The notes under the pieces: model-generated
Told to the model about the DNA's origin: nothing
Databases searched by the model: none
Seen by the model: the letters and a program-made list of their open reading frames with translations, nothing else
Source: Promethearchaeota archaeon
GTDB taxonomy: Archaea > Asgardarchaeota > Lokiarchaeia > Sigyniarchaeales > SOKP01
NCBI GenBank assembly: GCA_048938895.1
Contig: JBHLLU010000046.1
Location: forward strand, 1 to 32,348
DNA: 32,348 nt
Reading direction: 5' to 3'
Translations under genes and position numbers: made by a program
In this document: positions 1 to 32,348 of the stretch, piece by piece
Layout of the letters: each line of letters starts with the position of its first letter
How positions within the stretch are numbered: position 1 is the stretch's first letter

Positions 1-38
1 GGGATTATTATTTATCTTTGTCTTCATATTCTATAATT

Positions 39-353
39 TTAAAGATTTTTCTTCTTCTTATTGTAAATTATAAAAATAGGCAATCCAATTAATAAAAGAA
101 TAATCCCTATACTCCCCATTATAAGTTCTATGTATAACCTAACCAATGGCCCATTATAAACTATTAAATCTTGATCATAAACAATATAATTCGGAAAGAA
201 CTCAACCAACATAATTACTTCTATTATCAAGACAAGAGAACCAGTTATAATTAAAACTAAACCAGAAGTGTATTTCCTTTTAATAAAATACCAACCGATT
301 ACCTGATCAATCTCTTTTTCTAAATCTTTCAATTTAATGTTAATAAAATTCAA
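39..353 (-). CDS. Small hypothetical membrane protein (two predicted TM helices, basic C-terminus)
   Basis: Two hydrophobic stretches (GLVLIITGSLVLIIEVIMLVEFF; LIMGSIGIILLLIGLPIFIIY) followed by KKKK. TTG start is uncertain. Confidence 0.55.
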   Translation of the reverse strand: MNFINIKLKDLEKEIDQVIGWYFIKRKYTSGLVLIITGSLVLIIEVIMLVEFFPNYIVYDQDLIVYNGPLVRLYIELIMGSIGIILLLIGLPIFIIYNKKKKNL

Positions 354-508
354 AGGAAGTTTATTTTACAGACTCTATAATTATATTAGACAGCTTTGTA
401 TATATTTGTATTTACTAAAGGGTTTATGATCCATAAAGCTTGGATAATCTGACGTTCTTGGCGGTAATTTTCTTTTAAATATTTATAATTGTTCTTGAAT
501 TCAGATAT

Positions 509-976
509 CTATTCAGGAATAATAACAGAAGGATCTTCTTTTATCTTATCTAGTACAATTTGAGTTTTTACTTCCTCAACTCCTGGAAGGTTTCGCAAAT
601 TCTCAATAAGTCCCATAGAATCTTGATGGTTGAGACATTTTGCCATAATAAATAAAGGATACTCCCCAGTAATTATATACGCATATTTGATCTTATCCAT
701 GAGTTCTATTTTCCTCTTAAGATCATCCAAAGGATATGAAGAATTTACTCTTAGTGATGCCATTACCATTTCACGGTATCCTAAATAACGACAATCTATA
801 AGTGTTACATACTGCTTTATTACTTTTTTTTCTTTTAAACGATTTATCCGCATCCTTATTGATGTTGGGGTTAATTGGATCTGTTTTTCAATATCACGAA
901 GCGATGCCTTGGCATTATCTTGTAGAATACTAAGAATTTGTTTGTCTAATTCGTCTAAATCTATGATTTCGGTCAT
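509..976 (-). CDS. Lrp/AsnC family transcriptional regulator
   Basis: N-terminal LDELDKQILSILQDNAKAS...IRMRINRLKEKKVI HTH and C-terminal RAM domain (ITGEY...PGVEEVKTQIVL). ATG at 976 preferred over the TTG at 988. Confidence 0.92.
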   Translation of the reverse strand: MTEIIDLDELDKQILSILQDNAKASLRDIEKQIQLTPTSIRMRINRLKEKKVIKQYVTLIDCRYLGYREMVMASLRVNSSYPLDDLKRKIELMDKIKYAYIITGEYPLFIMAKCLNHQDSMGLIENLRNLPGVEEVKTQIVLDKIKEDPSVIIPE

Positions 977-1012
977 AATTAAATCCAAATTTTGTAAGTT
1001 AAGAAATTATTA

Positions 1013-1044
1013 TTTCTCATTTATATAATTATAAATATGAGAAA
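1013..1044. promoter_or_regulatory. 32-bp imperfect palindrome overlapping a TATA-like element; candidate operator
   Basis: TTTCTCATTTATATAATTATAAATATGAGAAA pairs at 14 of 16 positions and lies 37-68 bp upstream of the lrp ATG. Confidence 0.45.
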
Positions 1045-1139
1045 ATTAATATAAACTTTTTGTTTGTAATATTTATTTATAAACACCAATGTTTATTTGT
1101 GCTTTTTTTTCATAATATTTTTATAATATGTAATGCAAG

Positions 1140-1170
1140 TTTATATATGAGTTTACATTTGTAATATTTA
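1140..1170 (+). promoter_or_regulatory. Candidate TATA box of the tusA-hdr operon with adjacent palindrome
   Basis: TTTATATA at 1140-1147, then TTACA-TT-TGTAA at 1153-1164. TTTGTAATATTTA occurs at both 1063-1075 and 1158-1170. Confidence 0.4.
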
Positions 1171-1241
1171 GAATAAAATAAATTATTATTTGTAAACAAA
1201 AAGTCATAAAAAAGTTTAAAAAAAAAAAAAGGTTGAAAAAA

Positions 1242-1478
1242 ATGGCTGAATCAGTATTAGAATCAGTATTCGATTATACTGGCTTAAAATGTCCTATGCC
1301 AGTATTGAAAACGAAGAAGGAATTAAAAAAGTTGAGTTCTGGTCAAATTATTAAGGTTATTGCCGATGATGTTGGAGCAAAAAAGGATATTCCCGCCCTG
1401 TTAAAGAAAATTGGCGACGAATTACTTGAAGTTAAAGAAGAAAACGGAAATATTGAGTTTACGATTAAAAAGACTTAG
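1242..1478 (+). CDS. tusA: TusA/SirA family sulfur carrier protein
   Basis: DYTGLKCPMP (CPxP motif), ADD..AKKDIP, about 78 aa. ATG at 1242 follows AAGGTTG. Confidence 0.92.
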   Translation: MAESVLESVFDYTGLKCPMPVLKTKKELKKLSSGQIIKVIADDVGAKKDIPALLKKIGDELLEVKEENGNIEFTIKKT

Positions 1479-1503
1479 AAATTTCAATAGGGAGTTAACA
1501 ATT

Positions 1504-1872
1504 ATGTCTAAATACGTTTTTTTCATTAGTACGGAGCCATACAAGTATCAAGCTGTTGATACTCTGATTGAAATAGGAAATGCTGCAATTAAAAAGGGAC
1601 ATGAAATCTCAGGGATATTTTTTTTTGGTACAGGGGTTTACAATCTTAAAAAGGATATAAGCTGTGGATCATCAATTCGAAACATCCCTGCGAAAATTGA
1701 ACTTTTTGCGAAGGAAAATAACATACCGATTGCAGGGTGTAGTACGTGGGTAAGTATAACAGGGCTTAAAGAACCAGAATTTATCGATGGAGCATCTGAG
1801 GAAGGATTAGGGGATTTTTCAAATTGGGCAATAGAAGCAGATAAACTAATTGTATTTGGAACGGGAGGTTAA
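1504..1872 (+). CDS. dsrE: DsrE/TusD-like sulfur relay subunit
   Basis: STEPY...KKGHEISGIFFFGTGVYN...GC motif with the Cys at the DsrE active-site position. Likely start is ATG 1504 after GGGAG; the longer ORF call overlaps tusA. Confidence 0.85.
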   Translation: MSKYVFFISTEPYKYQAVDTLIEIGNAAIKKGHEISGIFFFGTGVYNLKKDISCGSSIRNIPAKIELFAKENNIPIAGCSTWVSITGLKEPEFIDGASEEGLGDFSNWAIEADKLIVFGTGG

Positions 1873-1876
1873 GAGA

Positions 1877-2245
1877 ATGATAGAATCAGTAGTAGTTATA
1901 AGTGATTATTCACCGATAGGGAGAAATTCTGCGATAGAAGCGATAAGAATTGGTTCAGGATTTACAGCATTAGGGGAATTCATTGATTGTAAAGTGGTGT
2001 TAACTGGCGATGCGGTTTATTTATTTAATAAATATTGTAATCCAGAAGAAGTTGGAATGGATCCTTTAACAGAAGTGTTAGAAATGGCAGATTTGTCTGA
2101 TTTAGAAGTATATCTTATCGAATCTGCACTTGAAGAAGCCGGGATGACGAAAGATGACTTAACAGAATATGAAAACTTGAAAGTAATCACTTACGATGAA
2201 TTGACGGATTTAATTGAAAATGCAGATACCAGTTTTAGATATTAA
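1877..2245 (+). CDS. dsrF: DsrF/TusC-like sulfur relay subunit
   Basis: SPIG...EAIR...VVLTGDAVY...VYLIESALEEAG; lies between dsrE and dsrH. ATG 1877 after GGAGGT. Confidence 0.8.
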   Translation: MIESVVVISDYSPIGRNSAIEAIRIGSGFTALGEFIDCKVVLTGDAVYLFNKYCNPEEVGMDPLTEVLEMADLSDLEVYLIESALEEAGMTKDDLTEYENLKVITYDELTDLIENADTSFRY

Positions 2246-2261
2246 GGAGGATTGAGAAATA

Positions 2262-2603
2262 ATGACAAACGATCTTGACACAATATATTTGTTTGGATTT
2301 AGTGCATTAGCAGGGAATCATCTAAGGAGATTATTACCCATTTTAAAGAGTCAACTCAAAAAAGAAAAGAAACTTGGGTTAGTTTTAATTCAAGATGGTG
2401 TAATAGGTATATCAACGAAAGGAAAAATACCCAAACAAGTAGAAGAATTGATTAATTTAGATGTTACGCTATTTGCTATGAATTCGGATATAAAAGCTAG
2501 AGGCATTGCTCCAGAATCGATTCATAATAAAATTAAGTCTATAGAATATGATGATCTTATAGATATTATAGATACTACTCCAAAAGTAATTTCTTGGATG
2601 TAG
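2262..2603 (+). CDS. dsrH: DsrH/TusB-like sulfur relay subunit
   Basis: LIQDGV...DIKARG...IEYDDLID...ISW motifs; AGGAGG SD. Confidence 0.85.
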   Translation: MTNDLDTIYLFGFSALAGNHLRRLLPILKSQLKKEKKLGLVLIQDGVIGISTKGKIPKQVEELINLDVTLFAMNSDIKARGIAPESIHNKIKSIEYDDLIDIIDTTPKVISWM

Positions 2604-2716
2604 ATTAAATTAAAAAAATTAATTAATAGATTTTTATAAAAATCTGGATAAACCCAGAAAAAATAGATAATATAAACAACAAATAGTAAAAAAAAAAAAA
2701 AAAGAAGGTGTCATAT

Positions 2717-3139
2717 ATGGCAGAACAAGAAACAATAAATTTTATTGTCAAGGATAAGTCATTCGAGAAATTCGCAATGATGGCTATCCTTGGATCAACA
2801 GGAGATGCCATGGATGTAAAAATGAATTTTTTCTTTACCTTTTGGGGTTTAAATCTTTTAACAAAGAATTATAAACCAAAAGTTGCTGGCATGCCAACCC
2901 CTATGAAAGGTATGGGTGCTAAGATTTTCAGAAAAAGAATGAAAAAATTTGGTATTGAAGATCCATGGGCTTTAATCAAAGACGGTGTCGAAAGTGGTAA
3001 TTTAAAGTTATATCCATGTCAAATGACAATGGATTTAATGGGGATTAAACACGAACAAATTGTCGACTTTGCAGAAGATCCTGTTGGAGCCGCCACATTC
3101 TTAGAAATGGCCAATGGTGGGAGAATAGTTAGTTTGTAA
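2717..3139 (+). CDS. DsrE2-like (DsrE/DsrF/DsrH-like family) sulfur carrier
   Basis: FFTFWGL, YPCQMTMDLMG and VGAATFL motifs. ATG 2717 after AAGGTG. Confidence 0.88.
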   Translation: MAEQETINFIVKDKSFEKFAMMAILGSTGDAMDVKMNFFFTFWGLNLLTKNYKPKVAGMPTPMKGMGAKIFRKRMKKFGIEDPWALIKDGVESGNLKLYPCQMTMDLMGIKHEQIVDFAEDPVGAATFLEMANGGRIVSL

Positions 3140-3182
3140 AATTAATTAAAACAATTTTTTTTTATTTTATATTTCAAAAAAG

Positions 3183-3746
3183 GTGATGGAAACGTCTGAT
3201 GTAAAAGAAGAATCAAGGGAATTTAAGACAGACGAAGATTTTGATAAAGATTTTTTTAAAAATATTGAGAGAAAATCTAATATTTGGCAGTGCATCCAAT
3301 GCGGAACATGTACCGCAAGTTGTGAAAGTGGAAGATGGACTGCCTTAAAGACTCGTTCGATTATTAGAAAAGTAGTCTTGGGAGATTTATCAGTATTAGA
3401 CGATCCAGATATTTGGCTCTGTACAACTTGTTATCAGTGTTATGAACGATGTCCGCGTGATGTAAGGCCTACTGATGTAATTATGGAATTGCGAAATTAT
3501 GCAACGAAAAGAGGAAATATTTCACCCAATCATAGGGCAGTTGTAGGTTATTTGAAGAATTTTGGACATGCTGTACCTATAAATGATGAGGTAAGAAAAC
3601 GAAGAGTCGAATTAGGATTAGAAGAATTACCTCCTACTGCATTTAGATTTAAGCAAGAGGGGGATGATAAAGATTTAAAAAATATTGAAGAGAAAATGTT
3701 TGATTTACCTCCTGTTAAGGAGGAAAAAGAGAAGGAGGAGACGTAA
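3183..3746 (+). CDS. hdrC: Heterodisulfide reductase subunit C
   Basis: CIQCGTCTASC and IWLCTTCYQCYERCPR two-[4Fe-4S] motifs; GHAVPIN. Confidence 0.93.
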   Translation: MMETSDVKEESREFKTDEDFDKDFFKNIERKSNIWQCIQCGTCTASCESGRWTALKTRSIIRKVVLGDLSVLDDPDIWLCTTCYQCYERCPRDVRPTDVIMELRNYATKRGNISPNHRAVVGYLKNFGHAVPINDEVRKRRVELGLEELPPTAFRFKQEGDDKDLKNIEEKMFDLPPVKEEKEKEET

Positions 3747-3749
3747 AAT

Positions 3750-4667
3750 ATGGTTAAAGAAAATACTTTTGCGTTCTTTTTAGGGTGTTTGATGCCAAAT
3801 CGATATCCGGCAATAGAAAAATCGACAAAATTTGTAATGGAAAAACTTGGATATGAATTATTAGATATGGAAAGAGCTACCTGCTGTCCAGCTCCAGGAG
3901 TTTTTCGATCATTTAACAAGGTAGACTGGATGGTTGCAGCTGCGAGAAATTTATGTATTGCCGAACAGATGGATGCTGACATATTAACAGTTTGTAATGG
4001 ATGTTTCGGAACACTCCAAGAAGTCAATAAACATTTAAAAGCTAATGAAGAACATCGTGAGATGGTCAATGAAAGGCTAAAGGAGATTGGGGATTATGAA
4101 TTTAAAGGGACTATTGACGTACGACATGTAATGGAAGTTCTAGGTTATGAAGTGGGACCTTGGGGTATTGAAGATCTCATCGTTAGAAAAGCGAATATTA
4201 AAGCAGCTATCCATTACGGTTGCCATTTCTTAAAACCGACCAGAATCAGAGAGATTGAAAGTTCTGAGGGACCAACAATTATAGAAGAATTTGTAGAAGC
4301 ATTAGGTGTCGAATCGGTAAGGTTTAAAGAACAATTAACATGCTGTGGTGCTGGTGGTGGAGTAAAAGCTTATGATGGAAATGCAAGTATGACGATTTTT
4401 GGAGAAAAAATGAAGAATATCGATGAGGTCAAGCCTGATATAATTCTTGATATTTGTCCATTTTGTCATTTGCAATTTGAGACAGGTCAAGATTATCTAA
4501 ACAAGAACAAAAGTTGTAATTATGATTATCCAGTTATTCATATCTCCCAACTTACTGCCTATTGTATGGGTATGGATCAAGAATTTATTGGTCTTCAGTA
4601 CCAATTAATGGGCAGAGATTATATCTTTGGGGGAGAAGAATTAAAAAAAGAAGAAGAGGCAGTTTAA
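3750..4667 (+). CDS. hdrB: Heterodisulfide reductase subunit B (methanogen-type)
   Basis: Two CCG domains: FFLGC, CCPAPG, CNGC, HYGCH, CCGAGGG, CPFCHLQF. Confidence 0.95.
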   Translation: MVKENTFAFFLGCLMPNRYPAIEKSTKFVMEKLGYELLDMERATCCPAPGVFRSFNKVDWMVAAARNLCIAEQMDADILTVCNGCFGTLQEVNKHLKANEEHREMVNERLKEIGDYEFKGTIDVRHVMEVLGYEVGPWGIEDLIVRKANIKAAIHYGCHFLKPTRIREIESSEGPTIIEEFVEALGVESVRFKEQLTCCGAGGGVKAYDGNASMTIFGEKMKNIDEVKPDIILDICPFCHLQFETGQDYLNKNKSCNYDYPVIHISQLTAYCMGMDQEFIGLQYQLMGRDYIFGGEELKKEEEAV

Positions 4668-4668
4668 A

Positions 4669-6696
4669 TTGACTATAAAAGAAGAAGTTAAAGAAACAGA
4701 AAATTTAGGGGAAAAGGCCGAAACTGAAGAAAGCGAAGAACCACGAATAGGTGTATTCGTATGTCACTGTGGACACAACATTGCCGGAACTGTGGACGTT
4801 GCTAAAGTTGCGGAATATGCTTCGAAATTACCAAATGTAGTGAAAGCTGAACACTATATGTTTATGTGTTCTAAGCCAGGAGTACAAATGGTAAAGGACT
4901 CCATAGAAGAACTTGGAGTAAATAGGACTGTAGTTGCTTCGTGTTCTAAAAATCAGCATGGCAAAACTTTTGCCAAAGCGATTGAAGAAGTTGGATTGAA
5001 CAAACATCGTCATCAACAAGTAAATATAAGAGAATACGATAGTTGGGTTCACCAAAAAGAAAAAGAAAAAGCAACTCAAAAGGCTATGAGGCTTGTCGAA
5101 GCAGGTGTGAATCGTTCAAGGAAGTTGGAAGATGTTGAAACAAGAAGAATACCAACTACCAAAGCTGCATTAGTTATCGGAGCAGGGATTGCTGGTTTAC
5201 GATCTGCATATGATATGGCAGAATTAGGAATTCCAGTAGTGTTAGTCGAAAAAGAATCTACAATAGGAGGACATATGACTCGATTAAATAAAACATTCCC
5301 AACTTTAGAATGTCCACAGTGTTCAATTTCGCCACTCACCAATGGTGTTGCAAATCACCCCTTAATAGATCTTTACACAAATGCCCAAATTAAAAGTGTT
5401 GAAGGCTCATTAGGGAATTTCGAAGTCGAAATCGAAATAAAACCCAGATATGTGAAAGATAACTGTACCTCTTGTGGTGAATGCGCAGCACATTGTCCTG
5501 TAGAAGTACCAAGCGAATGGGATATGGGAATGTCAATGAGAAATGCGATTTATAAAGCATATCCTCAGGCAATACCCGCTACATATGTTCGAGACAAAAA
5601 AAACTGTATTGAGTGTAATACATGTGTAAATGTCTGTCCAGTACAAGCCGTTGATTTTTCTATGGAAACTGAGACTAAAACCGTAAAAGTTGGCTCAATA
5701 ATAGTTGCTGCGGGGTATGATGAGTACGATCCTACTGAAATTGAACCTTATCATTATAGTCAAGAAGGATATGAAGATGTTATTACTCAACTAAAACTAG
5801 AAAGAATGTTATCACCAACTTCGCTTACGAATAGTCAGGTATTAAGACCATCTGATGGAAAAATTCCTGAAAGTGTGGTTATGATCCAATGTGTAGGCAG
5901 TCGAAATGATCAAGTAGGAAATAAGTATTGTACTGGTGTCTGCTGCAAGTTCGCTATTAAAAACGCAAGAATAATAAAAGAAATGTATCCTGATACTGAA
6001 ATGTCAATATGTTATATTGATATAAGAACTCCAGGATTAAACTTTGAAGAGTTATATAAATCTGCTCAAGAGATTGGAGTTAGATTTATCCGGGGGAGAC
6101 CATCTGAAATCATAAAAGATCCAATAACAGGTGAACTAAAAGTAATTGTTGAAGATACACTAAGCCAAACACCACTACAAATAGATGCTGATTTAGTAGT
6201 CCTTTCTGCTGCAATGGTTCCTCCAGAAGGAATTGGTCCACTTGGTTCAAAACTTCAAGTTCTAAGGTCAAAAGAAGGGTTTTTAAAAGAATTTCATATT
6301 AAAATGAATCCTACTCTTAGCAGCAAAGGAGGAATCTTTTTAGCTGGTGCGATTCAAGGACCTAAGGATATCTCTGAAACTGTTGCTCATGCTGGAGGTG
6401 CAGCTGCATTAGCAGCAGCTCCGTTAGTTAGAGGATATATCGAAAAAGAGATGCTAGTTCCTACGGTAGACTATGATTTATGTGTGAATTGTGGCCTCTG
6501 TAAAACGATATGTGCACCAGCAGCAATTACTGTTGATGAAAATGGAAAACCTATCATTAATGAGGTTGCATGTAAATCTTGTGGAATGTGTATGCCAGTA
6601 TGTCCTACAGGTGCAATTCAATTGAGAAATTTCACGGATGATCAATTATTAGATGAAATAATTGCCGTATCTGGTGGAGGTGCTGTGTGCGAATGA
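4669..6696 (+). CDS. hdrA: Heterodisulfide reductase subunit A (flavin-bifurcating type)
   Basis: RIGVFVCHCG, VIGAGIAG, KTFPTLEC, inserted and C-terminal ferredoxin domains, QCVGSR, GPKDI. TTG start. Confidence 0.96.
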   Translation: MTIKEEVKETENLGEKAETEESEEPRIGVFVCHCGHNIAGTVDVAKVAEYASKLPNVVKAEHYMFMCSKPGVQMVKDSIEELGVNRTVVASCSKNQHGKTFAKAIEEVGLNKHRHQQVNIREYDSWVHQKEKEKATQKAMRLVEAGVNRSRKLEDVETRRIPTTKAALVIGAGIAGLRSAYDMAELGIPVVLVEKESTIGGHMTRLNKTFPTLECPQCSISPLTNGVANHPLIDLYTNAQIKSVEGSLGNFEVEIEIKPRYVKDNCTSCGECAAHCPVEVPSEWDMGMSMRNAIYKAYPQAIPATYVRDKKNCIECNTCVNVCPVQAVDFSMETETKTVKVGSIIVAAGYDEYDPTEIEPYHYSQEGYEDVITQLKLERMLSPTSLTNSQVLRPSDGKIPESVVMIQCVGSRNDQVGNKYCTGVCCKFAIKNARIIKEMYPDTEMSICYIDIRTPGLNFEELYKSAQEIGVRFIRGRPSEIIKDPITGELKVIVEDTLSQTPLQIDADLVVLSAAMVPPEGIGPLGSKLQVLRSKEGFLKEFHIKMNPTLSSKGGIFLAGAIQGPKDISETVAHAGGAAALAAAPLVRGYIEKEMLVPTVDYDLCVNCGLCKTICAPAAITVDENGKPIINEVACKSCGMCMPVCPTGAIQLRNFTDDQLLDEIIAVSGGGAVCE

Positions 6697-7145
6697 GTGA
6701 TTGTGAAGCAATTGATGAAGGAATTCAAGAAAAAATACAAAATGTAGTAATTTTTATGTGTAATGAGTGTGGTCAAGGATCGGCAAATACTGCTGGAGTT
6801 GCTCGAATGGGTTATGATCCAGCTATAAGAATCGTTAGAGTTCAATGCACAGGACAAGTTGGTCCTATACAAATTATGGATGCCTTAAACAATGGTGCTG
6901 ATGCAGTTGCATGTGTAGGATGCTGCTTAGGAGCGTGTCATTTTTTCAATGGAAATATCTTATCAATGCATAGAATAAAATTGATGAAAAAGTTATTTAA
7001 AGAATTAGGCTATAGTGATCAATTTGTAAATCAATACACTTCTCGTGCTGCTGAGGGTGAAACAGCAGTTGGAGATTTTGAAGATATTGTGGAACGATTA
7101 TCAACAGCAATAAATGAAGAGGGGACTATAAAAGATGGATGTTAA
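6693..7145 (+). CDS. mvhD: MvhD/FlpD [2Fe-2S] adaptor subunit
   Basis: FMCNEC...RIVRVQCTG...GADAV..VGC..GACHF.NGN. ATG overlaps the hdrA stop (ATGA). Confidence 0.9.
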   Translation: MSDCEAIDEGIQEKIQNVVIFMCNECGQGSANTAGVARMGYDPAIRIVRVQCTGQVGPIQIMDALNNGADAVACVGCCLGACHFFNGNILSMHRIKLMKKLFKELGYSDQFVNQYTSRAAEGETAVGDFEDIVERLSTAINEEGTIKDGC

Positions 7146-8370
7146 AGTGTTTCAATTTAATGGTTGTAATAAATGCTTCAATGAATCTTTATTATTGAAG
7201 TTAGATTCGAATCTCAATGTAGAATATATCAAAGATCCTAAAACTTGGAAGGAAGAGAAAATAGAAACCGCTGTAATAACAGGTTATGTGCTCCCAACCG
7301 ATAAGATATTGCTTAAGAAGATAAAAACTAATGCAGATAGAGTTATCGCTTATGGTAGTTGCACTGTAAGTGGTGGAGTTTTTGCTTTAGCAAATCAGCA
7401 TGGGCATGAAATAACTCCTTTAAAGAACTTAGTCGAAAATATAACTGAAATTGAAGGATGTTTAGGAGAAGTTGAGGAGTTAAAATCAGTAATTAATGAA
7501 GAAGAACTACAAAAGCCAAAGAAACTATGTGATTTATGCACTAGAAGGGCCACCTGTGACTATTTAGATAAAGTAAACCGTCAAATTGAATTGGATGATG
7601 AGGAGACGTGTTTCAATGATTTAGGTTTTCTCTGTAATGGGTTTATTGCACGAGAATGTAAAGAGCGTTGTATTGATTATAATACACCATGTAGAGGCTG
7701 TAAACAATTAATTGAAAGATCAGGAATCCGTATGCTCGGTATGTTTGGAACACTCATGGGTAACATTGAAGTGGCTACTGAACATTCTGCTAAAGGCGCT
7801 ACAGACAAACTAGCTGATGAAGATGATGAAATAACAGAAAGTTTACCTGATATCCTTGGAAATTTCTTTAGATTTACATTAACTACTTCGGGTTTACCTA
7901 AAGGAAGAATTCCATCCACAGGTACTCTACTAGAAGATTTATTTACTGGAAGATTAATCGAAGAATTACCCTTGATAACTGGACTATTAGGAGGAGATAA
8001 ATCAATTTCACTTACACTTAAAATTATTGAATCCTATGAAAAAGCAAATGATATTCAAATTGGAGAACAGATAAAGAAATATAGAAAAGAGCTCTTAGAT
8101 TTAGAAGAAAAGTTGCATAAGGCTATAGATAAAGAAGATGCAGAACAATATAAGGAAATCACAGAGGAAATCCGAAAAATTGCAGGAAATATGAATTTAT
8201 CAAATGTATTTTTTGGTGGATTCAAATCAAAGATCCAAAAAGAAGGTAATTTTGAAGATTATAAAACCCACATTTTTGAAGTGGTTGAAGGAACGTATAA
8301 AAACGGTTCTGTAGAATATAGCATAGATTCTGAAGGAATTGTTAAAGAAATAAAAATCATGGAGGGATAA
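7135..8370 (+). CDS. MvhG-like hydrogenase small-subunit Fe-S protein with long C-terminal extension
   Basis: GCNKC, YGSCTVSGG, EGC, LCDLCTR, CF...GFLCNG...C...C...PCRGC, D..GNFFRFTL, then about 150 extra residues. Confidence 0.72.
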   Translation: MDVKVFQFNGCNKCFNESLLLKLDSNLNVEYIKDPKTWKEEKIETAVITGYVLPTDKILLKKIKTNADRVIAYGSCTVSGGVFALANQHGHEITPLKNLVENITEIEGCLGEVEELKSVINEEELQKPKKLCDLCTRRATCDYLDKVNRQIELDDEETCFNDLGFLCNGFIARECKERCIDYNTPCRGCKQLIERSGIRMLGMFGTLMGNIEVATEHSAKGATDKLADEDDEITESLPDILGNFFRFTLTTSGLPKGRIPSTGTLLEDLFTGRLIEELPLITGLLGGDKSISLTLKIIESYEKANDIQIGEQIKKYRKELLDLEEKLHKAIDKEDAEQYKEITEEIRKIAGNMNLSNVFFGGFKSKIQKEGNFEDYKTHIFEVVEGTYKNGSVEYSIDSEGIVKEIKIMEG

Positions 8371-8372
8371 AT

Positions 8373-10838
8373 ATGAGTTTTGAATTATTAAGGAAAGAGG
8401 TAATTGATGCGGGATTATGTCAAGGATGTGGATTATGTGCTGGTTCATGTAAACATATAGAAATGGATATTTTACGTCCGACATTAAAAGATTATTGTAT
8501 CCTTGAAAGAAATGGTCAGGACTGTGGTAAATGTTATCAAAGCTGTCCACAAGTAATTCAGAAGAGATTCGAACAAAGACAACCTAAAGCTGTATATTCA
8601 TTACGAAGTAAAGACTCCACAATATTAAAGAAAGCAGCAAGCGGAGGAGTAGTAACCACCCTAGCAAAAAATCTTCTAGAAAATGAGGAACTTGCCGAAA
8701 TTGTAATGGTTCAAGATGTTGATGATAAACCTCAAGCAGAGATTGTAACTGATCCCGATGAAGCAGTAGAGAAAGCTGGTGTTGTCTATGGACGCTCAGG
8801 TGTTTTAGAAAAATTAGTTAACGTTGTTGGTAAGACCTTCGAACCTATAGGTATTGTAGGAGTACCTTGTGAAATGCGAGGTGCTGCCGATCTAGAGAAA
8901 GAAATGAATAGAGAAATCCTAAAAATTGGTTTATTCTGCAATTCTCATATGCGAACAGAACAGACTGATAAGGGATTAATTTGTTCTCCATGTTGTAATG
9001 GTTGCCCATCAGGAGTAAATGCCCAAGGCTATATCTCTTTAATTAGACAAGGACAATATCAGGACGCTGTTGATTTAATTCGTGAAAATAATCCACTTCC
9101 TTCTATATGTGGAAGAATTTGTACTAATGAATGCGAGCATGGATGTACTTTAATTGGAGATGATCATCCTGTAGCAATTCGCGAATTAAAGAAATTTGTA
9201 ACAGAATGGGAAATTGAGCAATCTATAGAATTAAAATCAAAGAGTAAACCCAAGAAAAATGCAAAGAAAGTAGCAATAATAGGTTCTGGACCAGCAGGAT
9301 TGACAGCAGGATATTTTCTGAGAAGAATGGGGTATGCTCCAACCATTTTCGAAAAGTCAGACCAAACAGGAGGAATGTTGAGGTTTGGAGTACCACAATT
9401 TAGATTGCCTAATTATGTTTTAGATTATGATATAAATCGGATCAAGAATTCTGGAGTCGAAATTGTTCTTAATAAACCATTAGGACCAGAAATGACTATT
9501 GATGACTTAAAGAATGAAGGATACGAAGCTATATTCATAGCTACTGGGCAATATAAACCAAGAACATTACATTTAGAAGGAGAAGATTTACCTAATGTAC
9601 ATGTAGCTATTACATTTCTTATGGATAGAAAGTATCGCTACTGGGAAAACAAAGAAGAATTTAAGGGAAAAAGTATTGGAATAATTGGTGGAGGTCCTGT
9701 TGCCGTGGATGTTGCACAAACCGCTCTTAGATTAGGCGCTGAAAAAATTCATCTCGTCGATATCATGACTGAAGAACAACTTGAATTAACTCTAAAAGAA
9801 ATCCCTGAAAAAGAGCGAGAGTTTATGGAATATCACTTTACCACATCTACTTCGAAAATTACTAAAAAAGATGATGATAAGCTAGTGTTGAATTTTTATA
9901 AAATCAAATGGGGTGCTCCTGATGAGACTGGAAGAAGGTCTTTTGAAAAAATCAAGGATTCAGAATATGAAATTCCTATTGATTCGATTGTAATTGCTAT
10001 TGGCCAAGCTGTTGATTTTGACCAAATTGATATCGCTACGGATAATAAATTAGAAAAGGAACGTAATAAAATTAAAGTGAATGAAGTGACTTTCGAAACG
10101 AACATTCCAGGTGTATTTGCGGGAGGAGATATTGTAAACAACTCAAAAGCAGTAGCAATCGCAGCAATTGCGCATGGAAAAGAAGCAGCATTGTCTATTG
10201 ACAGGTACATAAAAGGTGAAAGTTTAATTGAAGGCAGATATAAGCAAGATAAAATGTTCTTTAGAGGTCCAAAAAAACCACCAAAAGATTACTCTCCAAA
10301 ACCAGAGACATTAAGCGAGGCAACTGAAGATATTGTTTGGAGTTTTGAAGAAGTTGAACAACAATTTAATGAGGAAATGGCTCTCCAAGAGGCACGTAGA
10401 TGCTTAAGTTGTAATCATTTCTGCTCCCATTGTCAAGATTTCCCTGCTATTTATTCTGATTTAACTGCAGGAGAAGTTGGATCTCAAGAAGGATTTACTA
10501 CTGTAGTAGTCTGGACTGATAGAGGGAAAGAAATTATTGATAATGGGATCCAGAATGGTCTATTTGAAGAAGGAGAAGTAAATAGTGAAGAATTAAATGA
10601 AGCAATCAATCTTAAATCGAAAAGAGAGCTCTTAACTTTCGAAAAAACACCTAGGCAGCAAGTATTGGATTACATTACTCTTCAAGGACCGACTACGATT
10701 ACCAACATGGCTAAGAAATTAAATTTAGATCCTAAAAAAGTACGATATGAAGCCCTTCGGTTAGCACAAATGATGATGGTTGAGATGAAAGTTGACACTG
10801 GAATGCAAGAACCAATTTTTACTTTAATATGTGATTAA
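8373..10838 (+). CDS. FrhB/FdhB-like protein with inserted GltD/NfnB-like FAD oxidoreductase and C-terminal winged helix
   Basis: Ferredoxin and FrhB motifs (SGGVVT, VGVPC, IGLFC), then SPCCNGCP...CGRIC...CE...IGSGPAG...GVFAGGD...EARRCLSC, then the FrhB C-part (CSHCQDF..SDLTAGEVGS..GFTTVVVWTDRG), then a wHTH-like tail. Confidence 0.85.
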   Translation: MSFELLRKEVIDAGLCQGCGLCAGSCKHIEMDILRPTLKDYCILERNGQDCGKCYQSCPQVIQKRFEQRQPKAVYSLRSKDSTILKKAASGGVVTTLAKNLLENEELAEIVMVQDVDDKPQAEIVTDPDEAVEKAGVVYGRSGVLEKLVNVVGKTFEPIGIVGVPCEMRGAADLEKEMNREILKIGLFCNSHMRTEQTDKGLICSPCCNGCPSGVNAQGYISLIRQGQYQDAVDLIRENNPLPSICGRICTNECEHGCTLIGDDHPVAIRELKKFVTEWEIEQSIELKSKSKPKKNAKKVAIIGSGPAGLTAGYFLRRMGYAPTIFEKSDQTGGMLRFGVPQFRLPNYVLDYDINRIKNSGVEIVLNKPLGPEMTIDDLKNEGYEAIFIATGQYKPRTLHLEGEDLPNVHVAITFLMDRKYRYWENKEEFKGKSIGIIGGGPVAVDVAQTALRLGAEKIHLVDIMTEEQLELTLKEIPEKEREFMEYHFTTSTSKITKKDDDKLVLNFYKIKWGAPDETGRRSFEKIKDSEYEIPIDSIVIAIGQAVDFDQIDIATDNKLEKERNKIKVNEVTFETNIPGVFAGGDIVNNSKAVAIAAIAHGKEAALSIDRYIKGESLIEGRYKQDKMFFRGPKKPPKDYSPKPETLSEATEDIVWSFEEVEQQFNEEMALQEARRCLSCNHFCSHCQDFPAIYSDLTAGEVGSQEGFTTVVVWTDRGKEIIDNGIQNGLFEEGEVNSEELNEAINLKSKRELLTFEKTPRQQVLDYITLQGPTTITNMAKKLNLDPKKVRYEALRLAQMMMVEMKVDTGMQEPIFTLICD

Positions 10839-10872
10839 TTAAATTTAAAATATTACCAAGAGGTTAAACAAT

Positions 10873-11109
10873 ATGAAATATGATATGGAATTGAATGTTT
10901 GTGGCTCTGTATGCCCTGTACCTGCTTTAAAAACCAAAAAACAACTTATTAAAATGAGACCTGGTACAGTTTTAAAAGTTATAACAGACTACAAACCGGC
11001 AAGCGAATCTGTTCCACGAGATTTGGCTAAAACTAAGCATAAACATTTAGGAACAGAGTTTATTGAAGACGATGAGCAATGGTACATCTATTTTGAAGCA
11101 GTAAAGTGA
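10873..11109 (+). CDS. tusA: Second TusA/SirA family sulfur carrier
   Basis: LNVCGSVCPVP...GTVLKVITD; GAGGT SD. Confidence 0.9.
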   Translation: MKYDMELNVCGSVCPVPALKTKKQLIKMRPGTVLKVITDYKPASESVPRDLAKTKHKHLGTEFIEDDEQWYIYFEAVK

Positions 11110-11131
11110 GTGCTCATTCCTTAAAATTATT

Positions 11132-11164
11132 GTTTTTATAATTCTTTTTTTTTAATTAATTTTT
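11132..11164 (+). terminator. Oligo-T tracts, candidate archaeal terminator of the hdr operon
   Basis: Several T runs (up to T9) shortly after the last gene. Confidence 0.35.
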
Positions 11165-11431
11165 CATTACATTTTACATCATTATTAAAATCATAACTAA
11201 ATTAATAATATGTTAATTATACTCATAAGACCATAATTCAACTTAAGAAAGATATATTTTAATTAAGTAAAAAAGAATTAATGCAAGTTAGGGAATTTAT
11301 TAATGAAGGGAGATGGAATATTATTTTCAATTAGTAAAGAATTTCAAAGAAAGAAAAAATTGTACCTACTTCAATAGATTTTATAAGTAGATGCCAAATG
11401 AATGTACTTTTTTATCAAAATTTTATTTCCT

Positions 11432-13351
11432 TCAAGCGAAGTGCTTTTCAATTAATGTTCCAAGACTCTCCCAATTTTCCGATACTGAACAAGATTCTTC
11501 TAGATTTTCAATCAGAATTTGGTAATGGTTATCAAATTCTTCAATGAGAGTCAAAAGTTTTTGATGAAAAATTGTCAAGTTTTCTTTTACAATTAAAGCA
11601 AATATAATTTGGTTTGTTGTGTTAAAATCGAAGATTATTTTCCTATCTCCATGATCTATTATCTTGATTAATCTTTCAGCTTGGATTACCTCTTTTAAAA
11701 TAGTCATCATTCCAACCAAACCACCTGAGATTAGAAGAGAATCATTTTTTTTCTCGATTTCCATAAATGGATAATCATAAAGCAGAACTCCTGAATTACA
11801 AAAGATGTAAATTTGTAGTAGGAAGTCTGTCCAGTTAATTATTGGTAATCTTAATATGAATTTTGAACCCTCATTTCTTCCTTCGGATTCAACAAGAATT
11901 TGACCTCCATGTAAATCGATAATTTCTTTTGAAAAATATAATCCCAAATAGAAATTTTTTAGATTTGATTTAGTTCTTGATGCAAAAAGTGTTTTTTTCT
12001 CTTTTTCATTTAAATTCACACTTTCATTTTTTAGTATAATTTCAGCAAAATCGTTATTTTGCTGTAAATATATGGAAATCTCACTTTTTTTTGAAGCATT
12101 ATTAATAATATGAAGCAGAATATCCTTAATCACCTGTTTTATTCTATGCTTATCAATTTCAGCATACAAATCTTCAGCCAAATCTAAATTCATTGTAAAA
12201 TTTAGCTTTTTTATTTTTATCATTGTCTCATCTACAGATTCAGTAATGGTTTTAACAAGACTCTCAATTTGTCTTTTTAGCCTTATTTTCTCAGTTTCTA
12301 TTCTAGAAATATCAACTATCCGCCCAACTAAGTTCATAGATTTTTTTCCTCCTTTTTTTATCATTTCTAAAAGTTTTATAGCGTTTTGGTCTAATTTGTC
12401 TTTATATGAATCTAAAAGTGTCTGTGATGCATCAAACATATCATTTAATGGTGCTTTCATTTCTTCTGAAGTTTGAGCTGTTAATTTTTTTTTCATATCA
12501 TCAATTTTCCTTAACCGTTCGTTCTCCCCTCTAATGATATTGTCCACTAATTTCCTTTCAGTTATATCTTTCATCAAAACTTGAACATATTTTTCGTTTC
12601 TAAATTTTAAAGAAGAAAAGATAGCTTCTATAGTAGAACTATTAGCTTTATCATTTATAAATTCAAATTCTACAATTTCACTCAATTCAAAATTAATAAC
12701 ATTATAAATCAACTCATCACACGAATCTATGACTTCTTTAGATTTTGGGAAGAGATCAAAAAAATTCTCCCCTATAAAATCTTCTTTTGATCTTTTTAGA
12801 TATAATTCTGCAGCAGTATTACAATCAAAAATATTCTTATTCGCTTCAAGTAAAAATACCGAAAATTGAAGATTATCAACAAAATTTCTAAAAATTTCTT
12901 CTGAATCTTTAAAGGAGTGTTCAATTTTTTTTTTATCTGTAATATCGCAAATTATATCTATTAATGCAGGTTGTCCATTAAAAGAAAGAACAAAAGCATT
13001 ACTGAATTCAAAAATCTTTTCTTCTGTCGAATTAAGATTAGTATATAGAGCTTCAAATTTACTTATTGTATTATAATTTATTTTATTAAAACAACAAGAT
13101 TCACAAATAATATTTTTATTCATCATCACCTCAAAACAAAGATTTCCAATCTGATTAGTTCCAAATTCATCTTCAGCTTTCTTATTCATATACAATATTT
13201 TCATATCTTTGGAAATAATAACAATTAAATCATTACTATTTGATAAGATAAAATTCAACAGCGCTTCAGATTCTTTTATTGGATTCTCTGGATTCTTGAA
13301 TTTTATTATACTTCGGTTTATATGTTCGTTCAATATTCCATTCTCCACCAA
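11432..13351 (-). CDS. PAS-PAS histidine pseudokinase with C-terminal longin-like domain
   Basis: Two PAS/PAC domains ending in DIT. H-box reads TSEEMKAPL (no His). N, G1 and G2 boxes are degenerate, but HGGQILVESEG..GSKF is retained. C-terminus IYIFCNSGVLLY...DSLLISGGL...IDHGDRKIIF. Confidence 0.82.
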   Translation of the reverse strand: MVENGILNEHINRSIIKFKNPENPIKESEALLNFILSNSNDLIVIISKDMKILYMNKKAEDEFGTNQIGNLCFEVMMNKNIICESCCFNKINYNTISKFEALYTNLNSTEEKIFEFSNAFVLSFNGQPALIDIICDITDKKKIEHSFKDSEEIFRNFVDNLQFSVFLLEANKNIFDCNTAAELYLKRSKEDFIGENFFDLFPKSKEVIDSCDELIYNVINFELSEIVEFEFINDKANSSTIEAIFSSLKFRNEKYVQVLMKDITERKLVDNIIRGENERLRKIDDMKKKLTAQTSEEMKAPLNDMFDASQTLLDSYKDKLDQNAIKLLEMIKKGGKKSMNLVGRIVDISRIETEKIRLKRQIESLVKTITESVDETMIKIKKLNFTMNLDLAEDLYAEIDKHRIKQVIKDILLHIINNASKKSEISIYLQQNNDFAEIILKNESVNLNEKEKKTLFASRTKSNLKNFYLGLYFSKEIIDLHGGQILVESEGRNEGSKFILRLPIINWTDFLLQIYIFCNSGVLLYDYPFMEIEKKNDSLLISGGLVGMMTILKEVIQAERLIKIIDHGDRKIIFDFNTTNQIIFALIVKENLTIFHQKLLTLIEEFDNHYQILIENLEESCSVSENWESLGTLIEKHFA

Positions 13352-13356
13352 GATTA

Positions 13357-14910
13357 TTATGTAATATTTAAATTTAATTCATTCATCCATTCATTAATAG
13401 TTGGGGGCTCAACGAGCTCAAAAAAAATTATAAATTTACTTCCTTTAGTATAGTCACCTTCAATTTTATTTTGTACGCAAATATAACCTTTGTATTTATC
13501 CACAATTTTCTTTACTAATGATAGTCCTAATCCCATTCCATATCCGTTTTTTTCTGTTTTTTCAGTTCTTTGAAAAATATTTTTTTTAATTTCGGGTGGT
13601 ATACCTCTTGCGTTGTCTATTAATTCAACTTTAAGATATTCATTCCCATGCTTTCGTACTTTTGAGAAATATATTGAAATCTCTATAATTGAGCAATCAT
13701 TATGCAATACCGAGTTTATTAGGATATTATCAAAAATCTCTTGTAAGAAATCGTTGGCCCTGATGTATATAGGTTTTTCAAAATGAAAAACTTCGATTTT
13801 AATTCTTTTATTCTGAAATCCATTAGTAATGTAGTCTATTGATCTTCTTAATACATCTCTGACATCCATCGTTGTCAAGTCTTGTCCAGTTCCTTCAATT
13901 TCAGAAATTCGCCTGACATTAAAAGTTAGCTTTGCTGCTCTTTTAACTTGTTCTTTAGCAATATTAACTATTTCTGAGATGTTACTCTTAAATTTAATCC
14001 CATTTAATTTATAAGCTATTAATTCAAGAGAAGAATTTATTATCTGAAGAATATTATTCATATCATGGGTAAACAAGTCTTTGAGAAAATTCGCTTGTTT
14101 GTAGGCTTTCTGATATTTCTTTTCTGATTTTATTAAACTGTTTTCTGTTTTTTTTCTATATGTTATATCTCTTATTATCTCAATTACCGCGGGTTCACCC
14201 TTGAAATTTAATATTGGAGAGCATTTATATTCCAAATATTTTTTTTCTTTTGTCTGAGAATTTATGAAATGTTTTTCACAGGTAATATTATTATTATAAT
14301 TTTTCATTAATTTGTTAAAAGAACAATATTCACAGGTGTCATCTCTATTCATTAAAACTTTATAGCACAACTCTCCTATATGGAAATTTCCAAAAATCTT
14401 TTTTGCTTTTTGGTTCATGTATAAGATTCTTAAGTTTTTCGAAATAACAATTACAGATTCATCAATATTTGATAATATTAGATTTAACTGTTCTTCCGAT
14501 TGTCTAATTTCGATTTTGTGTTTTTCTTGTTCAGTGATATCTCTTCCAACTTTTACAATTTGCTCAACTATTCCTTTATTTGTTTTGACTGGATATGCTA
14601 TCAACTCTAAAAATATATCTTTTCCATCTTTGTAATGAGTGTGTATGGATTTGCTTAAATTTCCTGTTTTTATAACATCTATTAAAGGACATTTACATTC
14701 TGGAGGTTTACAAATATGATTTAAACCATGTGTGAATTTATAACATTTCTTCCCAATAGCATCGTCTTTAGAAGTTTTGTATTTCTCACAGAATGACTTG
14801 TTTACATCAAGTATATTGTAACTCGTATCCAAAATAGTTATTTCCTCATAAATTGAATCAATTATTAATCGTAGATCTTCAATTTTGTAATTATTTTCTA
14901 TTTCACTCAT
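13357..14910 (-). CDS. Cytoplasmic PAS-PAS sensor histidine kinase
   Basis: Two Cys-rich PAS domains, H-box FTHDMNN, N-box FDNILIN, G1 IDNARGI, G2 GMGLGL. Confidence 0.92.
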   Translation of the reverse strand: MSEIENNYKIEDLRLIIDSIYEEITILDTSYNILDVNKSFCEKYKTSKDDAIGKKCYKFTHGLNHICKPPECKCPLIDVIKTGNLSKSIHTHYKDGKDIFLELIAYPVKTNKGIVEQIVKVGRDITEQEKHKIEIRQSEEQLNLILSNIDESVIVISKNLRILYMNQKAKKIFGNFHIGELCYKVLMNRDDTCEYCSFNKLMKNYNNNITCEKHFINSQTKEKKYLEYKCSPILNFKGEPAVIEIIRDITYRKKTENSLIKSEKKYQKAYKQANFLKDLFTHDMNNILQIINSSLELIAYKLNGIKFKSNISEIVNIAKEQVKRAAKLTFNVRRISEIEGTGQDLTTMDVRDVLRRSIDYITNGFQNKRIKIEVFHFEKPIYIRANDFLQEIFDNILINSVLHNDCSIIEISIYFSKVRKHGNEYLKVELIDNARGIPPEIKKNIFQRTEKTEKNGYGMGLGLSLVKKIVDKYKGYICVQNKIEGDYTKGSKFIIFFELVEPPTINEWMNELNLNIT

Positions 14911-14923
14911 GAGTTTATCATGT

Positions 14924-15190
14924 TTACTTATAATTAGTTAATATTATAGTTCGCAAAAACTCTTTATATCTTGAACGAAGAGTAACAATTATTCCAACGA
15001 CTTTTTTTTCTATTTTTTTTTGATATAATATTTTTGGCTTTGAATTATTTTCTTTATTTAATTTCTCGATAAAGTTAGAGTCTTTCTCTAAGATCAATAA
15101 ATTTTTTATTTCCTCAATATTACTATTTCTAATGTTTCTTTTTTTTTTTAAAAATTCAACATAGCTCCCGATTTCAATTAAGCAATTCAA
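14924..15190 (-). CDS. Hypothetical protein (doubtful)
   Basis: Fills the gap between co-oriented genes, but is low-complexity K/N/I-rich with a TTG start and no motif. Confidence 0.3.
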   Translation of the reverse strand: MNCLIEIGSYVEFLKKKRNIRNSNIEEIKNLLILEKDSNFIEKLNKENNSKPKILYQKKIEKKVVGIIVTLRSRYKEFLRTIILTNYK

Positions 15191-15207
15191 TTTTTTCCAC
15201 TTTTACT

Positions 15208-16017
15208 TTATGATTCTGGTTTTATAAACTGTTTTAAATCAAGGAATTTTTTCTCATTAAATATCTCCTTCTCTTTTACATAATATCTACAAGTTTGCTT
15301 TTCTAATCCAGATACATAAATCTTTTTCTTATCACACCAATAAAGTCCCGTCGGATTTGGATTGAAGGCAAATTTACAATCTGAAGAAATAAATTCCTTT
15401 TTTTCTTCCCTCCAGTTAAAATAATCAAATAATCTTTTGCATAATTTTAAGGAGTTTTCATTATATGGGTAACACATTATACAGTGCGTTCCAACTTCGG
15501 TCTTTCTTAATTTTATAGGGATAAACCCTAAAGTACTAAAAAATTTTAGTTTTTGTTGCTCACATTTAGCTACTAATAAGAAAACTATGTAATCTTTACA
15601 TTTTTCAAGTTCATTTTTAATCATAAAATTAGCTAAATATGTACCTAATCTTCTTCTTCTATAATTCCATTTAATCTCAATGGTGTCCCAATAAAAAAGA
15701 TAAGTTCCTTGATATATTGATAAGAAAATTAAATTTAAACAACCAACTATTTTATTAAAGCCATTTAAAATATAATGAGATTTATTTAAATAACCATAAT
15801 GCCACTCGTATGTATCTTTGATATTATCAAAAATTTTTGATGATAACTCTTCCTTCCGGTAGATTTTATGATCATATTCTTTTAAATTTCCTATTTTTTC
15901 TAAAAAGAAAGCATCATTTCTTGTGATTCTGGAGATACCCGGGGTTTTATCATCATAAGGTTCTTCACAGTCCATTTTACTTTTAATTTTTTCAATATCA
16001 TTGCATATATTTTCCAT
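15208..16017 (-). CDS. GNAT family N-acetyltransferase with C-terminal three-Cys module
   Basis: Motif A-like IEIKWNYRRRRLGTYL and motif B-like KFFSTLGF; C-terminal DCKFA...WCDKK...TC. GAGGT SD. Confidence 0.78.
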   Translation of the reverse strand: MENICNDIEKIKSKMDCEEPYDDKTPGISRITRNDAFFLEKIGNLKEYDHKIYRKEELSSKIFDNIKDTYEWHYGYLNKSHYILNGFNKIVGCLNLIFLSIYQGTYLFYWDTIEIKWNYRRRRLGTYLANFMIKNELEKCKDYIVFLLVAKCEQQKLKFFSTLGFIPIKLRKTEVGTHCIMCYPYNENSLKLCKRLFDYFNWREEKKEFISSDCKFAFNPNPTGLYWCDKKKIYVSGLEKQTCRYYVKEKEIFNEKKFLDLKQFIKPES

Positions 16018-16093
16018 TTTTAGAAGACCTCTTTATGATATCACCAGCTAAATTTTACAATCTAAATGAAAGGAATTGTAAATCTGTGATTAT

Positions 16094-16543
16094 CTATGGT
16101 ATAGTGCTTATACTGCTTATATTTTCGTCTTGATCAGCTTCCATGAAATGTTTATATAATTTATGAATAGTCTGATTTAATTCAAATTGAATCACACCCA
16201 AATTTAAAAATAGTGGAAACATGAGTGCAAGCCTTATGTCTTCAGTCACATATTCAAGATGGATCACAAAAGCTTCGTTATCAAGCTGATCTCCTGCCTG
16301 AATAGAAATTTGTTTAATAAAATTTTCTTCTCTAATTATTTCAACACTATTTTCTGCTAAGGTAACAATACTAGCGCATATCGCTGCAATACTTTGGAAA
16401 AATTCATCATCTTCATTATTATTAGCTCCTTCTATTGTTATAATAAAGCCATCTTCTGTAAATAAAGTGGAACATACTATACCAGTTCTTTCTCTAAATG
16501 ATTTTAAAATATTTTGAATTTTACTTTCTCTTAGATTAGCCAT
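16094..16543 (-). CDS. Roadblock/LC7 (MglB-like) domain protein
   Basis: GIVCSTLFTEDGFII...IAAICASIVTLAE...NLGVIQFEL; overlaps the GTPase stop by 8 nt. Confidence 0.85.
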   Translation of the reverse strand: MANLRESKIQNILKSFRERTGIVCSTLFTEDGFIITIEGANNNEDDEFFQSIAAICASIVTLAENSVEIIREENFIKQISIQAGDQLDNEAFVIHLEYVTEDIRLALMFPLFLNLGVIQFELNQTIHKLYKHFMEADQDENISSISTIP

Positions 16544-17186
16544 TTTGAACTATTCCCTCCCTCTTGATTGTATTATTTTCGTTTGTCCCGTTTAAAATAA
16601 TTTTGCTTACATGAATAATCGCATCTTTTATTCCAATATTATGTTTAGCAGAAGTTGAGTATACTTGCTCTCCAATCATATTTGTAATCACTTCACATCC
16701 ACAATAATCATCTCTATCTGCTTTATTGGCAATTATCCTTATGGGGATATTTTGTCCTAAAACCGCACGAGTTTCTTCTAATATCACTAAACCGTTTCCT
16801 ATATTCACCAAATCACAACCATCAATTAGAAGAATTACTCCATCATTTCCTTTTGCTAGAATTTTTCGAACCGCAGAAAACTGCAATTGCCCAGGACACC
16901 CCTTTAGCTCTATATTTAACGCATGCCAACCCGAATATTCATCTTTATCTCTTAAATATTCAGTCTTATTCATAATCACACCTTCTGTTTTAAAATCCAA
17001 ATTAGGTCTAACCCAAACTAACCTCGCTAGGTCAAATCCTGTTGTAGTATGAGTTTTTTCATCATTATAGGCATAAGCTAATTTTTTCTCAACAGATATA
17101 GCTTTATCATCAAGAGTGTGAATCAATGTCGTTTTACCTGAATTAAAAAAACCTGTTATAAAAATTTTAATTTTATCCCTCTCCAA
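16536..17186 (-). CDS. Small GTPase, MglA/CvnD-like
   Basis: G1 GFFNSGKTT, G2 TTTGFD, G3 GCPGQ, G4 NKAD, G5 SAK. TTG start. Confidence 0.9.
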   Translation of the reverse strand: MERDKIKIFITGFFNSGKTTLIHTLDDKAISVEKKLAYAYNDEKTHTTTGFDLARLVWVRPNLDFKTEGVIMNKTEYLRDKDEYSGWHALNIELKGCPGQLQFSAVRKILAKGNDGVILLIDGCDLVNIGNGLVILEETRAVLGQNIPIRIIANKADRDDYCGCEVITNMIGEQVYSTSAKHNIGIKDAIIHVSKIILNGTNENNTIKREGIVQNG

Positions 17187-17592
17187 TTTATATTCCCACT
17201 TCCCTTCTTGATAAAAATGTAAACTTTTTCACACACTCAATTAATAAATCGTGGTATTAGTGAGATACTTTTATTTTATTAGTATTTTCCTCACTAATAA
17301 CATCTTATTTAGTATATTTAAACCTATGCTTTGTTTTTATTTGTATTATTATAAAGTAAAATAATTGATATTATAAGGAGAATTTAATCAAAATGAGTTT
17401 ATTCTAATTGAAATTGGTTTTATGATAAAAAAAGGAATATATTGCAGATTTATTTATTAATTTTGATCTTTTCTTGTAATAAACACATTTAAATATAAGT
17501 TACTTTATGATTCTTTATAAGGAATTTAATTTAAAATAAAAAAATTATCATAAATAAAATAAAAAATAAAAAAAATATGAAGATGAGTTACT

Positions 17593-18063
17593 ATGCCAAA
17601 CTATAAACAATTGTTAGATATGTCAAACGCAACTCTAGTAGCGATGGGAGAGGCAATGATAAATATGGGATTAAATATTCCCTTAGTATGGAACGAAATA
17701 GCAAATGCATATGGAAATAGTGCCAAAAGCATGCTAAACGATCTTGGTTTGAATATTGAAGGCTCAGATGTGAAATCAATTACTGAAGATTTTACTAAGA
17801 AAATTAAAGAAACTGGTTTTTGCCAAAGGGCAATTATTATTGAAGCCACGGACGACAAAGTTGTAATTGATCTTGGAGAATGTATCTTTGGTTCTGCAAC
17901 AAAGAAATTTAGGGGTACTGATCTAAATTTCATACCTCCCTGTCCAATGATGGGAGTCCTATATAGTGCTATTGAAAAACACACAGGTAAAAAAGGGTTT
18001 ATTGAATCATGTTTATGGAAACCTGAGGAAAACACATCTGTATTTACTGTTTCTTTAGAATAA
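17593..18063 (+). CDS. V4R-like (MetOD1/Bet3-related fold) domain protein
   Basis: Helical N-half, then VVIDLGECIF...PPCPM..VL..AIE...SC...SVFTV, matching the Cys spacing of V4R-type domains by eye. Confidence 0.6.
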   Translation: MPNYKQLLDMSNATLVAMGEAMINMGLNIPLVWNEIANAYGNSAKSMLNDLGLNIEGSDVKSITEDFTKKIKETGFCQRAIIIEATDDKVVIDLGECIFGSATKKFRGTDLNFIPPCPMMGVLYSAIEKHTGKKGFIESCLWKPEENTSVFTVSLE

Positions 18064-18079
18064 GGAGGATTGAGAAGAA

Positions 18080-18205
18080 ATGGCAAAATCAGATTGTAAA
18101 TTTGCTGGAGATGAAAATTCGGACGGATTAGTATGGTGCGATAAAAAAAATATCTATGTTTCAGCGAAAGAAAAGGATACATGCCCTGATTATGATAAAA
18201 AATAA
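18080..18205 (+). CDS. 41-aa three-Cys microprotein MAKSDCKFAGDENSDGLVWCDKKNIYVSAKEKDTCPDYDKK (not in ORF track)
   Basis: ATG 18080 after AGGAGG and TAA at 18203-18205. Fits the intergenic gap. 23/35 ungapped identity to the GNAT C-terminal module (15280-15384). Confidence 0.88.
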   Translation: MAKSDCKFAGDENSDGLVWCDKKNIYVSAKEKDTCPDYDKK

Positions 18206-18227
18206 TACTAAAAAGAGGTAGACGAAA

Positions 18228-18593
18228 ATGAGTGCAAAAGAAGAAAAAATAAAGGACATCTTACTAGAACTAGAAAGGAATTCAGAAGTTTCCAATAGTG
18301 CTATAGTTTCATTAAAAGGCCAAATGATGGCAAGTGCTTTACATAAAGATGTTGATGAAAGAGCAGTCGCTGCGATGACTGCTGCTTTAACATCTGTAGG
18401 GAGTAGAGTTGCTGATACATTAAATTCAGGTAAAACTGGATCAATAGTTATAAGTGGTACAGATAAATTAATAGTATTACAACAATTAACCCAAGCCGTT
18501 CTAATAGCCTTAGCTCCTGCTGATGCTAAAATTGGGTTAATTGATTTCGAAATAAATACAGCTCTAGACAAAATAAAAATGGTTCTAGGATAA
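18228..18593 (+). CDS. Roadblock/LC7 (MglB-like) protein
   Basis: SAIVSLKGQMMASAL..DVDERAVAAMTAAL...IVISG...AKIGLI; canonical roadblock pattern. Confidence 0.93.
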   Translation: MSAKEEKIKDILLELERNSEVSNSAIVSLKGQMMASALHKDVDERAVAAMTAALTSVGSRVADTLNSGKTGSIVISGTDKLIVLQQLTQAVLIALAPADAKIGLIDFEINTALDKIKMVLG

Positions 18594-18697
18594 AGATGAG
18601 AATTAAATAATAAATTTTTTTTTTAAATTTTATATTCCATACCAGGAAAAAAATAAAGATTATTATACAACTATTTGTTGTAAAAGGTGAGAATGAC

Positions 18698-19147
18698 TTG
18701 TCAGAAATAACTGATAATTTAATAAGTTTATTAGATGATTTTATTACATCCACAGGGACCAATAGTTCTTGTTTAATAACTGAAGATGGGCTAGTTATTG
18801 CAGTTAATAGTAAGCAAGATGAAAAAGAAGAGGAGATTAATTATAATTTTGCTGCAATATCAGCTAGTATTTTATCAATGGCAGAAAGAGGAATTGAAAT
18901 CATTAATACAAATAAAATCCTTGAACAAATTAAAATTGACGCAGGTTTAGATCAAAACCTTGATGCTGATTTTACAATTTTAATTACAAGGGTTTATTCT
19001 AATGTATTATTACAAATAATTTATCCAAAAAGAATAAACACAGGCTTAATTCATTTTGAAACAAATAAAATAATAAAGCAAATAAAAGAAATTATTCAAA
19101 GTGATACTTCCAGATCGCTTTTTACAAATTTAGGATCTTTGACATAA
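18698..19147 (+). CDS. Roadblock/LC7 domain protein (paralog of 16094-16543)
   Basis: SCLITEDGLVI...FAAISASILSMAE...NTGLIHFET. TTG start after AGGTGA. Confidence 0.87.
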   Translation: MSEITDNLISLLDDFITSTGTNSSCLITEDGLVIAVNSKQDEKEEEINYNFAAISASILSMAERGIEIINTNKILEQIKIDAGLDQNLDADFTILITRVYSNVLLQIIYPKRINTGLIHFETNKIIKQIKEIIQSDTSRSLFTNLGSLT

Positions 19148-19201
19148 ATATATAAAATTTGATTATATAAAAACTAATAAAAATTTTGAAGGGATCTAAA
19201 A

Positions 19202-20647
19202 ATGCCAAATAGTGAGGATGATACTATTAAAAAAGAAGATATAAATCATAATGTTTATCAAGATCAAGATGTAAACGTGGTGGATTTAAAACAAGCGGAG
19301 AAATTTGATAAAGGAGAAAATACGATTCCTAACCTTGAACATGTTTTTAATGATATATTTACAGATATTACAAATAGAGATAATTTTGACGAAGAATTTA
19401 TAGATAAAATGGAATCACATAATAACCATAATGGTATTGAACCTGAGCTAAAAAAGGAATTAGAAAATGAATCCATGGATTCCATTCAAGAAGATTACAA
19501 CGTTCATGAGCATAAATTTAAGTTAACAAGAGAATTGGAACTTTTTCATGAGAGTAGAATAAAAGAATTAGAAGAAAAAATTAAAGAATATAACAATAAA
19601 TATCAAAAATTAGAGGATAAGATTCAGGAATACCAGGAAAAAAACCAAGCTTTGATAATTAAGAGAGAGGAATTAGAAGAAGTTGTGAAAAGTTTTGAAG
19701 AAAAAAAAAATCTATTAGAGATAAGAAGAGAGGAATATAGAGAACGGAATCAACAATTAGAGAAAAATACAGCCGAATTCACTAATCGTAATATGAGATT
19801 ACAAGAAGCTAGAGAACAATTTATGGCTTTAAGTAAGCAAGTAGAAGAAAAAAAAATAGATTTAGAGAAAAGAGAAAAAAACATTGAAAAAAGGCAAAGA
19901 GCTTTTAACAAAGATAAATTTGAATTTGAAAAAAATAAAATAGAATTCGAAAAAATTAAATTAGAATATGAAATGGGAAAAGCAGATTTAGAAATCAAGT
20001 TACAAAAATCAGATATTAAAAATTATGAAAAAGAACCCAAAGATGATGAACATAAACAAATAATCGTAGAAAAAGAGAAAGAAATAAGGGGCAAAGCAGA
20101 AATTTTAAAAGACATATTGCACCAATTAATGAATGATGGGGGATTTAATTCCTGTTATTTAATTGATGGGAAAGGAATGTTGATTTCTGAATATTCTAGA
20201 ACTAAATTTGATACAGTAGCAATCGGGGCAATGTTTTCATTGATGAGCACAAATTTGTTAAGAACAGTAAACAGTTTAAACTTGTTAGAATTAAAATATT
20301 TTAAGTTTTCTTCTGCGAATGGGGAATTTATGCTTAAAAACATTAATATCATGAATTATGAGAGAAATTTTATACTTTTAGCATATTTTGATGAATCTGA
20401 CTCCTTTATACCTAAACTTGAACAAAAATTTGATAAAAAAAAGATGAAAAGAATTATAAGAAGTGTGAAGAAAGATTTTAATAAATTTGGAAATGGGAAT
20501 AAAATTTCTTGGATACTTGATAATTTGGTAGAAAAGGTTAATTTTCTAAGACAAAAAAGCAAAATGATGGAAAAAAATATTGAAGCCATAAGGTTAGATG
20601 CTTTAAACACTACTTCAAATCAAATAAAAGGATTATTTGAAAGTTGA
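19202..20647 (+). CDS. Acidic N-terminus, long coiled coil and C-terminal roadblock-like domain
   Basis: E/K-rich heptad-like region of about 170 aa, then GFNSCYLIDGKGMLISE...DTVAIGAMFS. Confidence 0.75.
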   Translation: MPNSEDDTIKKEDINHNVYQDQDVNVVDLKQAEKFDKGENTIPNLEHVFNDIFTDITNRDNFDEEFIDKMESHNNHNGIEPELKKELENESMDSIQEDYNVHEHKFKLTRELELFHESRIKELEEKIKEYNNKYQKLEDKIQEYQEKNQALIIKREELEEVVKSFEEKKNLLEIRREEYRERNQQLEKNTAEFTNRNMRLQEAREQFMALSKQVEEKKIDLEKREKNIEKRQRAFNKDKFEFEKNKIEFEKIKLEYEMGKADLEIKLQKSDIKNYEKEPKDDEHKQIIVEKEKEIRGKAEILKDILHQLMNDGGFNSCYLIDGKGMLISEYSRTKFDTVAIGAMFSLMSTNLLRTVNSLNLLELKYFKFSSANGEFMLKNINIMNYERNFILLAYFDESDSFIPKLEQKFDKKKMKRIIRSVKKDFNKFGNGNKISWILDNLVEKVNFLRQKSKMMEKNIEAIRLDALNTTSNQIKGLFES

Positions 20648-20807
20648 TGAGTTGGATAAAATAAGAATTGTTAAAAACTAAATTTTTTTCAATGATATAA
20701 TAGAAAAAATCATAAATGTAGACTGCACCGATATTCTAATAATGTACTTAGAAATTTATCTATGTGTTGGTGCATAAGATTACAGATTATAGGAAATTGG
20801 TTGAAAA

Positions 20808-21563
20808 ATGATGGGATTTGAACAAGAGACTAAAAAAGAAGAGAAAAGTTCTAATCAAGATAAACAACGGATTGGGTTACTTGTTTCTGAAGAAACTAAA
20901 ACTAGATGGCAAGATTTTGCGAATACTCATAATGTTACGACTATTTCTAAGTTAATTAGAATGGCAGTTGACTTTTATATCGATTATATCTTAAAAACGC
21001 CATCAGAAAGGGATTTTGCCCAACTTTCTCATAATCTAAGGGAATCATTAACATCCATTAAAGGCTTTTCCCAGTTAATAATAGAAAAATTTTCTAACAA
21101 ATTAGATCCTGATATCCTACTGAGAATTAAGGAAATATATAGCCAAAGTCTCTTACTTGAGAATAATATAAATGAAATTCAAAATTATAAAGAATTTGAA
21201 AATATCAAATATGATATTTTAATTATTGAAGATGATGCACCAACTATTATGGTTTTGACGGACTTTTTTGAGCTTAAAGGATATGTTTGTAAGGGTGTTT
21301 TAAGTGGTATTAAGGGATTAGAAGTATTGAACAGGAGCACGCCAAAATTAATATTGTTAGATGTATTTTTAAATGATATTAGTGGATATGAAATTTGTTA
21401 TAAAATCAAATCAAATGAAAATCTTAAAGAAATTCCCGTTTTTTACATTACTGCAATACCAGAATCAGAAGTTGTTGAAAAAGTAAAAAAAACAGGAGCA
21501 GATGGATTTTTTCTAAAACCTTTTAATTTTTCTCAATTCGAAATCTTATTAGATTATTTATAA
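20808..21563 (+). CDS. Response regulator: RHH-like, HisKA dimerisation and REC domains, no ATPase domain
   Basis: RIGLLVSEETKTRW...ISKLIRMAV; SHNLRESLTSIKGF; IIEDD...LILLD...ITA...KPF. Confidence 0.88.
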   Translation: MMGFEQETKKEEKSSNQDKQRIGLLVSEETKTRWQDFANTHNVTTISKLIRMAVDFYIDYILKTPSERDFAQLSHNLRESLTSIKGFSQLIIEKFSNKLDPDILLRIKEIYSQSLLLENNINEIQNYKEFENIKYDILIIEDDAPTIMVLTDFFELKGYVCKGVLSGIKGLEVLNRSTPKLILLDVFLNDISGYEICYKIKSNENLKEIPVFYITAIPESEVVEKVKKTGADGFFLKPFNFSQFEILLDYL

Positions 21564-21815
21564 ACATCATAAGATATTATTATTTTTATTAAAGAGTGTC
21601 TTAAAACTCTAAAAAATTCTAAAATATATTCAAAATATTTGTTTTTAAATAGAAATTATCAAGTAAACAAGTAATTTAAAAAGCACTTCTCCCTATTTTG
21701 TAAAAGTTTTTTATTAAGGAAAAGAATATTATACATAAGAAAAATATTTGTGTATGTGTTGTAAATCACTACAAATGAAAAGAAATCAGATGAGGTTAAA
21801 AGGATAGGTATATTA

Positions 21816-22499
21816 GTGCCTGAAGATACTAAAAATAAATGGGAAAAATTCGTCGATGAAAATGAATTTACTACTATTTCAATGCTAATACGAAAAGCAG
21901 TTAATTTTTATATCGATTCTAAACCCAAAATCTCGCTTATTAATAACATTTCAAAGTTTACACATGATTTGAAAGAACCTCTTACTTCAATAAAAGGTTT
22001 TTCTCAATTAATACTTGAACACGAATCAGATAAGATAAACCCAAATATATTATTAAGAATTAAAGAAATTTATGCTCAAAGTGTATTTCTTGAAAATAAA
22101 ATTAATTTTATTATTAATGAGTTCAAACCTCAAAGCCAAACATATGATATTTTAATTATTGAAGACGATTCTTCAACAATCATGGTTTTAACTGATTTTT
22201 TTGATATTAAAGGATTTTCTTCATTCGGTGTCACAACAGGGAATAAGGGATTAGAAGAATTAAAAAGAATAACCCCTAAACTAATACTATTAGATATTAT
22301 TTTACCAGATATTAGTGGTTATGAAGTTTGTAAAAAGATTAAATTGGTTGATAGATTTAAACATATACCCATTTATTATATATCAGCAATCCCAGAATCG
22401 GAAGTTAGTGGAAAATTACAAGAAACTGGAGCGGAGGGATTCTTACGTAAACCATTTAATTTTCCTGATTTTAAAATTCTAATGGAATATTTAAATTAA
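21816..22499 (+). CDS. Paralogous RHH-HisKA-REC response regulator (true start may be upstream)
   Basis: THDLKEPLTSIKGF; IIEDD...LILLD...ISA...KPF. Homology to the paralog continues upstream of the GTG. Confidence 0.87.
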   Translation: MPEDTKNKWEKFVDENEFTTISMLIRKAVNFYIDSKPKISLINNISKFTHDLKEPLTSIKGFSQLILEHESDKINPNILLRIKEIYAQSVFLENKINFIINEFKPQSQTYDILIIEDDSSTIMVLTDFFDIKGFSSFGVTTGNKGLEELKRITPKLILLDIILPDISGYEVCKKIKLVDRFKHIPIYYISAIPESEVSGKLQETGAEGFLRKPFNFPDFKILMEYLN

Positions 22500-22502
22500 T
22501 TT

Positions 22503-25500
22503 TTAAACTATAGGAAGTGAAAAATAAAAAGAAGAACCTTTATCCCTCCCTTCAGATTCGACCCAAATCTCTCCTCCATGCATTTCTATAATTTTTTTTG
22601 AAATATATAAGCCTAATCCCGAACCTTCAGAAATTACATCATATCCCTGACCATAACGTTCAATCTTTCCGAATTGTTTAAATATTAGGCTTCTTTCTTC
22701 TTCTGAAAAACCAATCCCGTTATCTTTTATTGAAATTATAATAAAACCATTATTAATTTCTGAGTTGATTTCTATTTTTCCATTGGAGGGTGTGAATTTT
22801 ATGGCATTACTTAAAATATTATTAATAACATTGTGTATTTGGTCTTTTTCAACAGAACATATTAAATTATCTGATAACTTGAGATTCAATGTATGATTTC
22901 TCAACTTTAAAAATCCTTCTAATTCATTCACACATATTTTTATTAAGAGAGATAAATCCTCCTTAGTTTTTTTTAACTCGACCATTCCAGATTCCAATTC
23001 TGCTGTTTTTAAAATGTCGTTAACGAGAGATTCAAGCCGCTTACATCCAATTCTAATTTGATTCACTTTTTTTACTGTATAATCATCAAGTTTGTCATTA
23101 TGCATTTCTAATAAAAGATCAGAAAATCCTTTAATAGAGACCAAAGGTGTTTTTAATTCGTGAGAAGTCCTTCTTAACAACTCGGATTTGAGATTATTTA
23201 ATTTAATTAATTCTAGCTCGGCTTTTTTACTTTTAGTTATATCTCTTAGTGATATTTGTATTATTTTTTCCCCTTGAAGTTCTATTAGATCAAAACTAAT
23301 TGCACCAAAAAATTCTACATTATCTTTTCTTCTTAATTTGACCTCATAATCGTGTAATTTCCCAAATGATCTCATTAATTTCACAATCTTTGAACGTTGA
23401 CTTGGATCAGAAAAAATGGAAGATACCCCAACTTTATTTAAATCTTCAACAGAAAAACCAGTTAATTTTACCATCGCATCATTGCTATCTAATACTTTAC
23501 CTTCAATCGTAGTAAGACCTATCCCCACAGGTGAATTATCAAAGAGTAAGCGATATTTTTCTTCAGATTCTCTTAACTTTTCTTCAGTTTCTTTTAATTC
23601 CGTAATATCAATGGCAATAGCTCCTACTGAACTTACATCTCCTTTATCAGCATATAAAGGAAATTTAACAGTATGAAATTTATGTTTTTCACTTTTAGCT
23701 ATTACAATTTCTTCAAATATTTCAACTTTATTTGTGTCTAAAACTATCTTATCATTATCGAGTAATTTTTGTGCTACTTTTGGATGATTTGGATGAATAA
23801 AATTATCAGTTTTTCCCAATATTTCTTTTCTATCTAATCCAAATAGATCTTCATAATACTTATTTACAAGTTGATAAATCCCATTTGAATTTTTTACAAA
23901 AACAAGAGCTTGAGCATTTTCTATGAAGGAATTTAAGAAATCATTAATTTTTTTTTTCTCTTGCTCAACAACTCTTCGTCCTGTAATATCAATATTCGTA
24001 ATAAAATCTGCAGGTTTTCCGTTAAAATTAATTGTTTTTGAATAGTTTTCTACCCAGAATTTTTCCCCAGTCTTTTTAATACATCTTACCTCATAATTTA
24101 TAATGACTTCTTTTTGTCCTAATTGCTTCTTAGTTGCTTGTTCCTTGACAATTTTTATAAACTCAGGATCAATAAGTCTTAAAAACCCATACGGTTCTAA
24201 ATTCAATAATTCTTCAACGGTGTATCCATACATCTCAGCCAAACGTTTTGAAGCATATTTTATAACATTATCTTGAATGATCCCTATACCCATTAGAGAT
24301 TGTTCTGTGAAGTTTCTGAATTTTTCTTCAGATTCTTTTAATTCTCGCTCTGCTTTTTTTCTTTCCGTGATATCTTGACCAATATTATACATAAAAAATT
24401 CATTATCTAGTTTAATTAATGATGCTTGTGAATTTATCCAACATTTTTTTCCATCCTTTCTATTAGGTATAAATTGTAGGGGTGGTAGCATTTCTCCTTT
24501 AAATAGTAATTCCATTTTATTTTCTAGTAATGGTAATAATTCAGGTGGATTCATTGGCATTTCTCTAAAATTTTTTCCTATGAATTCTTCTTTCGGGTAT
24601 CCAAAAATGTCTACAGCACTATTATTACAATCAATAAAATTTCCATCCTTATCAAATAGAATGATGTAATAAGGGCTATTTTCAAATAAATGTCGATATT
24701 TTTCTTCGGACTTTTTTAATTCATGTTGTACTAACTTGCGATCAGTAATGTTTAATGCATATTCTATCATCTGGACGACATTTCCATTCTCATCTAAAAT
24801 TGGATATCCGTAAATTTCATAAATTTTCTCATTTTCCTCTCTATCGTAATGTATATGTTCTACTATGCAACTTTTTTTGGTTTTTTTAACTTCATCAATT
24901 GGGCAAATACAAGGCGTTGTACAAGGTGTATCACGATTATGTGTTAGTTTATAACAATATTCTCCCTCTCTTAGACCCGTAGAAGAAGCAGTGGAATTAG
25001 CTAATATAACCTTATAATCCTTAACATTTATTACATAGAAAGGATGCGTAAGTGATTCTAAAATGTTGTTAAGAAATATATTCTGTTTTCGAAATTTTTC
25101 TTCGGACTTTTTTAATTCATGTTGTACTAACTTGCGATCAGTAATGTTTAATGCATATTCTATCATCTGGACGACATTTCCATTCTCATCTAAAATTGGA
25201 TATCCGTAAATTTCATAAATTTTCTCATTTTCCTCTCTATCGTAATGTATATGTTCTACTATGCAACTTTTTTTGGTTTTTTTAACTTCATCAATTGGGC
25301 AAATACAAGGCGTTGTACAAGGTGTATCACGATTATGTGTTAGTTTATAACAATATTCTCCCTCTCTTAGACCCGTAGAAGAAGCAGTGGAATTAGCTAA
25401 TATAACCTTATAATCCTTAACATTTATTACATAGAAAGGATGCGTAAGTGATTCTAAAATGTTGTTAAGAAATATATTCTGTTTTCGAAATTTTTCTTCT

Positions 25501-28500
25501 GATTTCTTTAATTTCAATTCAGCTTGTTTTTGTGCGGTGATATCCTTTCCTGAACTTAAAGTACCAATAATTTGCCCTGTTTTATTTTTCAAAGTATGAT
25601 TATACCACGAAATTATTCTTTTTTGCCCACTTTTTGTTATTACTTCATTTTCGTAATTTTCTAATAACTCAATTTCACCACTTAATATTCGATTAAAATC
25701 TATTCTAACTTGTTCTCTAACATTTTGGGGAATATAATTATCAAACCAATTCATCCCGATAATTTTGGACTGTTCTTCTTCCAAAATCTCGCATCCTTTT
25801 TGATTGATAAGTTGAACTGTTTGATCTTGATTTAATGCAACTATTATTACACCCGCTATATCGAGGTATTGCTGAGCTTTTTCTTTTTCACTTTTTACTT
25901 TTTGTTCAGCTTTTTTACGTTTTGTAATATTAAGATTTGTTGATTGAAATCCAATCTTTTCACCTTTTTCATTATATATGGCTGAAGCAAACCCTTGTGA
26001 AATAAAAGTTGAGCCATCATACCTTTTTGCTAAAAATTCGCCTTCCCACTTCCCTGTATCATTAAGTACTTCAAAGATAGGAACAACATCATTAGGATTT
26101 GCGAAAAAACTAGCTACTGACTTTCCAATTATTTCTTCTTTCGATTTGAAACCCCACATTTTTAAAAATGAGGGGTTTACGTGATCAATTATTCCATTTA
26201 TATCAGAAGTACTTTGCCCAGAAAGAGAAGCATTAAAAATTATGTCTTTTATACGAAGCTCTTCCATTATTTTCTTGCGTGCAGTGATATCTTGTAGAGT
26301 ACCCATAAGTAAAATGACTTTATCGTCATCATTCTTGGCTGTTTCACCTAAAGCATGTACCAACTTTTCCTTACCATCCTTAGAAAACACACGATGTTCA
26401 ATATCCCAGGTATCACCCTTTTCAATACCCTTTCTTATATAGTACAACACCATTTCTCTATCCTCAGGATGAATCATTTTAAGATATTTTTCAAGTGGTA
26501 CCTTATCATGAGTAAGCCCAAAAATTTTGAATAACTGATCAGAACCAGTTAGCTCCATAGTTGAAGGATCAAGCTTCCAATGGCCAATTTGTGCTAATTC
26601 CTGAGCATTTTTGAGTAACCTTTCATTCTCTCGTAATTCTATCTGAATTTGTCTTTGCTCCGTTATATCATGAAAAATACAATGAGTTTGTTTGAAATTT
26701 CCATTCTCGTCATAATTAATATTCCCATCCAACAAAATTATAGCATGACTACTATCCTTTTTTATAACATCGAATTCTACTCCACGAGCTTCTCCTTTCT
26801 CTTTAAATTTAAGAAATAGGGTATCCAAAACTGCTAAGTATTCAGAATCAATAAAATCTCCAAACCACTTACCAATAACTTCTTCTTTAGAATATCCGAA
26901 AAAATTGATCCAGGCTTTATTAACTTCCAAGATGTTCCCATTAGAATCTAAAGATTGATATTCCAATGGGGCATTTTCATACAATAATTTAAATTTCTTT
27001 TCTGATTCTTTTAATTTTAATTCAGCTTTTTTTCGGTCAGAAAAATCCCTAATAATAGTAATTACTTGAACTACCTTTCCAGCTTTGAGAATAGGTATTT
27101 TTCTTGTTTCGTTATAAAAATTTTTATTATTAATTTGGATCCATTCTTCTCTAATATTGATTTGCTTAGTTTTAAAAACCTTTTGGTATTCGTCATTTAC
27201 ATTTTCTCCAATAAAAGGCCATAACTCAACGGGGTTTTTTCCAACAATATTTGTTTCCAAGTTGAATGATTTTAACCATCTCTCAAAAGCGGGATTCATA
27301 TACATTATCTTTAAATCTGCATCAATAACATGAATAGGATCAGCAATAGATTCAAATAATAATTTAAATTTGTTTTCTGAATCTTTTAACTTTTGTTCAG
27401 CTTTCTTACTTTCAGTGATATCTAAAGAGAATCCAATAATCCCTCTAATTTCGCCATTATCATCAAAATACGGAATCTTATGGGTGTTGAACCATTTAGT
27501 TCCGTGTTCTGTGTTATAAGACTGTTCTATATTTAATTTTGGAGTTCCACTAGTAATTACTTCTAAATCTTCGTTCCAATATGTTTGTGCTCTATCTTTT
27601 GGTAAAAGATCAGAAAGATTCTTGCCTTCGATATCCCTTTTAGTTAAGTTATCCTTCGTACCAACGGTATCACTATTATAATAATCAACTACTTTTTGAT
27701 TTATGCGTATAAAGTTATTATTCGTATCTTTATAAAAAACTAAACCAGGATAATGATCTAAAATCGTACTCAATTCTGTACTTAAGTTCTTATATTGCTT
27801 TTCGGATTTTTTTAATTGTATTGTTTGATGACGAACCTCTTTGTCTAACTCTTTATTTAAGGCTTTTAATTTTTGCTCTGCTATTTTGCGGTCGGTTATG
27901 TCTTGTAATTGTACTAAATAATTACTAATTGTAGTATTTTTGTCAAGGTAAAGAGGGGAAATTAATAAATCTATACAAATTTTCCCTGATTTCTTTGTTT
28001 TATATAAATCTAAATCTTTAACTAAATCAAAATCAAAAAGAATTTCATGTCTTATAACTTGTCCCTTTCTTAGTTTTTGCAGATCATCTTTAGGAATATT
28101 AGGATTTTTAAACAAATCAAAACCACGTACATCGTTTATGTTTGAAACTCCAAAAATGTCTAAACACGATTCATTTGTATCCACCAACTTTCCATTAGAA
28201 TCATAGAGCTCAATACCTATTGGAGATTCATCAAAAATCGTCTTAAATTTTTTTTCAGATTCTCTTAATCCTATATTTTCTTGATTTAATCTCTTTTCTA
28301 ATTCATTCTTCATTCGTTTTAAAGACTCCTCATATATTTTTAACTTTTTCTCTGCCACTTTTCGGTCTGTAATATCAAAAATAACACCTTCAATATAGGA
28401 AGGATTTCCATTATCTCCTCTGATAGGTCTGCCTCTCTCATAAAACCATTTTAGTTCTCCATCTTTATTATATATGCGATATTCCGCTTCAAACGGAACA

Positions 28501-28751
28501 TTATCTTCTATAGCATTTTTTAGTACGTTTATTACATTTAATCTATCTTCAGGTAAAATTAACGAGGCAAGGCAGCAAATTATTCCTTCCTTCAAATCCT
28601 CAGGACTATAACCAGTCATTATTTGAAGCATGTCATTTAAGAATATCACTCGATTGTCGTTTTCAATTAATACTCTATATACTATTCCTGGTATATTTTC
28701 AACAAGCCTATAAAAAGAATTTTCTAACCCATTTACACCACTTGTAACCAT
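22503..28751 (-). CDS. Giant cytoplasmic sensor histidine kinase with 14 PAS/PAC domains
   Basis: 14 PAS units counted by DIT/NIT/DFS ends; H-box TSHELKTPL, NILSNAIKF, DNGIG, GSGLGL. Confidence 0.95.
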   Translation of the reverse strand: MVTSGVNGLENSFYRLVENIPGIVYRVLIENDNRVIFLNDMLQIMTGYSPEDLKEGIICCLASLILPEDRLNVINVLKNAIEDNVPFEAEYRIYNKDGELKWFYERGRPIRGDNGNPSYIEGVIFDITDRKVAEKKLKIYEESLKRMKNELEKRLNQENIGLRESEKKFKTIFDESPIGIELYDSNGKLVDTNESCLDIFGVSNINDVRGFDLFKNPNIPKDDLQKLRKGQVIRHEILFDFDLVKDLDLYKTKKSGKICIDLLISPLYLDKNTTISNYLVQLQDITDRKIAEQKLKALNKELDKEVRHQTIQLKKSEKQYKNLSTELSTILDHYPGLVFYKDTNNNFIRINQKVVDYYNSDTVGTKDNLTKRDIEGKNLSDLLPKDRAQTYWNEDLEVITSGTPKLNIEQSYNTEHGTKWFNTHKIPYFDDNGEIRGIIGFSLDITESKKAEQKLKDSENKFKLLFESIADPIHVIDADLKIMYMNPAFERWLKSFNLETNIVGKNPVELWPFIGENVNDEYQKVFKTKQINIREEWIQINNKNFYNETRKIPILKAGKVVQVITIIRDFSDRKKAELKLKESEKKFKLLYENAPLEYQSLDSNGNILEVNKAWINFFGYSKEEVIGKWFGDFIDSEYLAVLDTLFLKFKEKGEARGVEFDVIKKDSSHAIILLDGNINYDENGNFKQTHCIFHDITEQRQIQIELRENERLLKNAQELAQIGHWKLDPSTMELTGSDQLFKIFGLTHDKVPLEKYLKMIHPEDREMVLYYIRKGIEKGDTWDIEHRVFSKDGKEKLVHALGETAKNDDDKVILLMGTLQDITARKKIMEELRIKDIIFNASLSGQSTSDINGIIDHVNPSFLKMWGFKSKEEIIGKSVASFFANPNDVVPIFEVLNDTGKWEGEFLAKRYDGSTFISQGFASAIYNEKGEKIGFQSTNLNITKRKKAEQKVKSEKEKAQQYLDIAGVIIVALNQDQTVQLINQKGCEILEEEQSKIIGMNWFDNYIPQNVREQVRIDFNRILSGEIELLENYENEVITKSGQKRIISWYNHTLKNKTGQIIGTLSSGKDITAQKQAELKLKKSEEKFRKQNIFLNNILESLTHPFYVINVKDYKVILANSTASSTGLREGEYCYKLTHNRDTPCTTPCICPIDEVKKTKKSCIVEHIHYDREENEKIYEIYGYPILDENGNVVQMIEYALNITDRKLVQHELKKSEEKFRKQNIFLNNILESLTHPFYVINVKDYKVILANSTASSTGLREGEYCYKLTHNRDTPCTTPCICPIDEVKKTKKSCIVEHIHYDREENEKIYEIYGYPILDENGNVVQMIEYALNITDRKLVQHELKKSEEKYRHLFENSPYYIILFDKDGNFIDCNNSAVDIFGYPKEEFIGKNFREMPMNPPELLPLLENKMELLFKGEMLPPLQFIPNRKDGKKCWINSQASLIKLDNEFFMYNIGQDITERKKAERELKESEEKFRNFTEQSLMGIGIIQDNVIKYASKRLAEMYGYTVEELLNLEPYGFLRLIDPEFIKIVKEQATKKQLGQKEVIINYEVRCIKKTGEKFWVENYSKTINFNGKPADFITNIDITGRRVVEQEKKKINDFLNSFIENAQALVFVKNSNGIYQLVNKYYEDLFGLDRKEILGKTDNFIHPNHPKVAQKLLDNDKIVLDTNKVEIFEEIVIAKSEKHKFHTVKFPLYADKGDVSSVGAIAIDITELKETEEKLRESEEKYRLLFDNSPVGIGLTTIEGKVLDSNDAMVKLTGFSVEDLNKVGVSSIFSDPSQRSKIVKLMRSFGKLHDYEVKLRRKDNVEFFGAISFDLIELQGEKIIQISLRDITKSKKAELELIKLNNLKSELLRRTSHELKTPLVSIKGFSDLLLEMHNDKLDDYTVKKVNQIRIGCKRLESLVNDILKTAELESGMVELKKTKEDLSLLIKICVNELEGFLKLRNHTLNLKLSDNLICSVEKDQIHNVINNILSNAIKFTPSNGKIEINSEINNGFIIISIKDNGIGFSEEERSLIFKQFGKIERYGQGYDVISEGSGLGLYISKKIIEMHGGEIWVESEGRDKGSSFYFSLPIV
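24698..25499. repeat. Exact in-frame tandem duplication, 396-bp unit (132 aa, one PAS domain), 2 copies plus 10 bp
   Basis: 24698-25103 matches 25094-25499 with no mismatch found by eye. Confidence 0.93.
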
Positions 28752-29043
28752 TTATACGTCTCAACTCCAACAGATTAAAGAGAAAATTAAATATCATTTT
28801 TTTATTTTGCACAAAAAAATAATCGTGCCCGTATTATTTAACAATTTTGATAAATTATAAAATTAAGTAAATAATTATTCACAAATATATTGAATAAATT
28901 TGTCTTAATTTTAAAATTGAAATATAAATTTACAAAAATTATTTGCTGATTCTAAAGAAATGGAAAAAAAGATTGCATTTTGTCTAAATATTTATATTTT
29001 TTAAAAATGATTGAAAAGTTTTATGAAATGAAACAGAAAATTC

Positions 29044-29279
29044 AGTTAGATGATATGTCATCCCAGATATGGAGTGGCACTGAATCAGACAATGATGCTG
29101 TATTCGCAATACCCATTTCAGTCCATAATTAGTGAGAAACAGTGGAATAATGATATTATAAGACGTCCACCATCATCAAGATATTCAACTATATCATCAA
29201 AATAACCACCAATAAGATAGATAGGATTATCAACGATAATTAGTTTCTAATCCTTAAGACCCATTACTTGAACCTCTAA
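29044..29279 (-). pseudogene. Degraded coding remnant
   Basis: Minus strand reads MGLKD*KLIIVDNPIYLIGGYFDDIVEYLDDGGRLIIS and, after a frameshift, LWTEMGIANTASLSDSVPLHIWDD. GC is higher than in the upstream AT-rich spacer. Confidence 0.45.
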
Positions 29280-29429
29280 TAAGACAAATTTTTATAGATA
29301 GAAAAACTGTATCGACGACATAAAATCGAAAACCACCTACATCTGAATATGTCTAATGTTTATTATGTCAATTAGCTTATTATTACTATAAGTGTATTTT
29401 TAAGGTTTTAATCCAAATTAGTAGAGAAG

Positions 29430-30071
29430 ATGTTCGAACCAACTCCAAAGGAATTTGCAAACGTCAAACAACTCATTAGAGAAGCAAAATATGATAAAGC
29501 CCTTCAAAGATTAGAAAGTTTTGAAACTCTAAAGAGGAATTCACCTCAAGACATCGTCTTAATTCATTTACTTAAATGTTTTCTCTTTTTTGAACAAGCA
29601 TTATTCAAAAAAGCTTCTAAATTTGCCGAAAAAGTATATAATGAGAGTCTAGGATTAGAAAATAAAATTTTCTCTGTAGATGCTTTATTGATTCGTGCTC
29701 TTGCTTTATTATATAGTCGCGATTTAGAGACAGGTAATAAGTGCATTGAAAAAGGGGAAGTTCTACTCAATTCTCTAATACAATTGTCAGATAATACAAA
29801 GAATCGTAGAATGACTCTTCTTTTATATTTGAAAGGAATTCGTGCAGATCCTAGCCATACACCTCCTGGTGATGTAGAATTATCCCTTGAGTATTATAAA
29901 CGTAGCTTAAGTTTAGCTGAACCCCTTCATGAAGAAAATAGGGTCATTGCTAGTCTTATTCGTATTGCTTGGAATATTAGCTTTAACAAGGGTGACCTAG
30001 ATCTTGGTTTTCAGTATGCCGAGAGAGCTTTAGCTTTAGCAAGAGATCTTAATTATAAAGTTCTTTATTGA
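29430..30071 (+). CDS. Truncated TPR-like protein, N-terminal paralog of 30178-32145 (possible pseudogene)
   Basis: Colinear with the first ~215 aa of the next gene (MFE..PK, YK.SLSL.E, LIRIAW) and stops abruptly. Confidence 0.7.
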   Translation: MFEPTPKEFANVKQLIREAKYDKALQRLESFETLKRNSPQDIVLIHLLKCFLFFEQALFKKASKFAEKVYNESLGLENKIFSVDALLIRALALLYSRDLETGNKCIEKGEVLLNSLIQLSDNTKNRRMTLLLYLKGIRADPSHTPPGDVELSLEYYKRSLSLAEPLHEENRVIASLIRIAWNISFNKGDLDLGFQYAERALALARDLNYKVLY

Positions 30072-30177
30072 AAGAGAAATTCCATTATTTGCTTAAGATC
30101 ATCAGATTTAATATCAAATTTATCTTAATATTACATTAAATATACTCGTAGGGTTACAATCCTGATTAATTGAAAAT

Positions 30178-32145
30178 ATGTTTGAACAAGCTCCTAAAAA
30201 CCTCGAAAATGTTTTAGAAACCATTAGAGAAGGACAATTTAATAAAGCTACTCAAATATTAAGAAATTTCGAAAAGCAAAAGAAAATTTCAACGCGAGAA
30301 ACTGCTTATTGTCATCTTATGAGATGCTATCTCTTTTTAACGCAAGGATTATATAGAGATGCTGCTAATGTCGCTGAACAAACATATATTAAGACTATAG
30401 ATTTAGAGATAGATTTTTTAACAATAGATATCTTACTCTTTAGAGCACATGCTTTATTAGAGATGAGGGAAAATTTTGAAAAAGCTAAGGAATTAATCAT
30501 CCAAGGAGAGGAATTTCTAAAAACTTTAGTAGAAGAAACAGACATTAATAGGAAACGAAGAGAAGCGTATATTCATTATTTAAAAGGAATGTGTTCGGAT
30601 TCGTTATATACACTAACAAGTGATACCAATACTGCGTTAATGCATTATAAACTTAGTCTTTCTTTAAGAGAATCTGTTGGGGATATATATGATGCTAATA
30701 TTACACTCATACGTATTGCCTGGTTTTTTTTGCATAATGGTGATTTCAATCTTGCCTTAAGTTATATAGAAAACGCGATTCTCAATTTAAAAGACACTGA
30801 ATATAAGTTCATTATTTCATGGGCTCTTCATATTAAAGCCACTATCTACAGTGCTAAAGGGGAAATTTCTCAGAGTATTCCCATTTATAAGCAAAGCTTA
30901 GCATTATCAAGGAAACTTGATCACAAATTGGGAATCTCTGGTACTCTCAATAATATGGCTGATACTTTAAGAATGAGTGGTGATTTAGAACAAGCTTTAG
31001 AGTTTTCAAGACAAAGTGTAAGAGTATTATCGGAAATTGGTGATTTAAAACGTTTAGCTAGTAACCATGACTTTTTAATTCAAATATTAATCGAAAAAGG
31101 TGATCTTGAAAAAGCACAACAAAATTTCAATCAACTAGAACATTTAAACAAAAAATTGAATGATCGAAGTATTAATGAGGTATATCTTCTAAATAAAGCT
31201 TTATTATTAATTAAAAGATCGCGTATTAGCAATCATGGTGAAGCTGAACAAATTTTAAAGCAAATTCTTGAAGATGAGCATATAACATGGGAAATTAGAC
31301 TAAGAGTTTTGCTTACGCTAAGTGAATTATTCATAATTGAATTAAAGTTAACGGGGAATTTAGAAATTCTTGAAGAAGTAGAATCATTGATTTCTGAATT
31401 ATTAAAATTTGCTGAGAAATCACATTCATATTGGGTTTGGGGTGAGACTTTTCTTTTACAAGCAAAATTATCATTAATTTCATTGAGATTAAATGATGCT
31501 AGACGTTTATTAACTCAAGGTCAAAAAACTGCTGAAAAATATGGACTCAACTTATTAGCTCGAAAGATTTCTAATGAACACGATATATTGCTTAAACAAT
31601 TAGATATATGGGAGAATTTAAAAGAGTCTAAGGCACCTCTTACAGAACGTCTAGAATTAGCTCGGTTAACCAATCAAATGAAGATAATGATTCAAAAGCG
31701 AGTAATTGAACCTCCAGAAATTGGTGATGAAAAACCTATGCTACTTTTAATTGTATCTGAGGGTGGAAAACCTATTTTCTCTAGATCATTTATTGAAGAT
31801 CAAACATTCGAGGAGCACCTCATTGGGGGATTTTTAAGTGCCTTTAATTCATTTAGTGATGAAATGTTTTCTAAAGGTTTGGATCGTGCCTCCTTTGGTG
31901 AGTATACTCTATTCATGAATTCAGCCTCTCCCTTTTTAGTGTGCTATTTATTCAAGGGACAGTCGTATTCTGCTCAACGTAGATTGAATTATTTCTTAAC
32001 AAAAATTACGAGTGATAAGGATATTTGGGAAAATTTTAAAAAATATTATAAATTAAATCAAGAAATCCAATTTAAAGATATCCCCTCTTTAGAACCCCTA
32101 ATAACTAAAATCTTTTTTGAGGAAACTATTGACTTTAACGTTTAG
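30178..32145 (+). CDS. Tetratricopeptide repeat protein with C-terminal longin-like domain
   Basis: TPR-like repeats (KGEISQSIPIYKQSLAL, SGDLEQALEFSRQS); C-terminus LLIVSEGGKPIFS...LIGGFLSAFNSFSDE...LVCYLFKG. Confidence 0.85.
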   Translation: MFEQAPKNLENVLETIREGQFNKATQILRNFEKQKKISTRETAYCHLMRCYLFLTQGLYRDAANVAEQTYIKTIDLEIDFLTIDILLFRAHALLEMRENFEKAKELIIQGEEFLKTLVEETDINRKRREAYIHYLKGMCSDSLYTLTSDTNTALMHYKLSLSLRESVGDIYDANITLIRIAWFFLHNGDFNLALSYIENAILNLKDTEYKFIISWALHIKATIYSAKGEISQSIPIYKQSLALSRKLDHKLGISGTLNNMADTLRMSGDLEQALEFSRQSVRVLSEIGDLKRLASNHDFLIQILIEKGDLEKAQQNFNQLEHLNKKLNDRSINEVYLLNKALLLIKRSRISNHGEAEQILKQILEDEHITWEIRLRVLLTLSELFIIELKLTGNLEILEEVESLISELLKFAEKSHSYWVWGETFLLQAKLSLISLRLNDARRLLTQGQKTAEKYGLNLLARKISNEHDILLKQLDIWENLKESKAPLTERLELARLTNQMKIMIQKRVIEPPEIGDEKPMLLLIVSEGGKPIFSRSFIEDQTFEEHLIGGFLSAFNSFSDEMFSKGLDRASFGEYTLFMNSASPFLVCYLFKGQSYSAQRRLNYFLTKITSDKDIWENFKKYYKLNQEIQFKDIPSLEPLITKIFFEETIDFNV

Positions 32146-32202
32146 AGTCTTATACCAAAAGAAAAGAGAAAAGTGAAATAAAAAAAAAGAGTTTTTGTTT
32201 AA

Positions 32203-32348
32203 TTATTGAATTACAAAATTTTTACGTCTCTTGAGTAATGCCAAAGAAATTAAGCCCAAACTTAAGAAGACTGAACCAATAACAATATAAAAATCGTATC
32301 CGGGAATACCTCCTTTAGAGGATGCTGTAAATTTCCACATATAGGCAA
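32203..32348 (-). CDS. 3' end of a surface protein with IPGY-TM-basic (Loki-CTERM/PGF-CTERM-like) sorting tail; runs off the window
   Basis: Minus strand reads AYMWKFTASSKGGIPGYDFYIVIGSVFLSLGLISLALLKRRKNFVIQ*. Confidence 0.75.
   Translation of the reverse strand, partial: AYMWKFTASSKGGIPGYDFYIVIGSVFLSLGLISLALLKRRKNFVIQ

Follow-up and report, generated by a model that had tools for sequence, protein, structure and literature searches.

A methanogen-type Hdr encoded in one conserved gene block with sulfur-carrier proteins in an Asgard archaeon: a candidate reductase of carrier-bound sulfur

The solved precedent for feeding HdrABC independently of H2 is the Elp-Hdr complex of M. marburgensis. 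As a passage of PMC12350162 describes, electrons reach HdrABC in this organism from an FrhB-like oxidase of F420H2, a truncated FdhA that lacks its cofactor, and a homologue of MvhD. In sHdr systems, whose gene order is hdrC1B1A-hyp-C2B2, TusA co-purifies with the sHdr proteins according to text in PMC11094781, and protein disulfides such as DsrC are postulated as Hdr substrates in a section of PMC5296606. The legend of one figure in a 2025 preprint links the Hdr of an Asgard archaeon to persulfides on TusA/DsrE; within the reach of that legend, it partly bears out the guess of the first-pass annotation that similar clusters may already be noted in Asgard genomes. Here we describe a 12-gene block in which five sulfur-carrier proteins accompany a methanogen-type Hdr and a putatively nickel-free hydrogenase stub that would receive its electrons from a flavoprotein. 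The block offers a testable candidate for the Hdr substrate in archaea without methane production.

The window, that is, the whole stretch of 32,348 nucleotides analysed here, belongs to a Lokiarchaeial/Asgard genome with a completeness of 98.74%. Twelve tightly spaced ORFs of the plus strand occupy positions 1233-11109 in the order tusA-dsrE-dsrF-dsrH-dsrE2B-hdrC-hdrB-hdrA-mvhD-[MvhG-like]-[FrhB::GltD]-tusA, with intergenic gaps of -10 to +105 nt. All 12 have Pfam/NCBIfam matches; the gene order and one-strand spacing noted in the first-pass annotation are real. The genes it called 'mvhG-like' and 'frhB/gltD' are present as well, with the correction that each is a single fused gene. It had also listed dsrC/tusE, dsrAB, lbpA and mnmA as absent, and we found no DsrC/TusE, DsrAB, LbpA/GcvH or MnmA family member among the cluster ORFs and the other ORFs of at least 90 aa in the window. 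The cluster itself contains neither a sulfur donor (rhodanese, cysteine desulfurase) nor a classical acceptor, and the earlier term 'complete persulfide relay' is thus an overstatement.

The first gene encodes the sulfur carrier TusA1 (1233..1478; PF01206, 1.9e-24). Its ORF runs from TTG 1233 with a likely start at ATG 1243, and the CPxP cysteine C20 is conserved in 57/57 sequences. It is followed by a DsrE/TusD-like subunit (1504..1872 from the likely Met at 1504, ORF opening at 1411; PF02635, 2.3e-14), which matches A. vinosum DsrE (PDB 2hy5_A) at 2.7e-9; the cysteine aligned to one of the 2hy5_A cysteines is found in all 40 sequences compared. The DsrF/TusC-like subunit (1877..2245, ORF opening at 1850; PF02635, 2.9e-12; TIGR03010, 3.9e-7, below the cut-off) has one cysteine conserved in 51/51 sequences, and the DsrH/TusB-like subunit (2262..2603; PF04077, 1.1e-11; TIGR03011, 52.3 bits, above the cut-off of 49.2) has no cysteine in the window protein. 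The DsrE2B-type carrier (2708..3139, likely ATG 2717; PF13686 (DrsE_2), 4e-23) aligns with PDB 2qs7_A at 1.7e-18, including the cysteine; a passage of Tanabe 2024 names 2QS7 an archaeal DsrE2B. Its C104 is invariant (61/61), as is C14 (56/56) of TusA2, encoded at the far end of the block (10873..11109; PF01206, 1.3e-17). Identity is 89% (median) for TusA2 and 80% for DsrE2B, next to 88% for HdrB.

The Hdr core begins with HdrC (3183..3746), which carries two [4Fe-4S] clusters by its 4Fe-4S dicluster Pfam match and scores 178.5 bits with TIGR03290 (cut-off 160); eight cysteines are conserved in 48/48 sequences. HdrB (3750..4667), the site of S-S cleavage, has two CCG stretches (Pfam CCG, 1.1e-36) and scores 371.7 bits with TIGR03288, above the cut-off of 345.15. 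It matches solved methanogen HdrB at 7.5e-92 (PDB 9sfi_C) and 8.2e-91 (5odc_B). All ten CCG-motif cysteines are conserved in 70/70 sequences, and residues 45-50, CCPAPG, are invariant in 27/27 aligned orthologues. The full-length, 675-aa HdrA (4669..6696; FAD, four Fer4) fits best the HdrA2 model NF040770, with 740 bits over positions 1-640 of 777; it stays below the cut-off of 1100 because MvhD is a separate gene here. The second model, NF041778 (632 bits), is also below its cut-off. The HdrA Fe-S cysteines are conserved in 58-59 of 59 sequences. MvhD, the [2Fe-2S] connector (6687..7145; FlpD/MvhD PF02662, 2.2e-31), shares its first 10 nt with the end of hdrA and matches HdrA2 model positions 639-770.

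In a tree that contains no sHdr references, and whose key node has a support of 88/89, which is not strong, the cluster HdrB groups with methanogen and Thermoplasmata HdrB, and separately from seven paralogues that this genome also encodes. Together with the scores of HdrB and HdrC above the CoB-CoM equivalog cut-offs and the PDB matches, this placement supports the assignment to the methanogen type. The gene arrangement is not that of sHdr clusters, and HdrA is full length with MvhD.

The electron input probably does not come from a hydrogenase or H2, a point absent from the first-pass annotation. The gene after mvhD (7135-8370) encodes a 411-aa protein with an Oxidored_q6 match (3.5e-10). 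Its residues 1-255 (7135..7899) are an MvhG-like small-subunit part, matching PDB 9sw2_E at 2.8e-13, 5odc_E at 1.5e-11 and, by Foldseek, 5odi_E at 3e-7; the PDB alignments extend to residue 255, and thirteen cysteines are conserved in 55-57 of 57 sequences. The cysteine-free residues 256-411 (7900..8370) look like a vestigial [NiFe] large-subunit domain, for which each piece of evidence is weak. With hhalign, residues 264-329 align to 40-105 of the genome's own large subunit (E 0.0018, probability 15%), and the best profile matches in the PDB are to FrhA 44-105 (E 0.04). In wide VIA-align, ranks 1-12 of 48161 chains are of large-subunit/NuoD type by entry title (Z 8.2-6.6, about 130/162 residues aligned), with a query model of only 63 pLDDT; Foldseek gave nothing at E <= 0.001. 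Three alignments, those by hhalign and by profile among them, concur on register. In the 411-aa protein, we suggest, MvhG is joined to a vestigial, nickel-free large subunit, a fusion new in this analysis.

The next gene (8373..10838) encodes the FrhB::GltD flavoprotein (Pfam FrhB_N, Fer4_20, Pyr_redox_2 and FrhB_C). A ferredoxin-like N-terminus is followed by FrhB_N, a nested GltD/NfnB cassette, FrhB_C and a wHTH-like tail. The protein matches NfnA (PDB 9n5u_A, 8.8e-93) and the StnC type (8oh5_C, 1.5e-79), and its FrhB halves match the ElpB type (8rja_E, 2.4e-23) and Fsr (7np8_A, 2.9e-23). Fe-S cysteines are conserved in 47/47 sequences, and in 46/47 the second Rossmann fold has an acidic residue at the end of beta-2. 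The genome also encodes CofH (440 bits, cut-off 374). Across HdrABC, MvhD, the MvhG part and FrhB::GltD, the Fe-S/CCG cysteines are conserved in at least 55 of 57 orthologues, mostly in all.

The full set of 12 genes is collinear in 34/80 related loci, among them those of P. syntrophicum MK-D1 and of L. ossiferum, both cultured. This excludes a chance arrangement; most of the other loci are cut by contig ends. The module is accessory, being present in 32/53 genomes of the genus. Carrier and Hdr markers are both present in 26 of these 53 congeners, both missing in 15 and discordant in 12, of which 10 have contig ends or an N-run at this place. Five congeners without a marker, 95-99% complete, also lack an orthologous HdrB (best identity 41-43%). 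In Thor-type loci the arrangement differs, and tusA2 is retained next to frhB, in one case (L071) with dsrEFH. Carriers and Hdr are kept or lost together. Given the conserved order, the joint presence or absence, the Thor-type retention and the invariant carrier cysteines, their link, genomic and not biochemical, exceeds adjacency.

An Lrp/AsnC-family regulator gene (509..988, minus strand; HTH_AsnC-type, 6.2e-11; AsnC_trans_reg, 1.8e-9) diverges from tusA1. Among the 45 loci with enough flank, a homologue is attached in 43: divergent upstream in 40, and between dsrE2 and hdrC in 3. We propose it as a dedicated module member, which the earlier reading had missed.

The proposed search of the genome for CoM synthesis, mcr and dsrC/tusE was run, and McrA, ComA and DsrC/TusE were not found. 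CoM-S-S-CoB is an unlikely substrate because McrA and ComA are missing from a 98.7%-complete gene set, which favours the earlier idea that this Hdr acts on another substrate. We suggest, with about even confidence, that the S-S bonds cleaved by this Hdr are those of sulfur bound to TusA/DsrE, and that the enzyme is fed by NADH/F420H2 and probably bifurcates. The cluster would form one cytoplasmic redox system, in which FrhB, with the GltD/NfnB cassette nested in it, takes electrons from NADH and/or F420H2. These would pass from the flavoprotein Fe-S centres over three clusters of the nickel-free MvhG~vestigial-MvhA scaffold to the MvhD [2Fe-2S] cluster and HdrA FAD. One branch from HdrA would then lead to ferredoxin, and the other through HdrC to HdrB with its two non-cubane clusters. 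The S-S bond cleaved there might be that of sulfane sulfur, or of a mixed disulfide, carried by the invariant cysteines of TusA1, DsrEFH, DsrE2B and TusA2, and H2S would be released. Of the carriers, TusA2 and DsrE2B are the most conserved, and one of these two is our guess for docking on HdrB; the Lrp/AsnC regulator would control the module. With a sulfane sulfur acceptor near -270 mV, NADH (about -320 mV) would hardly drive ferredoxin reduction, so the bifurcating mode would need an S-S bond of higher potential, or F420H2. The same genome encodes a pyridine-nucleotide disulfide reductase fused to one TusA and two rhodanese domains, a fusion that sets a precedent for bringing TusA-bound sulfur to a reductase.

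The block could also serve assimilatory or biosynthetic sulfur mobilisation and be no energy-linked electron sink, which we consider unlikely. Sulfur of sulfide, thiosulfate or sulfite would be loaded on TusA/DsrE, with Hdr giving or taking electrons, and would end in Fe-S clusters, cofactors, thiolated tRNA or cysteine. In a passage of the Nerearchaeum preprint, 'reductive assimilation of sulfur' via TusA-/DsrE-bound persulfides and Hdr is hypothesised where sulfite reductase is lacking, and sulfite reductase (NIR_SIR) was not found in the present genome either. Model annotations give TusA and DsrE families biosynthetic roles in other organisms, and MK-D1 expresses the block genes without added sulfur acceptors. 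However, the absence of both markers in the 15 congeners, several of them 92-99% complete, is odd for core biosynthesis, for which the genome has a separate TusA-cysteine desulfurase-NifU locus. A thiolation enzyme or TusE is neither in the cluster nor clearly present in the genome, and a bifurcation-type HdrA with MvhD would be a heavy apparatus for assimilation.

It is improbable that two independent units merely have a common neighbourhood and regulator, the relay serving another acceptor and Hdr a low-molecular-weight disulfide. The dsrH/dsrE2 (105 nt) and dsrE2/hdrC (44 nt) gaps are AT-rich with T-runs and may include an internal promoter or terminator. Together with the regulator gene that separates dsrE2 from hdrC at 3 loci, that of MK-D1 included, they make separate transcription units possible. 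One locus with a 71% identical HdrB (L056) has no carrier genes in the 8.4 kb upstream of hdrC, and in two congeners that lack the module (G227, G229), tusA and dsrE2 (63-69% identity) occur as an isolated pair. Part of a Korarchaeia paper (PMC10667645) raises 'heterodisulfide cofactors other than CoM-S-S-CoB', but a candidate pathway for a small-molecule thiol was not found here, ComA being absent. Moreover, tusA2, which sits after the last redox gene and persists in Thor-type loci, is as conserved as HdrB, and carriers and Hdr are co-present or co-absent apart from assembly breaks.

Homeostasis of reactive sulfur or selenium is likewise doubtful as the function. In this case the complex would free proteins and carriers of surplus persulfides, polysulfides or selenium adducts, and the Lrp regulator would switch on this protection or trafficking. 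The accessory distribution is compatible with niche-dependent protection, DsrE4 proteins are proposed for reactive sulfur detoxification in a passage of PMC11094781, and Lokiarchaeota use selenocysteine according to text in PMC11097638. Both TusA proteins do match YedF-type 'selenium metabolism' models, but the scores of 42 and 36 bits are far below the cut-off of 79; the window has no selenium gene, and detoxification would need no bifurcation-type HdrA.

Oxidative, sHdr-like operation, with carrier-bound sulfane sulfur oxidised and electrons passed to NAD+ or F420, is very improbable: TusA/DsrE sets always accompany sHdr systems, as stated in part of PMC11094781, and the genome has two GcvH-family genes, but these lie on other contigs with no LbpA adjacent to the block, the gene arrangement and the methanogen-type HdrB with full-length HdrA and MvhD do not fit, and an obvious oxidant is lacking in this organism, a fermentative anaerobe.

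The proposed reductase of carrier-bound sulfur is encoded by genes that are transcribed in MK-D1: Supplementary Table 3 of Imachi 2020 gives RPKM 182-348 for all 13 orthologues, near the 296-371 of hydrogenase-Hdr genes, but the values in this table span a narrow range, so that 'expressed' is a weak statement. Behind tusA2, sequence inspection revealed a T-rich tract (11110..11185, plus strand; T5, T9 and T5 runs), a possible archaeal terminator in this AT-rich genome.

Twelve open reading frames lie on the plus strand between 1233 and 11109, at intergenic distances of -10 to +105 nt. We assigned them to families with Pfam and NCBIfam profiles, and since these agree with the PDB matches, the gene list, the coordinates and the CCPAPG motif reported in the first-pass annotation are correct. 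A TusA stands at each end of the cluster (TusA1, PF01206 1.9e-24; TusA2, 1.3e-17). Both contain the CPxP motif, and the conserved cysteine is found in 57/57 and 56/56 sequences, respectively. TusA1 is followed by DsrE-, DsrF- and DsrH-like subunits in the order E-F-H (Pfam DsrE, DsrE and DsrH). The DsrE-like protein matches A. vinosum DsrE (2hy5_A) with one aligned cysteine, which we take to be the catalytic Cys78 and which is kept in 40/40 sequences. The TusD and TusC equivalog level of NCBIfam is not reached (47.6 bits against a cut-off of 89.25 and 30 bits against 94.15). The next protein is a DsrE2B-type carrier (Pfam DrsE_2; 53.5 bits with the NCBIfam DsrE2 model, cut-off 210), whose cysteine aligns with that of PDB 2qs7_A (1.7e-18); 2QS7 is named as an archaeal DsrE2B in Tanabe et al. 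2024 (PMC11094781). DsrH has no cysteine, and the cysteines of the remaining carriers are invariant in the orthologue alignments.

Of the Hdr core, HdrC and HdrB exceed their equivalog cut-offs (TIGR03290, 178.5 bits over 160; TIGR03288, 371.7 bits over 345.15). HdrB has two CCG stretches (1.1e-36), whose ten motif cysteines, the ligands of two non-cubane [4Fe-4S] clusters, are kept in 70/70 sequences, and it matches PDB chains 9sfi_C and 5odc_B with E values of 7.5e-92 to 8.2e-91. HdrA (675 aa) fits the HdrA2 model best, with 740 bits over positions 1-640 of 777 (cut-off 1100), and scores 632 bits with the canonical HdrA model (cut-off 1400); all its Fe-S cysteines are conserved among orthologues. 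MvhD (FlpD 2.2e-31) matches positions 639-770 of the HdrA2 model with 100 bits. At 1219-1234, 2694-2710 and 3175-3185, runs of about 6 to 15 A directly followed by a GGT(G)-type ribosome-binding motif precede tusA1, dsrE2 and hdrC, respectively.

The electron-input arm starts with a 411-aa protein (7135-8370; Pfam Oxidored_q6). Its residues 1-255 align to the last residues of solved MvhG (9sw2_E, 2.8e-13; another MvhG match, 1.5e-11), and the top Foldseek match of the full model is MvhG 5odi_E (3e-7). This part retains thirteen cysteines in 55-57 of 57 orthologues, sufficient for three Fe-S clusters. The small subunit MvhG and the MvhD of a group 3c [NiFe] hydrogenase Mvh are both represented. 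The tail, residues 256-411 (about 155 residues), is cysteine-free, the last cysteine of the protein lying no further than residue 189. Three alignments place it, in one register, on the N-terminal region with which [NiFe] large subunits bind Ni: a tblastn match that reads across the stop codon separating the genes of the small and large subunits on contig C12 of the same genome, an hhalign match of residues 264-329 to 40-105 (E 0.0018, probability 15%), and a PDB profile search with top matches to FrhA 44-105 (E 0.04). At the position of the RxCGxC motif of the large subunit, the protein encoded here reads GLLGGD. The window contains no [NiFe] large subunit with the RxCGxC and C-terminal Cys motifs (no PF00374 match); the genuine large subunits of this genome are on contigs C12 and C102. 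A structure model of the tail alone (pLDDT 63) was aligned by VIA-align to 48161 chains, and ranks 1-12 are, by entry titles, [NiFe] large subunits or complex-I, FHL, Mbh and Mbs homologues (Z 8.2-6.6, about 130/162 residues aligned; MvhA 5odc_F, Z 6.0). Foldseek of the same model against the PDB returned nothing at E <= 0.001. These lines are individually weak and mutually consistent, and in our view the gene encodes MvhG joined to a vestigial MvhA without nickel. The tail is probably a scaffold, since it is conserved, with a mean column identity of 64% among orthologues.

Directly downstream, an 821-aa flavoprotein (8373-10838) has a GltD/NfnB-like cassette (Fer4_20 and Pyr_redox_2) nested between FrhB_N and FrhB_C. 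The cassette matches NfnA 9n5u_A (8.8e-93) and NfnB-type chains; the FrhB halves match best the ElpB-type chain 8rja_E (2.4e-23), and also Fsr and 8riu_B (3e-17). Strand beta-2 of the second Rossmann fold ends in Asp/Glu in 46/47 orthologues, which by the general Rossmann rule suggests the use of NADH rather than NADPH. F420 is a plausible donor too, because the genome has CofH above cut-off. The protein ends in a winged-helix-like tail (10599-10838, residues 743-816; PF25212 HVO_A0114, E 4e-4, below cut-off).

We suggest that these proteins form one complex, in which electrons of NADH or F420H2 would be split between ferredoxin and a carrier-borne S-S bond; this is the best-supported reading, and we give it about an even chance. 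Electrons would pass from NADH/F420H2 through the FrhB::GltD flavoprotein, the MvhG remnant and MvhD to the FAD of HdrA. One branch would then lead to ferredoxin and the other via HdrC to HdrB, which would cleave an S-S bond carried on TusA/DsrE-type proteins. What we infer here is that a complex forms and bifurcates, the direction in which it runs and the carrier that docks; the parts, their ligands and the inheritance pattern of the module are observed. By redox potentials, NADH-driven bifurcation onto sulfane sulfur is tight, and a mixed protein disulfide or F420H2 would ease it. Tentatively, the module may be the first Hdr with protein-bound sulfur as its physiological substrate, an NADH/F420H2-driven bifurcating enzyme that would cleave a persulfide or mixed disulfide between TusA2 and DsrE2B/DsrEFH and reduce ferredoxin. 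If this is true, zero-valent sulfur would serve as a hidden electron sink through which Lokiarchaeia gain low-potential electrons, and from them H2, out of NADH. It would also mean that the cultured archaea closest to the eukaryotic host lineage have a hydrogen-sulfur metabolism, with a dead hydrogenase recycled as wiring.

Assimilatory loading of sulfur onto the carriers seems to us rather unlikely; the Nerearchaeum preprint proposes it for a hydrogenase-linked Hdr, and a figure legend there links TusA/DsrE persulfides to Hdr in an Asgard archaeon. That carriers and Hdr are merely co-located we consider improbable in the light of their conservation and joint inheritance. A search with HdrB, one genome per species, gave 80 loci. 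HdrB is 66-95% identical in 69/80, which are Promethearchaeota/Lokiarchaeia-type MAGs (a few with other Asgard labels) together with P. syntrophicum MK-D1 and L. ossiferum; 3/80 are Thor-type loci (55-56%), and 8/80, from methanogens, Thermoplasmata and Helarchaeota, share only hdrCB (HdrB 45-48%). The complete 12-gene order recurs in 34/80 loci, and most of the remaining ones are colinear and interrupted by contig ends. Exceptions are L056, with 8.4 kb upstream free of carriers; L039, where tusA2 was not matched; MK-D1, whose dsrH is just 28% identical to the window's; and L052 (6443-9334) and L065 (13622-16515), close relatives (HdrB 90% identical) in which the FrhB lacks the GltD cassette and its gene is succeeded by tusA2 and one more hdrC-hdrB pair (26-37% identity). 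The cassette varies between loci, being present in 46 and absent from 4 (L052, L065, L069 and L071). Thor-type loci have the order hdrCBA-mvhD-mvhG*-frhB-tusA2, where mvhG* is the gene of the MvhG-remnant protein and frhB is without GltD; L071 adds dsrEFH downstream, so the carriers are kept there in a different arrangement. Median identity is 89% for TusA2, 88% for HdrB, 80% for DsrE2B and 59-66% for TusA1, DsrF and DsrH. An Lrp/AsnC regulator (509-988, minus strand) is attached in 43/45 loci with sufficient flank.

A profile of the vestigial domain, used as the Hdr marker, is found in 81/400 Asgard genomes, 64/134 of the family and 32/53 of the genus. Five congeners (95-99% complete) without this marker have no orthologous HdrB either, with best identities of 41-43%, which makes the module accessory. 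Outside these groups the same profile, as a query, matched 1/5 genomes reached through the HdrB loci, the Thor-like one, and 0/40 and 0/329 genomes of two phyla on the methanogen side. DsrE2B, too, occurs in 32/53 congeners. Both markers occur in 26 genomes, neither in 15, the Hdr marker only in 6 and DsrE2B only in 6, a table that is descriptive because related genomes are not independent samples. In 6/6 genomes with the Hdr marker only, it lies <4.7 kb from the contig start, so that the position of dsrE2 would be off the contig. Among those with DsrE2B only, two contigs stop after dsrE2, one continues into an N-run, one holds a 25-residue fragment, and two have lone tusA-dsrE2 pairs (63-69% identity). 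The 53 congeners offer no clean case of orthologous carriers and Hdr being separated; carriers without Hdr, apparent in G186, G217, G189 and G223, were rejected, as a contig end or N-run comes straight after dsrE2. In the first three of these genomes (loci L095, L098 and L096) the assemblies break (contig end or N-run) at the same spot, just after or inside dsrE2, for which repeats, hdr paralogues or strain variation at this junction may account. G+C is 0.335-0.372 over the hdr-to-frhB part (3001-11000), compared with 0.25-0.33 in other parts of the window; in combination with the module's patchy occurrence across the genus, this contrast may reflect coding constraint or mobility.

The handling of reactive sulfur or selenium is an alternative role that we also regard as improbable. 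The first-pass annotation had set the proposed persulfide substrate against CoM-S-S-CoB; in the whole genome (4.65 Mb, 98.74% complete, 7.49% contamination) we found neither McrA (PF02249) nor ComA (PF02679), with controls matched in methanogens, and no DsrC/TusE (PF04358), NIR_SIR or YeeE-type transporter, again with controls matched. Its statement that DsrC, DsrAB, LbpA and MnmA are missing holds for the scanned ORFs of the window. Genome-wide, MnmA (PF03054) gives weak partial PP-loop matches, the best with 25.6 bits (control matched in 14/14 genomes), and two GcvH homologues lie outside the window on contigs C75 and C51. Hdr is expanded in this genome, on contigs C43, C152, C71, C102, C33 and others. 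By tblastn, ten contigs besides that of the window have HdrA-like matches, several of which stand in tandem with MvhD-like genes; further HdrB-like genes number seven. In the HdrB tree a single clade (100/100) unites the cluster-linked HdrB from Loki- and Thor-type loci. This clade joins HdrB of methanogens and Thermoplasmata (88/89), with the seven paralogues standing apart. The gene cluster noted in the first pass is real, and its interpretation is supported in part, with the methanogen type of HdrB upheld.

An sHdr-like oxidation is very improbable. Tanabe et al. 2024 (PMC11094781) describe the Hdr-like complex of sHdr-LbpA systems as always encoded with TusA and DsrE-family carriers and its proteins as co-purifying with TusA, and the two TusA, DsrEFH and the DsrE2B-type protein recall the TusA/DsrE3/DsrE2 transferases of those systems. 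However, the window has a single hdrCBA, neither hdrC1B1A-hyp-C2B2 nor type II, and no LbpA/GCV_H; HdrA is apparently of full length and accompanied by MvhD, HdrB is of methanogen type, and the direction is presumed to be reductive. The tree contains no sHdr references, so the distinction from sHdr is based on how the genes are arranged, on the length of HdrA and on the equivalog scores.

Returning to the reading of one bifurcating complex, its parts may be compared with known systems. The established or proposed input modules of Hdr include Mvh, Fdh, Elp, Flx and HdrA2 (PMC12350162, PMC5296606). Homologues of HdrA, HdrB, HdrC, MvhD and MvhG of methanogen Mvh-HdrABC are all here with all cluster ligands. 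Unlike there, the functional large subunit is replaced by the FrhB::GltD flavoprotein, with the cysteine-free remnant fused to MvhG, five sulfur-carrier genes are attached, and the host is without McrA and ComA. Among solved systems, the nearest analogue is the ElpABC-HdrABC complex (Elp-Hdr) of Methanothermobacter marburgensis (Nomura et al. 2025, PMC12350162). A truncated FdhA free of cofactors, an F420H2 oxidase resembling FrhB and a homologue of MvhD stand there in place of the hydrogenase. The logic is common: a dead truncated subunit, an FrhB/FdhB-like flavoprotein (here matching 8rja_E and 8riu_B) and an MvhD homologue (FlpD) feed HdrABC. Membership of the Elp type was nevertheless rejected, as the remnant derives from a [NiFe] hydrogenase (MvhG plus MvhA stub) and not from truncated FdhA (ElpA). 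Also, FrhB here contains the nested cassette, whose fingerprint is of NADH type, and genes of sulfur carriers lie alongside, whereas the Elp substrate is CoM-S-S-CoB.

FlxABCD-HdrABC of Desulfovibrio vulgaris, a non-methanogen, is linked to NADH and works without a hydrogenase; DsrC, a sulfur-carrier protein disulfide, was postulated as its substrate (Ramos et al. 2015; PMC6470260, PMC5296606). In our case the input is the MvhG remnant with FrhB::GltD rather than Flx, DsrC is missing from the genome, and carriers of the TusA/DsrE type would act in its stead. In Methanosarcina acetivorans, HdrA2B2C2 (Yan et al. 2017, PMC5296606) is F420H2-dependent and hydrogenase-free, with CoM-S-S-CoB as substrate. 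HdrA and MvhD of the window fit the HdrA2 model best, but they are separate genes, and the MvhG remnant and FrhB::GltD are additional. DsrEFH/TusBCD share the three paralogous subunits and the aligned DsrE cysteine; here, by contrast, the genome has no DsrC/TusE partner, DsrH is cysteine-free and the TusD/TusC scores are far below cut-off.

The substrate of HdrABC in anaerobes without methyl-coenzyme M reductase is a long-standing question (PMC5296606, PMC10667645), to which the module offers concrete candidates, five co-inherited carriers with invariant cysteines. The question is open to bench test with recombinant proteins, because the module occurs, transcribed, in cultured organisms (MK-D1, L. 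ossiferum). In MK-D1, DSAG12_01139-01151, ordered as in its locus L063, have RPKM of 271, 273, 285, 201, 348, 191 (Lrp), 271, 305, 318, 293, 265, 304 and 182 (Imachi 2020, Supplementary Table 3), which show transcription and little beyond, since the range of the table is narrow; the hydrogenase-Hdr genes treated as key in that work have 296-371. In the same table a second locus consists of MvhA, HdrB, HdrC and MvhG, then TusB, TusC, TusD, a COG2391 membrane protein and TusA, thus Hdr adjoins sulfur carriers there too. Imachi 2020, in its accessible text, names only MvhADG-HdrABC. Hdr-like enzymes have been published with TusA/DsrE (sHdr; PMC11094781) and, as a postulate, with DsrC (Flx-Hdr; PMC6470260, PMC5296606). 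The full-text literature, preprint supplements aside, yielded no account of this hydrogenase-less module in Asgard archaea, of its MvhG~MvhA remnant or of FrhB::GltD, nor of the module's Lrp regulator and accessory distribution; published traces of the cluster are the preprint figure legend and the automatic gene names in the Imachi 2020 table. After Elp-Hdr, the remnant would be the second example, of independent origin, in which a catalytic subunit has decayed into an electron-wiring scaffold. The module is also relevant to models of hydrogen-sulfur syntrophy that concern the Asgard host of eukaryogenesis.

Last, several other loci of the genome are described for themselves. Contig C144 (about 48.8-55.4 kb; L100 1843-8410) encodes a TusA, a cysteine desulfurase (Aminotran_5 2.8e-75), a NifU-like scaffold, OsmC and, on the opposite strand, an HdrD-like CCG protein. 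A 796-aa fusion of Pyr_redox_2, dimerisation domain, rhodanese, TusA and rhodanese at the same locus looks like a CoA-disulfide/persulfide-reductase type enzyme with built-in TusA. On contig C137 (L087 4728-11441) a second dsrE-dsrF-dsrH set, 38-47% identical to the window's, is flanked by two Oxidored_FMN and Pyr_redox_2 enzymes and a 401-aa Fer4 and CCG (HdrD-like) protein. Contig C12 (L088 4516-7149) has a genuine [NiFe] hydrogenase beside hdrB-hdrC and an AsnC-type HTH gene. Its small subunit is unusually long (440 aa), and its large subunit (435 aa, N-terminal CGIC) ends in ...DPWIK with the usual C-terminal Cys motif missing, for which a split or selenocysteine-type C-terminus is possible. 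In the window itself, 11432-28751 is a dense signalling neighbourhood with two PAS histidine kinases convergent on the cluster and two HisKA and receiver proteins. A 2082-aa kinase (22503-28751, minus strand) has at least ten PAS stretches, and a Roadblock/LC7 protein (18228-18593) lies near a small GTPase-like ORF (16536-17186).

Follow-up and report, generated by a model that had tools for sequence, protein, structure and literature searches.

The window analysed here, a stretch of 32,348 nucleotides from a Promethearchaeota archaeon (GCA_048938895.1 JBHLLU010000046.1:1-32348), harbors a cluster of 11 genes. The last of them, here called FrhB::cassette, follows HdrC-HdrB-HdrA-MvhD-(MvhG-like). 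The genes of the cluster, all on the plus strand, are:

1233..1478, +, TusA-like sulfur carrier of 81 aa, first gene of the cluster (Pfam TusA PF01206, 85.7 bits against 28.6)
1411-1872, 1850-2245 and 2262-2603, +, three DsrE/DsrF/DsrH (TusD/C/B)-like genes (Pfam DsrE, DsrE and DsrH)
2708..3139, +, DsrE2-like protein (Pfam DrsE_2, 82.5 bits; NCBIfam SulfCarrDsrE2 below cut-off)
3183..3746, +, HdrC (TIGR03290, 178.5 bits against a cut-off of 160)
3750..4667, +, HdrB (TIGR03288, 371.7 bits against a cut-off of 345)
4669..6696, +, HdrA of 675 aa with an FAD domain and several 4Fe-4S motifs (Pfam Fer4, FAD/Pyr_redox N-terminal motifs)
6687..7145, +, MvhD, the [2Fe-2S] connector to HdrA (Pfam FlpD PF02662, 108.9 bits)
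7135..8370, +, MvhG-like protein (aa 1-255) fused to a cysteine-free [NiFe] large-subunit vestige (aa 265-411) (sequence, Foldseek, VIA-align and hhalign)
8373..10838, +, FrhB::cassette, one open reading frame of 821 aa (translation table 11)

For the three Dsr-like genes, the NCBIfam tusD, tusC and tusB matches were below or close to their cut-offs. From HdrB through FrhB::cassette, neighbouring genes overlap at their start and stop codons or are separated by 1-3 nt. A catalytic hydrogenase is absent from the HdrC-HdrB-HdrA-MvhD-(MvhG-like)-FrhB::cassette operon. Upstream of the cluster there is a divergent Lrp/AsnC gene. A scan with the sigma-70 promoter model, which is ill-suited to archaea, yielded 46 matches where 45.5 were expected, and the terminator scan was likewise at chance level.

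The MvhG-like gene encodes MvhG fused to a dead [NiFe] large-subunit remnant. Residues 93-255 match MvhG by sequence (9sw2_E/5odc_E), the best Foldseek matches are 5odi_E/5odc_E (E 2e-7), and none of the 12 invariant cysteines lies beyond residue 189. The C-terminal half was a weak lead in the protein atlas (0.83-0.85), later backed by hhalign and VIA-align. In the model, the vestige (residues 265..411) was superposed by VIA-align wide on FrhA 6qgt_A (Z 13.3, rmsd 2.3, 146 aligned) and on MvhA 5odc_F (Z 11.6, rmsd 2.2, 143 aligned). By hhalign it was aligned with the genome's own large subunit (E 5e-4, probability 31.6%), RICGIC standing opposite GLLGGD, and weakly with a second large subunit (L057; probability 1.8%, E 0.028).

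FrhB core interrupted by a permuted flavoprotein cassette

The 821-aa protein is composed of six parts, all on the plus strand:

8373..8567, aa 1-65, +, N-terminal ferredoxin domain, 8 Cys, two [4Fe-4S] (Pfam Fer4 families, aa 10-60)
8586..8942, aa 72-190, +, FrhB core part 1 (FrhB_FdhB_N aa 74-146 and FrhB_FdhB_C profile 4-48)
8943..8978, aa 191-202, +, entry linker (pLDDT <50 in the AF2 model)
8979..10421, aa 203-683, +, permuted GltD/NfnB-type cassette (Pfam, NCBIfam, PDB alignments, VIA-align, conservation)
10422..10637, aa 684-755, +, FrhB core part 2 with C684, C687 and DLTAGEVGS (FrhB_FdhB_C profile 70-148; 3zfs_C alignment)
10638..10838, aa 756-821, +, C-terminal winged-helix tail and stop codon (AF2 model; Pfam HVO_A0114 below cut-off)

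The FrhB core is interrupted, between its own [4Fe-4S] ligands C189 and C684, by a GltD/NfnB-type cassette of about 480 aa. In Pfam, where the FrhB/FdhB family is defined by PF04422 and PF04432, FrhB_FdhB_N was found at aa 74-146 (E 1.3e-13, 51.4 bits, cut-off 22), and FrhB_FdhB_C is present in two pieces, together 66.1 bits against a cut-off of 23.3. The first piece (aa 159-199, profile 4-48 of 150) scores 24.1 bits with the first 200 aa alone and the second (aa 657-737, profile 70-148 of 150) scores 50.8 bits with the tail alone, while profile positions 49-69 have no match in the protein. Between the pieces lie Fer4_20 (aa 191-284, profile 14-112 of 113, 84 bits) and Pyr_redox_2 (aa 298-602, profile 1-291 of 291, E 1e-27, 97.7 bits). 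This is the discontinuous FrhB C-domain, flanking an intact redox module and resuming after it, that the original prediction had expected from a domain search. The same four Pfam families are shared by all of the 120 best database homologues, of which 118 are 817-825 aa long, so the domain pattern is not a chance one.

The borders read from the DNA were also correct to the residue. FrhB motifs run up to IGLFC (aa 185-189, nt 8925-8939), and FrhB resumes after the module with CSHCQDF (aa 684-690), DLTAGEVGS (aa 696-704) and TVVVWTDRG (aa 710-718). The GltD-like module had been placed from SPCCNGCP (aa 205-212, nt 8985-9008) to EARRCLSC (aa 673-680, nt 10389-10412), and both ends stand. Its internal order is not the canonical one, the cassette being circularly permuted relative to canonical GltD/NfnB. 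NfnB residue 45 onward corresponds to aa 205 onward of the 821-aa protein, whereas residues 14-43 of NfnB 4ylf_B and 6-45 of 5jca_L correspond to aa 652-681, which lie beyond the flavin domains. EARRCLSC, the N-terminal motif of canonical GltD/NfnB, is here found at the end of the insert.

Twenty cysteines are invariant, each in 120/120 long forms. Those of the ferredoxin domain are C16, C19, C22, C26, C42, C51, C54 and C58. In the host, C166, C189, C684 and C687 align with C104, C134, C192 and C195 of FrhB, which are named as the ligands of its core [4Fe-4S] cluster (PMC3591093). These four are conserved in the 120 long forms and also in 13/13 sequences of an alignment that includes short and uninterrupted relatives (alignment A1). 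Part 1 of the core also carries the FAD-helix motif GG(F/V)VT (aa 91-95), whose G91 and G92 are present in 120/120 long forms. By sequence, both halves of the core are in register with 8rja_E (residues 3-174 to 5-195 and 682-742 to 271-331) and with 3zfs_C (72-174 to 7-112 and 684-750 to 192-256).

The AF2 model of the protein (pLDDT 86.4, pTM 0.80) contains a reconstituted FrhB fold, as had been anticipated. A single rigid superposition on 8riu_B covers both halves (Z 28.7, rmsd 2.9, 271 aligned, model 1..755), and the host also matches 8rja_E (Z 27.8, 289 aligned) and 7np8_A (Z 24.1, 252 aligned). In this prediction the FrhB fold closes round the insert. Together, the order of the Pfam domains and the fold alignment across both halves bear out the claim of a nested insertion and not an end-to-end fusion. 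The best fold matches of the host are 8RIU_B and 8RJA_E ('Ca. Ethanoperedens' CODH and Fwd F420-reductase subunits) and the N-terminal half of Fsr (7NP8/7NPA), with which it shares its layout, an N-terminal two-cluster ferredoxin domain followed by an FAD/[4Fe-4S] domain. However, these proteins have a lid of ~50-75 residues between cluster ligands 2 and 3, where the 821-aa protein has the cassette.

In the cassette, the Fer4_20 region provides C207, C211, C246, C250, C254 and C258. An FAD motif GSGPAG (aa 304-309) and an NAD motif GGGPVA (aa 439-444, with D463) were found, followed by a return linker (aa 617-655) and the relocated N-terminal helix with C677 and C680. All eight cluster cysteines are kept in 120/120 long forms, and the pyridine-nucleotide flavoprotein module is intact, as had been proposed. 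NCBIfam PRK12771 spans aa 202-687 (E 4e-121), the PDB entries aligned by sequence are 9n5u_A, 9bov_A, 8oh5_C, 4ylf_B and 5jca_L, and the VIA-align fold matches are 9bov_A (Z 40.5), 9n5v_A (Z 40.4) and 8oh5_C (Z 39.5). The cassette interrupts an iron-sulfur host, starting with PCxxxCP and ending with EAxRCLxC, at the same boundaries as in 8oh5_C, 9bov_A and 9n5u_A. The same permuted cassette, nested in a larger iron-sulfur protein, is known from StnC of StnABC (Sporomusa ovata, 8OH5) and from NfnA of Bfu-type NfnABC (9BOV, 9N5U/9N5V), where StnC 102-566 and 9bov_A 102-569 correspond to aa 205-683 (34-37% identity, Z 38.7-40.5). In those proteins, however, the host is NuoG-like or formate-dehydrogenase-like in a HydBC-type (Bfu) complex, whereas here the host has the FrhB fold and is encoded in an Hdr operon.

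The tail forms three helices and a beta hairpin in the AF2 model (pLDDT 83-94 except for the last residue). The presence of this C-terminal winged helix in long, short and uninterrupted forms, together with the divergent upstream Lrp/AsnC gene, would suit a redox-sensing regulator, in which the tail binds DNA and the redox domains sense NADH. We regard this as very improbable. The Pfam HVO_A0114 match of the tail is below threshold (20.6-23.3 bits against a cut-off of 27.6), five clusters and two flavins far exceed the needs of a sensor, and the C-terminal extensions of solved relatives make oligomer contacts (8riu_B).

Occurrence at one operon position

For comparison, 14 long-form loci were picked from about 65 to span genera. 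HdrC-HdrB-HdrA-MvhD-MvhG-like genes lie immediately upstream in 13/13 long-form loci with an upstream flank, and DsrE2 and Tus genes are present in all nine that extend further. An uninterrupted orthologue, with a 17-aa loop and 36% identity, occupies the same operon place in 5/5 loci from another family. A deletion derivative (short form) is found at that place in the single short-form locus compared, in genome G260. Gene order is constant between families, with the identity of the MvhG-like neighbour down to 32-39%; the 18 other loci reaching HdrA have orthologues of it in the corresponding place, with 58-94% identity. The Hdr operon is conserved in one Asgard order, and the gene for the FrhB-type protein has a fixed place in it. 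Two of the genomes with the operon, G138 and G143, are closed single contigs.

Short forms without the flavoprotein were found at the same operon place in 3 of 154 genomes; some lineages can therefore do without the cassette. Three further genomes, G183, G204 and G209 (best E values of about 1e-107 to 1e-110), were considered as carriers and rejected, there being no short form in them. Complex prediction, run on the G260 pair of MvhG-like protein (A3) and short-form FrhB (A4), gave a score of 0.01 against a mark of 0.32, which counts neither for nor against binding.

One operon position thus offers a natural series: the uninterrupted host, the host with cassette and the host with the cassette deleted. 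The series shows how a redox module is plugged into a surface loop that joins two ligands of the same cluster, and it supplies ready constructs for probing the FrhB fold without the F420 lid.

The cassette also serves other proteins. Among its 150 best representatives, 143 are in varied hosts of 458-1510 aa, and the source genome has two additional ones. Such use in many unrelated hosts would be compatible with a stand-alone enzyme apart from Hdr, for example an NADH:ferredoxin oxidoreductase whose N-terminal ferredoxin domain could dock soluble ferredoxin and whose place in the operon reflects co-regulation only. The constant gene order and the tight or overlapping codons argue against this, as does the precedent of FrhB-type subunits as proven donor modules of Hdr in Elp-Hdr and Fdh-Hdr (PMC12350162), and we consider a separate enzyme rather unlikely.

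The pyridine-nucleotide site and the possible F420 site

The nucleotide fingerprint of the cassette points to NADH over NADPH. At position 463 the 120 long forms have Asp in 116, Glu in 3 and Tyr in 1. At this site all five solved NADPH enzymes carry YRR(T/S)xxEM(P/T)A, and StnC and NfnA likewise keep the NADPH motif YRR..EMPA, whereas the 821-aa protein reads VDIMTEEQLEL. The preference would rest on a single acidic residue and on the missing YRR; GGGPVA (GxGxxA) departs from the classical NADH fingerprint.

An F420 site, which the original prediction had considered possible, is doubtful in the 821-aa protein, because the cassette occupies the place of the F420 lid and the equivalent of FrhB S209 is Glu or Asp. 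In FrhB, the beta-sheet 148-172 with its IGKGK turn flanks the F420 ring (PMC3591093), and in MtFsr the lid at 204-253 flanks the F420 pocket (PMC10229431). This three-stranded sheet/IGKGK lid is absent here, the cassette filling the segment from C189 to C684, and in the uninterrupted orthologues the segment is a loop of ~17 aa. Residue 701, equivalent to S209, is Glu in 114 and Asp in 6 of the 120 long forms, with V702 retained; at the same position Phe is found in 13/13 uninterrupted forms, and Ser or Cys in the solved F420 enzymes. The fold alignment leaves ~60-80 residues of the solved F420 modules without an equivalent in the model.

On the other hand, the genome encodes F420 synthesis, with CofH (440 bits, cut-off 374), CofD (306, cut-off 257) and CofE (279, cut-off 181). 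Since the organism makes F420, F420H2 could still be a donor. Furthermore, the strict conservation of the FrhB FAD motif indicates that the FrhB flavin has a role outside the reading of the protein as an NADH port. A subunit with two donors, or an internal transhydrogenase, would use these features: the FrhB flavin would work with F420(H2) and the cassette with NAD(P)(H), either feeding Hdr from both pools or equilibrating F420H2 with NAD(P)+ via the shared clusters. The four invariant cluster ligands are consistent with this, the nearest solved FrhB-type folds (8riu_B, 8rja_E and 7np8_A) are all F420 enzymes, and the two flavins would connect via three clusters in one chain. However, the segment replaced is exactly the F420 lid/IGKGK turn, already reduced to ~17 residues in the uninterrupted orthologues, and neither the Glu/Asp of the long forms nor the Phe of the uninterrupted ones agrees with S209. 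F420 (about -340 to -350 mV) and NAD (-320 mV) are almost isopotential, and a transhydrogenase with five clusters coupling them would offer hardly any advantage over an enzyme that simply transfers hydride. We consider a dual-donor subunit unlikely, and the F420H2:NAD(P) transhydrogenase put forward earlier has become the less likely reading.

Proposed electron input to the Hdr complex

The other earlier proposal, that the protein acts as the electron input to Hdr in place of a hydrogenase, fits the conserved Hdr operon without hydrogenase, by gene content and analogy. The Hdr complex is probably fed by NADH, not hydrogen. In the reading that we hold somewhat more probable than its negation, the 821-aa protein is the NAD(H) input port of a hydrogenase-less HdrABC-MvhD complex in one Asgard order, a role that rests, physical association included, on synteny and on the analogy with Elp-Hdr. 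With the cassette now standing where the F420 lid was, NAD(H) would be an added donor or a substitute for an earlier one.

NADH would reduce the cassette FAD, from which single electrons would reach the FrhB cluster by way of the two clusters of the cassette; cassette C680 and host C684 are four residues apart in sequence. Beyond the FrhB cluster the path would lead to the N-terminal pair of clusters, on through three more in the MvhG-like scaffold and the [2Fe-2S] of MvhD, and finally to the bifurcating FAD of HdrA. HdrA would divide the electrons between ferredoxin and a putative disulfide or persulfide acceptor at HdrBC, which may ride on the co-encoded TusA/DsrEFH/DsrE2 proteins. The whole reaction may run backwards. 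There is a precedent for the first steps in StnC, where the same domain oxidises NADPH and feeds a cluster chain without bifurcation (PMC10482914).

The cassette FAD might instead act like the b-FAD of NfnB, giving a second bifurcation site and two bifurcating flavins per complex. The cassette is 34% identical to NfnB (Z 35.6), and a two-flavin proposal exists for the HdrA-NfnB fusions of ANME-1 (PMC9012536). However, bifurcating NfnB is NADPH-specific, with YRR(T/S)xxEMPA and an NfnA partner, and both are absent here: no NfnA-like gene is found among the 11 of the cluster, each of which is otherwise assigned. This makes a second site improbable.

For the input port, the closest functional analogues are ElpB of ElpABC-HdrABC (M. 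marburgensis, 8RVU) and FdhB of Fdh-Hdr (7BKB), with which the 821-aa protein has sequence matches (8rvu_E, residues 682-741; 7bkb_E, residues 79-189). In these systems an FrhB-family subunit, an MvhD homologue and a dead scaffold from a former donor replace Mvh. In Elp, Mvh is replaced on Hdr by the FrhB-type ElpB, an MvhD homologue and ElpA, which is truncated and has no cofactor; F420H2 reacts at an intact FrhB-type site and the scaffold is a truncated FdhA (PMC12350162). In the Asgard operon, by contrast, an NADH-type cassette stands where the lid would be, and MvhG with its fused MvhA vestige forms the scaffold.

In HdrA proteins with an inserted GltD/NfnB domain (type III HdrA; HdrA9-11 of ANME-1), an NfnB-like module of ~500 aa likewise interrupts an iron-sulfur domain of the Hdr complex, and this insert is proposed to carry NAD(P)H input into Hdr (PMC12054007, PMC9012536). 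There, however, the host is the inserted ferredoxin domain of HdrA and the organisms are methane-metabolising archaea, whereas in the Asgard operon HdrA is ordinary and the FrhB-type donor subunit is the host. No description of an FrhB-hosted cassette was found in the literature searched, and subscription-only papers and supplements, including those of Asgard genome papers, may mention one. The new points are the permutation with StnC/NfnA boundaries, the rebuilt fold, the uninterrupted and deleted orthologues, the MvhG-vestige fusion and the Asp/Glu in 119/120 long forms.

Hdr complexes are central bifurcating engines of many anaerobes, and the donor that feeds them determines on what an organism can subsist. 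Asgard energy metabolism is argued mostly from genomes, and Hdr-Mvh genes are commonly read as hydrogen-linked. An NADH-type input would couple Hdr to the pyridine-nucleotide pool instead of H2, and to sulfur-carrier proteins. More tentatively, Asgard archaea of the Lokiarchaeia type may possess a new bifurcating or confurcating HdrABC-MvhD complex, built on a gutted Mvh scaffold with the NADH-cassette FrhB as input and coupling NADH, ferredoxin and a TusA/DsrEFH/DsrE2-bound disulfide or persulfide. A third port, for F420 or another hydride carrier, might be provided by the FrhB flavin that has been kept. If true, the archaea most closely related to eukaryotes would have a redox hub that does not depend on hydrogen.

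Architecture and predicted fold of the target protein

The open frame at 8373..10838 (+) encodes 821 aa, and every motif listed in the original prediction was found at its position in this protein. Because Pfam splits FrhB_FdhB_C into two pieces, around Fer4_20 and Pyr_redox_2, the predicted discontinuous FrhB C-domain flanking a flavoprotein is real.

Domains of the target protein (amino acid positions)
10-60: N-terminal ferredoxin domain with eight Cys, ahead of all other domains
74-146: FrhB_FdhB_N (Pfam)
159-199: FrhB_FdhB_C, first third (Pfam, profile 4-48 of 150)
191-284: Fer4_20 (Pfam)
298-602: Pyr_redox_2 (Pfam, whole profile)
657-737: FrhB_FdhB_C, remainder (Pfam, profile 70-148)
743-816: winged helix, HVO_A0114 (Pfam, below cut-off)

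Two solved chains align in register to both FrhB halves: 8rja_E (target 3-174 with 5-195, and 682-742 with 271-331) and 3zfs_C (72-174 with 7-112, and 684-750 with 192-256). An AF2 model built from a 96-row alignment had a mean pLDDT of 86.4 and a pTM of 0.80; pLDDT dropped below 50 only at residues 191-202 (entry linker) and, within the return linker, at 632-636 and 646-653. VIA-align superposed on it 8riu_B (Z 28.7, 271 residues aligned at rmsd 2.9 Angstrom, model 1..755 versus chain 7..349), 8rja_E (Z 27.8, 289 aligned) and 7np8_A (Z 24.1, 252 aligned), each superposition spanning both halves at once. This argues for an FrhB fold reconstituted around the insert in the model, and against the lack of such a fold, the outcome that had been named as fatal to the prediction. 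Fold matches of the cassette were 9bov_A (Z 40.5), 9n5v_A (40.4), 8oh5_C (39.5) and NfnB 4ylf_B (35.6), also by VIA-align.

The insert matches NCBIfam PRK12771 over aa 202-687 (E 4e-121). A search scored 1.84 billion representative proteins, and the best 150 matches were classified: two shared the full-length architecture of the target (P0121, 56% identity, and P0122, 46%), four were fragments of it, one was a short form without the flavoprotein, and 143 were other proteins of 458-1510 aa, aligned over aa ~200-690 only with 34-44% identity. Therefore, aa ~203-683 is a cassette found in many hosts. It is circularly permuted with respect to canonical NfnB/GltD: in HMMER alignments to solved chains, the NfnB N-terminal helix and first CxxC (4ylf_B 14-43; 5jca_L 6-45) correspond to aa 652-681, and NfnB from residue 45 on (PCxxxCP...) to aa 205 onward. 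The same permuted order and boundaries are found in StnC (8oh5_C 102-566), 9bov_A (102-569) and 9n5u_A. Among 120 homologues sharing the target architecture (long forms), the eight cysteines of the two Fer4_20 clusters (207, 211, 246, 250, 254, 258, 677 and 680) are invariant; C204 and C208 are variable, each being present in 113/120.

The FrhB [4Fe-4S] ligands are Cys 104, 134, 192 and 195 (Mills et al., PMC3591093). Alignments to solved FrhB-family chains equate them with C166, C189, C684 and C687 of the target, which are invariant in all 120 long forms and also in the short and uninterrupted relatives. By this mapping, the insert sits between the second and third ligands of the cluster of its own host. 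The final cassette cysteine, C680, has a spacing of four residues to C684, so close that the cassette and FrhB clusters would have to adjoin.

Relatives, distribution and other hosts of the cassette

Uninterrupted orthologues (P0336-type, 343 aa, 36% identical) share the ferredoxin domain and the winged-helix tail of the target, with only about 17 residues from IGLFC to CxxC. They were found in 7 of the 400 Asgard genomes searched, all of another family, and HdrC-HdrB-HdrA-MvhD-MvhG-like precede them in 5/5 loci fetched. The winged-helix tail (window 10638-10835) is kept in long, short and uninterrupted forms alike.

Short forms (366-399 aa, 19 clusters) lack the flavoprotein and keep two recognisable pieces of the cassette, CTLIGDxHPVxIxELKxFVTEWE (corresponding to aa 258-283) and FxEIE...LQEGKxCxSC (to aa 656-680). 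These remnants mark them as deletion derivatives rather than ancestors. Short forms are present in 3/154 genomes of the order; in G260 the short form occupies the operon position of the long form, and G252 carries one of each.

Short forms in genomes of the order (380-403 aa)
L037 6887-8029 (locus on G260:C4)
G202:C10:50206-51342
G252:C203:1955-3148

Near full-length long-form matches were counted, among the rows listed, in about 65 of the 400 Asgard genomes: 57 of the window's family, 6 and 1 of two other families of the order, and one of an unrelated family (G073, 87% identity, 10-kb contig). In about 10 further genomes, matches at contig ends are partial; beyond the order, matches in the 400 genomes are confined to the cassette. 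The G073 contig (L051, G073:C137, 10,210 nt) holds the entire operon with 83-94% identity to the window and may be mis-binned or recently transferred. One genome has the long form in two tandem copies (L048 1665-6890, G140:C357); the N-terminal part of the downstream copy matched in two pieces (target 1-149 and 157-199), which may reflect a frameshift or a gap. Another orthologue (G281:C175:23394-25838) contains one in-frame TAA.

The window's own genome carries the cassette in two further hosts. In a 925-aa protein (L002 964-3741, G000:C115) it is flanked by an HdrC-like dicluster domain on one side and two CCG (HdrB-like) domains on the other; this cassette is 54-56% identical to that of the target and has the same VD(I/L)xTEE motif, and orthologues of about 920-930 aa are present in many genomes of the family. 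A 682-aa DmsB-type polyferredoxin (L003 1219-3267, G000:C125), directly following a molybdopterin-oxidoreductase gene, has a nested GltD cassette 35% identical. In a FastTree phylogeny of 80 cassettes (midpoint root), the FrhB-hosted cassettes and that of L002 form one clade (support 0.998), sister to P0127, another HdrC/CCG-hosted cassette. This suggests that the cassette was exchanged, in either direction, between FrhB and HdrC/CCG hosts within this lineage.

Nucleotide specificity and a doubtful F420 site

After the second Rossmann strand, the five solved relatives that use NADPH all read YRR(T/S)xxEM(P/T)A, whereas the target reads VDIMTEEQLEL. At position 463, 116 of the 120 long forms have D and 3 have E; the one with Y is P0122, which retains YRR. 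Rossmann folds that prefer NAD to NADP typically show an acidic residue at the end of beta-2 and lack the arginine pair.

CofH, CofD and CofE all score above curated cut-offs in the genome, and therefore F420 is available. Mills et al. (PMC3591093) locate the F420 ring of FrhB beside S209/V210 and beside a three-stranded sheet (148-172), at its IGKGK turn; the sheet falls between C134 and C192. The equivalent MtFsr segment, 204-253, was named 'the lid' (Jespersen et al., PMC10229431), and its residue 253 aligns with aa 681 of the target. The cassette stands in place of this lid, which the uninterrupted orthologues already lack. At the S209 position, where S or C is found in the solved F420 enzymes, the 120 long forms carry E (114) or D (6), the short forms E/D/Q (15/15) and the uninterrupted forms F (13/13). 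The fold comparison left some 60-80 residues per solved F420 module without a partner in the model. The F420 site that had been proposed as possible on this protein is therefore doubtful. The FrhB core keeps a strictly conserved FAD-helix motif.

Operon context and proposed role

A full sulfur-relay set (window 1233-3139) heads the Hdr operon. It is followed by HdrC, HdrB, HdrA, MvhD, the MvhG-like gene and the target, with intergenic gaps of -11 to +2 nt from HdrB to the target.

Sulfur-relay genes (window positions)
1233-1478: TusA, first gene of the cluster
1411-2603: DsrE-, DsrF- and DsrH-like, after TusA
2708-3139: DsrE2-like, ahead of HdrC

Fourteen long-form loci were fetched, picked from about 65 to span genera. 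HdrC-B-A-MvhD-MvhG-like lie directly upstream in 13/13 with upstream flank, and DsrE2 and Tus genes are present in 9/9 whose flank reaches that far; in one of these nine (L043), TusB was not detected at the threshold used. Upstream of the operon, an Lrp/AsnC regulator (509-988, minus strand) is encoded divergently. At 16536-17186 (minus strand), a small GTPase-like ORF matches GTP_EFTU below cut-off. Regions 11432-14910 and 20808-28751 are dense in signalling genes: two PAS-rich sensor ORFs on the minus strand (639 and 517 aa, judged from translations only), two response regulators, and a kinase of 2,082 aa that combines HisKA/HATPase_c with numerous PAS domains (PAS_9 alone matches in 10 stretches).

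Residues 1-255 of the MvhG-like protein (7135-8370) match MvhG 9sw2_E and 5odc_E in sequence, and Foldseek matched the protein to 5odi_E (E 2e-7); its 12 invariant cysteines suffice for three clusters. Residues 265-411 (~150 aa) are cysteine-free, and their model superposes on FrhA 6qgt_A (Z 13.3, rmsd 2.3, 146 aligned), on the [NiFe] large subunits 4kl8_L (Z 12.4) and 5aa5_C (Z 12.1), and on MvhA 5odc_F (Z 11.6, rmsd 2.2, 143 aligned, chain 40..398). With hhalign, the family aligned to the genome's own large subunit (E 5e-4, probability 31.6%), placing the RICGIC nickel motif opposite GLLGGD; a second large-subunit paralogue aligned weakly to the same region. The gene thus looks like an MvhG-type small subunit fused to a [NiFe] large-subunit vestige, a dead hydrogenase kept as scaffold. 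Real [NiFe] large subunits are encoded elsewhere in the genome; the operon thus retains a hydrogenase-derived scaffold without catalytic site. A parallel is ElpA of Elp-Hdr, a cofactor-less FdhA remnant (PMC12350162).

Among the closest known systems, StnC, NfnA of Bfu-type NfnABC and type III HdrA share this kind of nested cassette. No description of the FrhB-hosted form was found in the open-access main texts searched.

The most likely role of the target, in which we have moderate confidence, is that of an NAD(H) port serving an Hdr complex that lacks a hydrogenase. Electrons would pass from NADH to the cassette FAD, through the two cassette clusters to the FrhB cluster, then by the two N-terminal clusters to the three of the MvhG-like subunit, and finally through MvhD to HdrA. 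The synteny of the sulfur-relay genes with the Hdr operon hints that HdrBC may act on a carrier-bound persulfide or disulfide.

Follow-up and report, generated by a model that had tools for sequence, protein, structure and literature searches.

The window, a stretch of 32,348 nucleotides from the Promethearchaeota contig JBHLLU010000046.1, contains an island of two divergent gene arms at positions 11432-22499. Every open reading frame of the initial annotation was found at its coordinates, and gene by gene its picture of two arms flanking a gap of about 400 bp stands. The observation that a GTPase, roadblock proteins and kinases are encoded together holds. Pfam families at the island comprise PAS, HisKA, HATPase_c, Response_reg, Robl_LC7 and, below the cut-off, GNAT. 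No island protein has a transmembrane segment, in agreement with the soluble system that had been proposed. A prior description of the island was not found in the literature searched.

The arms diverge from an intergenic region (17187-17592). A TATA-like block ATTTA(A/T)ATA was invariant in all ten aligned intergenic regions; it is located at 17488-17497 of the window, with an inverted copy at 17313-17322. The block precedes the first rightward gene, that of the V4R-fold protein, by about 96 nt and is a candidate promoter element.

GTPase and roadblock proteins

The leftward arm (minus strand) begins with a small GTPase of 216 aa (16536-17186, TTG start). Judged by its motifs, it is MglA-type, with a G3 box GxPGQ lacking the aspartate. 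G1 GxxxxGKT, G2 TTTGFD, G3, G4 NKxD and the G5 serine were invariant in 17 of 17 sequences, and the alanine after the G5 serine was kept in 16; at the sequence level, the nucleotide-binding and catalytic motifs are all retained. A PDB profile search had MglA of T. thermophilus as second-best match (4.2e-9, VPGQ aligned). The NCBIfam model small_GTP was matched with 36.5 bits, below cut-off. Passages of PMC4316618 give GTPGQ and a threonine replacing the arginine finger as marks of MglA groups 2-5. Motifs and PDB match thus confirm the earlier assignment to the GTPase class that pairs with roadblock proteins. Compared with Rab and Rag, the GTPase lacks the G3 aspartate and a C-terminal roadblock domain.

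The roadblock gene rbA (16094-16543, minus strand) shares 8 nt with the GTPase gene, as it does in G032, and RbA is translationally coupled to the GTPase. RbA is MglB/CvnB-like: its PDB profile matches were the Robl_LC7 protein 7f8m (5e-4), MglB 6h5b (0.002) and CvnB5 3leq (0.0028). The rightward arm (plus strand) encodes Rb1 (18228-18593, 121 aa), which matched Pfam Robl_LC7 above the cut-off (E 3.8e-10, 39.8 bits), and RbB (18698-19147, 149 aa), a paralogue of RbA. Scores for RbA and RbB were below the Robl_LC7 cut-off (17.6 and 18.8 bits). Hhalign aligned both with Rb1, RbA with 95.9% probability (E 6.4e-9) and RbB with 96.8% (E 3.1e-10). Each is the other's only further match in the genome, and both have an E-D-G motif. 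Robl_LC7 has 25 matches in the 4.65 Mb genome, three of them within 2.9 kb at the island. Together with the gene order kept in 24 loci, this clustering exceeds what chance would give.

A protein of 481 aa (19202-20647, plus strand) follows. After a charged N-terminus, residues 101-290 consist of 56% E/K/R/D/Q and 1% P+G. This composition and a match to JetC/MukB-like coiled-coil proteins (E 4.4e-4) suggest a putative long coiled-coil-like middle. The C-terminal domain is roadblock-like and continues into a helical tail. Its best PDB profile matches were roadblock proteins (E 0.023 and 0.046), and hhalign gave 86.4% probability (E 4.7e-6) against Rb1.

V4R-fold protein, microprotein and two-component proteins

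The rightward arm opens with a protein of 156 aa (17593-18063, plus strand). Its AlphaFold model (pLDDT 94.0, pTM 0.88) confidently predicts a TRAPPC3/Bet3/V4R fold. Best Foldseek matches were TRAPPC3, the sensors PoxR/DmpR/MopR, H-NOX and Thor-TRAPPC3 7yh3, with TM scores of about 0.5-0.6. The Pfam copy searched yielded neither a V4R nor a TRAPP match, so the label 'V4R-like' is valid for the fold, but not as a Pfam family. The family is exclusive to Asgard archaea and comprises 71 clusters; those with a name are all 'hypothetical', and precomputed Pfam domains are absent from every cluster. Of its cysteines, C97 and C117 are kept in 39 of 40 sequences, C77 in 34 and C140 in 26. According to PMC3729527, V4R-domain cysteines confer redox sensitivity on MsvR.

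The next gene codes for a three-cysteine microprotein of 41 aa (18080-18205, plus strand) without Pfam or NCBIfam match. D5, C6, W19, C20, E31, C35 and Y38 were invariant in 25 of 25 sequences. The same domain forms the C-terminus (residues 205-251) of a GNAT acetyltransferase in the leftward arm (15208-16017, minus strand), whose tail can be aligned to the free microproteins and has the invariant D, three C, W, E and Y in common with them. All five aligned GNAT orthologues have this tail. Acetyltransf_1 scored 20.5 bits, just under the cut-off of 20.7, which the L031 orthologue exceeded. A search of 1.84 billion proteins gave 32 representatives of the domain, 22 of them free (39-77 aa) and eight long; all eight long ones were GNATs that carry it C-terminally. 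The domain thus occurs almost only free or fused to GNAT, and its recurrence as a GNAT tail is a new observation.

Complex prediction was applied to one island pair, the V4R-fold dimer with the microprotein. The score of 0.56 (best of three controls, 0.35) weakly supports a complex; at least 79% of the contacts agreed between runs, and the partner pLDDT was at least 73. In calibration, 58 of 80 solved complexes and 2 of 110 mismatched pairs attained the mark; of these, only seven solved complexes but both mismatches had scores of 0.60 or below. A pass this low is, by this calibration, wrong in the majority of cases, except where the pairing was probable from the outset.

The leftward arm ends with two PAS proteins. 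The distal one (11432-13351, minus strand, 639 aa) matched PAS, HATPase_c and, below the cut-off, HisKA. All ten orthologues have E, K or Q in place of the phospho-acceptor histidine, with G1/G2 boxes that are either degenerate or lost, which bears out its annotation as a pseudokinase. Residues 505-639 were modelled with a pLDDT of 75.3. The Foldseek matches of this C-terminus to the longin domains of AP sigma/mu, zeta-COP, Sec22b, VAMP7, TRAPP Bet5/Trs23 and Mon1-Ccz1 uphold the proposed longin domain. Part of PMC13408092 presents the longin fold as a platform for small GTPases. The neighbouring protein (13357-14910, minus strand, 517 aa; PAS_9, PAS_4, PAS and HATPase_c) is a soluble sensor histidine kinase without transmembrane segment, built of two PAS domains, a histidine-bearing DHp and a CA domain. 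All five of its orthologues retain the H-box histidine and the G1/G2 boxes, and the cysteine clusters of both PAS domains are invariant in them. PMC8359166 describes a [4Fe-4S] cluster in OrpR with three PAS cysteines as ligands. Between kinase and GNAT lies an ORF of 88 aa (14924-15190, minus strand) that was absent from the initial annotation. It had no family match with a meaningful E-value and occurs once in the genome. It may be no gene, because a partial match was present in only one of the 24 related loci (L032, 47% over residues 1-54).

Two response regulators complete the rightward arm. RR1 (20808-21563, plus strand) combines a putative RHH domain, a DHp domain with histidine but no ATPase domain, and a REC domain. 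Response_reg was matched with E 2.4e-18, and HisKA with 22.6 bits, below cut-off. RR2 (21816-22499, plus strand) is a tandem paralogue with 58% identity and a shorter N-terminus. The DHp histidine is present in 11 of 12 members; the REC aspartate and lysine are invariant. The annotated RHH domain has sub-threshold matches (ORF56/CopG, E 0.1 and 0.49; Pfam RHH_1 in two of 12 members), and this label is tentative. The initial annotation also omitted a convergent multi-PAS histidine kinase of 2082 aa beyond its right boundary (22503-28751, minus strand). Pfam recognised numerous PAS stretches in it, besides HisKA (45.1 bits) and HATPase_c (88.7 bits). In L022, L027, L029, L031, L032, L034 and L035, the response regulator gene likewise faces a convergent, related PAS kinase. 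Membership of this kinase in the island is a new observation.

Conservation and distribution

Synteny was analysed for 24 related loci from 21 Asgard MAGs, which fall into three layouts. Nine have the divergent two-armed order of the window and nine a co-directional V4R-microprotein-Rb1-GTPase-roadblock operon. Among the other six, the contig breaks off at the V4R gene in five, and one, L037, is a variant with kinases and right arm and without GTPase, RbA and GNAT. The initial annotation had named a gene order not conserved in relatives as evidence against its reading; the order was kept across the 24 loci.

In 23 of 24 loci, the V4R-fold gene has the microprotein gene as its immediate downstream neighbour, as it does in the distant pairs L048-L050. 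Each of the 24 loci has Rb1 after the microprotein, and a roadblock gene comes after the GTPase gene at 18 of 18 loci. Three further roadblock-fold proteins, the TRAPPC3/V4R-fold protein and the microprotein always accompany the GTPase. The genes flanking the distant V4R-microprotein pairs are unrelated, and those of them that were scanned included no GTPase.

Most loci have soluble PAS kinases, the pseudokinase-longin protein, the GNAT with microprotein domain and DHp-REC regulators. The pseudokinase-longin orthologue is present in all nine two-armed loci and in L037, and this longin form occurs nowhere else in the window's genome. Five of the nine two-armed loci have the 517-aa kinase orthologue between pseudokinase and GNAT. 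A response regulator gene follows the coiled-coil gene in all nine loci reaching that far; it is single outside the window, with a second copy further downstream in L031. PAS kinases were detected in 20 of 21 loci of at least 7.9 kb and, with the same queries, in 10.7% of random 20-kb windows of the window's genome. The core operon is free-standing, without kinases, in G032/L044; in the closed genome of Ca. Harpocratesius repetitus, no kinase, GNAT or response regulator lies within 10 kb of it. The two-component link is frequent, not universal.

The V4R family was found in 40 of 400 sampled Asgard genomes and, within the window's genus, in seven of 53 additional genomes; the GTPase had an orthologue in one of 40 relatives. 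This patchy distribution indicates that the island is not a core function.

Possible function of the island

The most probable explanation, to which we assign a probability of about 0.6, is an accessory, patchily distributed Asgard switch of the MglA/MglB type. It would be enlarged with a TRAPPC3-fold protein, a longin domain and extra roadblock proteins, and wired to soluble two-component signalling. MglB sets the nucleotide state of MglA, and Ragulator that of the Rags. On this model, the roadblock dimers would be platforms that set the nucleotide state of the GTPase, RbA/RbB probably being the GAP-type partner. The sensors may be the V4R-fold protein with the microprotein and the cysteine-rich PAS domains, most likely for a redox signal or a small hydrophobic one. 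Through its longin tail, the pseudokinase could dock onto the GTPase platform and bring the active kinase with it. One output may be transcription via the REC regulators. The other may be the GNAT, brought by its microprotein-like tail to the binding site of the free microprotein. In the earlier proposal, roadblock and longin partners relay the input of PAS sensors to the GTPase, and acetylation and transcription are possible outputs; this mechanism is an inference from gene linkage.

The term 'conservon-like switch' fits the MglA-class GTPase with its roadblock proteins and the way the island would work. A true conservon was rejected, however: Pfam scans of the island gave no CvnC/DUF742, its kinases are soluble, and the GTPase has NKxD as G4 motif instead of the NxFD that a passage of PMC4316618 reports for MglA group 2.

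The same genes could belong to two uncoupled neighbours, a soluble PAS two-component system and a V4R-microprotein-roadblock-GTPase module, sharing at most a promoter region. The core operon without kinases in G032/L044 and the GTPase-free L037 fit this explanation. So do about six further full-length response regulator paralogues and 29 PAS/kinase places in the genome, which make such genes common neighbours. We nevertheless regard it as rather unlikely. PAS kinases are far above the genomic background, and their association outlasts operon rearrangement, since it is found in divergent and co-directional layouts alike; moreover, the pseudokinase bears the longin platform fold at this locus only. 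An exchange factor of a proto-TRAPP/Ragulator type, in which Bet3-fold, longin and roadblock dimers activate the GTPase at a membrane for remodelling or trafficking, is improbable. All three folds of the TRAPP and Ragulator cores are indeed encoded beside the GTPase, and Tran et al. 2024 (PMC10933270) show eukaryote-like dimers of Asgard TRAPPC3-like and roadblock proteins. Yet the GTPase is neither Rab nor Rag, the island proteins lack membrane segments and no lipidation motif was seen in them, and the Pfam TRAPP model was unmatched. The V4R fold is equally common to bacterial V4R ligand sensors and H-NOX, the longin domain is attached to a kinase-like protein instead of being a free subunit, and the genomic context is two-component signalling.

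A mobile or anti-virus defence island would account for the patchiness within the genus, for a G+C content of 0.25-0.31 below the 0.33-0.37 of the left flank, and for the tandem duplication of the module in G178. It is very improbable, as nine of ten scanned proteins had no PADLOC family, the sole match being that of the 481-aa protein to JetC, of the coiled-coil type. Pfam scans of island and flanks revealed no integrase, transposase or nuclease domain, and the domains are those usual in signal transduction. With its genes side by side, the island provides a testable link among parts used by eukaryotes for GTPase control.

Layout, conservation and distribution of the island

The island is a divergent gene cluster around an intergenic gap of 406 bp (17187-17592). 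Every gene that the initial annotation had placed in it was recovered by ORF listing and Pfam scans. The left arm lies on the minus strand. Leftward from the gap, it encodes a small GTPase (216 aa), the roadblock protein RbA (149 aa), with an 8-nt overlap between its start and the GTPase stop, a GNAT (269 aa), a PAS-PAS-DHp-CA kinase of 517 aa (13357-14910) and a PAS-DHp-CA-like protein of 639 aa (11432-13351) with about 135 extra C-terminal residues; a doubtful ORF of 88 aa is also located in this arm. The right arm, on the plus strand, starts with a V4R-fold protein of 156 aa without a Pfam match (17593-18063). It continues with a microprotein ORF (41 aa), the roadblock proteins Rb1 (121 aa) and RbB (149 aa), a 481-aa protein and two DHp-REC regulators, RR1 and RR2 (20808-22499). 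A multi-PAS kinase of 2082 aa converges on the last DHp-REC gene. A TM-like segment was detected in none of the island products scanned. The window has a G+C content of 28-30%, and the sequencing runs listed for it are of sediment-metagenome DNA, none of RNA. Its genome comprises 4.65 Mb in 174 contigs. It belongs to the same order as the closed genome of Ca. Harpocratesius repetitus, class Promethearchaeia (= Lokiarchaeia).

The left flank (1411-11109, plus strand) is a redox/sulfur operon. It encodes a DsrE-like protein, a CCG-domain (HdrB-like) protein, a 675-aa FAD/4Fe-4S protein, an Oxidored_q6 subunit, TusA and an 821-aa fusion of FrhB and pyridine-nucleotide-disulphide oxidoreductase. 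At the start of the island, near 11 kb, the G+C content falls from 0.33-0.37 to 0.25-0.31. The region past the multi-PAS kinase (29430-32145) encodes two proteins with TPR repeats (213 and 655 aa), the larger with a MalT-like TPR region. A reading as defence island was rejected: a PADLOC scan of ten island proteins gave no defence family apart from the JetC-type coiled-coil match of the 481-aa protein.

A scan of one genome per species for the V4R-fold family yielded 24 loci in 21 MAGs. Their layouts were scored by tblastn of all window proteins against these loci. Nine loci have a divergent two-armed layout like the window. Five begin, as contig or locus, at the V4R gene, and the right arm alone is visible. 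One locus (L037) has the right arm and kinases, without the GTPase, RbA or GNAT. The other nine, including that of Ca. Harpocratesius, are co-directional with the order V4R gene, microprotein, Rb1, GTPase and roadblock, sometimes with more roadblock-like genes. The microprotein directly follows the V4R gene in 23/24 loci and a roadblock gene follows the GTPase in 18/18; the gene of the 481-aa coiled-coil protein is followed by a regulator gene in all nine loci that reach far enough. The initial annotation had treated these genes as one unit, and gene order is indeed conserved across the relatives.

The island is accessory. The V4R-fold family occurs in 40 of 400 Asgard genomes sampled, representing 21 of 85 genera; within the window's genus, only 7 of the 53 other genomes have it. 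An orthologue of the island GTPase was found in one of 40 relatives. In one genome of the same genus (G009), the V4R gene is located at a contig end and a GTPase orthologue was not found. Within the window's genome, the V4R-fold protein, the microprotein domain, the RbA/RbB pair, the coiled-coil protein, the GNAT and the longin tail of the 639-aa protein are present only here.

A duplication is visible in locus L047 (G178:C139:1-8866), where the V4R-microprotein-Rb1 unit occurs twice in tandem on one contig. One copy comes with RbB and the coiled-coil gene as well as a GTPase-RbA arm in divergent orientation; the other adjoins a fragment similar to the C-terminus of the 639-aa protein. Three distant V4R-fold genes (L048-L050) have a microprotein-like ORF directly downstream. 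Sequence identity of the V4R-fold protein is 22-32% in L048 and L050, and that of L049 was found by profile alone. According to Pfam, their neighbours encode a MIP channel, a REC protein, a MIT-domain protein, a deaminase, a reductive-dehalogenase-like protein and an AMP-binding enzyme, and none of the 10 ORFs scanned around these loci is a GTPase. These distant pairs without a GTPase argue that the V4R-microprotein pair is the older unit, which joined the GTPase-roadblock genes later and in a limited set of lineages.

All 10 aligned intergenic regions share an invariant TATA-like block, which lies some 96 nt upstream of the V4R gene. Scans for sigma-70 promoters (77 promoter-like sites against 80.2 expected) and intrinsic terminators (one terminator-like site against 3.0 expected) were at chance, and neither model is applicable to archaea. 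The AT-rich gap also contains a G/C-containing inverted repeat (17252-17302) with 13-nt arms, 92% complementary and 25 nt apart. It is an insertion relative to the other loci and hence not a conserved operator.

The GTPase, roadblock, V4R-fold and microprotein components

The GTPase motifs are intact. GxxxxGKT, the G2 motif TTTGFD, NKxD and the G5 serine are invariant in 17/17 orthologues, an alignment that excludes L035. The G5 alanine is kept in 16/17, and the third G5 position is mostly K, with some M, Q, L or N. G4 reads NK[ASQN]D. The G3 motif G96-x-P98-G99-Q100 is invariant and lacks the Asp, with C, V or S and not T at the variable position. T47-T48-T49 are invariant without an adjacent Arg. 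MglA groups 2-5, as described by Wuichet and Sogaard-Andersen (PMC4316618), are marked by a GTPGQ G3 and a Thr instead of the Arg finger, together with G1, the G2 Thr, a [NT]KxD G4 and a SA[KL] G5. The conservon GTPases and the archaeal group 4 belong to these groups, which are coupled to an MglB (roadblock) gene whose product has a conserved Asp-Gly pair, according to the same account. The island GTPase is a candidate member of MglA groups 2-5 by its sequence motifs, that is, G1/G2/G4/G5, the Asp-less G3 and the putative Thr for the Arg finger. In a PDB profile search with the family, the top match was the 'GTP-binding protein' 8oun_A (1.7e-10), Thermus MglA ranked second with its VPGQ aligned by HMMER, and Arf and Sar1 were close behind MglA. 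A paralogous GTPase, 31-39% identical over residues 90-198, is encoded at G000:C152:24552-24881 in the window's genome and at the same-genus loci L003-L020, in open frames of 226-244 aa. Unlike the island GTPase, it is present in 24/24 same-genus genomes sampled.

Four proteins were assigned to the roadblock/LC7 family by sequence profiles. Rb1 matches Pfam Robl_LC7 (PF03259) at 39.8 bits, above the cut-off. RbA and RbB are below the Pfam cut-off and align with Rb1 in hhalign at 95.9% and 96.8%, respectively. The RbA profile finds structures of Robl_LC7, MglB and CvnB5 (E 0.0028 for CvnB5). The C-terminus of the 481-aa protein has the weakest of the roadblock links, with 86.4% to Rb1, and the middle of this protein is coiled-coil-like by composition and a JetC-type match. 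RbA has a nearly invariant D31 and an invariant G32, RbB an invariant D30 and G31; both are candidates for the MglB-type Asp-Gly pair. The roadblock, regulator and longin alignments cover only loci with complete genes.

The 156-aa protein was modelled with a pLDDT of 94. Four N-terminal helices are followed by two more helices and four strands. The top Foldseek matches were TRAPPC3 chains (E 4e-4, TM 0.5-0.6), accompanied by the V4R sensors PoxR/DmpR/MopR, H-NOX and the Thorarchaeota TRAPPC3 crystal structure 7yh3. The predicted structure thus has the two-layer fold of TRAPP Bet3/TRAPPC3, with four helices and a four-stranded sheet as its hallmark, which is common to V4R and H-NOX. The Pfam TRAPP model PF04051 has no match on the protein (E up to 0.1) or in the whole genome (E up to 1). 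The V4R model PF02830 also misses the protein and matches the genome at six other places. Therefore, the resemblance is one of fold, not of family. Of the initial label 'V4R-like', the fold stands by the model, and membership in the Pfam V4R or TRAPP families does not. Pfam and NCBIfam scans gave no family for the V4R-fold protein, the microprotein or the longin tail.

The V4R-fold family comprises 71 clusters in a large protein collection. The named ones are all 'hypothetical' and from Asgard MAGs, and a precomputed Pfam domain is absent from all 71. The alignment, made from 39 of the 71 proteins and that of Ca. Harpocratesius, has conserved cysteines suited to a Zn site. The ESM Atlas provided a lead: the nearest clusters, mostly from methanogens and bacteria, carry PF27323 RdxA_C, a putative rubredoxin C-terminal domain, in 21-66% of their members; one TRAPP cluster ranked 20th. 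If this lead holds, fusions of rubredoxin-like Cys domains to the V4R fold would parallel the V4R-microprotein pairing. In L033 (421-1998), a 525-aa ORF whose N-terminus is weakly TPR-like carries the V4R-fold sequence in its C-terminal part, and a microprotein ORF was not detected downstream. Either a fusion or an artefact of assembly or reading frame may explain this.

The microprotein has three invariant Cys and invariant D, W, E and Y. This domain is found again in the GNAT of the opposite arm (residues 205-251), in 5/5 aligned orthologues. Among 1.84 billion representative proteins, a profile search identified 32 members; 22 of them are free proteins of 39-77 aa. The eight longer members (156-475 aa) are without exception GNATs that carry the domain C-terminally, in some cases together with HEAT repeats at the N-terminus, and the remaining two were classed neither as free nor as GNAT-borne. 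The microprotein and the GNAT tail represent a new small domain family. The shared domain links the GNAT to the binding target of the free microprotein, and the conserved adjacency points to the V4R-fold protein as candidate binding partner. Complex prediction for a V4R-fold dimer with the microprotein gave weak support: the score was 0.56 against 0.35 for the best control, with at least 79% of contacts in agreement between runs and a partner pLDDT of at least 73. The mark was reached by 58/80 solved complexes and 2/110 mismatches; scores at or above it and up to 0.60 were obtained for only seven of the 80 solved complexes and for both passing mismatches.

The window GNAT scores 20.5 bits with Acetyltransf_1 at a cut-off of 20.7; its L031 orthologue has 24.7 bits, and 8/8 related representative proteins are above the cut-off. 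GNATs of some loci are 486-502 aa long (L022, L031, L032 and L035; L022, L032 and L035 judged by length). The extension in L031 is an N-terminal HEAT/PBS-lyase repeat domain by Pfam, likewise in the representative protein P0076; the window copy is without it.

Two-component proteins and the longin tail

The 517-aa kinase keeps the phospho-acceptor His and the N/G1/G2 boxes in 5/5 orthologues. The 2082-aa protein is a classical histidine kinase with a DHp His and intact N/G1/G2 boxes. In the 639-aa protein, the phospho-acceptor His is replaced by E, K or Q in 10/10 orthologues, and the G1/G2 ATP-lid boxes are degenerate or deleted. It had been proposed as a pseudokinase with a longin domain. 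The conserved loss of the His bears out the first part, and the second is supported at fold level by a model of moderate confidence (pLDDT 75.3, residues 27-39 below 50). The predicted tail has the longin topology beta-beta-alpha-beta-beta-beta-alpha, and Foldseek matched it to the known longins AP sigma, zeta-COP, Sec22b, VAMP7, SRX and Mon1/Ccz1 (E 6e-4 to 1e-2). A PDB sequence-profile search yielded nothing meaningful (best E 0.25), and the longin call therefore rests on the predicted fold. By hhalign, the tail has no profile similarity to roadblock (0.5%). ESM Atlas leads for the tail were unnamed archaeal clusters and a 'Roadblock/LAMTOR2' cluster with Fuz_longin_1 (score 0.88).

Both kinase-type proteins of the left arm contain cysteine clusters in their PAS regions. 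C41, C56, C67, C72 and C74 as well as C182, C193, C196 and C230 are invariant in 5/5 orthologues of the 517-aa kinase; C72, C83, C87 and C177 are invariant in 10/10 of the pseudokinase. By sequence alone, these clusters recall the OrpR PAS domain, reported to have three Cys and a [4Fe-4S] cluster (PMC8359166).

The regulators have a complete REC and no ATPase domain. D142, D185 and K237 of the REC pocket are invariant and T215 is nearly so among 12 sequences, and the DHp His is present in 11/12 family members. The proposed RHH domain is putative: the sole two PDB profile matches were RHH proteins at sub-threshold E of 0.1 and 0.49, and Pfam RHH_1 was found in 2/12 members at E 0.019 or worse. 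Orthologues elsewhere (L022, L026, L027, L029, L031-L035) have a motif of about 45 residues, rich in E/K/W/G, before the putative RHH. It is missing from the tandem regulators of the window, with a remnant in RR1 and none in RR2. About six further full-length paralogues of this regulator type are encoded elsewhere in the genome.

Relation to known systems and possible function

The island resembles MglA/MglB of Myxococcus and Thermus in its single-domain small GTPase, the Asp-less xPGQ G3 and the coupling of the GTPase gene to an MglB-like roadblock gene. More than one roadblock-domain regulator is also reported for MglA, in a bipartite GAP complex (PMC9481161). Unlike MglA of group 1 as described, the island G2 has Thr in place of the Arg finger. 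The island adds four roadblock-fold proteins, the TRAPPC3/V4R-fold protein, the microprotein, the longin-pseudokinase and the GNAT, and Pfam scans of the island gave no RomR/RomX-type partner. Conservons (CvnA kinase, CvnB roadblock, CvnC, CvnD GTPase) likewise combine a GTPase of MglA groups 2-5, a roadblock and a kinase-like protein in one locus (PMC4316618). To this extent, the initial comparison with a conservon stands. It does not extend to CvnC/DUF742, which had no Pfam match in any island protein (E up to 0.1), to the membrane HAMP kinase or to the G4. The island kinases are soluble PAS proteins without TM or HAMP and end in a longin domain or a short tail, whereas CvnA is a membrane protein with HAMP and a C-terminal LPxR. 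The island G4 is NKxD in contrast to NxFD of group 2, and the island has response regulators, for which the conservon as described has no counterpart (PMC4316618). Finally, the island is archaeal and conservons are actinobacterial.

The similarity to eukaryotic systems is a matter of folds: the island has folds in common with TRAPP and Ragulator but differs from both in sequence families and GTPase class. In its predicted fold, the 156-aa protein matches TRAPPC3/Bet3, including Thor-TRAPPC3 7yh3 of the Asgard TRAPPC3-like proteins (Tran et al. 2024, PMC10933270), and a longin-fold domain is encoded in the same island; unlike in the TRAPP core, there is no sequence-family match and the partner GTPase is not a Rab. 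As in Ragulator-Rag/EGO, several roadblock-fold proteins are encoded with a small GTPase. A 2026 Myxococcus study describes roadblock dimers as GTPase platforms and discusses roadblock/longin dimers as bifunctional (PMC13408092). However, the island GTPase, which lacks a C-terminal roadblock domain, is not Rag-like, and a LAMTOR1-like tether was not seen. Liu et al. (bioRxiv 10.1101/2020.10.19.343400) reported Asgard NPRL2-like longin domains fused to two-component domains, and the pseudokinase-longin protein is a fusion of that general kind. Their LAMTOR1-like/Rab-like/DENN operon, as reported, has members different from those of the island, and V4R or TRAPP does not occur in the main text of that preprint. 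V4R sensors (PoxR/DmpR/MopR; MsvR) have the same fold as the model of the 156-aa protein, which differs from them as a stand-alone protein without a DNA-binding or AAA+ domain and without a Pfam V4R match. In MsvR, V4R-domain cysteines are reported to be involved in redox-dependent behaviour (PMC3729527). No description of the island neighbourhood was found in the main texts of the open literature searched.

By analogy, the island probably works like the MglA/MglB switch and the conservon. Starting from the conserved linkage, the intact GTPase motifs, the conserved pseudokinase, the shared microprotein domain and the cysteine clusters in the V4R-fold protein and the PAS domains, the following mechanism is the likeliest. 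Roadblock dimers would regulate the GTPase as MglB regulates MglA. The longin tail would link the kinase pair to the roadblock-GTPase platform. The V4R-fold protein with the microprotein, and the Cys-bearing PAS domains, may sense the redox state or a small ligand; precedents for such a step are described for the MsvR V4R cysteines (PMC3729527) and the OrpR [4Fe-4S] PAS domain (PMC8359166). The REC regulators and the GNAT would be the outputs.

The main rival explanation sees two-component genes and a GTPase module that are merely neighbours. This is in line with genomes in which two-component genes and parts of the GTPase module are found separately. The frequency of kinases at the loci speaks against it: a PAS kinase is present in 20/21 loci of at least 7.9 kb, Ca. 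Harpocratesius being the exception, and the same queries detected one in only 10.7% of random 20-kb stretches of the genome to which the window belongs. The far-reaching form of the coupled reading is one machine, in which a microprotein-capped Bet3-fold dimer, the longin domain and heterodimeric roadblocks would act as exchange factor and GAP for the MglA-type GTPase, under the direct control of a redox-sensing two-component system and lysine acetylation. We give this a probability of about one in five. If true, the three folds from which TRAPP, Ragulator and the longin GEF/GAP complexes later arose would be combined in one prokaryotic assembly, and Asgard roadblock, longin and TRAPPC3-like proteins could for the first time be matched with a cognate GTPase.

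Small GTPases number in the dozens in Asgard genomes, as do roadblock, longin and TRAPPC3-like proteins, which raises the question of how regulators and GTPases pair up. In strain MK-D1, GTPase and regulator genes are described as generally not sharing operons, which hampers the matching of GTPases to GAPs and GEFs from genome layout (Tran et al. 2024, PMC10933270). Compared with that account, the island is an exception, as its genes share a conserved neighbourhood. The microprotein/GNAT-tail domain family comes with a clear hypothesis. 'Eukaryote-like' folds are tied here to a prokaryote-type MglA GTPase and two-component signalling, a link relevant to whether such folds, in their ancestral role, served signalling and not membrane traffic. 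The island names candidate partners, that is, one GTPase, four roadblock-fold proteins, one TRAPPC3-fold protein and one longin domain, all of them small, soluble, expressible and testable. The value of the island lies in offering, for a single Asgard GTPase, a conserved and concrete group of candidate partners.

What the first reader, a model, noticed from the sequence alone, without database searches (positions are those of the whole stretch)
18080..18205. Hidden 41-aa microprotein that is a free-standing copy of the GNAT's C-terminal three-Cys module
Seen: an ORF below the track's length cutoff, with an AGGAGG SD, encodes SDCKFAGDENSDGLVWCDKKNIYVSAKEKDTCPDY. The GNAT on the opposite arm (15280-15384, minus strand) contains SDCKFAFNPNPTGLYWCDKKKIYVSGLEKQTCRYY. 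They align without gaps at 23/35 identity and share C-x13-C-x14-C spacing, with synonymous codon differences (e.g. TGC/TGT, GTT/GTA) suggesting selection on protein. I do not recognise the family. Inference: a small metal- or Fe-S-binding module used both free and fused. The free copy could pair with, compete with, or be acetylated by the GNAT (it has 8 Lys).
Basis: partly seen in the sequence, partly recalled or inferred. Interest (0 to 1): 0.88.

Follow-up and report, generated by a model that had tools for sequence, protein, structure and literature searches.

The report
Asgard mini Cys-protein in GTPase operon
A real, conserved 41-residue cysteine protein of Asgard archaea, predicted to fold like small iron-sulfur (HiPIP-type) subunits, always sits next to one partner gene in a small-GTPase/roadblock signalling operon, and a second copy is fused to an acetyltransferase nearby.

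The parts
18080..18205 (+). Gene for the 41-aa Cys mini-protein. Three Cys at residues 6, 20 and 35.
   Evidence: an ORF with conserved orthologues and purifying selection.
18064..18069 (+). GGAGGA Shine-Dalgarno-like site, 10 nt before the ATG and directly after the stop of the upstream gene.
   Evidence: GGAG/GGTG-like strings lie upstream of the start in most of the 23 orthologous loci printed (read by eye, not counted).
18089..18193 (+). 35-aa core of the free module (C-x13-C-x14-C).
   Evidence: Invariant residues D5 C6 N13 G16 W19 C20 K22 K23 Y26 V27 C35 in alignment A2.
15208..16017 (-). 269-aa GNAT (N-terminal-acetyltransferase-like) protein with the C-terminal Cys module.
   Evidence: GNAT by profile and by fold; alignment of 15 fusion proteins.
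15280..15384 (-). Fused copy of the 35-aa module (residues 212-246 of the GNAT protein).
17593..18063 (+). 156-aa V4R/TRAPP-superfamily-like candidate, the gene immediately upstream and the invariable neighbour.
18228..18593 (+). 121-aa Roadblock/LC7 protein, the gene immediately downstream.
   Evidence: Robl_LC7 39.8 bits against a cut-off of 23; conserved position.
16536..17186 (-). 216-aa small GTPase, divergently oriented here. In other lineages it follows the roadblock gene directly.
   Evidence: small_GTP E 3.9e-9, below cut-off.
16094..16543 (-). 149-aa roadblock/MglB-like protein overlapping the end of the GTPase gene.
   Evidence: Robl_LC7 E 0.003, below cut-off. (MglB model E 0.0019, far below cut-off).
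18698..19147 (+). 149-aa roadblock-like protein.
   Evidence: Robl_LC7 E 0.0013, below cut-off; conserved.
19202..20647 (+). 481-aa coiled-coil protein whose C-terminal part has short homologues that match Roadblock/LC7.
   Evidence: L066 homologue Robl_LC7 27.8 bits against a cut-off of 23.
11432..14910 (-). Two PAS histidine kinases (639 and 517 aa) flanking the cluster.
   Evidence: Homologues flank the operon in other loci.
20808..22499 (+). Two paralogous HisKA-receiver proteins downstream of the cluster.
   Evidence: Conserved in loci of the same genus.

Best explanation
The 41-aa ORF is a genuine gene for an Asgard-specific mini-protein. I read it as a minimal HiPIP-like metal-cluster module, most likely [4Fe-4S]-type and less likely Zn. 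I propose that it works as a small accessory subunit of the product of the gene in front of it (a V4R/TRAPP-like candidate ligand-binding protein). Through that partner it would belong to a roadblock/small-GTPase switch wired to PAS histidine kinases, adding a redox- or metal-dependent or structural input. In the window's family a duplicate of the module was fused to the C-terminus of an N-terminal-acetyltransferase-like GNAT encoded on the divergent arm. That fusion plausibly docks or regulates the enzyme at the same complex.

Shown: the gene is real, conserved and Asgard-restricted in the collections scanned. It is coupled tightly in position and in phyletic pattern to the V4R-like gene. The GNAT domain is a GNAT.

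Predicted only: the HiPIP-like fold.

Inferred: metal binding, physical partners, and the signalling role.
For: **Coding and selection**
- Among 40 distinct free copies, mean pS is 0.82 against pN 0.20.
- In the 27 diverse members of alignment A5, the only invariant residues are the three Cys.

**Family size and range**
- Only 31 clusters at 50% identity reach E<=1e-3 in 1.84 billion proteins: 22 small (39-77 aa), 8 GNAT fusions and one of 115 aa.
- 41 of 400 genomes of the phylum have a match.
- A motif scan of 185,579 species genomes gave 36 loci. By record title, 15 are Promethearchaeota-type, 10 Thorarchaeota, 4 Helarchaeota, 1 Hermodarchaeota and 6 'uncultured archaeon'.

**Coupling to the V4R-like gene**
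- In 23 of 23 loci the mini-gene starts -4 to +52 nt after the stop of the V4R-like gene.
- 38 genomes carry both genes, out of 41 with a mini-protein match and 45 with a V4R-like match among 400.
- The order V4R-like, mini-protein, roadblock, GTPase, roadblock-like recurs across families.

**Fold**
- The AF2 model has pLDDT 82.5.
- The top three Foldseek hits are of the same kind.

**Literature** (passages read in PMC13450708 and PMC12358834)
- The small subunits of glycyl radical enzymes are HiPIP-like [4Fe-4S] proteins with a CX2CXnCXnC motif.
- One HPAD-gamma cluster is held by three Cys plus one His.

**Fourth cysteine**
- 15 of 52 distinct free copies carry a fourth Cys at -3 (8 CxxC) or -2 (7 CxC).

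**GNAT domain**
- The profile hits acetyltransferases in the PDB (E 5.8e-8; Naa50 about 6e-7).
- Foldseek's best hits are N-terminal acetyltransferases.
Against: - No sequence model links the family to HiPIP. Pfam HIPIP, HPIP_like and DUF1540 do not hit it, and profiles against PDB sequences find nothing relevant.
- Foldseek's best E-value is 0.36, with no hit at E<=0.001.
- The window's protein and 37 of 52 distinct free relatives have only three Cys, so the canonical four-Cys ligand set is incomplete.
- I could not read model coordinates, so I did not verify that the three Cys cluster in space.
- In the model of the fusion protein the module has low confidence (pLDDT 43-52).
- AF2 may lean towards a known Cys-rich fold for a short protein.
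- Zn instead of Fe-S cannot be excluded.
- The operon is patchy, found in only 14 of 134 genomes of the window's own family apart from the window's own genome. It is therefore accessory.
Confidence: 0.5

Rival explanations
1. The module is a structural zinc-binding (or other mononuclear metal) mini-domain that only mediates protein-protein docking. It has no iron-sulfur cluster and no redox role.
For: Three or four Cys in about 40 residues suit Zn as well. Asgard V4R/TRAPPC3 proteins bind Zn through Cys (passages of PMC10933270). There is no sequence match to any Fe-S family.
Against: The Cys arrangement (one optional CxxC or CxC plus two isolated Cys, each near aromatic residues) is not the two-knuckle pattern of zinc ribbons or rubredoxins; that comparison is recalled, not tested. 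Nine of the 10 listed structural neighbours are [4Fe-4S] HiPIP-fold proteins and none is a zinc finger.
Confidence: 0.27
2. The free mini-protein is chiefly a substrate or competitive regulator of the GNAT. It would be acetylated at its N-terminus or lysines, or would compete with the GNAT's own C-terminal module for one binding site.
For: Free and fused copies lie on one contig about 3-4.5 kb apart in at least 11 loci of the window's family. The GNAT resembles protein N-terminal acetyltransferases. The N-terminus MAKSDC is kept in 12 of 16 close orthologues.
Against: The free gene is much more widespread than the fusion. Fused forms were found only in genomes of family f1, whereas free copies occur in at least nine families, where no GNAT fusion was found with this query. 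The GNAT therefore cannot explain the ancestral function. No binding or acetylation data exist.
Confidence: 0.12
3. The three Cys are not a metal site. They would instead be a thiol/persulfide relay or a disulfide switch, or the peptide folds only on its partner.
For: The fourth ligand is missing in most members. The complex prediction and the fusion model gave no confident structure for it in context.
Against: Three invariant Cys at fixed spacing with conserved aromatic and Gly positions and a confident stand-alone fold fit a metal-held mini-domain better. Disulfides are unlikely in the cytoplasm of an anaerobe (general knowledge).
Confidence: 0.08
4. The ORF is a chance open frame, or the similarity to the GNAT tail is a recent DNA duplication without protein function.
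For: It is short (41 aa) and lies in an A+T-rich genome, where short ORFs abound.
Against: Orthologues span several Asgard lineages with saturated synonymous sites and a conserved protein. The two window copies share only 71/105 nt.
Confidence: 0.01

Closest known systems
HiPIP-like small [4Fe-4S] accessory subunits of glycyl radical enzymes (HPAD gamma, BSS beta/gamma, MASS beta/gamma)
   Different: No detectable sequence homology. The context is a GTPase/roadblock signalling operon in Asgard archaea, not a glycyl radical enzyme. Most members have only three Cys. Cluster binding is untested.
Classical HiPIPs (high-potential iron-sulfur proteins; PDB 1isu, 3h31, 1pih, 1hpi, 8z82_a)
   Different: Classical HiPIPs are 60-97-aa periplasmic electron carriers of bacteria. 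The Pfam HIPIP model does not match. This protein is about 40 aa, has no signal peptide visible in the sequence, and the first Cys is missing in the window's copy.
Asgard small GTPase / roadblock / TRAPPC3-V4R proteins described by Tran et al. 2024 (PMC10933270)
   Same: The same classes of neighbours: small GTPase, roadblock, and a V4R/TRAPP-like protein with Cys-bound metal.
   Different: In the passages I read, that paper states that MK-D1 GTPase genes are generally not in operons with roadblock, longin or TRAPPC3 genes, and it mentions no mini Cys-protein. Here a tight conserved operon exists, with the mini-protein as a fixed member.
MglA/MglB-type and actinobacterial 'conservon' modules (sensor kinase + roadblock + GTPase)
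   Same: A small GTPase with roadblock partners next to histidine kinases. The comparison with the conservon is recalled, not tested.
   Different: The MglB model scores far below its cut-off (18.3 against 200 bits). As far as I recall, those systems have no V4R-like gene and no Cys mini-protein.

Membership tests
HiPIP / HiPIP-like [4Fe-4S] small proteins | HiPIP fold | tested here: inconclusive
HiPIP / HiPIP-like [4Fe-4S] small proteins | Four Cys ligands in a CX2CXnCXnC motif | tested here: not met
   The window's protein has three Cys, with K at the position of the first one. Among 52 distinct free relatives, 8 have CxxC, 7 have CxC and 37 have three Cys. The motif definition comes from PMC12358834.
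HiPIP / HiPIP-like [4Fe-4S] small proteins | Match to Pfam HIPIP (PF01355) or HPIP_like (PF18524) | tested here: not met
   No Pfam family for 17 members at E<=10. A six-frame search of the own genome with both models gave no match.
HiPIP / HiPIP-like [4Fe-4S] small proteins | Binds a [4Fe-4S] cluster | not testable with these tools
   Needs anaerobic purification with EPR, UV-vis and ICP-MS.
DUF1540 (PF07561), considered from a recalled motif resemblance | Match to the Pfam model | tested here: not met
   No hit on any of 17 members. The only own-genome hit is elsewhere, on contig C72, at E 0.086.
Zinc ribbon / rubredoxin-like | Two CxxC knuckles | tested here: not met
   The sequence has at most one CxxC, plus two isolated Cys. 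The family definition is recalled.
GNAT acetyltransferase (the fused protein 15208-16017) | GNAT fold and acetyl-CoA-binding core | tested here: met
   Profile against the PDB: 3ld2 E 5.8e-8, Naa50 about 6e-7. Foldseek: 323 hits at E<=0.001, the best being NatD, Naa50 and archaeal Ard1. Pfam Acetyltransf_1 scores 20.5 bits in the window's copy against a cut-off of 20.7, but 25.3 and 24.0 bits in longer orthologues.
V4R / TRAPP superfamily (the upstream neighbour 17593-18063) | Match to V4R or related models, or the V4R fold | tested here: inconclusive
   Pfam V4R and ATC_hydrolase do not hit it. The profile against the PDB finds nothing relevant. hhalign against three own-genome V4R paralogues gives E 0.0092, probability 4%, 120 collinear columns. 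ESM-Atlas feature neighbours are RdxA_C, ATC_hydrolase and TRAPP clusters at 0.91-0.94.
Roadblock/LC7 (the downstream neighbour 18228-18593) | Match to Pfam Robl_LC7 above cut-off | tested here: met
   39.8 bits against a cut-off of 23, E 3.8e-10.

The most novel reading that the evidence does not exclude
A three-Cys HiPIP-like mini-protein carries an iron-sulfur cluster with an open or shared fourth coordination site. That site would be completed by its obligate partner: the V4R-like protein for the free copy, and the GNAT domain (invariant His178, nearly invariant Cys193) for the fused copy. The pair would form a redox, gas or small-molecule sensor that sets the state of an Asgard roadblock/small-GTPase switch, and in one family would couple it to N-terminal acetylation. 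This would be an archaeal sensor input to GTPase/roadblock machinery of the kind eukaryotes use in Ragulator- or TRAPP-type signalling.
Probability: 0.15. Interest if true: 0.85.

Novelty: new variant of a known kind. Interest (0 to 1): 0.6.

Why it matters
Asgard small GTPases, roadblock proteins and V4R/TRAPP-like proteins are studied as forerunners of eukaryotic trafficking and nutrient-signalling machinery. It is unclear which GTPase works with which regulator. In passages I read of PMC10933270, the authors say that genome layout rarely helps.

This locus is a counter-example. It is a tightly packed operon, conserved across Promethearchaeota-, Thor-, Hel- and Hermod-type genomes, and it names a concrete set of partners. 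It also contains a previously unnamed mini-protein family that may bring a metal cluster into the system.

If the cluster is real, it gives a testable sensory input for an Asgard GTPase switch. It would also extend the use of HiPIP-like mini-subunits beyond glycyl radical enzymes. The GNAT fusion offers a handle on a possible link between N-terminal acetylation and small-GTPase modules in archaea.

Tried and rejected
- **Sequence assignment to known families failed.** Pfam on the protein and on 17 family members found nothing. NCBIfam found nothing. PDB sequence profiles with A2 and A5 gave only a chance GH18 match at E about 1. Pfam HIPIP, HPIP_like and DUF1540 models run over the own genome did not hit it.
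- **The word-index search for longer (fused) homologues found none**. The fusions came instead from six-frame genome searches and the exhaustive HMM search.
- **Complex prediction on the V4R-like and mini-protein alignments gave no verdict**: score 0.07 against a mark of 0.32, and the controls were not run. This is neither for nor against binding.
- **The ESM Atlas gave only unnamed small clusters** for the mini-protein.
- **The look-up of sequencing runs listed no RNA holder**, so read laying was not used and nothing can be said on expression.
- **The AF2 model of the fusion protein did not place the Cys module with confidence**, so I could not check whether His178 or Cys193 approaches it.
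- **I could not read model coordinates,** so Cys-Cys distances were not measured.
- **The idea that the V4R-like Cys complement the missing fourth Cys stays an observation.** Only the two V4R-like proteins lacking C97 and C117 (L030, L033) give a hint, and both pair with CxxC mini-proteins.
- **Literature.** The search 'Asgard' + 'HiPIP' returned 0 papers. Searches for V4R + roadblock and for Asgard + roadblock + operon + small GTPase returned no paper that, in the passages I read, describes this operon or the mini-protein. Subscription papers are not covered and supplements were closed, so asCOG tables of the 2020 Asgard preprint (10.1101/2020.10.19.343400) may list the family without my seeing it.
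- **Bias in the selection figures.** The pS/pN figures come from copies picked by a protein regular expression that fixes 12 of 34 positions. This lowers pN somewhat.

Full report
**Observation**

The window holds an ATG-started ORF at 18080-18205(+) of 41 aa. GGAGGA lies at 18064-18069, immediately after the TAA stop of the upstream 156-aa gene.

Its 35-residue core (18089-18193) aligns without gaps to residues 212-246 (15280-15384, minus strand) of the 269-aa ORF 15208-16017(-). Identity is 23/35 aa and 71/105 nt. Nine of the 23 identical residues use different codons. BLASTP over 41 residues gives 24/41 and E 3e-14. A six-frame search of the 4.65-Mb assembly finds exactly these two copies.

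**Is it a gene?**

Ten small proteins of 39-64 aa with 73-93% identity exist in the 5.8-billion-protein collection. Two of them are named 'hypothetical protein' in NCBI records of Promethearchaeota and Thorarchaeota MAGs. The gene is thus not hidden in all annotations.

An exhaustive HMM search of 1.84 billion cluster representatives found only 31 clusters at E<=1e-3. Of these, 22 are small (39-77 aa), 8 are GNAT fusions (156-475 aa) and one is a 115-aa protein.

Among 40 distinct free copies taken from fetched loci, synonymous sites are near saturation (mean pS 0.82) while pN is 0.20. For 5 fused copies the values are pS 0.63 and pN 0.09. The copies were picked with a protein pattern, which lowers pN somewhat.

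In an alignment of 27 diverse members the only invariant residues are the three Cys. A Gly, a Trp before the second Cys and a Lys are nearly invariant. Spacing C-x13-C-x14-C holds in 59 of 62 distinct copies.

**Distribution**

With the family profile, 41 of 400 genomes of the phylum have a match at E<=1e-3. This includes 14 of 134 genomes in the window's family apart from the window's own genome, so the gene is accessory and patchy.

I scanned one genome for each of 185,579 bacterial and archaeal species with the peptide pattern of the core. The scan gave 44 stretches, of which 38 were confirmed, in 36 loci. By record title these are:

| Record title | Loci |
|---|---|
| Promethearchaeota / Promethearchaeia / Promethearchaeum | 15 |
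| Thorarchaeota | 10 |
| Helarchaeota | 4 |
| Hermodarchaeota | 1 |
| 'uncultured archaeon' | 6 |

No bacterial or non-Asgard title appeared.

**Context**

The mini-gene always follows the same 155-209-aa gene. In 23 of 23 loci examined its start lies -4 to +52 nt after that gene's stop. GGAG/GGTG-like strings lie upstream of the start in most of the printed loci (read by eye, not counted), and in 22 of the 23 the next gene starts within -25 to +22 nt of the mini-gene's stop. These 23 loci were found through the mini-protein, so I also ran the converse search. The neighbour's profile hits 45 of the same 400 genomes at E<=1e-8.

- 38 genomes carry both genes.
- The three 'mini-only' genomes are two with only the fused copy and one weak hit containing stop codons.
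- The seven 'neighbour-only' genomes are a partial hit, one E 3e-31 hit, and five weak hits (E about 1e-9) in about 350-aa frames.

In other families of the class and phylum the order is neighbour, mini-protein, 121-125-aa roadblock, 215-238-aa small GTPase, roadblock-like protein. Often a further short protein follows that matches Robl_LC7.

In the window's genus the GTPase and one roadblock-like gene lie on the divergent arm together with the GNAT fusion. PAS histidine kinases and HisKA-receiver proteins flank both arms.

In three divergent lineages the neighbour/mini-protein pair stands in other surroundings: next to an aquaporin and a receiver protein, next to a MIT-domain protein, or near a LAMTOR3-like roadblock. 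The two-gene pair is therefore the constant unit.

Thor-type loci carry a second mini-gene upstream of the neighbour.

**What is the module?**

No Pfam, NCBIfam or PDB sequence match exists. The Pfam models HIPIP, HPIP_like and DUF1540 do not hit it in a six-frame search of the genome.

AlphaFold2 with a 17-row alignment gives a compact model with mean pLDDT 82.5, three short strands and one helical turn.

Foldseek finds nothing at E<=0.001. Its top three hits are the small subunit of 4-hydroxyphenylacetate decarboxylase (2y8n_B: E 0.36, TM 0.67 over 41 columns) and two HiPIPs.

|---|---|---|
| 2y8n_B, residues 46-86 | HPAD small subunit (rmsd 1.8 A, 38 aligned, 24% identity) | 4.7 |
| 9o8u_F | Methylalkylsuccinate synthase subunit | 3.0 |
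| 4pkf_B, 9pzj_E | Benzylsuccinate synthase subunits | 2.8, 2.7 |
| Five classical HiPIPs | | 2.3-2.6 |

Passages of two papers (PMC13450708, PMC12358834) make three relevant points:
- These small subunits adopt HiPIP-like folds and bind [4Fe-4S] clusters through a CX2CXnCXnC motif.
- Some of them share no sequence similarity with each other.

In the present family, 8 of 52 distinct free copies have CxxC and 7 have CxC at the N-terminus. The other 37, including the window's, have three Cys. The three-Cys state leaves the fourth ligand open.

**The fusion**

The 269-aa protein is a GNAT.
- The family profile hits acetyltransferases in the PDB: 3ld2 at 5.8e-8, Naa50 at about 6e-7, and archaeal NATs at about 2e-5.
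- Its model has 323 Foldseek hits at E<=0.001, led by N-terminal acetyltransferases NatD, Naa50, NatC and archaeal Ard1.
- Pfam Acetyltransf_1 is just under its cut-off in the window's copy (20.5 against 20.7 bits) and above it in longer orthologues, which also carry N-terminal HEAT repeats.

Fused copies were found only in genomes of the window's family. There they lie on the same contig as a free copy, about 3-4.5 kb away, in at least 11 loci. The fusion is thus a derived, family-specific duplicate.

In 15 fusion proteins, His178 is invariant and Cys193 nearly invariant just upstream of the module. Whether they approach the module could not be tested, because the module is poorly placed in the model (pLDDT 43-52).

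**The neighbour**

The evidence is mixed:
- Pfam V4R and ATC_hydrolase models do not hit it.
- Its profile finds nothing relevant in the PDB.
- All 71 homologues found are unnamed or called 'hypothetical protein' and carry no precomputed Pfam domain.
- hhalign against three V4R paralogues of the same genome gives a collinear 120-column match at E 0.0092 but only 4% probability.
- ESM-Atlas feature neighbours include clusters with RdxA_C, ATC_hydrolase and TRAPP domains at scores of 0.91-0.94.
- A passage of PMC5847659 says HNOB, V4R and ATC-hydrolase domains are related and share conserved Cys.

I treat 'V4R/TRAPP-like' as a lead, not a finding. Two of its Cys (C97, C117) are nearly invariant and two other positions vary.

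**Mechanism**

Shown:
- A conserved, selected mini-protein.
- Obligate gene pairing with one partner.
- Frequent membership of a roadblock/GTPase operon next to PAS kinases.
- A GNAT fusion confined to one family.

Predicted: the HiPIP-like fold.

Inferred:
- The module binds a metal cluster, most likely [4Fe-4S].
- It acts as an accessory subunit of the V4R-like protein and, through it, of the roadblock/GTPase switch.
- The fused copy docks or regulates the acetyltransferase at the same site.

The complex prediction gave no verdict and counts for nothing either way. No RNA run was available.

**Comparison and novelty**

The module works like the HiPIP-type mini-subunits of glycyl radical enzymes. 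Membership of that family is not established. The fold test is inconclusive, the four-Cys motif is not met in the window's copy, the sequence models do not match, and cluster binding is untested.

In the passages I read, Tran et al. 2024 (PMC10933270) state that MK-D1 GTPase genes are generally not in operons with roadblock, longin or TRAPPC3 genes. The 2020 Asgard preprint describes a different conserved operon: a LAMTOR1-like protein, a Rab-like GTPase and a DENN protein. A search for 'Asgard' with 'HiPIP' returned no paper.

Within the open literature I could search, the operon and the mini-protein family are undescribed. Supplements were closed and might list the family in ortholog tables.

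I rate this a new variant of a known kind, with interest 0.6. The family is small and its function unproven, but it marks a defined and testable partner set for an Asgard GTPase module.

Noticed in passing
window 1411-10838 (+): A cluster of sulfur-relay and heterodisulfide-reductase-like genes. It holds DsrE/DsrE/DsrH/DsrE_2-like proteins, a 4Fe-4S dicluster protein, a CCG-domain (HdrB-like) protein, an FAD plus ferredoxin-domain (HdrA-like) protein, an MvhD/FlpD protein, an Oxidored_q6 protein, and an 821-aa fusion of FrhB-like and pyridine-nucleotide-disulfide-oxidoreductase domains.
   Followed up: partly
window 22503-28751 (-): A 2082-aa histidine kinase with at least ten PAS-type domain hits, followed by HisKA and HATPase_c domains. 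Shorter homologues flank the same operon in related genomes.
   Followed up: partly
window 20808-21563 and 21816-22499 (+): Two tandem paralogues, each a weak HisKA match plus a receiver domain. Related loci show a single 275-292-aa gene at this place.
   Followed up: no
L061, L062, L063 (Thor-type loci): A second mini-protein gene lies about 230-300 nt upstream of the V4R-like gene, so that gene is bracketed by two copies. L064 holds two copies about 330 nt apart with no V4R-like gene detected by BLAST.
   Followed up: partly
L030 9450-9935 and L033 1293-1766: These are the only two of 23 V4R-like proteins that lack both nearly invariant Cys (C97, C117). Both pair with four-Cys (CxxC) mini-proteins. 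Other CxxC mini-proteins pair with V4R-like proteins that keep these Cys. The sample is too small to interpret.
   Followed up: partly
window 15208-16017 (-), residues 178 and 193: In 15 GNAT fusion proteins His178 is invariant and Cys193 nearly invariant, upstream of the three-Cys module. They are candidate extra metal ligands. This was not testable because the module is poorly placed in the model.
   Followed up: partly
L023 9865-11352, L024 7942-9402, L074 1515-2780; protein P0019: Longer versions of the GNAT fusion carry an N-terminal HEAT-repeat region (HEAT_2 E 1.6e-25 in L023 and 1.2e-24 in L074). The window's copy lacks it.
   Followed up: yes
protein P0041 (115 aa): The first 23 residues match the N-terminal half of the mini-protein. 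The sequence then continues into an unrelated stretch with a CPYC motif. It may be a frameshift, a chimera or a real fusion.
   Followed up: no
window 19202-20647 (+): The 481-aa coiled-coil protein has a C-terminal region whose short stand-alone homologues (161-219 aa in other lineages) match Roadblock/LC7. The operon therefore encodes three to four roadblock-type proteins for one GTPase.
   Followed up: partly
window 17601-18182 (-) and 18161-18571 (-): Long antisense ORFs (193 and 136 aa) overlap the V4R-like, mini-protein and roadblock genes. A length-greedy gene caller picks them instead of the real genes, as my own first script did. This may explain why the small gene is missed in some annotations.
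   Followed up: partly
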